A stretch of DNA of 31,380 nt, taken from assembly GCA_963666425.2 (NCBI GenBank), contig CAXXTX010000015.1, forward strand, positions 1-31,380, written 5' to 3'. Position 1 is the stretch's first letter; every line of letters begins with the position of its first letter. This DNA is from Bacillota bacterium (lineage in GTDB: Bacteria > Bacillota > JAAYKD01). The position numbers and the translations under genes were made by a program. Under the pieces are notes generated by a model. It had not been told where the DNA came from. It saw only the letters and a program-made list of their open reading frames with translations, and made no database searches. Below are positions 1-31,380 of the stretch, piece by piece.

Positions 1-46
1 TCCGCAGGGTATCTTTCGAGCATGTCTGCAATGAGCTCAATCCTTT

Positions 47-83
47 CATAGATATTTTTCTATGTCATAGAGATTTTTCTATA
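47..83. promoter_or_regulatory. Two tandem palindromic operator-like sites (CATAGA-N6-TCTATR)
   Basis: CATAGAtattttTCTATG at 47-64 and CATAGAgattttTCTATA at 66-83, 19 bp apart. They lie just upstream of a minus-strand RBS-like GAAAGGA (~41-47), probably for a gene running off the left edge. Confidence 0.4.
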
Positions 84-149
84 TTCAGTATAAGCAACAT
101 ATCTATGATTGTCAATCTATCGAAAAATGAATTTTCAATGAATTACAGC

Positions 150-198
150 AAAAAAAGCAAGCCGGTCTTGAGTGAATCATCCACACTGACCGGCTTGC
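150..198 (-). terminator. Probable intrinsic terminator of the DUF1294 gene
   Basis: Stem GCAAGCCGGTC (157-167) / GACCGGCTTGC (188-198), with an A7 tract at 150-156 (U-tract on the minus strand) just downstream of the stop at 225. Confidence 0.6.
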
Positions 199-224
199 CC
201 TTGTTTTTCTCATGTAAATAGTTG

Positions 225-503
225 CTACCCTCTGAAAAAACGAAGATAGAGATAAGCTGCCGTCTGCAGCAAAGCCAGCAGCGGGATGCCAATGACGAAA
301 TTCCGATGCTGCGTCTTATGGCGGAGCCATCTCATCGCCAGCAAACTGCCAATTGCGCCGCCAAAAAAGGCAGCCAGCCAAAGATTCTTTTCAGGTACGC
401 GCCGTCTCTTACCGCCTGCAATCATTTTATCGTAAAGAAACAGTAAAAAAGCCCATAAATTCAGCAGCAAAAATGCGTAGTTTGCAGTATCAGTCCATTT
501 CAT
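225..503 (-). CDS. DUF1294 family small membrane protein
   Basis: 92-aa hydrophobic ORF with the family pattern YDK..A..GKRRVPEKNL...AFFGGAIG.LLAM..LRHKT. Confidence 0.85.
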   Translation of the reverse strand: MKWTDTANYAFLLLNLWAFLLFLYDKMIAGGKRRRVPEKNLWLAAFFGGAIGSLLAMRWLRHKTQHRNFVIGIPLLALLQTAAYLYLRFFRG

Positions 504-700
504 TTTTCATTACTCCTCAAAAAAAATCTGTTCATCCGGTGGAAATAATCCCTCTCCCCCATCACATCCTATGCTATTCGCTTTATAGAAAGAAAAATCC
601 TACCAGTCGCTGCAAATCAAGAGATTGCTTGCTTCTTTTTCTGAAACTGATGACAAATTTTTTTGATTGTGCTATGATAAGAAAAAAGGAGGAGATCAAA

Positions 701-1630
701 ATGGCACTTGTCTCGACCAGAGAAATGTTCCGCAAAGCGTATGAAGGAAAATATGCGGTTGGTGCATTCAACGTCAACAATATGGAAATCATCCAAGGGA
801 TCGTCGAAGCTGCAAAGCAGGAACGCTCTCCCTTGATTTTACAGGTTTCCGCCGGAGCCAGAAAATACGCAAAGCATATTTATCTGATGAAATTGGTGGA
901 AGCGGCCATGCTCGACAGCGGTTTGGATATTGCCCTGCATCTGGATCATGGTGAGGATTTTGCGATCTGCAAAGCCTGCGTTGATGGTGGTTTCAGTTCT
1001 GTCATGATCGATGGTTCTAAATATGATTTTGAGAAAAACATTGCCGTAACCAAAGAAGTTGTGGATTACGCCCACAGTAAAGGCATTGTGGTGGAAGGCG
1101 AATTGGGTAAATTGGCCGGCATCGAAGATGAGATCAAAGTCAGCGGTAAAGACGCCAGTTTCACCGATCCCGACCAGGCAGTGGAATTTTTGCAAAGAAC
1201 CGGGGTTGACTCCTTAGCTATTTCCATCGGCACCAGCCATGGCGCTTATAAATTTAAAGGCACCCCGAAGCTTGATTTTCAGCGTTTAGAAAAAATTGCG
1301 GCGATGATGCCAGGATATCCGATTGTCCTGCATGGCGCCTCAACCGTGCTGCCGGAATTCGTCGCCATGTGCAATCAATACGGTGGTGATATCCAGGGCG
1401 CTCAAGGAGTACCGGAAGAAATGCTGCGGCAAGCTGCCGGCATGGGTATTTGCAAGATCAACATCGATACCGATCTTCGCCTGGCGATGACTGCTTCTAT
1501 CCGCAGTCATTTCATCAACCATCCCGCCGATTTTGATCCGCGCCAATACTTAACACCGGCCAGAAACGCAATTCAAGCCATGGTAGCGCATAAAATGCGT
1601 GATGTGTTAGGCAGCAGCAATCGAATTTAA
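701..1630 (+). CDS. fba: Class II fructose-1,6-bisphosphate aldolase
   Basis: Motifs YAVGAFNVNN, ALHLDHG, SVMIDGS, VEGELG, GTSHGAYK, VLHGAS, KINIDTD. Start placed at ATG 701 after the RBS AAGGAGGAG; the ORF-track extension from 353 overlaps the DUF1294 gene. Confidence 0.97.
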   Translation: MALVSTREMFRKAYEGKYAVGAFNVNNMEIIQGIVEAAKQERSPLILQVSAGARKYAKHIYLMKLVEAAMLDSGLDIALHLDHGEDFAICKACVDGGFSSVMIDGSKYDFEKNIAVTKEVVDYAHSKGIVVEGELGKLAGIEDEIKVSGKDASFTDPDQAVEFLQRTGVDSLAISIGTSHGAYKFKGTPKLDFQRLEKIAAMMPGYPIVLHGASTVLPEFVAMCNQYGGDIQGAQGVPEEMLRQAAGMGICKINIDTDLRLAMTASIRSHFINHPADFDPRQYLTPARNAIQAMVAHKMRDVLGSSNRI

Positions 1631-1696
1631 CTAAAAGCAATTGTGAAAAGCGTTATTGGTATTTGTAGAGCGATGATCAGGATATTCACATTACCA

Positions 1697-2950
1697 TTGA
1701 AGCGTTAAGTGCAAACCACGCCGAAACGGTAAGTGCAAATCACGCCGAAACGGTAATTCCATATCGTAACGATTCATGTCGAAATAGCAAATATCCACAT
1801 CGGAGCAGTAGTAGGGAACGGTCTTGACCGTTCCCTACATTTTCGCGATAAATTTATCAACACTGCATATCATTATTGCAACGTTGAAATATTAAGTGCA
1901 AACTAAACCGCGATGGAATTCTCACATCGGAATGGTGAATTGTTACGGCGGAACGGTCAAGACCGTTCCCTACATTTTTGCCATAAATTTATCAACACTG
2001 CATTTCATTATTGCAACGTTGAAATATTAAATGCAAACCACGCTGTAATACAATAATCAATCCAACATTATCGCATCATTGAAGTGTTAAGTACAAACCA
2101 CGCCGAAACGGTAATTCCATACCGTAACGATTCACATTGTAATGATTATCATTCATATTGGAACAGTTGTAGGGAACGGTCTTGACCGTTCCGCAACATA
2201 GCGATCAACACTGCATTTCATTATTGCAACGTTGAAGTGTTAAGTGCAAACCACGCTGTAATACAATAATCAATCCAACATTATCGCATCATTGAAGTGT
2301 TAAGTGCAAATCACGCCGAAACGGTAATTCCATATCGTAACGATTCACATTGTAATGATCAACATTCACATTGGAACAGTTGTAGGGAACGGTCTTGACC
2401 GTTCCGCAATATAGCGATCAAGACAACCTAATATTCTTGCAACGTTGAAATATTCAGTGCAAACTAAACCGCGATGGAATTTTCACATTGGAATGGTGAA
2501 TTGTTACGGCGGAACGGTCAAGACCGTTCCCTACATTTTCGCCATAAATTTATCAACACTGCATTTCATTCTTGCAACGTTGAAATATTATATGCAAACC
2601 ACGCTGTAATACAATAATCAATCCAACATTATCGCATCATTGAAGTGTTAAGTACAAACCACGCCGAAACGGTAATTCCATATCGTAACGATTCACATTG
2701 TAATGATCAACATTCACATTGGAACAGTTGTAGGGAACGGTCTTGACCGTTCCGCAACATAGTGATCAACACTGCATTTCATTCTTGCAACGTTGAAGTG
2801 TTAAGTGCAAACTAAACCGCGATGGAATTCTCACATCGGAATGGTGAATTGTTACGGCGGAACGGTCAAGACCGTTCCCTACATTTTCGCGATAAATTTA
2901 TCAACACAGCATATCATTATTGTAACGTTGAAGTTTTATATACAAATCAA
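1697..2950. repeat. REP/REPIN/BIME-like mosaic array with 7 GTAG-hairpin elements in mixed orientation
   Basis: GTAGGGAACGGTCTTGACCGTTCC(GC) at 1811-1838 (perfect palindrome), 1948-1973 (-), 2169-2194 (+), 2382-2407 (+), 2509-2534 (-), 2730-2755 (+), 2857-2882 (-). Conserved linker modules; 348-bp period in the last two units. Confidence 0.9.
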
Positions 2951-2993
2951 ACCGCGATGGTACAAATGCGACCTAATTTGCATCAGCCAAATC

Positions 2994-3030
2994 AAAAGGC
3001 AGTACTTCCACACGAAGTACCGCCTTTTTT
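2994..3030. terminator. Bidirectional intrinsic terminator between convergent fba and deoB
   Basis: AAAAGGCAGTACTTC-cacac-GAAGTACCGCCTTTTTT hairpin with flanking A and T tracts. Confidence 0.75.
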
Positions 3031-3032
3031 AG

Positions 3033-3266
3033 CTATTTTATTGATCGAACGGGAATCAGAGTGCCATGCAGCTATTTTCTAGACTGAACAGGAATCAAGG
3101 TGCGATGCAGCTATTTTCTAAACTGAACAGGAATCAAGGTGCCATGCAGCTGTTTTCTAAACTGAACAGGAATCAAGGTGCCATGCAGCTATTTTCTAAA
3201 CTGAACAGGAATCAAGGTGCGATGCAGCTATTTTCTAGACTGAACAGGAATCAAGGTGCCATGCAG
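3033..3266 (-). repeat. 39-bp tandem repeat x6 made of the last 12 codons plus stop of deoB
   Basis: Units at 3228, 3189, 3150, 3111, 3072 and 3033. The minus strand reads LHGTLIPVQSRK* LHRTLIPVQFRK* LHGTLIPVQFRKQ LHGTLIPVQFRK* LHRTLIPVQSRK* LHGTLIPVRSIK*. Confidence 0.95.
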
Positions 3267-4394
3267 CGGCATTGTACAACCATAACGGTAAGCGATGGTG
3301 GTTCCCAAATCAGCAAAGGAACTCCGGGTCTCGAGGGCTCCCGGCAAGATATTGGGACCGTAAAGCAGCAGCGGCACATATTCCCTGCTGTGATCCGTAC
3401 CGACGCTGGTTGGGTCACAGCCATGATCTGCTGTGATGATCAACCAGTCATCCGCCTGCAGATTTTGCAGCAAACGGGGTAAAAACCGGTCGAATTCTTC
3501 CAGCGCACCGGCATAGCCGCTGGGATTATTGCGGTGACCGTAAAGCGAATCGAACTCCACCAGATTGGTGAAAATCAAACAGTCTTCCCTTTTCTCCAAC
3601 AGCAGCTTTTCGGTTATTTGCATGCCATCCAGATTATCTTTTGTTTTATAGGAAGCGGTGACACCCTCATTACAAAACACGTCGGCAATTTTACCAACCG
3701 CATAAACCGGAATACCGCGTTCCTGCAGCAAGGTCAGCAGATGATTGCCACCCGGATTAATCGGGTAATCGTGCCGCTCGGCCGTGCGAAAATAAGCCCC
3801 CGACGAACCGATAAAAGGTCTGGCGATGATCCGCGCGACCTCATAGCTGCCGCGGCAGAGTTGGCGAGCAATTTCACACCATGCGTAAAGCTGTGCCAAG
3901 GGCACCGTCTCTAGATGAACCGCAATTTGCATCACACTGTCCGCTGAGGTATAGACAATCGGATAACCGGTTTTCTGATGCTCCGGACCCAATTGTTCGA
4001 TAATGTCCGTGCCGGATGCGGCGATATTGCCCAAAGTTTTTCGGCCGATGGCCGCTTCCAGGCGCTCTATCAACTCCACCGGAAAGCCGCCGGGATAAAC
4101 CGCAAAAGGCTGCACCAGCCTTAGGCCTGCCATCTCCCAATGTCCGGTGATGGTATCCTTCCCGGGCGAAACCTCCGCCATTTTACCGTAAGCGGCGCTG
4201 GGTGACGCCACTGTTGCTCCTCCGGCGAGCGGCAAAATATTGCCTAAGCCCAGATCGCGCAGTTGAGGGATCTTTAGCCCCTCCACCGCATCTGCCACAT
4301 GCGCCAGCGTATTGGCGTTTTGATCGCCATAGATGGCTGCATCCGGCAAAGCGCCGCAGCCCACACTATCCAAGACAATGATGATGGTTCTCAT
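3228..4394 (-). CDS. deoB: Phosphopentomutase
   Basis: Motifs IIVLDSVGCG, GKDTITGHWE, YTSADSV, RIIARPF, NLVEFDSLYGHRN, TADHGCDPT, TDHSREYVPLL. Start at ATG 4394 (MRTIII) with an upstream GAAGGGA. Confidence 0.96.
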   Translation of the reverse strand: MRTIIIVLDSVGCGALPDAAIYGDQNANTLAHVADAVEGLKIPQLRDLGLGNILPLAGGATVASPSAAYGKMAEVSPGKDTITGHWEMAGLRLVQPFAVYPGGFPVELIERLEAAIGRKTLGNIAASGTDIIEQLGPEHQKTGYPIVYTSADSVMQIAVHLETVPLAQLYAWCEIARQLCRGSYEVARIIARPFIGSSGAYFRTAERHDYPINPGGNHLLTLLQERGIPVYAVGKIADVFCNEGVTASYKTKDNLDGMQITEKLLLEKREDCLIFTNLVEFDSLYGHRNNPSGYAGALEEFDRFLPRLLQNLQADDWLIITADHGCDPTSVGTDHSREYVPLLLYGPNILPGALETRSSFADLGTTIAYRYGCTMPLHGTLIPVQSRK

Positions 4395-4492
4395 GCAATC
4401 ATCCCTTCGTTCCCTGCTATTTTTCTTTCTCTTATCATACTCCCTGCGCTGCGAATTTTCAAGCCGCTTCTTTAATCTTGGCATTTTTATAG

Positions 4493-4528
4493 AAAAACCC
4501 CACTGCCAAAACAAGCAGTGAGGTTTTT
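4493..4528. terminator. Intrinsic terminator downstream of the oxidoreductase operon
   Basis: AAAAACCcCACTGC-loop-GCAGTGaGGTTTTT hairpin. Confidence 0.65.
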
Positions 4529-4544
4529 ACTTATTTTCTACACG

Positions 4545-4625
4545 ATTTGATCTAGGCAGCGCCAACTTCCAGTTTTTTTGGTTGACCGGAACTTAATTCT
4601 GACGTTGCGGCTACTTTTCATCATA
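4545..4625 (-). repeat. Degenerate duplicate of the 3' end of the oxidoreductase gamma-subunit gene
   Basis: ATTTGATCTAGGCAGCGCCAACTTCCA...TTGACCGGAACTTAATTCTGACGTTGCGGC aligns with ATTTGATATAGGCAGCGCCGGCTTCCA...TTGACCGGAATTAAATTCTGACGCTGCGGC starting at 4655. Confidence 0.8.
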
Positions 4626-4652
4626 GCAGCGAGGTTTTCGTTCCTCTGCAGA

Positions 4653-5189
4653 CTATTTGATATAGGCAGCGCCGGCTTCCAACCCTTTTTGATTGACCGG
4701 AATTAAATTCTGACGCTGCGGCGGCAGTTTATGGCTCATCGCAGTCAGAATAGACTCTTGAGTTACCGCCCCGGTAGCACCTAAGAAGGCTCCCAGCATC
4801 ACCATGTTGGAAACTCTGCCATTACCGATTTGTTCCGCCAGTTCATTGGCTGGGATGCGGTATTGTTTGATATCGCTGCGGGGAGAGACCTGTTCAATTA
4901 AAGAACTGTTGACGAAGAGCATGCCGCCCGGTTTGACCAAGGGAGCGAATTTTTCAAAAGCCTGAATATTCATCACGATTGCAGCACTGGGGTTGAGCAC
5001 AATCGGACTGCCGATTTCTTCATCAGAAATGACGACGGAGCAATTGGCTGTGCCGCCGCGCATTTCCGGTCCATAGGAAGGCAGCCAGGTCACTTGTTTC
5101 TTTTCCTGTAAACCGGCTTCGGTCATCAGCTGACCCATCAGCATCACACCTTGGCCGCCAAATCCGGCAATGATAATTTCATGTGTCAT
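4653..5189 (-). CDS. 2-oxoacid:ferredoxin oxidoreductase gamma subunit
   Basis: Motifs AGFGGQG, PSYGPEMRGGTA, NMVMLGA. Confidence 0.95.
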   Translation of the reverse strand: MTHEIIIAGFGGQGVMLMGQLMTEAGLQEKKQVTWLPSYGPEMRGGTANCSVVISDEEIGSPIVLNPSAAIVMNIQAFEKFAPLVKPGGMLFVNSSLIEQVSPRSDIKQYRIPANELAEQIGNGRVSNMVMLGAFLGATGAVTQESILTAMSHKLPPQRQNLIPVNQKGLEAGAAYIK

Positions 5190-5936
5190 TTACTTTACCT
5201 CCTCTGGAACTTTAAAGTCTTTCAGGGGGTAGTAAGGAATCATATTGTCTTCCAACCATTTTAAGGCTTCAATCGGATTGAGACCCCAATTGGTCGGGCA
5301 GGTGGATAAAACTTCAACCAGCGAGAAGCCAAGGCCCTTTTGCTGGGTTAAGAACGCTTGTTTGATCGCTTTTTTGGCTTTGATCACGTTGGCAGGCGTA
5401 TTGACCGCCACACGGCTGATCATGGCAGAGCTATCCAGGGTGGCAAGCATTTCAGCAACACGGATGGGCTTGCCGGCCAGCTCTTCTTTTCTGCCGTAAG
5501 GAGACGTGGTTGTTTTTTGTCCCAGCAGACTGGTAGGAGCCATTTGGCCGCCGGTCATACCGTAAATGGCATTGTTGACGAAAATCACGGTGATATTTTC
5601 GCCGCGATGTGCCGCCTGCACAATTTCGGCTGTGCCGATGGAAGCCAAATCGCCGTCGCCCTGATAAGAGAAGATCATGCGGTCCGGCAGAGCGCGCTTT
5701 AAACCGGTCGCTACGGCCGGTGCTCTGCCATGGGCAGCCTGCACCATATCACAGTTGAAATAGTTATAAGCAAACACTGCGCAGCCAACCGGAGCAATGC
5801 CAATCGTCTGGCCGGCAATGTCCAATTCGTCCATGACTTCGGCAATCAAACGGTGAATGATGCCATGGGTGCAGCCGGGGCAATAATGTGTCGTGACATC
5901 AACCAAGGCTTTTGGTCTTTGATAAACAATTGCCAT
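5190..5936 (-). CDS. 2-oxoacid:ferredoxin oxidoreductase beta (TPP-binding) subunit
   Basis: Motifs [47 protein letters not shown]. Confidence 0.95.
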
Positions 5937-5937
5937 T

Positions 5938-6996
5938 TTATTTTCCTCCTTCGATCAGCTTATAAAGTTCTGCTAAAATCGTATTGGGTTCCGGCGCCAT
6001 ACCGCCCATACGGCCGTAGAAAGCCACCGGCTGCCGGCCGTTGACGGCTAAGCGCACATCTTCGACCATTTGGCCTGCGCTCATCTCTACGGTGAGGAAT
6101 CCTTTGGCATGACCGATCACTTTTTCAAACGCTTCGTCTGGGAAGGGGAATAAGCTGATCGGGCGAATCAGACCAACCGCATGACCTTGTTTTCTGGCCA
6201 TGTTCATCACGTTGCGCATGATACGTGCGGTGGTGCCGTAGCCAACCAGGAAGTATTCGGCATCTTCATTGATGATTTCATAGCGCACTTCATTCTTGGC
6301 AATCAGGGCGAATTTCTCCTGCAGATGCAGGTTGTGTCTTTCGCAGTCTTCCGCTTGAATAAAGAGAGAGTTGATAATATTCGGTTTGCGCTTGCCTTCT
6401 GTGCCTACCACTGCCCAGGGTTTTTCTACCTTATTGCTTACTGTCGGTTCAATCGTGACCGGTTCCATCATTTGGCCGAGCATACCGTCGCCTAAAATCA
6501 TCACCGGATTGCGGTATTTGTCTGCCAGATCAAAGGCCTGCATGGTCAAATTGACCATTTCCTGGATGGAGGCAGGCGCTAAAACCAGCAATTTATAATC
6601 ACCATGGCCGCCGCCTTTGGTTGCCTGGAAATAATCGCCCTGGGAGGGTTGGATACTGCCCAAACCGGGACCGCCGCGCATCATATTCACGATCACGCAG
6701 GGTAATTCAGAGCCAACACAATAAGAGATGCCTTCCTGCTTCAGGCTGATGCCGGGGCTGGAAGAAGAGGTCATGCAGCGCACGCCTGTGCTTGCCGCAC
6801 CATAGACCATATTGATTGCTGCTACTTCGCTTTCGGCTTGCACAAAGGCGCCGCCGATGGTCGGTAATTTTCTCGCCATATATTCTGGAATTTCATTTTG
6901 CGGTGTAATGGGATAACCAAAAAAATAACGGCAACCGGCAACAATGGCAGACTCCGCCAAGGCTTCATTGCCTTTCATTAAAATTCTCTCAGCCAT
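5938..6996 (-). CDS. vorB: 2-oxoacid:ferredoxin oxidoreductase alpha subunit (branched-chain 2-oxoacid, VorB-like)
   Basis: Motifs [50 protein letters not shown]. Start MAERIL at 6996 after AAGGAGG. Confidence 0.9.
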
Positions 6997-7022
6997 TTGG
7001 TTTCCTCCTTCTTTTCTCTTTT

Positions 7023-7229
7023 CTATTTTTCTACTTGTATCGCACAATCCGGACACATTCTGGCGCACATCGCACAGGCGATGCATTGCTCCGGATCACT
7101 GACTGTGACGGGATAATATCCCTTGATATTCATTTGTTTACCCATGACCAGGATCTTTTTTGGGCAGGCAGTGGTACAAAGACCACACCCTTTACAACGG
7201 TCTTCAAAAATCGTCACCTTGTTAGCCAT
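7023..7229 (-). CDS. 2x[4Fe-4S] ferredoxin (oxidoreductase delta subunit)
   Basis: CKGCGLCTTACP and CIACAMCARMCP motifs; RBS GAGGAGG. Confidence 0.95.
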   Translation of the reverse strand: MANKVTIFEDRCKGCGLCTTACPKKILVMGKQMNIKGYYPVTVSDPEQCIACAMCARMCPDCAIQVEK

Positions 7230-7256
7230 AATTCCTCCTCCTACTCTCTCTGCTTC

Positions 7257-7931
7257 TTATATTCGTTCCCACGGCGGGAGCATTTGTCGATCCACTAAAA
7301 ATAGCGGTTCGGCAATATGTGGCGCCACCACGTCACCAAAAGCACGATCCACCGCCGCAAAGGCAATGGGTAAACCGCAGCGCTCTGCTACCTGCTGCAC
7401 AATTTTGTAACCTTCCAAGATAACCTCAGCCGTTGTTTCCATACTCAAATTCGTATTGGCAACAATGGCCGTGATGGGGATACGCGAACGCCATTCGATG
7501 CGTTCCTTCATATTGATGATCTCCTCCACCGTTTGCGAAAAAGGCCGGCGTGTATTGACCACAAACAAGATCTCATGATCCGTGGCGCGGAACTGGTCGC
7601 GGTACTGCCCCAAGGCAGTTGCTCCTGCGTCGTCGCCGCCCACATCCATAATCACCTTTAATTTTTCGTTTTGAAAAACCGTGTAGATCACCGGTGAAAT
7701 GGCAGGCAGATCCGCATCGGCCATTTCTCCTTGCGGCAGAATCACCCGAATATCACGGCTGATCAATTTAGCGCGGAACTCTCTTGCCCGAAAATAAGGC
7801 TTGACAATGTCCAAATCAACGATGGCAATTTGGTCATAAGCCGGAGCGATTTGCTGCACGGCATTCAAAGCCAATTCCGTTTTGCCGCTGCCATAGGGTC
7901 CCACAAAAACGGTGACACGATGATCAAACAT
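7257..7931 (-). CDS. P-loop ATPase (MinD/ParA/CobQ-like), function unknown
   Basis: Walker A GPYGSGKTE; VDLDIVKPYFR and MDVGGDDAGA; overlaps the buk stop. Confidence 0.85.
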   Translation of the reverse strand: MFDHRVTVFVGPYGSGKTELALNAVQQIAPAYDQIAIVDLDIVKPYFRAREFRAKLISRDIRVILPQGEMADADLPAISPVIYTVFQNEKLKVIMDVGGDDAGATALGQYRDQFRATDHEILFVVNTRRPFSQTVEEIINMKERIEWRSRIPITAIVANTNLSMETTAEVILEGYKIVQQVAERCGLPIAFAAVDRAFGDVVAPHIAEPLFLVDRQMLPPWERI

Positions 7932-8997
7932 AGATCTTCACCTCATCTTGTCCCTGTAAAACGCGCAAAGCGCCTTCCGCCAACGCTAGCAATTCATCTT
8001 CACCAGGATAAATCTTCACCGGTGCCAGAAAACGGACCTTATTCTGGATGTAATCCGTCAGGATTTTACTATAAGCTAAGCCACCGGTCAGCAGGATGGC
8101 GTCGATTTTGCCGTCGAGCACAACCGCAGCCGCGCCGATTTCCTTGGCAATCTGATAGGCCATGGCTTCAAACACTTCTTTAGCCTTCGCATCACCGGCG
8201 TTGATACGAGCCATGATCTCGCGTCCGTCGTTGCTGCCCAGATAAGCGATCAAACCGCCCTGGCCAACAAAATGCTTGCGTAGCTGCGCTTCGGTGTATT
8301 TGCCGCTGTAGGCAAGACGAATCACGCCTTCCACCGGCAAAGACCCAGCCCGCTCGGGTGAGAAAGGTCCATCACCATCGAGCGCATTATTGGTATCAAT
8401 GGCTTTGCCATGTGCATGTGCCGTCACAGAAATACCGCCGCCCAGATGGACCACGATAAAATTCGTCTCAGTATAAGCTTTGCCCAGTGATTTTGCCGCC
8501 CGGTAAGCGACTGCTTTTTGATTCAAAGCATGAAAAACACTGCGCCGTGTCAATTCCGGCATGCCGGTATAGCGGGCAATCGGCTGCAGTTCATCCACCA
8601 CAACGGGATCAACAATATAAGCCGGGACACCGGCTTCGGCCGCAAAGGTATCCGCCAGCAGGCCGCCCAGATTGGAAGCATGCTGACCGGCATAACCAAT
8701 GCGCAGATCCTCTTTCATCACCTCGTTGACCAGGTAAGTTCCACCGGCAATCGGCTTCATCATACCACCGCGGCCAACAATCGCCACGAATTGCTGCAAA
8801 TCGAACCCATGTTGCGCGAGACACACCTTGACCGCCTGATAGCGGAATTCGTACTGATCGATAATCAGCGGGTACGGCTGCAGCTGCTCCGCCGTATGAC
8901 GCAGCGTTTCTTCTGCCAGCAGCGTCCGTTCGCGAAAGATACCGATTTTGGTCGAAGTAGAACCGGGATTGATCGCCAGGATTAAGTTTTTTTCCAT
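7924..8997 (-). CDS. buk: Butyrate (branched-chain carboxylate) kinase
   Basis: Motifs INPGSTSTK, VGRGG, HASNLG, VDPVVVDE, FHALNQKA, HLGGGIS, GPFSPERAG, YPGEDE. Confidence 0.95.
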   Translation of the reverse strand: MEKNLILAINPGSTSTKIGIFRERTLLAEETLRHTAEQLQPYPLIIDQYEFRYQAVKVCLAQHGFDLQQFVAIVGRGGMMKPIAGGTYLVNEVMKEDLRIGYAGQHASNLGGLLADTFAAEAGVPAYIVDPVVVDELQPIARYTGMPELTRRSVFHALNQKAVAYRAAKSLGKAYTETNFIVVHLGGGISVTAHAHGKAIDTNNALDGDGPFSPERAGSLPVEGVIRLAYSGKYTEAQLRKHFVGQGGLIAYLGSNDGREIMARINAGDAKAKEVFEAMAYQIAKEIGAAAVVLDGKIDAILLTGGLAYSKILTDYIQNKVRFLAPVKIYPGEDELLALAEGALRVLQGQDEVKIYV

Positions 8998-9006
8998 CAG
9001 GTGCGC

Positions 9007-9921
9007 CTACTGCTCTTTCGCTAAATAAGAAGCGACCGCAATCGAACGGTATTTCGCTTCCGGAGTATCGGAGCGGGAGGTCAGGACAATTGGTTTTCTG
9101 GCACCGACAATGATCCCGGCCACTTTTGTATTGCCAAAATAGACTAAAGATTTGTACATGACGTTGCCGACTTCAATAAACGGCACTAAAATAATATCCG
9201 CCTGCCCTGCCACCGGATCGCTGATCCCCTTATGCTGTGCCGCGGCTGCTACCAAAGCAGCGTCGAAAGCCAGCGGCCCGCTGACCATGGCATCGCCAAA
9301 TTCACCCGCCAGCGCCAGTTCATGCAGCTTTTCCGCATCGACTGTGGCAGGCATTTTGGGATTGACATGTTCAAAGGCGGTTAAAGGTACCGCTTTGGGT
9401 TGACTGATGCCGAACCCGCGCGCCACAGAGAAGGCGTTCTTCAGCATATCCACTTTTTGTTCCAGAGTAGGTGCAATCACCATACCGCCGTCGGTCATAA
9501 AAATCAACCGGTCCAGCCCTGGAATCTCCATCACCGCCACATGGCAGAGCAAGTGATCTGTCCTTAAGCCAATTTGTTTGTCCAAGACCGCACGCAATAA
9601 ATTAGCGGTGTCGACAATGCCCTTCATCAGCATGTGCGCTTTACCGCTGGAAACCAATTCCACCGCTTTGCGGGCCGCGTCGATGTTATCCACCGCATCA
9701 ACAATTTCCATGCTTTGCAGGTTAAAACCATGCGTTGCGGCGATCTGCAGGATTTCTTCCTTTTTGCCAACCAGGGTAGCATCCACCAGACCCGATTGAA
9801 CGGCATGACAAACGGCCTCCAGCACATCTTCATCATGGGCTGCCGCAACCGCAATATGACGCTTGGGCAACTGACTGATCTGCTCGAGTAATTCATCAAA
9901 TGATTTGATCAAATTTCCCAT
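9007..9921 (-). CDS. ptb: Phosphate butyryltransferase
   Basis: Motifs IAVAAAHD, LMKG..DT, TDGGM, NPKMPAT.DA, GPLAFD, VLTSRSD; lies between two buk genes. Confidence 0.92.
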   Translation of the reverse strand: MGNLIKSFDELLEQISQLPKRHIAVAAAHDEDVLEAVCHAVQSGLVDATLVGKKEEILQIAATHGFNLQSMEIVDAVDNIDAARKAVELVSSGKAHMLMKGIVDTANLLRAVLDKQIGLRTDHLLCHVAVMEIPGLDRLIFMTDGGMVIAPTLEQKVDMLKNAFSVARGFGISQPKAVPLTAFEHVNPKMPATVDAEKLHELALAGEFGDAMVSGPLAFDAALVAAAAQHKGISDPVAGQADIILVPFIEVGNVMYKSLVYFGNTKVAGIIVGARKPIVLTSRSDTPEAKYRSIAVASYLAKEQ

Positions 9922-9957
9922 CTCTCCTTATTTTTTCTCTCTATAGGTTCTATGATA

Positions 9958-11019
9958 TTAATAAGTGCGAAGGATTTCCTCGCCCTTCAATACCCGAAAA
10001 ACACCCTCGGCCAGAGCACGCATCTCGTCCTCGCCCGGGTAACGATAAACCGCTGCGATCCAATTGACCAATTCCTCGATACCGCAGCAGAGCTGATCGC
10101 TGTGCGCCATACCGCCGGTGAGCAGAATCGCGTCCACTTTCCCTTTCAGGGTGACCGCCATGGCGCCAATTTCCTTACCAATCTGATAAACCATGGCCAT
10201 ATAGACTTCCGCAGCGCGGCGATCGCCGGCTGCAATCCGCTGTTCCACCACACGCAGATCGCCGGTTCCCAAATAAGCGATCAGGCCGGCTTTGCCGTTG
10301 ATCTTTTTAATCATTTCATTCTCAGTATACTGACCGCTGTAACATAAACGGACCAGCGAATAAACCGGCAGGGTACCGGCGCGTTCGGCCGAAAAAGGAC
10401 CGTTTTGATTGGCATTGTTGACATCAATCACCCGGCCGCCTGTAATGGGAGCAATGGAAAAACCGCCGCCCAGATGCGCCACAATCAGGTTCAGCGTTTC
10501 GTATTTTTGTTTTTGCAATTGGGCATGACGCAGGGCAATGGCTCGGATATTCAGCGCATGCAGCATGCTGACACGCGGTAATTCCGGTAAGCCGCTGAAT
10601 CGCGCGACCGGATCAAATTCATCAACCGAAACCGGATCGACAATAAAGGCCTGCACCGCATGCAAAGCCGCTAAGCGTTCTGCCAATAAACCGCCTAAAT
10701 TGGATGCATGAATGCCGTAAACACCGGATATTAAGTCCTGCCGCATTGCTTGATTGACCGAATAGACACCGCTGTGCAAAGGCTTCAGCATACCACCGCG
10801 TCCAACCACTGCTGTTAAAGTTTCCCCAACGGGTAGAACCAGCGGCAGCCATGCTTTAATCAGCTCCAGCCGGAACTCCAATTGATCGATGGTTTGGGCA
10901 AAGCCCGCCAGTTCCTCCGCTGTATGGTAAAAAGTCTGATCCGCTGCTTTGACATAATCGCAATAGAGCGCAACTTTTGTTGAAGTGGAACCCGGATTGA
11001 TCACAAGTACAATCTGCAA
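9958..11019 (-). CDS. buk: Second butyrate kinase paralog
   Basis: Motifs INPGSTSTK, VGRGG, HASNLG, VDPVSVDE, HLGGGFS, YPGEDE. Start placed at TTG 11019 after GAAGGGGAG. Confidence 0.93.
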   Translation of the reverse strand: MQIVLVINPGSTSTKVALYCDYVKAADQTFYHTAEELAGFAQTIDQLEFRLELIKAWLPLVLPVGETLTAVVGRGGMLKPLHSGVYSVNQAMRQDLISGVYGIHASNLGGLLAERLAALHAVQAFIVDPVSVDEFDPVARFSGLPELPRVSMLHALNIRAIALRHAQLQKQKYETLNLIVAHLGGGFSIAPITGGRVIDVNNANQNGPFSAERAGTLPVYSLVRLCYSGQYTENEMIKKINGKAGLIAYLGTGDLRVVEQRIAAGDRRAAEVYMAMVYQIGKEIGAMAVTLKGKVDAILLTGGMAHSDQLCCGIEELVNWIAAVYRYPGEDEMRALAEGVFRVLKGEEILRTY

Positions 11020-11146
11020 TCTTGCTCTCCCCTTCTTCTCATTTCTGCACACGACGTATCAGTTCGTCAATTACTGGAATTTCTCCTTCTCATGCAGCGA
11101 ATATTTAGCTACACGAAGCAAAAATCCACGTTTCACCTTGTCTTCT

Positions 11147-12004
11147 TCAGCTATGAATTACCAAACTGACTTGCACACCCGGGAAAAACCCGCAAGGGTA
11201 GTAAACTTGTCTAAAATTATTCTGCACATAGAGCCCGTTGCCTGAGCGCAGATAAAAAACACCATTCATGCGTTCTAAGGCCTTCACCACCTGGGTCAAA
11301 CCCAAACCACGGCCGGCTTCATTGGTACCGGAGACACCCTGCTGCAAAGCATAGCGGATCACCGCTTCATCCGACCAATCCCGCACCGGATGATGAATGG
11401 AAAGGCTGCCGCGCAGACCAATCCCCAAATCGGCAATGGCAAAATGGATGCTGCGGCCGCCTGTTTGCTTGCTGCGATAACTTTGCGCGGCGACGATGCC
11501 AAAATCACCGCTGTGCTGCGGCACATTTTGGCAGACTTCCGACAGCAGCGTACAAATCTGCAGCTGATCGCGGCTGAGAGATTTTTCACCGTTTTGCAGC
11601 ATGCGCTGCATATTTTTCATCATCATCATTACTAAGCCCGCCACATCTTCTTCCTGTTTCATCACGGTAATGGGAATCAGCCAGGGTTCTTCCCCGCTTT
11701 GTGGCAAAAAATGCAGGCGCTGGCTGGGAATCAGCGTGGCATACTTTTCGGCTTCACTTAAAAATCCGCTGCGCTGCAAATAGGATAAGACTTGATCGTT
11801 TTGCGGCAGATATAAGCCGACCCGCTCCACCACCATGGCGAGATAGCGCAGATAAGACAAGGTTAGAACCAAGCCAAAAGGATCAATGAATTCCAAATCG
11901 CGCAGCGAGAGCACATTGTTGCTGCCATCTTGCGGCTGTAAACGCGCCAGGGCTCTGGCCGTTGTTTCGCCAGTCAACGTAAAAGGAAGATTGAGAAAAT
12001 TCAT
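11147..12004 (-). CDS. STAS-like + histidine-kinase-like ATPase (HATPase_c) protein
   Basis: N-terminal STAS-like segment (LRDLEFIDPFGL...YLQRSGF). GHKL boxes LSEVCQN, IADLGIGL and GRGLGL. No recognisable HisKA H-box. RBS AAGGAGG. Confidence 0.7.
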   Translation of the reverse strand: MNFLNLPFTLTGETTARALARLQPQDGSNNVLSLRDLEFIDPFGLVLTLSYLRYLAMVVERVGLYLPQNDQVLSYLQRSGFLSEAEKYATLIPSQRLHFLPQSGEEPWLIPITVMKQEEDVAGLVMMMMKNMQRMLQNGEKSLSRDQLQICTLLSEVCQNVPQHSGDFGIVAAQSYRSKQTGGRSIHFAIADLGIGLRGSLSIHHPVRDWSDEAVIRYALQQGVSGTNEAGRGLGLTQVVKALERMNGVFYLRSGNGLYVQNNFRQVYYPCGFFPGVQVSLVIHS

Positions 12005-12057
12005 GCTTTCTCAATCCTCCTTCCCTTTTTAAATCCAGACCGTCAAATTTCTAATCT

Positions 12058-13299
12058 TTATTTTGTTTTTAGGGTTTGCCATAAGAGATAAGCGGCATTT
12101 TTTACGGTTCTCATTTTGATCTGACTGCGTGAACCGCTTAAATTCAATTGCTTGCTCATGGTAGTGCTGCCGGACGCAACCGCCAGCCAAACCAAGCCAA
12201 CCGGTTTCTCGGCCGTCCCGCCGCCCGGCCCGGCTACACCGCTGACCGCAATGGCATAATCCGTTCCGCTGATCGCTCTGGCCTGTTCCGCCATCTCGCG
12301 CACCGTTTCTTCGCTGACCGCGCCAAAGGTCGTCAGGGTTTCCGGCTTGACTCGCAGCTGCTGCATTTTGCTTTCATTACTGTAAGTGACCCAACCTTGC
12401 CGGAAATAACCGGAACTACCGGGAATATCGGTAAACGAACTGGCTAAAAGACCGCCGCTGCAGGATTCTGCCGTCGCTAAGGTTTCCCCACGCGCCAACA
12501 ACAGATTGGCTGCGGCGAAGAAGATCGTATCTTCATCTGTACCGTAAATATGTTCTCCCACACGTTTGGCAATTTCGGCAGTGAGCGCGTCAAATTTCAG
12601 ATCCGCTACCTCACGATTGGCGGCTCTGGTGGTCAGACGCATTTTGGTTTCTCCCATGCCGGCATAGAGCGCCATGGTAGGATCGACCTGGCTGCGCATC
12701 AGGTCGAGCACTTCCGTCTCCAATTGCGATTCGCCGATTCCAAAGAATTTGAGATTGCGGGAGAATAAATGCTGTTCCAAATTATACAGTTCTTTCAGCA
12801 GCGGTACAACTTGGTTCTCGAACATCGCGTCCATTTCCCAAGGCGGTCCGGGCAGCAAAAAAAGCCATTTATCCTGGTAAGGTACGGCATAACCGCAGGC
12901 TGTGCCATTGGGATTCTCCAACAGCATCGATCCCAGTGGTTTCAGTGCCTGTTTGCGGTTATTCTCTGTCATTTTGCCATGACGGGATTGAAAACGGTTG
13001 ATCAACCAATTCAACTGACCTTCATCCAGGACCAATTCGCGGCCGGTTGCTTCCGCCACCGCTTCCCGGGTCAGGTCGTCATCGGTGGGGCCGAGACCGC
13101 CGGTTAAAATCAAAATATCAGCCCGCGACATCGATTCGCGGATGCAGGCCGTCAAGCGCGCCGCATTGTCACCCACGGTAATCTGACGATAAACATTGAT
13201 GCCAAAATCCGCCAAACGCTGCGCCAACCAGGCGGCATTGGTATTGACGATTTGGCCTAAGAGAATTTCTGTGCCGACGGATATTAATTCCGCATTCAT
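12058..13299 (-). CDS. cinA: Competence/damage-inducible protein CinA
   Basis: VGTEILLGQIVNTN, GGLGPTDDDLT, LPGPP.E; C-terminal PncC domain (AESCSGG, YSNESK, GAVS, GVAGPGG). Confidence 0.96.
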   Translation of the reverse strand: MNAELISVGTEILLGQIVNTNAAWLAQRLADFGINVYRQITVGDNAARLTACIRESMSRADILILTGGLGPTDDDLTREAVAEATGRELVLDEGQLNWLINRFQSRHGKMTENNRKQALKPLGSMLLENPNGTACGYAVPYQDKWLFLLPGPPWEMDAMFENQVVPLLKELYNLEQHLFSRNLKFFGIGESQLETEVLDLMRSQVDPTMALYAGMGETKMRLTTRAANREVADLKFDALTAEIAKRVGEHIYGTDEDTIFFAAANLLLARGETLATAESCSGGLLASSFTDIPGSSGYFRQGWVTYSNESKMQQLRVKPETLTTFGAVSEETVREMAEQARAISGTDYAIAVSGVAGPGGGTAEKPVGLVWLAVASGSTTMSKQLNLSGSRSQIKMRTVKNAAYLLWQTLKTK

Positions 13300-14630
13300 G
13301 CGATGCCATCTCCTTTAATTGCTTCTGCCACTAAATCATAGCCTTGAATTGCGATTGCTCTCGCCTTGACAAAGCTCCCCACCACACCGTTGCCCTGATA
13401 AATCACCAGGCCATCGATATCGGGTGCTTGTCCGCGAAAACGTCCCAGCCAACACTGTTCGGACACTTCTTTCTCCAAGAGGACCTCAATCTCCTTGCCC
13501 AGCCAACGCTGCAATTTATCCTGCACCACACTTTGCTGCGCTTCCATCAGCAAATTGCGCCGCCGCTGTTTTTCTGCTTCTTCCACTTGCATTGGCATAG
13601 CAACCGCGCCGGTACCGTCTTCGGCCGAATAAGTGAAGACACCGACATGATCAAATTTCGTCTGTAAAATAAATTGACGCAGTGCTTCGGCATCCTCTGC
13701 GGTTTCCCCCGGGAAACCGGCGATATAACTGGTGCGTAAAACCAAATTCGGCATCGCCTGGCGCAATTTGGCAATCAGGGCGAGAATTTCCGCTTTGCTG
13801 CCGGTCCGATGCATGGCTTGCAGAATGCTGTCCTGGCAATGCTGCAGCGGCAGGTCGATGTACTGACACATCTTGGGATTGCTTGCCATCAATTCTATAA
13901 AATCGTCGGTAAAATGTGTCGGGTAGAAATAAAGAATTCTCAGCCAGTGCAGTTCTGCTATTTGCACCAGTTCGCGGCAGAGACGGCCGAGAGCATATTC
14001 GCCGTAAAGGTCTTGGCCATAGAGCGTGCAGTCCTGCGCAATCAGACAAATCTCGCGCACGCCGTTCGCCACCAGTTCGCGGCATTCCGCCAGAATATCT
14101 TCCACCGTGCGGCTGCGGTAATGACCGCGGATCATTGGGATGGCACAATAGCTGCAGCGGTTATTGCAGCCGTCGGCAATTTTAACATAAGCGATCGCCG
14201 GCATCGTTGCCTGCATACGCGGCATGGTATGATCAAACAAATAATTCTCAGGCTCGCTGACCGCCAGCACCTGCTGTTTTTGGGCGCGAATCTGCTCCAA
14301 GATCTTCAACACGGAGGGGAAATCACCCACACCGATTAAAGCGTCCACTTCCGGCAGTTCCGCTGCCAATTCCTTGGCATAGCGCTGCACCAGACAGCCA
14401 GTCACCAAGAGATATTTTAACGCTCCGGTTTTTTTCAGTTCAGCCATTTCCAGAATCTGATCGATCGATTCCTGTTTAGCCGATTCGATAAAACCGCAGG
14501 TATTGACGACCACTACTTCGGATTCTTCCGGCTGCGCATAAGTATAACCGGCGTTCGCCAAAACACCCATCATCATTTCGCTGTCGACCAGGTTTTTGGT
14601 GCAGCCCAAAGAGATCATCGAGAATTTCAT
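13296..14630 (-). CDS. rimO: Ribosomal protein S12 methylthiotransferase
   Basis: SLGCTKNLVDSE, NTCGFIESAKQES, radical SAM motif CNNRCSYC, QAPDIDG in the TRAM region. Confidence 0.95.
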   Translation of the reverse strand: MKFSMISLGCTKNLVDSEMMMGVLANAGYTYAQPEESEVVVVNTCGFIESAKQESIDQILEMAELKKTGALKYLLVTGCLVQRYAKELAAELPEVDALIGVGDFPSVLKILEQIRAQKQQVLAVSEPENYLFDHTMPRMQATMPAIAYVKIADGCNNRCSYCAIPMIRGHYRSRTVEDILAECRELVANGVREICLIAQDCTLYGQDLYGEYALGRLCRELVQIAELHWLRILYFYPTHFTDDFIELMASNPKMCQYIDLPLQHCQDSILQAMHRTGSKAEILALIAKLRQAMPNLVLRTSYIAGFPGETAEDAEALRQFILQTKFDHVGVFTYSAEDGTGAVAMPMQVEEAEKQRRRNLLMEAQQSVVQDKLQRWLGKEIEVLLEKEVSEQCWLGRFRGQAPDIDGLVIYQGNGVVGSFVKARAIAIQGYDLVAEAIKGDGIA

Positions 14631-16483
14631 TTTCTAGCCCCCAGATTTGGTTTTTTATAGCCGCTGCGCCGTGTTTTTTTAGGCTGCACGTTGCCCGTAG
14701 GACGGATCAGACTGTTTTTATCATAACCGATTAAGTCTTCTCTGCCTGCCTGATGTAAGGCTTTCAAGACTTCGTCACGATTGTCCGGACGGCGGTATTG
14801 CAGCAATGCGCGCTGCAGTTTGCGTTTTTCTGCTGTTTTGACCACGGTTACGGCTTCCCCGGTCATCGGGTTCAAGCCGGTGTAATACATGGCGGTGGAA
14901 ACACTGCCCGGAGTTGGGATGAAATCCTGTACCTGCTCCGGCTGAAAGCCGAGATCATGTACGTATTCTGCGAGTGTTACGGCGTCCTGCAGGGAGCAGC
15001 CGGGATGAGATGTCATGAAATAAGGCACCAAAAACTGATCTCTGCCCAATTCCCGATTGACTTCTTCGTACATTTTGCGGAAGCGATTGAAGACGCTGAC
15101 ACCGGGTTTGCCCATAGTCTGCATCACCGAATCGGCCACATGCTCCGGCGCCACTTTTAATTGTCCGCTGATATGGTACTGACAGAGTTCCTTCAAATAG
15201 GCTCTGCCCTTGGGATCCGCCAGCAAGTAATCATAACGTACGCCGGAACGGACGAAAACTTTCTTTACCTTGGGAATCACGCGTGCCTCCCGCAGCAGGG
15301 CAAAATAATCGCTGTGGTCGGCATCCAAATTGGGACAAGGTTCGGGGAACAAACATTGACGATTACTGCAGGTTCCCACCGTCAATTGTTTTTGACAGGA
15401 AGGAATGCGGAAATTGGCGCTGGGTCCCCCAATATCGTGAATATAACCTTTAAAGCGATGGGAGTTGGTCATCAGCCGAATCTCACGCAAAATACTCTCA
15501 TGGCTGCGGGCTTGGATGATTCTGCCCTGATGGCTGGTGATAGCACAAAAATTGCAGCCGCCAAAGCAGCCGCGATGACTGGTGATGCTGAATTCCACTT
15601 CATGCAGCGCCGGAACGCCGCCCAAAGCATCGTAGCTGGGATGCCAGGCTCGTTCATAAGGCAGATCGTAGACCGCATCCAATTCGGCGGTGGAAAGCGG
15701 TTTCGCCGGGGGATTGACGATCAGCCAATTGGTTTTCTGTTTTTGCGCCAGCTTCTTCCCGGAAAAAGGATTTTGTTCCAGTTCGCTGAGGCGAAATGCT
15801 GTGGCGTAACTTCTTCTGTCATTGACAACCTGTTCATAGGAAGGAAGCTCGACGGTATTCTCTTCCGGGCTGAACTCATCCTGCAGATAGGCGCTGCCGG
15901 CAATTTCGTGCAGTTTGGTCAGGGGTACGCCTCTTCGCGCATATCTTGCAATTTCCTTCGTCTGTTTCTCACCCATGCCGTAAATCAGCAGATCGGCCTT
16001 GCTGTCCGCTAAAATAGATTGCATCACTTTATCGTCCCAGTAATCGTAATGCGCCATTTTACGTAAGCTCGCTTCGATGCCGCCGAGTACGATCGGTACA
16101 TCGCCATATAAGCGCCGAATGATCTGACAATAAACCGTCACCGCCCGATTCGGTCTTTTACCCCCGATTCCACCGGCCGCATAATCGTCTTCGCTGCGCC
16201 GCTTTTTATTGGCCGTATAATTATTCAGCATCGAATCTAAATTGCCGCTGGAAACCAAAAAGCCCAAACGCGGCCTGCCGAGCTGCGTAAATTGTTTATC
16301 GTCTTTCCAGTTGGGTTGGGCAATCATACCCACCCGGAACCCTTCCGCTTCCAACATGCGGCTGATAATTGCGCTGCCAAAGCTGGGATGATCAACATAA
16401 GCGTCACCGCAGACCATAATAAAATCACATTCATCCCATTCTCTTGCCTGCATTTCGGCTGCAGTCATCGGTAAAAAAGCCAT
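14627..16483 (-). CDS. ygiQ: YgiQ family (UPF0313) radical SAM protein
   Basis: GDAYVDHPSFG, GGIEASLR..AHYDYW, HRGCFGGCNFC, SGQLKVAPEH, QVQDFIPTP. Confidence 0.93.
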   Translation of the reverse strand: MAFLPMTAAEMQAREWDECDFIMVCGDAYVDHPSFGSAIISRMLEAEGFRVGMIAQPNWKDDKQFTQLGRPRLGFLVSSGNLDSMLNNYTANKKRRSEDDYAAGGIGGKRPNRAVTVYCQIIRRLYGDVPIVLGGIEASLRKMAHYDYWDDKVMQSILADSKADLLIYGMGEKQTKEIARYARRGVPLTKLHEIAGSAYLQDEFSPEENTVELPSYEQVVNDRRSYATAFRLSELEQNPFSGKKLAQKQKTNWLIVNPPAKPLSTAELDAVYDLPYERAWHPSYDALGGVPALHEVEFSITSHRGCFGGCNFCAITSHQGRIIQARSHESILREIRLMTNSHRFKGYIHDIGGPSANFRIPSCQKQLTVGTCSNRQCLFPEPCPNLDADHSDYFALLREARVIPKVKKVFVRSGVRYDYLLADPKGRAYLKELCQYHISGQLKVAPEHVADSVMQTMGKPGVSVFNRFRKMYEEVNRELGRDQFLVPYFMTSHPGCSLQDAVTLAEYVHDLGFQPEQVQDFIPTPGSVSTAMYYTGLNPMTGEAVTVVKTAEKRKLQRALLQYRRPDNRDEVLKALHQAGREDLIGYDKNSLIRPTGNVQPKKTRRSGYKKPNLGARK

Positions 16484-16512
16484 TGTTTACTCCTTATTGT
16501 CTGTTGATATCG

Positions 16513-19029
16513 TTATTCACTGAATTTGTTCTCCAATTGTTCTTTCGACATCGTCACTTCCCGCGGCTTGCTGCCCTGCGCCGGACCGACCACGCCGTAC
16601 TCTTCCAATTGATCCATCAGGCGGCCTGCCCGACTGTGACCCACTTTTAATCTGCGCTGCAAATAAGAAACCGAACCCTGCCCGGATTCGATCACGATGC
16701 GGGCGGCCTGCAGGAAGAAATCATCCAGATCGCCCGTATCGGTTTCTTCGTTTTCCAATTCTTCCGGCGTCAGGATAGCCTCGTTAAAGACGGGTGCACC
16801 CTGCATTTTGACATGTGCAATCACCGCATCCAATTCTTTTTCGGAAATATAGGCACCCTGAATGCGGATCGGTTTGGGAATACCCATCGGCTGAAACAGC
16901 ATATCGCCGCGGCCCAGCAATTTCTCGGCGCCGTTCATGTCCAGAATGATACGGGAATCGGTGCCGGAAGAAACCGCAAAAGCAATACGGGAAGGAATAT
17001 TGGCCTTGATTGTGCCGGTGATTACATCGGCGGAAGGCCGCTGCGTGCCCATCACCAAATGAATACCGCAGGCCCGCGCCAATTGAGCAATGCGGATAAT
17101 CGATTCCTCCACATCTTCTTTGGCCACGATCATCAGATCCGCCAATTCATCGATAAAAACGATCCAATAGGGCAAAGCTTCGCGCTCACCGCTTAAATTG
17201 ACTCGCTCATTGAATTGACCAATGCTTTTGACACCCAGTACGGCAAACAATTCGTAACGCCGATCCATTTCTTTGGTCACGGAACGCAGCACGCCAGCCG
17301 CTTTTTTAGGATCGGTCACTACCGGTGACAACAAATGCGGAATGCCGTTATAATTGATCATTTCCACCACCTTGGGATCGATCATGATCATTTTTACTTG
17401 CTGTGGAGAAAAGCGATACAATAAACTGGTAATAATACAATTCATGCAGACGCTTTTACCGGAACCGGTAGCACCGGCGATTAAAAGATGCGGCATCTTA
17501 GTCAAGTCAGTCACAATTGTCCTGCCGGCGATATCTTTGCCCAGCGCCACGATCACCCCTTTATCGGAATTCTGGAATTCAGGGGAAGATAAGACATCGC
17601 GGATGGCTACAATGGCGACCTCTTTGTTCGGCACTTCAATGCCGATGGCAGGTTTGCCGGGAATCGGCGCTTCAATCCGCACCCCGGTTGCTGCCAAGCT
17701 CAGCGCTATATCGTCGGCTAAATTCGCCACTTTATTGACGCGGATCCCCGGCGCCAACTGCAGCTCATAGCGGGTGATTGCCGGGCCGCAGCTAACATGC
17801 ACCACTTTGGCTTTGACGCCAAAAACGGCCAGCGTCTGTTCCAATTGATCGGTTTTCTCTTCCAACTCCGCCATGCGGTTCTTCGGCATCGCCAAACCGG
17901 CGGCAAGCAATTCCAAGGGCGGTTTGATATAGACAGCTATTTTATGCTGCGGCATCACACTTGTTTCCACATCATCTTTGGCAGTGCTTTTTCCGGTGAC
18001 AGTCAACGGATTTTCTTTGCGCTGCGGTGAGTTCATCGCTTTACCGCTGGGCATCCGCTCCGGAACAGCGGCAACAGGACTGCCAGCGGTTGGCGATGCC
18101 GCATCCATGGCGATACTCTCCACGGTGAAGCGAGGCTTTGGCGGCTGCATCGCGGGTTCTTCTGCGTCTAAATTCAGCTGCGCTGTGTTTTGCTGATAAA
18201 TCAACTCCGAATCCGGAGTCAATTGCATCACTTCGTTAGCCGGCGAAACAGATAAGCCTGACTGCTGTATCTTCTCTCCCGCAATCCGAATGGAACTCAG
18301 CCGTTTCTCCGGTGAAATTTCTGCGGCAGCCTCTGCCGGCTGCCGATTGGCCGCTATACTCAGTTGCGGCTGTTTCGCTTCTGCGGGTTGGACAGCACTT
18401 TGAGTCTGTTGATTTTTGTTAAAAACAGGCAGGCTGATTTTGGGTCTGGCCTGGAATAAGCGCTTGATTTGCCGCCCAAACAGCGTCAGGAAATAGGACG
18501 GTGCCAGGTGACTGATGAGACAAACCGCCACAAAAACCAGTAAAAGCAAGACCAACACGCTGCCGGCGGTGCCAACAATCTGTAAAATAGCGTTCAGCAA
18601 GGAAGAGCCTAGAATTCCACCCGCCCGGCGAAAGGTCTCTTCCGCCATAATATCTTGCCGCTGAAACCAAAACCCTAAGGCGACCGACATCATCACAACA
18701 AAATTCAAAATGACAATACCAATCAGCAATCCGGCGCGGATGCCACTAGGACGCGCCAATAAAACAGCCAGACAAACATATAATAAGGTAGCAATCGGCA
18801 GGATAGCTGCGCTGCCAAACATATAACGGAAAAAATCGGCCAACACACTGCCGATACTGCCTGTTTTATCGTAAAACAAACTGATGCCGATGTAAATTAA
18901 AACAAAGGAGCCCACCAAAGGCAGCAGCCATTTTGCGGAACGCAAAAAACCTTCGCTGAAAAAAGGTTTTGGTGCCGGCTTTCTTCTGCGGCGTTTTTTG
19001 GTCTCGGTCAAATCAATCACCTCTGTCAA
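16513..19029 (-). CDS. ftsK: DNA translocase FtsK/SpoIIIE
   Basis: N-terminal TM helices, low-complexity linker, PHLLIAGATGSGKS, IDELADL, GAEKLLGRGDML and a C-terminal gamma domain. The TTG start is less certain. Confidence 0.96.
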   Translation of the reverse strand: MTEVIDLTETKKRRRRKPAPKPFFSEGFLRSAKWLLPLVGSFVLIYIGISLFYDKTGSIGSVLADFFRYMFGSAAILPIATLLYVCLAVLLARPSGIRAGLLIGIVILNFVVMMSVALGFWFQRQDIMAEETFRRAGGILGSSLLNAILQIVGTAGSVLVLLLLVFVAVCLISHLAPSYFLTLFGRQIKRLFQARPKISLPVFNKNQQTQSAVQPAEAKQPQLSIAANRQPAEAAAEISPEKRLSSIRIAGEKIQQSGLSVSPANEVMQLTPDSELIYQQNTAQLNLDAEEPAMQPPKPRFTVESIAMDAASPTAGSPVAAVPERMPSGKAMNSPQRKENPLTVTGKSTAKDDVETSVMPQHKIAVYIKPPLELLAAGLAMPKNRMAELEEKTDQLEQTLAVFGVKAKVVHVSCGPAITRYELQLAPGIRVNKVANLADDIALSLAATGVRIEAPIPGKPAIGIEVPNKEVAIVAIRDVLSSPEFQNSDKGVIVALGKDIAGRTIVTDLTKMPHLLIAGATGSGKSVCMNCIITSLLYRFSPQQVKMIMIDPKVVEMINYNGIPHLLSPVVTDPKKAAGVLRSVTKEMDRRYELFAVLGVKSIGQFNERVNLSGEREALPYWIVFIDELADLMIVAKEDVEESIIRIAQLARACGIHLVMGTQRPSADVITGTIKANIPSRIAFAVSSGTDSRIILDMNGAEKLLGRGDMLFQPMGIPKPIRIQGAYISEKELDAVIAHVKMQGAPVFNEAILTPEELENEETDTGDLDDFFLQAARIVIESGQGSVSYLQRRLKVGHSRAGRLMDQLEEYGVVGPAQGSKPREVTMSKEQLENKFSE

Positions 19030-19079
19030 TTTTCTAATGCATAAGCTGATTATACCACAAGCGATAAGAACTATACAAG

Positions 19080-19106
19080 AAAAAAGCTACCGCTAACGGC
19101 AGCTTT
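19080..19106 (-). terminator. Probable terminator after rnj
   Basis: AAAGCTACCG-loop-CGGCAGCTTT hairpin with an A tract on the left. Confidence 0.55.
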
Positions 19107-19125
19107 CATTTCTTAGTTAAATAAC

Positions 19126-20802
19126 TTAAATATCCAGAATAACCGGCAGCACCATCGGTCTGCGCCTGGTTTTCTCAAACAGCATTTTCGATACGGCATC
19201 CTTGACGAGACCGCGGAAAAGTGCCGGATCGTAATTCTTCATATCCGTTGCCCGCACAAAATCGGCCAGTTTTGATGTCACATCATCAATCAACGCTTCC
19301 GATTCTTTGGTATAAACAAAACCGCGGGTAATCAGTTCGGGTAAGCCCACCAATTGTTTGCTGCGCCGTTTCAGGGCCAGAGCCACAATCACCACGCCAT
19401 CCTGCGCTAACAATTTCCGGTCTTTCAGCACCACATTGCCGATGTCTCCCACACCCAAACCGTCCACCAACACTTTTTCAGCCGGCACCCGATCGGTAAT
19501 GGCGGCGCCCAGGTCGCTGAATTCTAAGACTTCACCGTTGGTCAGAATGAAAATATTCTCATCCAGCCAGCCCAACTGCTCAGCCAGATATTTATGCTGC
19601 ATCATATGGCGCATCTCGCCGTGAATGGGGATAAAATACTTGGGATTGGTCAGCGACAGCACCAGCTTCAGCTCGTCCTGTCCGGCATGCGAACTGATAT
19701 GATTGCGCGAAATTAGATCATAAACCTGCTCTGCTCCCTGACGATAGAGCATATCGATGGTGCGAATGAAAGTTTTCTCAGTGCCGGCATGATACGAACC
19801 GGTCAGAATGACCGTGTCCTCTTTTTCCAATGGAAAGCGCTGACCGCTCTCACCGCTTAAGGGGCTCAGATAAGGCTCGCCCGGAATGGAAGCCAGTAAA
19901 ACGATGCCGGGTTTGCTTTTGACATTGCCGCGGTGATTCTTATTCTGTGCCGAAGCCACATTACGGCGGCTGTAGGTCAGACAACCGGCGCTCTCCGCCC
20001 GCTCCATCACATTCAGCAGTTGCTCGGTTGGAATGGAGACGCGGCGGCCGGTTTCTTCAGCGATGGTCAGCACCTGCTGCACACGCACCAAATCGGTGAT
20101 ATAGAGATGGATGATCACGCGCCCCGCCGCATGACGAATCATGCCGGAGAGCTGGTCGCCAATTGCTTTTTCCGAAAGCGTGCTGCCCATGTATTCCGCG
20201 TTGACAGAATCGGAAAGCAGAACCAAAACCCCTTCGCGGCCTAAGGTGCCAAAACGATCCAGATCGGTGCGTTTGCCATCCACCGGCGTATAATCAACTT
20301 TAAAATCACCGGTATGAATAATCCAACCCATCTCGGTTTTAATCGCCACGCCACAGGCATCGCCGATATCGTGATTGACATGAATCAATTCACAGAGCAT
20401 CTGTCCCAACATAAACGGTTTGCCGGCTTCGATGGTATTCATCTGCACCGGTTCGAAATAATCATATTCGTTGAGATAAAAACGCGCCATTGCTAAAGTC
20501 AGCTTGGTGCCGTAAACCGGCAAATTGAGCTGCTCCAGCAGATACGGCAAAGCGCCGATATGATCCTCATGACCATGTGTTAAGATCAAACCCTTGATCT
20601 TATCCTGGTTTTCCAGGAGAATACTGACATCCGGGATGACAACATCAATTCCCAGCATACCATCTTCCGGCATAGCGGAGCCGGAATCGATGATCACCCA
20701 ATCGTCTCCCACACAGACGATCATCATATTCTTACCCAACTCACCCAAGCCGCCCAACGGGATTAATTTAATACTTTGACCAATAGACATTTTTACTTCC
20801 AT
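19126..20802 (-). CDS. rnj: Ribonuclease J (divergent)
   Basis: LIPLGGLGELGKN, THGHEDHIGA, HTGDFK.D, HISSHA, PIHGE.RH, VDGLGVG, KTRRRPM. Confidence 0.9.
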   Translation of the reverse strand: MEVKMSIGQSIKLIPLGGLGELGKNMMIVCVGDDWVIIDSGSAMPEDGMLGIDVVIPDVSILLENQDKIKGLILTHGHEDHIGALPYLLEQLNLPVYGTKLTLAMARFYLNEYDYFEPVQMNTIEAGKPFMLGQMLCELIHVNHDIGDACGVAIKTEMGWIIHTGDFKVDYTPVDGKRTDLDRFGTLGREGVLVLLSDSVNAEYMGSTLSEKAIGDQLSGMIRHAAGRVIIHLYITDLVRVQQVLTIAEETGRRVSIPTEQLLNVMERAESAGCLTYSRRNVASAQNKNHRGNVKSKPGIVLLASIPGEPYLSPLSGESGQRFPLEKEDTVILTGSYHAGTEKTFIRTIDMLYRQGAEQVYDLISRNHISSHAGQDELKLVLSLTNPKYFIPIHGEMRHMMQHKYLAEQLGWLDENIFILTNGEVLEFSDLGAAITDRVPAEKVLVDGLGVGDIGNVVLKDRKLLAQDGVVIVALALKRRSKQLVGLPELITRGFVYTKESEALIDDVTSKLADFVRATDMKNYDPALFRGLVKDAVSKMLFEKTRRRPMVLPVILDI

Positions 20803-20951
20803 CCTTTATCTGATTTCTTATACTAAAATCGAATGTTTGTTTCGATTTTCAGGTCATCTGCAACACGACAATCTAAAAAAGTACGCGATATAGATTACTT
20901 CCACAACAGTGCTGCCCTTTCCTTCTTTCTCCCTGTAGCACATTGCAACAC

Positions 20952-20997
20952 AAAAAAGCAGCCGACGAAATTGATTATTTTCATCGGCTGCGCTTTT
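20952..20997. terminator. Intrinsic terminator after the M42 peptidase gene
   Basis: AAAAAAGCAGCCGACGAAA...TTTCATCGGCTGCGCTTTTT hairpin. Confidence 0.65.
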
Positions 20998-21020
20998 TAA
21001 AAATTACGGGCGGCTTGTTT

Positions 21021-22118
21021 TTATAAATCGATGGTATCGATAAACTTTACCTTGGCATACAGATGAATATCCTTGACGATTTGCAGCAGAATCGCCACCG
21101 TGCCGGCTGCGTCATTCAGATCCATTACTTCAATGGGGGAATGAGAATAGCGGCGCGGAATGGTTAAGGCGCCGGTGACAATGCCGTGGCCGGCTAAATG
21201 AATGGCTGCGGCATCGGTATTACCGCCAATGAACACCGTCTGTTGATAAGGCACACCGGCTTTTTCGCAGCACTGAATCAGGATATGCTTCATGATGGGA
21301 TTTAAGAGCATACCGCGGGCACCACTGCCGCTTAAGACCTGAATGGCAGGACCTTTGCCGATGGCAACCGGCAGTTCTTTGATATAATTCACATCCGGGG
21401 TATCACCGGCCGGCATGGTATCCAAAGCGATGGCAAAATCGGGCATCAGCCGATTGCTGACCATGGTCGCACCGCGCAGGCCCACTTCTTCCTGCACTGT
21501 GATCACGCCGTACAAGGTTCCGGCGAAATCGGTGGTTTGCAGCTGTTCAAATAAAACCAACATGGCAGCACAGCCGATCCGATCGTCCAGGGCTTTACCG
21601 CAGACCCGGTCGGTATTCGTGAAACTATGAAAATAAGGCCATTGATAAATGGGATCGCCGATTTTAATCCCCATTTCAGCCACTTCCGCGTCGCTGTTGG
21701 CGCCAATATCGATATAGAGATCGCGGTGCTTGATGACTTCGCTCTTCTCTTTCTCACTCATCAAATGACCGGCTTTGACTCCAACGACGCCAAAATGGCC
21801 GTTGATACCAATCTGTCTGCCCAGTAAAAGGGAATCCACGGTGCCGCCGATTTTTTCAAAACGAATGAAGCCGCTTTTTTCCACGCTCTTGACGATGGCG
21901 CCGATTTCGTCACTATGCGCCGTAATCATCAGGCTCGGACCAGCTTTTTTGCCTTTTTTGACCGCAATCAGATTGCCAAAGGCATCCACTTCCACGGAAT
22001 CGGCCAACGGCAGGAATTTTTCATACAAGGCTTTGACAACTCTTTGCTCCTGGCCGGAAACACCGGGAATCAGCATTAGGTTATTCAGATAACTACGTAG
22101 TTTCTCTTTCATTGACAT
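21021..22118 (-). CDS. M42 family aminopeptidase
   Basis: GVSGQE, AHSDEIG, IDIGA, GKALDDR.G, VQEEVGLRGA, GNTDA, RYSHSP.E. Confidence 0.93.
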   Translation of the reverse strand: MSMKEKLRSYLNNLMLIPGVSGQEQRVVKALYEKFLPLADSVEVDAFGNLIAVKKGKKAGPSLMITAHSDEIGAIVKSVEKSGFIRFEKIGGTVDSLLLGRQIGINGHFGVVGVKAGHLMSEKEKSEVIKHRDLYIDIGANSDAEVAEMGIKIGDPIYQWPYFHSFTNTDRVCGKALDDRIGCAAMLVLFEQLQTTDFAGTLYGVITVQEEVGLRGATMVSNRLMPDFAIALDTMPAGDTPDVNYIKELPVAIGKGPAIQVLSGSGARGMLLNPIMKHILIQCCEKAGVPYQQTVFIGGNTDAAAIHLAGHGIVTGALTIPRRYSHSPIEVMDLNDAAGTVAILLQIVKDIHLYAKVKFIDTIDL

Positions 22119-22188
22119 GCCCTCCTTAAAGGATTTTTTACTTCAGAACTCGAAATAAATGACAACACAACAGAAAGGAGTTTTCAAC

Positions 22189-23127
22189 ATGAAGATTCTC
22201 TCATACCATCCCATGACCAAAGCCCAGACCGACAAATTAAAAAGTTTAGGGGATATCGATCTGACTATTCTTTCGGCAGGCGAAGATCCGATTCCTCTAT
22301 TGAAAAATACGGAAATTTGTTTCTCGGAATCGCGCTTTACCGCCGCTTCGCTGCAGGCTGCCCCCCATTTGAAATGGCTGCAGGTCTCCAGCGCCGGGGT
22401 CAACAATGTTCCGCTGGAGGAACTGGAACAACGTAAGATTCTCTTGACCAACGTACGTGGCATGCACGGCGACTGCATCTCCGAATATGTCTTGGCCATG
22501 ATGTTTGCCTTGAACCGTAAATTACCCTATGTGCTGGAAAACCAACGGGCCAGCAAATGGCAGAAGTTTGGTCAGTCGATGCTGAAAGACAAAACACTCG
22601 GCATCATTGGCCTGGGTGGCATTGGGCAGGTGCTGGCCGACAAAGCCGCCGCTTTGGGTATGCATGTGATTGGCTTGCGCAACAGCAACAAAGCAGCCGA
22701 ACATGTGGAACGTGTTTATCACAATGACCATTTGACTGACTTTATGGCCGCTTCCGATTATGTGGCCGTTTGCTGCCCCTTAACCCCCGAAACCACCGGC
22801 TTAGTCAGCGCAGCAGCCATCGCCGCCATGAAGCCCACCGCTTCCCTGATCAACATTGCCCGCGGTCCGGTAGTGGACGAAGAAGCCTTAATTGCCGCGC
22901 TGCAGCAGAAGCGCATTGCTTCCGCCGCTCTGGATGTCTTCCAGGTGGAACCGCTGCCGGTCTCGAGCCCCTTATGGCAGCTGGACAATGTGATTTTGAC
23001 CCCGCATGTGGCCGGTGACATGGAAGATTACACCGAACGCGCCGCCGCGATTTTTGTAGAAAATGTGGAGCATTATCTAAAAAAAGAGCCCCTGCGTGGC
23101 CTGGTGGATTACAAGTTGGGGTATTAA
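22189..23127 (+). CDS. D-2-hydroxyacid dehydrogenase family protein
   Basis: GLGGIG Rossmann motif, PLTPET, INIARG, AALDVF..EPL, TPHVAG. Start ATG 22189 after GAAAGGAG. Confidence 0.93.
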   Translation: MKILSYHPMTKAQTDKLKSLGDIDLTILSAGEDPIPLLKNTEICFSESRFTAASLQAAPHLKWLQVSSAGVNNVPLEELEQRKILLTNVRGMHGDCISEYVLAMMFALNRKLPYVLENQRASKWQKFGQSMLKDKTLGIIGLGGIGQVLADKAAALGMHVIGLRNSNKAAEHVERVYHNDHLTDFMAASDYVAVCCPLTPETTGLVSAAAIAAMKPTASLINIARGPVVDEEALIAALQQKRIASAALDVFQVEPLPVSSPLWQLDNVILTPHVAGDMEDYTERAAAIFVENVEHYLKKEPLRGLVDYKLGY

Positions 23128-23286
23128 GGGCGAATTAGAACGCGTCAGAGCGGGTTGAGGCGCATGACTAACTCTTTTAATGATATAGTCCTTGCACCAG
23201 GTAGATTGGGGAAAATCTCGCTATGTCTGAATTAAGGTAAATTTCGTACTATGAATAAGCAAAAATCTTGCACCGTATATGAAAGT

Positions 23287-23321
23287 GGCTGCAGCAATGG
23301 AAAATTGCTGCAGCCTCTTTT
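23287..23321 (+). terminator. Intrinsic terminator
   Basis: GGCTGCAGCAAT-ggaaa-ATTGCTGCAGCC followed by TCTTTT. Confidence 0.7.
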
Positions 23322-23362
23322 CTAACTGTTCCTCACTCTGCACTTATCAATGAATCACAAAA

Positions 23363-24182
23363 GCGCAAGGTAGGGAACGGTCTTGACCGTTCCGCACTTC
23401 ACCCTTATCAATTAAATCGTTCTTATCATTCCACACCTACGCGCATCTGCATAACATTCTCAACCGTTCCGCACTTAATTCTTTTCAACTAATTCGTCCT
23501 TTTAATTAATCAAAATAACGCAAGGTAGGGAACGGTCTTGACCGTTCCGCACTTCACCCTTATCAATTAAATCGTTTTTATCATTCCACACCTATGCGCA
23601 TCTGCATATCATTCTCAATTGTTCCGCACTTAATTCTTTTCAATTAATTCGTCCTGTTAATTGATCAAAATAACGCAAGGTAGGGAACGGTCTTGACCGT
23701 TCCGCGTTCTCCAACTTAACGTGCCATTCTTTCTTACGGAGTTAACCTAACTATGCGCAACTGCATAACATTCTCAACCATTCCGTACTTCACTCTTATC
23801 AATTAATTCGTCCTGTTAATTGATCAAAATAACGCAAGGTAGGGAACGGTCTTGACCGTTCCGCGTTCTCCGACTTAACGTGCCATTCTTTCGTACGGAG
23901 TTAACCTACCTACGCGCAACTGCATAACATTCTCAATCGTTCCGTACTTCACTCTTACTAATTGATTCAACCTATTCAATCCTTACCAATGCGCAAGGTA
24001 GGGAACGGTCTTGACCGTTCCGCGTTCTCCGACTTAACGTGCCATTCTTTCTTACGGAGTTAACCTAACTACGCGCATCTGCATAACATTCTCAACCGTT
24101 CCGTACTTCACTCTTATCAATTAATTCGTCCTGTTAATTAATCAAAATAACGCAATGTAGGGAACGGTCTTGACCGTTCCGC
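23363..24182 (+). repeat. Head-to-tail array of 6 identical GTAG-hairpin (REP-like) elements with 155/159-bp period
   Basis: GTAGGGAACGGTCTTGACCGTTCCGC starts at 23370, 23525, 23680, 23839, 23998 and 24157. The intervening sequences are homologous to each other (two types). Confidence 0.93.
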
Positions 24183-24205
24183 GTTCCTCGTTACTCGTCC
24201 CTAAA

Positions 24206-25150
24206 CTAACCGATCGCAACAACCGGCTCACCGATATTGATCGCAAGCGAACTGATAACATACAACACGGTCGCATCTTGCGAAGCAAAATACTCTCCGA
24301 GAACGTTCGCAAAATAATCCCGAATCTCCCCTAGCTTTTGCCCCTTAACAACCAAATCACCCGGTTTCACGGTTGGATACCAACAACCGGTTTGTTCTGC
24401 GTTAGAACCAATCATCTTTGGCAGGATCACGGTGGAACCTAAATTTTCCGGTTTACCCGGCAGTACTCCTAAGTACTTGAGGACATTTTTGACTCCCCGA
24501 AGATACATCCCAACTTCTTCTTCGTTCCATAAGCCACACTGCCCGATTTCCGCTAAAAAGCCCGGAATTCCCGAAGCAGCAGCAGATCCAAAGGATCCGG
24601 TGACCGACATGGAGCCGACAAGAAACTTGATTCCCATCGCGGCCGATGCTTCTTCTGATGTTTTTTGAACATCAGGCTTTCCTGCAAGCGAATAAATCAC
24701 AAAAGGTACCAGTGCTTCATGAATATCTCCGCCATGTAAATCCATATAAAAATCGGCTTGGGAGAAGAGTTCTGTCGTGATGGTATAGGCGATTCGTTCC
24801 GTAAAAGTACCTGTGGCATTTCCGGGAAACATTCTGTTAAGGTTTTTTCCATCATCTGGGCCAATATATTGTGTTTTAGCTAAAAAAGCCCTGACATTAA
24901 CAGGATGCACGATGGCGATTTTACCGCTGATTTCTTCCGGGTTCAATTGTGATGCGAGCCGGATGGCCGTTTCTACACCCGGATATTCGCCGCCATGGGT
25001 TCCCCCGGTAATCACCACTGTTTTCCCCGGTTTTGCACCATTGATTAAGGTAATTGGCATCTCTACTTCACTGTCATAGACTTTTAAGAAACTCTGTATT
25101 TTCTTGCCCTGCTCTACTGAAAGATTTGCTACTTTAAATAAATCACTCAT
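24206..25150 (-). CDS. Succinylglutamate desuccinylase/aspartoacylase (M14-like) family protein
   Basis: GGTHGGEYPG, NLNRMFPG, MDLHGG, AEIGQ and a C-terminal barrel-sandwich hybrid segment. Start MSDLFK chosen on RBS spacing. Confidence 0.9.
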   Translation of the reverse strand: MSDLFKVANLSVEQGKKIQSFLKVYDSEVEMPITLINGAKPGKTVVITGGTHGGEYPGVETAIRLASQLNPEEISGKIAIVHPVNVRAFLAKTQYIGPDDGKNLNRMFPGNATGTFTERIAYTITTELFSQADFYMDLHGGDIHEALVPFVIYSLAGKPDVQKTSEEASAAMGIKFLVGSMSVTGSFGSAAASGIPGFLAEIGQCGLWNEEEVGMYLRGVKNVLKYLGVLPGKPENLGSTVILPKMIGSNAEQTGCWYPTVKPGDLVVKGQKLGEIRDYFANVLGEYFASQDATVLYVISSLAINIGEPVVAIG

Positions 25151-25194
25151 TTTACGCATGCCTCCCATTCCTTATTTTGAAAAAATCCTGAGTA

Positions 25195-25515
25195 TTTCAC
25201 ATGAAATACCATAGTCCAAACCGAGAATCGAGGGATTTGGTAGAGATCAATACAACTTTTCTTTCGGCAGGCGAAGATATGATTCCTTTATGAATAGAGA
25301 GGAAATCGTTCCACTGAATTTTATTTTTGAGTACTCTGGAGCAGTTTAACCCTATGTGATTCTCATTTTACCAGATCGATGGCTTCGCCACACCATTAAA
25401 TCCACGCTTTACCGTGGCTTCGCTGCAGGTTACGCCGAAATTGAAATGGCTGCAGTTCTCCTGCGCTGGTGTCAAAAATGTTCCGTTAGAACAATTGGAG
25501 TAGCGCCGATTGCTC
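25195..25515 (+). pseudogene. Decayed copy of the 5' part of the D-2-hydroxyacid dehydrogenase gene
   Basis: 20-nt exact match TTCTTTCGGCAGGCGAAGAT (25259-25278 = 22268-22287). 25405-25511 aligns with 22333-22440 (RFT.ASLQ..P.LKWLQ.S.AGV.NVPLE.LE) and contains a stop. Confidence 0.8.
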
Positions 25516-25535
25516 CGCCACACTGGAATATTCAT

Positions 25536-25851
25536 AATTGGTCAGAGCTATCGATTTTTTTAAATACTCACCTGAAGTGCATAAGTTGATCTATTCTACA
25601 AGCACGGTTGAAAGTTAGCATCGTCAGCTGCGAAAAGTGACAAAAGTGAAAAGCAGATTTCCTAATGATGAAGCGTTGCAGAAAATGCTTTACCTTGCTA
25701 CTCAGGATGTTCTCAGGAAGTGGTCTAGGCGCATTCAAAACTGGGGCCAGATTCTCTTACAATTGTCGATTTATTTTTCCGGATAAGGTTTCATCCTATT
25801 TGCAGTAATGTTTGTTCTGGTAAGCAAAAGCACAAAACTCTTGACAGACCC
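25536..25851 (+). mobile_element. IS256-family remnant (transposase C-terminus and right end)
   Basis: Conceptual translation NWSELSIF/FKYSPEVHKLIYSTSTVES*HRQLRKVTKVKSRFPNDEALQKMLYLA...W...NWGQILLQL. Ends in CACAAAACTCTTGACAGACCC, typical of IS256 right ends. Confidence 0.85.
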
Positions 25852-26079
25852 CAACAAAACCCAATATACCACTCGGGCTGCTCCTAAGCATTGCCCTATC
25901 TAGTTTAGGAGTAAACGCATTATTATGATGCCACCAGGAGAAATCGTTGTCACTCAATTAGAATGGAATTCTCTCCCGTTAGGCTGGTGCTGTTTCACCG
26001 AGAGCGCGGAGTTAATCTGCCGTTTCAATGGAGTTGTACGTACGTGCCCGTGGTGTTTAGGTCTCGTAATTTACACTGT

Positions 26080-26185
26080 GGCCAGATTCTCTTACAATTG
26101 TCGATTTATTTCCCGGATAAGGTTTCATCCTATTTGCAGTAATGTCTGTTCTGGTAAGCAAAAGCACAAAACTCTTGACAGACCC
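26080..26185 (+). mobile_element. Second copy of the IS256 right end
   Basis: Near-identical ~106-bp direct repeat of 25745-25851. Confidence 0.85.
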
Positions 26186-26229
26186 TATTCTTACCTCTTC
26201 AGATCTCTAAACTAGCTTTCATTTTTCAT

Positions 26230-26817
26230 TTAAGGTTTAACCTTTGTTTTTGAGGTAATAGAGTTACTTCTTTTATCAAATGTCTTGTCAATATATGTAT
26301 TTGGCTCAACTTTAAAATCATCCCATTTCACCAATACACAATACCTATCTTCTTCGGTCCAACAGCAGCCACTATCTTTTGGAATATAATAATTATAACT
26401 AAATTCTTTAACCACGGTATCATCATTTATATTCACATAATTATGAACTCCTCCGCAAGAGCTACATGTGTATTCACCTTTATATATTTTTTCATACATG
26501 GATGGTAAAACAACTCCTAGAATTCCATTTTTTGTGTTATTCTTCCCATTATAAAGAGAGGCTTGCAACTCGCGTTTTATATAAGTTTGGTCTTCTAACC
26601 AATTATTTTCAGAACTACAATTTCCAATTAAATGGATAGTTACGGTTGAATCTGAAAGGTAATCTTCTCTTATCTTTCTCATGATATAATCTTCATCGTC
26701 TGAATCAATTGCCTCATTTAATGATTTATCAATCATATCAATACTCAAATCGCTTTGTATCTCTTCTTTATAGGAGATATCTTCTGTCTTAAACGAAATG
26801 AAACATTTGTGAGCCAT
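26230..26817 (-). CDS. TIR domain protein, Thoeris ThsB-like (DUF1863/MTH538 type)
   Basis: HKCFISFK, IREDYLSDSTVTIHLIG, YIKRELQASL (TIR catalytic-Glu position), NGILGVVLP. RBS GAAGGGGG; intact ORF. Confidence 0.85.
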   Translation of the reverse strand: MAHKCFISFKTEDISYKEEIQSDLSIDMIDKSLNEAIDSDDEDYIMRKIREDYLSDSTVTIHLIGNCSSENNWLEDQTYIKRELQASLYNGKNNTKNGILGVVLPSMYEKIYKGEYTCSSCGGVHNYVNINDDTVVKEFSYNYYIPKDSGCCWTEEDRYCVLVKWDDFKVEPNTYIDKTFDKRSNSITSKTKVKP

Positions 26818-26840
26818 AATTTCTAATCCCCCTTCATTTT

Positions 26841-28054
26841 TTATATTATATTCTTAAGCTCATCTATTGTATCTATATATGTTTGTTTCTCCCATCCAGC
26901 TCTACAGCTCTCATAAAATTTGACCTGATACTTGTTACAATTCTCGTTATCTCCTAAGCAGAAATAACAAACTGAAAGAGTAGCATACATCCAATAATTA
27001 ACCTCATCATCTCTTAAATTACTTTCAATAATTTCGATGATTTCTTTTTGCACATTCTTACTTTCAAATTTCAAATAATTTATCTCATCATTAGTCAAAT
27101 CTTTCTGTTTTGTTTTCAATAATAAACAATTAGCAAGATTTTCTCCGTTATAAAAATCATTTAGAATAATATAACCTTTTTTGTAATAATAAATCGCTTC
27201 ATTTAAATAATCAAAGTTGTTATTCAATCTATACAGCCTCTTATATATCGCTCCTGTGATACCTAACGTCTCTATATCAAGAGAATTTTTAGGTTCTAAC
27301 TTTTTGATAATATTAAGTGCTCCTTCTAGAGCGAGAGTTTCGTTAGGAATTTTAGATTTATATGTACAAAAAGCCAACTGTTGCACTACATAATCATTAT
27401 TTGGCAATAAATCTACAAGTTTTCTCCATATCAATATAGCTAATTCAAATTGGTCATGACTTTTTAGACTTTCAGCTTGTTCAACTAAACCTGCAATGTT
27501 TTCGCTTTTTCCTTTAGCCTCACTTACTATTTTATCGTATTCGTCATCAGCAAGAGATGGTGGAGATATATGCGGCAAGAAAGTATATAACGGGCTATCT
27601 GATTCTTTCTTTTCACTAGTAAGAACAAACATCTTAAGTTGTTCTCTTATAAGGCGAGCTTCTTCATCATCAAAATCCTCTCCTATTTCTTTATATACGA
27701 GGAAACGTGAATGATTTAAATCAAAAGGGATTCTGCACTGTTTTTCTGCCATAATAATTGTAGAGTAGGGTTTTAGAGCATGCCTCACTCCTAGTTCATA
27801 TATTGCATTTGGATTTAATGTTGTAATATCCGCAATGACTAAATCGGATTTCATTAATAAGGTATACATGCTAACATCAATTATTGAAGAACCTGCTATT
27901 TCGTCTGCTCTTATCAATTCATAATCCTTCATATCTTTTTCAAACAACTCTTAATAACTTTTTTATAAATCTTATCTAGGTCCACTTCTTTTGAGTTTTC
28001 ATAGTCCATTTTTTTCCCAAAACCCATTACTACAAAACAAATCTTTTGACTCAT
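26841..28054 (-). CDS. Nucleoside-deoxyribosyltransferase-like + TPR (DUF4071/MAP3K TRAF-binding-like) protein, with one frameshift near the 5' end
   Basis: ATG 28054 with AAGGAGG gives MSQKICFVVMGFGKK...DLDKIYKKVI. One missing base at ~27951 joins it to ELFEKD...RADE...SDLVIADITTLNPNAIYELGVRHAL...PFDL...DSPLY, then the TPR-like ETLGITGAIYKR...YNGEN...YWMYAT. Confidence 0.75.
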
Positions 28055-28202
28055 TGAAATCCTCCTTATTATTTCAAAATATGAAAGGTTCTATTTCATA
28101 TTAAGCTTAAATTTGAATTCTTCTTTATACTTCTTCTCTTTCTAGTGAAAGAAATATCCAATTGTCAATCGTTTCAGATTAAGGTTGTTAGGTATGAAAA
28201 TC

Positions 28203-28232
28203 ATCATATCACATCATATCATATCATATCAT
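28203..28232. repeat. (ATCAT)6 microsatellite
   Basis: ATCAT ATCAC ATCAT ATCAT ATCAT ATCAT, overlapping the stop codon at 28229. Confidence 0.8.
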
Positions 28233-29107
28233 TGCGTTTCTAACTTAGTTTCACTCAACCCCTCGTCATGAGATTCTTTAGCCACATAGTCAAGACTCAT
28301 TTCAGGTAATTCTGCTGTGTCTGGTATAGGATAAATTGCATTTAGTGCATACCCAATTGGATAACCCATATTATCATGTCCTACAATCCGACTTGGACCC
28401 CCTAGCGAAAAACCTGAATCCGATTTAAAATTCACCTTAGATTTACTAACTATAACTCCGATTAAATAATCATTATTAAACTCTGGAATAATAGAATATC
28501 TGAAAACAGTCCCTGGAATTTCAAAATTATAATGCTTAACTGCAAGATAGTATTTACCGTTCGAAATTCGAAGGTAAGGTCCTACATCTTTCCTGGAAAA
28601 AAGATAACCTTCAATAAGATATGAATCATGTGTAGTAGCAATAGATTTCCGGCTATAGTACTCGTGAAACTTTAGAGGACTTTCATCCTTTTTTTTATTA
28701 GACCACGCCTTAAAATTGTTTAACCCCATAAATTAATCGCAAATGTTGGTCCAGTTGATATTGGTTTATTCAGTGGGGGAATAAATATTCCAAGTCCTTT
28801 AGGTTCACCTGTTTCAGGATCTATACCTGAGCAAATTGAACCTTGAATATCCGAGGAAAATTGGCAGAATCCACCATGATGGATGCTAAGCTTCGGTCTC
28901 TGAGATGCATAAAACTCTTGAATTAATGAATCTCTTGGTATTCTTATGATTTCTGGGTATCTATAAGTGATCGGTGTTTTCATTAATATTCCTTTTCCCA
29001 TATTATGGTATGGAACAACTACTGAAAAACCACCATCTGATAAAAAAAATTATTGTCGTTACCTTAACACCTTTTTCTTTTTCGAAGAGAACTATAGGAT
29101 ATTTCAT
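28229..29107 (-). pseudogene. Hypothetical ~292-aa protein split by two homopolymer frameshifts
   Basis: ATG 29107 after AAAGGTGA. Removing one base from the 8-nt run at 29042-29049 and adding one to the 4-nt run at 28724-28727 joins MKYPIVLF..., ORF 28720-29001 and ORF 28229-28729 into one frame. Confidence 0.65.
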
Positions 29108-29140
29108 CCAGATCACCTTTTTTCAAAAAACTCAAGCCAA

Positions 29141-29770
29141 TCAAAAATACTTCTCAAAAAACTTCTGAGTTTTTCGATTACACACTGCTTTTTTCTTTGA
29201 CCGGTCTCCGGAGAAGCGTGAAACCAGCGGTAGGATTTTATCAATACTTGTGCCCGTTGTTTTCAGAGCGCCATCGCGGAAAGAACCCGATAAGAATCTG
29301 CGGGTTTCCTCCGGTTTCAGCTTTTCGTTTTGAATGAGTGCAGCTAAGTCACTCTCTTTTTGCACTTCCACAAAAGTATACCAATCGTCATCCACATTGG
29401 TGGAGGTATTGACCTGCTTAATAAAGCCTTCAATTAATTCCTTCTTGCTGCGAAGTGCCATGCTGGAACCGATGGCTCTGTCAATTGTGGTAAGGATATT
29501 TTTATCCGTACAATGGGATTCATGGTACTTTGATACCAGCAGCAGGATATAATCAATGTTGACTTCCACCTGCTTGATCAGTTCAATTTCAAATACAATG
29601 TCTTCGTTGATGTTTGCTTTGTCGGTGGCTTTTCCACCCGTGATTTCGTAAATGCTTTGGTAATCCTAGAAATTCCGCTCAAAAAGGATTTCATTACTGG
29701 CATAATCGTCAAAGGCAAACAGGACATTCTTCAGCCGCAGAATCGCGCCAAAAAGCCGGATGAAACCCTT
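29141..29770 (-). pseudogene. hsdR: C-terminal remnant of a type I restriction enzyme R subunit
   Basis: FIRLFGAILRLKNVL..FDD....IL.ERNF*DYQSIY...EDIVFEIELIKQVEVNIDYIL...LRSKKELIEGFI...TTGT.IDKILP.VSRF...FFEKYF. In-frame TAG at 29666-29668; no helicase or nuclease domains. Confidence 0.88.
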
Positions 29771-30196
29771 CCTTCAACTGAGTCAGCACCAAGGAGGTGA
29801 TATCAAAGCGTGGATCGGGATAAGCACATTCATAAATGTCAATTTCCCATCTCATTCCTCCCTATTTATTAAAATTTGCACAGTAGAAACTTTTCTGCCA
29901 CAACTAGAATCTCCTTGGTTTATTATTCTTTTTTTTGAAACACATCGAGAGGAATAGCTAATTGCTTTTTGAGAAAACCATTTCAGTTCGAAACCATCTC
30001 AATCCAGAAAATCCTCTTTTATGATTGCATAATGGCTGCTTCGCTTGTTTATCTCCTTGTCTGATTTGGTATCTTTCCCTTAAAATTGATAATATCGTTC
30101 TTTTTATTTTAAATCCTTTCTTGGTAATAAGATTCCTTCCTTTTTTAATTTATTATTAGAACGTAGGGAACACTGCTCAATCAATCTGAAATATCA

Positions 30197-30245
30197 AAAA
30201 AGGTGCTTGGTTCGTTACATCATGCAACGAACCAAGCACCTTTTT
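30197..30245. terminator. Long bidirectional terminator-like hairpin
   Basis: 20-bp perfect stem AAAAAGGTGCTTGGTTCGTT / AACGAACCAAGCACCTTTTT. Confidence 0.65.
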
Positions 30246-30362
30246 ACAATTTGCAAATATCATTACCGTGCTATATATGGATCCACAGGGACGGCGGTAT
30301 TGGCTCATCCGATTCCTGCATTCTTTCGCATGACGTTTAAGTTTCGTTCTTTGACGAAATCG

Positions 30363-30842
30363 TTAAGACAGAATGTTTGGTGCCACAACCCCCGTCCCTT
30401 TGGCCTCGATTAGATTTCGGGCAAAATTCTGCGCATTTTCGATGTCTTCTGCGTTCGGATGCCCTTTTGCAATTCCACCGAAAAATTTAAGAAGGCCAAA
30501 GGTATCAAATCCCTTACAGTAAAACTCCCGATTACTTTTGCCTTTTTTCTTTTCCAGCATACTGGTCATACTGTCGTTATACTTGATACTCCCCCCATCC
30601 ACTGGTCGAAAATACAAAACATTCTTGTTTTCCCAATTAACACTATCTATTATTTCTGCTATATCCTTTTAATTTTTCCTCCATAGATTCCAGAACCGAT
30701 CCGATTGTATCATACTTGCTGATTTTCCCTTTTTTGAAGTCTTTGGATTTCACGGTATCTGCCCAAGCACTTTCGCCATAGCAAGTGCAACCTTTTCTGT
30801 ATTGCTGTGATGAAACGATGTATAAATCATTAATGTTTTCAT
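30363..30842 (-). pseudogene. Flavodoxin family protein, multiply frameshifted
   Basis: ATG 30842 after GAGGAG gives MKTLMIYTSFHHSNTEKVALAMAKVLG. Later pieces in other frames: GSGIYGG and FYCKGFDTFGLLKFFGGIAKGHPNAEDIENAQNFA. Confidence 0.8.
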
Positions 30843-30964
30843 AAGTACTCTCCTCGTATCATTATCTTATATTTTATGTTGCCAAATTCCACATCAAATT
30901 ATGATTACCTTCATTTACACCTAAAATCACACGGTAGGGAGCAATGATTTATCGTTTTGCCCAA

Positions 30965-31027
30965 TGTACCAAGGGGACGGGGGGTGTTGGCACCCACTTG
31001 TGCCAACACCCCCGTCCCCTTGGTACA
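30965..31027. repeat. GC-rich long inverted repeat (second palindrome family)
   Basis: TGTACCAAGGGGACGGGGGGTGTTGGCAC-ccactt-GTGCCAACACCCCCGTCCCCTTGGTACA; ~28-bp stem with one bulged G, 8 nt after the GH3 stop. Related half-copy at 30380-30403. Confidence 0.8.
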
Positions 31028-31035
31028 CTTTTGTA

Positions 31036-31380
31036 TTATTTGATCACACCGAGAGCGAGTTTCCATTCCAGGATTCTGATGACCGATTCATCGATTCTGC
31101 TCTCAGAGATGGTTCCCTGCTCAACGGCAGCCAGAACAGCGGGGATCTGTTGTTCAAAGTTTGTGGCAATCAAGAGATCATTGCCCGCCTGAATCGCCAA
31201 GACCGCAGCCTCACTGACTCCTGTGTATTCCTTAATGGCATCCATACTTAAATCATCAGTCATCACAACCCCGGTAAAGCCAAGTCCTTTTCTCAAAATT
31301 TCATGGATCGCGGCAGAAAGAGAGGCTGGATGTTCCTGATCCACACTCGTGATAATATTATGACTGACCATGATACTGCC
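31036..31380 (-). CDS. Glycoside hydrolase family 3 (beta-N-acetylhexosaminidase-like), C-terminal part; 5' end outside the window
   Basis: MVSH, PASLS, LRKGLGFTGVVMTDDLSMDAI, AIQAGNDLL, RIDESVIRIL..K. Confidence 0.9.
   Translation of the reverse strand, partial: GSIMVSHNIITSVDQEHPASLSAAIHEILRKGLGFTGVVMTDDLSMDAIKEYTGVSEAAVLAIQAGNDLLIATNFEQQIPAVLAAVEQGTISESRIDESVIRILEWKLALGVIK

Follow-up and report, generated by a model that had tools for sequence, protein, structure and literature searches.

Background

Type VIII Thoeris consists of ThsB and ThsI and uses canonical cADPR as its signal (Yirmiya et al., bioRxiv 2025, 10.64898/2025.12.03.692087). The systems tested are those of Yersinia enterocolitica and of a Pseudomonas scaffold. 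Their TIRs produce cADPR only upon infection, also when expressed alone, and added cADPR arrests growth only in cells that contain the type VIII system (10.64898/2025.12.03.692087). In Bacillus cereus, both genes of the BcTir/Tpr pair are needed for defence, and the substitutions N82A and E86A in BcTpr abolish it (Liu et al., bioRxiv 2023, 10.1101/2023.05.26.542521). Such a pairing had been predicted in 2020 by Burroughs and Aravind, whose prediction is cited in both preprints. The two preprints conflict with regard to which protein makes cyclic ADPR and what the effector cleaves (10.64898/2025.12.03.692087 vs 10.1101/2023.05.26.542521).

Here we analysed a pair of genes in a stretch of 31,380 nucleotides from a Bacillota bacterium (the window; contig CAXXTX010000015.1). 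A sequence-only reading had regarded the pairing as undescribed. This claim of novelty fails because the pair matches named systems, namely type VIII Thoeris (Yirmiya et al. 2025) and BcTir/Tpr (Liu et al. 2023). We consider it likely that the two genes form a Thoeris-type defence operon of the type VIII or BcTir-Tpr kind, an assignment set by the domain architecture, the motif numbering and the plasmid homologues, with the validated ThsI and BcTpr known by description. Its domains and their pairing match the published defence pairs, and by this analogy the same reading was probably right in proposing a two-gene TIR-based anti-phage system. The main value of the analysis is a correction: a seemingly undescribed pairing was already predicted in 2020 and tested in the preprints of 2023 and 2025. 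The search with PADLOC (2.0.0) that had been suggested as a check did find ThsB, but reported it as an orphan together with a partial "Effector TIR" match. Because PADLOC-DB 2.0.0 sees only these two pieces, loci of this kind will continue to be reported as novel.

The gene pair and its surroundings

Both genes are encoded on the minus strand in the order effector, then TIR, with 23 bp between the effector stop and the TIR start (Table 1). The GC content is 0.33, 0.30, and 0.335 across 26-29 kb of the window compared to 0.49-0.54 across 3-23 kb. Coordinates, ribosome binding sites and GC content thus agree with the first description of two co-oriented, AT-rich genes that each have an RBS. The RBS of the effector gene and its spacer are kept in the DNA alignment with the relatives L002, L003, and L004. 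A scan for promoters and terminators yielded 10 sites compared to a mean of 13.6 in shuffled sequences, and therefore no promoter is claimed.

Table 1. Features of the gene pair, of its surroundings, and of the effector protein.
Feature	Position	Strand	Details and evidence
Variable hot-spot cargo without counterpart in C1	25300..28215		blastn of C1:63000-74000 (L097) vs window: homology stops at 25299 and restarts at 28216
IS256-family transposase, C-terminal remnant	25544..25726	+	PF00872 Transposase_mut E 4e-9, profile 317-377 of 379, one internal stop
Two direct IS-end copies (25740-25851, 26075-26185)	25740..26185	+	about 112 nt, 97% identical; repeat search, families D1 and D2
ThsB-type TIR gene	26230..26817	-	195 aa; ThsB_TIR and PADLOC ThsB matches
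Intergenic spacer, 23 bp	26818..26840	-	TIR-gene RBS GAAGGGGGA at 26827-26835; sequence reading
Effector gene, probably ThsI/BcTpr family	26841..28054	-	split in window: ORFs 27929-28054 (41 aa) and 26841-27947 (368 aa)
Frame break in effector gene	27947..27953	-	one A missing from A run (ATTAAAGAG in relatives); alignment with L002, L003, L004
Effector RBS and spacer	28055..28067	-	AGGAGGA at 28060-28066, 5 nt ahead of ATG; sequence reading
Conserved flank gene	28229..29001	-	ORFs of 93 aa and 166 aa; intact in C1 at 257 aa; 81% identity over 165 aa to L097:3095-3868
hsdR (type I restriction R subunit), C-terminal remnant	29141..29569	-	EcoR124_C 7.4e-30, PADLOC REase_I 1.2e-19
MilB/NDT-like N-glycosidase domain	about residues 1-160 of 404-aa effector		structure-model matches
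TPR-S/ASK1-like helical domain	about residues 170-404 of 404-aa effector		Pfam and structure-model matches

The pair had been placed between IS256 ends and an hsdR remnant, and the transposase remnant, the IS-end copies and the EcoR124_C match were all found. The IS element is present in multiple copies in the sequencing runs, as seen by many loose ends and a raised depth at 26075-26190; nothing matching the IS region was found in the plasmid collection. The flank gene between the hsdR remnant and the pair has no match in Pfam, PADLOC, or NCBIfam. The same assembly contains a sister contig (C1) of 98% identity, in which the corresponding site is occupied by a type II Thoeris. C1 also lacks the stretch 29220-29806, in which the hsdR remnant lies. 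The effector-TIR operon is horizontally mobile and located in a defence hot spot. Two near-identical chromosomal haplotypes with type II and type VIII-like Thoeris, respectively, at one site show cassette exchange at this hot spot. The spread of the long TIR is sporadic: a sample of 400 other genomes of the phylum yielded it in 3.

The effector protein

The C-terminal part of the effector matches the Pfam family TPR-S (PF20308; E 1.3e-19 with the ORF of the window, 1.8e-22 with the intact relative P0004) and MAP3K_TRAF_bd, formerly DUF4071 (E 3.6e-5). Nothing was found on the N-terminal domain in the Pfam search. The model of this domain (pLDDT 81) best matches the MilB CMP N-glycosidase (4ohr, 4ohb, 4jem), with E 2.1e-4 and TM 0.59-0.60 in Foldseek and Z 12.2, rmsd 3.5, and 137 aligned residues in VIA-align, where the TIR and NDT folds, members of the same superfamily, are tied within 1 Z. 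Comparison with the Rcl/DNPH1 profile gave a sub-significant E of 0.26 with the YELG motif aligned. The residues N81, N83, and E87 of the NPNxxxE motif are invariant (19/19 rows in A2, 29/29 rows in A3). An NDT-like N-terminus with a retained Glu had been recognized from the sequence before, and both the MilB match and the invariant E87 bear this out. DRHyd receives only a passing mention in Kaur et al. 2020 and 2021.

The top fold match of the whole-effector model is ASK1 (8qgy, E 1e-7, 450 alignment columns), and the central regulatory region of ASK1 is also matched (5ulm, E 4e-4). In a PDB sequence search with the intact effector, the TPR protein IFIT2 was the sole match (E 0.0046). Together with the TPR-S and MAP3K_TRAF_bd matches, the ASK1 fold match supports the proposed DUF4071/ASK1-like TPR region. 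Animal ASK1 (MAP3K5) resembles the effector in its N-terminal region, but the effector has neither a kinase nor a PH domain, and the glycosidase Glu is retained in it. The two are related in structure or evolution and are not functionally identical. As the counterpart of the ASK1 N-terminal region in bacteria, the effector bears on the origin of this animal stress-kinase module.

The TIR protein

The TIR protein matches ThsB_TIR in Pfam (PF08937; E 1.6e-9, 38.5 bits compared to a curated cut-off of 21.2) and ThsB in PADLOC (E 2.6e-13). NCBIfam has no family for either the TIR protein or the effector. The candidate catalytic Glu is E83 within IKRELQ, and it is invariant in the 25 rows of alignment A4, as are four Cys of the C-terminal part (C118, C121, C151, C160; 25/25). 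By sequence, the nearest solved chain is 9vyl, a "putative cyclic ADP-D-ribose synthase TIR1" (E 1.4e-4 with the single sequence, 6.6e-9 with the profile).

Relatives of the pair

The effector family comprises 2691 proteins at E<=0.001. Intact relatives have a length of about 404 aa and share 79-83% identity with the effector of the window. A neighbourhood analysis of the pairing had been proposed. The nearest neighbour is a Pfam TIR gene in 76 of 91 related loci, and in 78 of 91 if two further neighbours that can be aligned to the same TIR family are included. This count omits L012 and L014, whose matches cover only 85 and 34 residues. At least one TIR-neighboured locus is present in 25 of the 33 clusters at 70% identity and in 48 of the 60 clusters at 90% identity. 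TIR genes are found on both sides of the effector gene in 27 of the 91 loci. No TIR neighbour was detectable in 13 of the 91 relatives, four of which are located at or near contig ends; others are flanked by a SLATT, patatin, or STAND gene, or by housekeeping genes, the latter being the case for three Acidobacteriota loci. Thus, the ThsB-type TIR and the effector combining a MilB/NDT-like glycosidase with TPR-S form a conserved operon, in which all candidate catalytic residues are kept.

Relatives of the effector with 39-45% identity, full-length in the case of Pseudomonas and E. coli, are encoded on plasmids of Pseudomonas, E. coli, Klebsiella, and Citrobacter, with a TIR gene downstream. The partner TIRs on the proteobacterial plasmids examined have 132-134 aa. 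The TIR that adjoins the relative L059 matches PDB 8fz9, "Bacillus cereus TIR protein", with a profile E of 3.3e-36. Position 37 in 8fz9 is a Lys, as reported for BcTir. The L059 effector has I10, M11, N80, P81, N82, and E86 if the start is taken one residue later. In the short TIRs of the BcTir class the Glu of the SxWxxxE motif is invariant (23/23 rows), and 8fz9 shows this Glu as well.

The frame break in the effector gene

The deposited window does carry the frameshift in the effector gene that had been noted before, but the frameshift is probably absent from the organism, because independent Logan contigs of two public sequencing runs, X1 (depth 11.6) and X2 (depth only 2.1), have the missing base as a T inserted behind position 27950 of the plus strand. 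Of the four runs in this check only these two cover 27950, X3 and X4 having no coverage at the site, and X1 may be the source sample of the assembly. The organism therefore probably has an unbroken effector gene, with the frameshift being an assembly error. A programmed -1 slippage at GAAAAAG downstream of the break had been considered as frame rescue and was dropped since the read-derived contigs carry the missing base.

If the frameshift were real in the strain, the effector would lack its first beta-strand and the pair would be the dead passenger of a degraded island. The break in the window would fit such a decayed remnant, as would the IS256 scars, the hsdR stump and the split flank ORF of the island. 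However, we regard this as unlikely. Both runs that cover the site have the intact reading, and the X1 contig shows no further difference from the window over 26159-28197, about 2 kb. The TIR gene is unbroken, and all residues invariant in A2, an alignment that does not include the window protein, are present in the two ORFs of the window. In addition, the loss of one base in a base run is a frequent type of consensus error.

Comparison with the described systems

As in type VIII Thoeris, the TIR gene is adjacent to the effector gene and co-oriented, and the pair is located in a defence island. The effector domain of type VIII, termed "CMP hydrolase" (MilB/NDT-like), corresponds to the N-domain with its best model match to MilB, and the TPR domain predicted by the group of Aravind corresponds to TPR-S. 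The order of effector and then TIR is also that of the relatives encoded on plasmids of Pseudomonas and E. coli, and some relatives have an extra SLATT gene (L081, L090, and E. coli pKMi029_2; compare the legend to Figure 5I in 10.64898/2025.12.03.692087). The pair of the window is from a Bacillota clade while the tested type VIII systems are from Yersinia enterocolitica and Pseudomonas, and its TIR has 195 aa and a four-Cys C-terminal part in contrast to the short TIRs of the proteobacterial plasmid relatives.

BcTir/Tpr shares with the pair its origin from Bacillota, the length of the effector (404 aa in the relatives of the window effector compared to 415 aa), and the combination of a MilB-like N-domain with a TPR C-domain. 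The NPNxxxE motif is also common to both, the spacing of N81, N83, and E87 agreeing with N80, P81, N82, and E86 of BcTpr and the numbering being off by one. However, BcTir is short (8fz9 class) and encoded upstream, whereas the window has only the long TIR, which is encoded downstream; many relatives (27 of the 91 loci) possess both. The window ORFs upstream of the effector gene (28229-29001) have no TIR match, so that there is no short TIR of the BcTir type at this place. Thoeris types I and II have a ThsB-type TIR as well and the same logic of a signal maker and a signal-activated effector. Their ThsA proteins contain SIR2-SLOG or Macro-TM domains, whereas Pfam and PADLOC gave no SIR2, SLOG, or Macro match in the effector of the window, which agrees with the earlier statement that the partner is not ThsA.

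Proposed mechanism

By analogy to the systems of both preprints, phage infection would cause the TIR protein to convert NAD+ to a cyclic ADP-ribose signal, which is canonical cADPR in the tested type VIII systems. The effector would bind the signal, presumably via its TPR-S domain, and binding would free the N-terminal glycosidase, for which the Asn and the Glu of NPNxxxE are expected to be essential as in BcTpr. The glycosidase may then cut the N-glycosidic bond in nucleotides or in NAD+, by which the phage would be starved or the infection aborted. The first of two options offered by the sequence-only reading, a TIR signal that activates an N-glycosidase effector, corresponds to the type VIII Thoeris model in the literature.

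The roles could also be distributed as described for BcTir/Tpr, where the cADPR isomer and the depletion of NAD+ were attributed to BcTpr and not to BcTir (Liu et al., 10.1101/2023.05.26.542521). The N-domain of the TPR protein would then make a cADPR isomer and subsequently deplete NAD+, and the TIR would be a catalytically silent regulator in a physical complex. BcTpr binds cADPR (Kd 1.9 uM) and then NAD+, and BcTir and BcTpr interact and are both required (10.1101/2023.05.26.542521); the shared NPNxxxE motif would fit such a role of the window effector. It is nevertheless quite unlikely that the pair works in this way. The ThsB-type Glu is kept in the TIR of the window and in all rows of A4, and the invariant Glu of the short BcTir-class TIRs, which is present in 8fz9, fits active TIRs. 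Furthermore, type VIII TIRs expressed alone produce cADPR on infection (Yirmiya et al., 10.64898/2025.12.03.692087), and the 2023 preprint is the sole paper on the BcTpr system found in our literature search.

A reversal of the two roles, in which detection of the phage by the TPR-S protein would turn on the TIR as NAD+-depleting effector, is very improbable. In other systems, TPR domains serve as sensors of phage proteins. The presence of two TIR genes in 27 of the 91 relatives could be read in the same direction. The TIR might be the effector in some unverified TIR operons (Yirmiya et al., 10.64898/2025.12.03.692087). In type VIII, however, cells are harmed by added cADPR only if they contain the system, and the TIR produces cADPR without its partner (10.64898/2025.12.03.692087). 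A pure sensor would have no use for the glycosidase residues that are strictly conserved in the TPR protein.

A possible sub-type

The sole difference of the window pair from the tested systems is the partner, the long four-Cys TIR. BcTir (8fz9) and the partner TIRs on plasmids have only about 130-138 aa, and because of this difference to the long form the identity of the signal could differ as well. It is conceivable, though doubtful, that the Bacillota clade of the window pair forms a sub-type of its own within type VIII. The ThsI-family effector would then be driven solely by a long ThsB, whose four-Cys sensor part would probably bind zinc, and the short TIR would be dispensable. The long TIR would answer another phage cue or make an ADPR-derived signal other than canonical cADPR. 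If this were true, the frequent three-gene operons of short TIR, effector, and long TIR would feed two sensors into one effector. The window pair, which occurs naturally with two genes, has the Glu in its ThsB and lacks the short TIR, provides a clean test case for the disagreement between the two preprints.

The TIR gene and its partner

The minus-strand pair in the window is real, probably intact, and, as judged from its architecture, motifs, folds, and neighbourhoods, belongs to a class of TIR-signalling defence systems that others have already described and tested. The sequence-only reading had described the locus accurately: two co-oriented, AT-rich genes 23 bp apart, each with a ribosome-binding site, between IS256 and hsdR remnants. 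Both ribosome-binding sites are strong, and GC is 0.30-0.335 over 26-29 kb versus 0.49-0.54 in the contig core. The downstream gene encodes a ThsB-type TIR protein (Pfam ThsB_TIR, 1.6e-9, 38.5 bits at a cut-off of 21.2; PADLOC ThsB, 2.6e-13). The longer ORF of the upstream gene, the effector, matches Pfam TPR-S (1.3e-19) and MAP3K_TRAF_bd, formerly DUF4071 (3.6e-5), and its N-terminal part gives a partial match to the PADLOC "Effector TIR" model (2.1e-8). Next to the IS256 stump, the IS end is present twice (97% identity). The rest of the window consists of housekeeping genes, and no resistance gene families were found in it.

Features of the pair, its surroundings, and the corresponding island of the sister contig C1
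Feature	Position	Strand	Evidence	Remark
IS256-family transposase stump	25544-25726		E 4e-9	one side of the pair
ThsB-type TIR gene, 195 aa	26230-26817	-	Pfam, PADLOC	downstream gene of the pair
Effector, 368-aa ORF	26841-27947	-	ORF reading	upstream gene, split
Effector, 41-aa ORF	27929-28054	-	ORF reading	upstream gene, split
Conserved gene of no known family	28229-29001	-		93-aa and 166-aa ORFs; 257 aa in C1
hsdR C-terminal stump	29141-29569		EcoR124_C 7.4e-30	other side, past the split ORF of no family
Type II Thoeris of C1 (stretch L097)	L097:4085-6813 = G000:C1:67084-69812			ThsB 183 aa, ThsA 280 aa, ThsB 171 aa

The frame break

Close relatives of the effector are single proteins of 404 aa, and a DNA alignment with three relatives places the break at one A missing from ATTAAAGAG on the minus strand. 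The Logan contigs of four public sequencing runs were compared with 26000-28300, and only two, X1 and X2, span the break. Their contigs read an additional T after plus-strand position 27950, which is exactly the absent base. Run X1, which may be the source sample of the assembly, holds 97% of the sampled words, and the inserted T is the sole difference between its contig (4843 nt, depth 11.6) and the window over 26159-28197; the coverage in X2 is thin (a 269-nt contig of depth 2.1). Even so, the frame break is explained most simply by a wrong consensus in the assembly as deposited; at most, it is a variant carried by a minority. All residues that are invariant across the aligned effector relatives are found in the two ORFs of the window. 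Given the probable one-base error at 27950, the neighbouring gene without family assignment may likewise be split by an indel of the assembly.

Fold and conserved residues of the effector

To represent the whole effector, the intact relative P0004 was modelled with 19 aligned sequences (pLDDT 83.8), which gave a Rossmann-like alpha/beta domain (residues 1-160) followed by helical repeats (170-404). The top Foldseek match of this model is human ASK1 (8qgy, E 1e-7, 450 columns), and the ASK1 central regulatory region is matched as well (5ulm, 4e-4). Modelled separately with 29 sequences (pLDDT 81, pTM 0.80), the N-domain is best matched in Foldseek by the CMP N-glycosidase MilB (4ohb, 4ohr, and 4jem, E 2e-4 to 6e-4, TM about 0.6; by VIA-align Z 12.2 and rmsd 3.5 with 137 residues aligned), with TIR domains and nucleoside 2-deoxyribosyltransferases within about 1 Z of MilB; Foldseek also matched the effector of retron Ec86 (7xjg, E 7.4e-4). 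Pfam gave no match on the N-domain, and the N-domain profile found only sub-significant matches in the PDB (Rcl/DNPH1, E 0.26), in which the YELG of the effector family aligns with the YELG of Rcl, whose Glu is catalytic. In the NPNxxxE motif of the effector, N81, N83, and E87 are invariant in both alignments (19/19 and 29/29 sequences). The characterization of the partner as NDT-like with a retained Glu and a DUF4071/ASK1-like region was correct.

Proteins 28-34% identical to the N-terminal part of the effector are encoded in 37 temperate phage records (Streptococcus, Staphylococcus, Enterococcus); none covers 80% of that part, and they are annotated as hypothetical and lie near the genome ends (records H26-H35, e.g. 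Enterococcus phage phiEf11 41941-42369, L105).

Pairing with TIR genes among relatives

The effector family is large: of 6893 candidates comparable in length, 2691 proteins matched at E<=0.001. Loci were gathered from species-representative genomes (13) and from the best 80 of 447 confirmed metagenome stretches, and 91 were counted after leaving out the partial matches L012 and L014. The 149 flanking ORFs compared with Pfam comprise the 143 nearest ORFs at most 300 bp from the match and six chosen by hand, including the TIR-like ORF of L007, 439 bp upstream. The nearest neighbour is a Pfam TIR gene (ThsB_TIR, TIR_2, or TIR) in 76 loci, and the neighbours in L063 and L088, while lacking a Pfam match, are 58-63% identical to the TIR family of the window, giving 78/91 in total; TIR genes lie on both sides of the effector in 27/91. 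Many loci are near-identical and clusters were therefore counted as well: a TIR-linked locus is present in 48/60 clusters at 90% identity and in 25/33 at 70%. The pairing seen in the window is conserved among its relatives. No TIR neighbour was detected in 13/91 loci, which reach or come close to the end of their contig (L018, L022, L067, L075), adjoin SLATT genes (L011, L049, L090), patatin (L094), a STAND NTPase (L051), or Fic (L061), or stand amid housekeeping genes of Acidobacteriota (L009, L010, L013). Two of the latter (L013:4114-5868, L009:5026-5961) are stand-alone relatives beside NAD synthase and a histone-deacetylase-family gene. Such stand-alone relatives may point to a role of the effector family outside defence, or one that needs no TIR protein.

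The TIR genes fall into two classes. The short class has about 130-153 aa and an SxWxxxE Glu invariant in 23/23 sequences, and the long class, which includes the TIR of the window, has about 194-209 aa with IKRELQ and four Cys invariant in 25/25. The window and its closest relatives, L002, L003, L004, L016, and L017, have a long TIR only, downstream of the effector; L015, another of these relatives, begins too near the end of its contig to show what lies upstream. Three-gene operons of short TIR, effector, and long four-Cys TIR occur in 27/91 loci (L005, L019, L023, L058, L070, L082, L085, L089, and others), with the short TIR first and the long TIR last in the close clade and the opposite order in distant clades. 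In the reverse direction, the long-TIR profile was compared with a sample of 400 further genomes from the phylum and matched three. The near-identical match, in G161, again flanks a TPR-S/MAP3K_TRAF_bd protein, also with a short TIR, and the two others are weaker and in different TIR contexts. The G161 protein (L102:1739-3136, 465 aa) matches the full Pfam MAP3K_TRAF_bd profile (7e-60, positions 2-363), is only 32% identical to the effector of the window over the TPR-S part, and yet has both of these TIR classes, short and long, on its flanks.

Comparison with described systems

The suggestion that the pairing was new was not borne out, as it matches type VIII Thoeris, which Yirmiya et al. (bioRxiv 2025, 10.64898/2025.12.03.692087) define as ThsB + ThsI, and BcTir/Tpr of B. 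cereus, which guards E. coli against T phages according to Liu et al. (bioRxiv 2023, 10.1101/2023.05.26.542521). The 2025 preprint reports for the two tested type VIII systems, one from Yersinia enterocolitica and one from a Pseudomonas scaffold, that the TIRs make canonical cADPR only on infection, and for the Pseudomonas-scaffold system that added cADPR halts the growth of carrier cells while 2'cADPR and 3'cADPR do not. BcTpr is described in the 2023 preprint as a protein of 415 aa with a MilB-like N-domain (1-189), in which N82A and E86A abolish defence; this motif numbering agrees with that of the window's effector family to within one residue. [quoted passage not shown] The two preprints disagree on the substrate of the effector.

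The TIR adjoining the relative L059 matches PDB 8fz9 (profile E 3.3e-36), an entry titled "Bacillus cereus TIR protein"; residue 37 of that chain is Lys, which is what the 2023 preprint states for BcTir. 8fz9 is probably BcTir. The inactivity of BcTir is put down there to a Glu-to-Lys change at this position. Compared with our alignment of 23 short TIRs (A5), however, 8fz9 retains the SxWxxxE Glu found in every one of them, so the catalytic-site assignment of that preprint may call for a second look.

Two plasmids, Pseudomonas pA7J1 and E. coli pKMi029_2, encode full-length effector relatives under the annotation "TRAFs-binding domain-containing protein"; the next gene downstream encodes a TIR protein, of 134 aa and 132 aa, respectively. 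In contrast to BcTpr and these proteobacterial plasmid relatives with their short TIRs, the Bacillota clade of the window has the long four-Cys ThsB as sole partner. The distinctness of this clade from the described systems is modest, although it may bring a change of trigger or signal; many relatives carry both TIRs. Literature searches on "ThsI" and "type VIII Thoeris" gave nothing beyond the 2025 preprint, a search on "BcTpr" gave, for this system, nothing beyond the 2023 preprint, and PADLOC-DB 2.0.0 contains no model for the effector.

SLATT/DUF4231 membrane genes lie beside effector and TIR genes in L081:2427-5139, L090:1782-4691, and L096 (E. coli pKMi029_2), in line with the mixed type VII + VIII operons that are mentioned by Yirmiya et al. 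(10.64898/2025.12.03.692087).

A variable site with alternative defence cargo

Contig C1 of the same assembly represents the same chromosomal region as the window (G000:C1:63000-92176, L097, corresponds to 1-31380), with 98% identity over 3000-21000 (18 kb of housekeeping genes) and 83-90% near the island. The contamination estimate of the assembly is 6.85%, and therefore a contig from a strain variant within the bin is a more probable source of the window than a duplication. The flanks shared by both contigs are an AstE/AspA-like gene and the gene without family assignment, which has 257 aa in C1. Between these C1 carries a zinc-ribbon protein and a type II Thoeris system of ThsB, Macro-domain ThsA (PF20016, 2.9e-42), and a second ThsB, where the window has the TIR/effector pair and IS256 scars instead. 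Among the effector relatives, L002 and L062 adjoin integrases, L016 adjoins a full hsdR and a HEPN gene, and 69 plasmid records carry members of the family.
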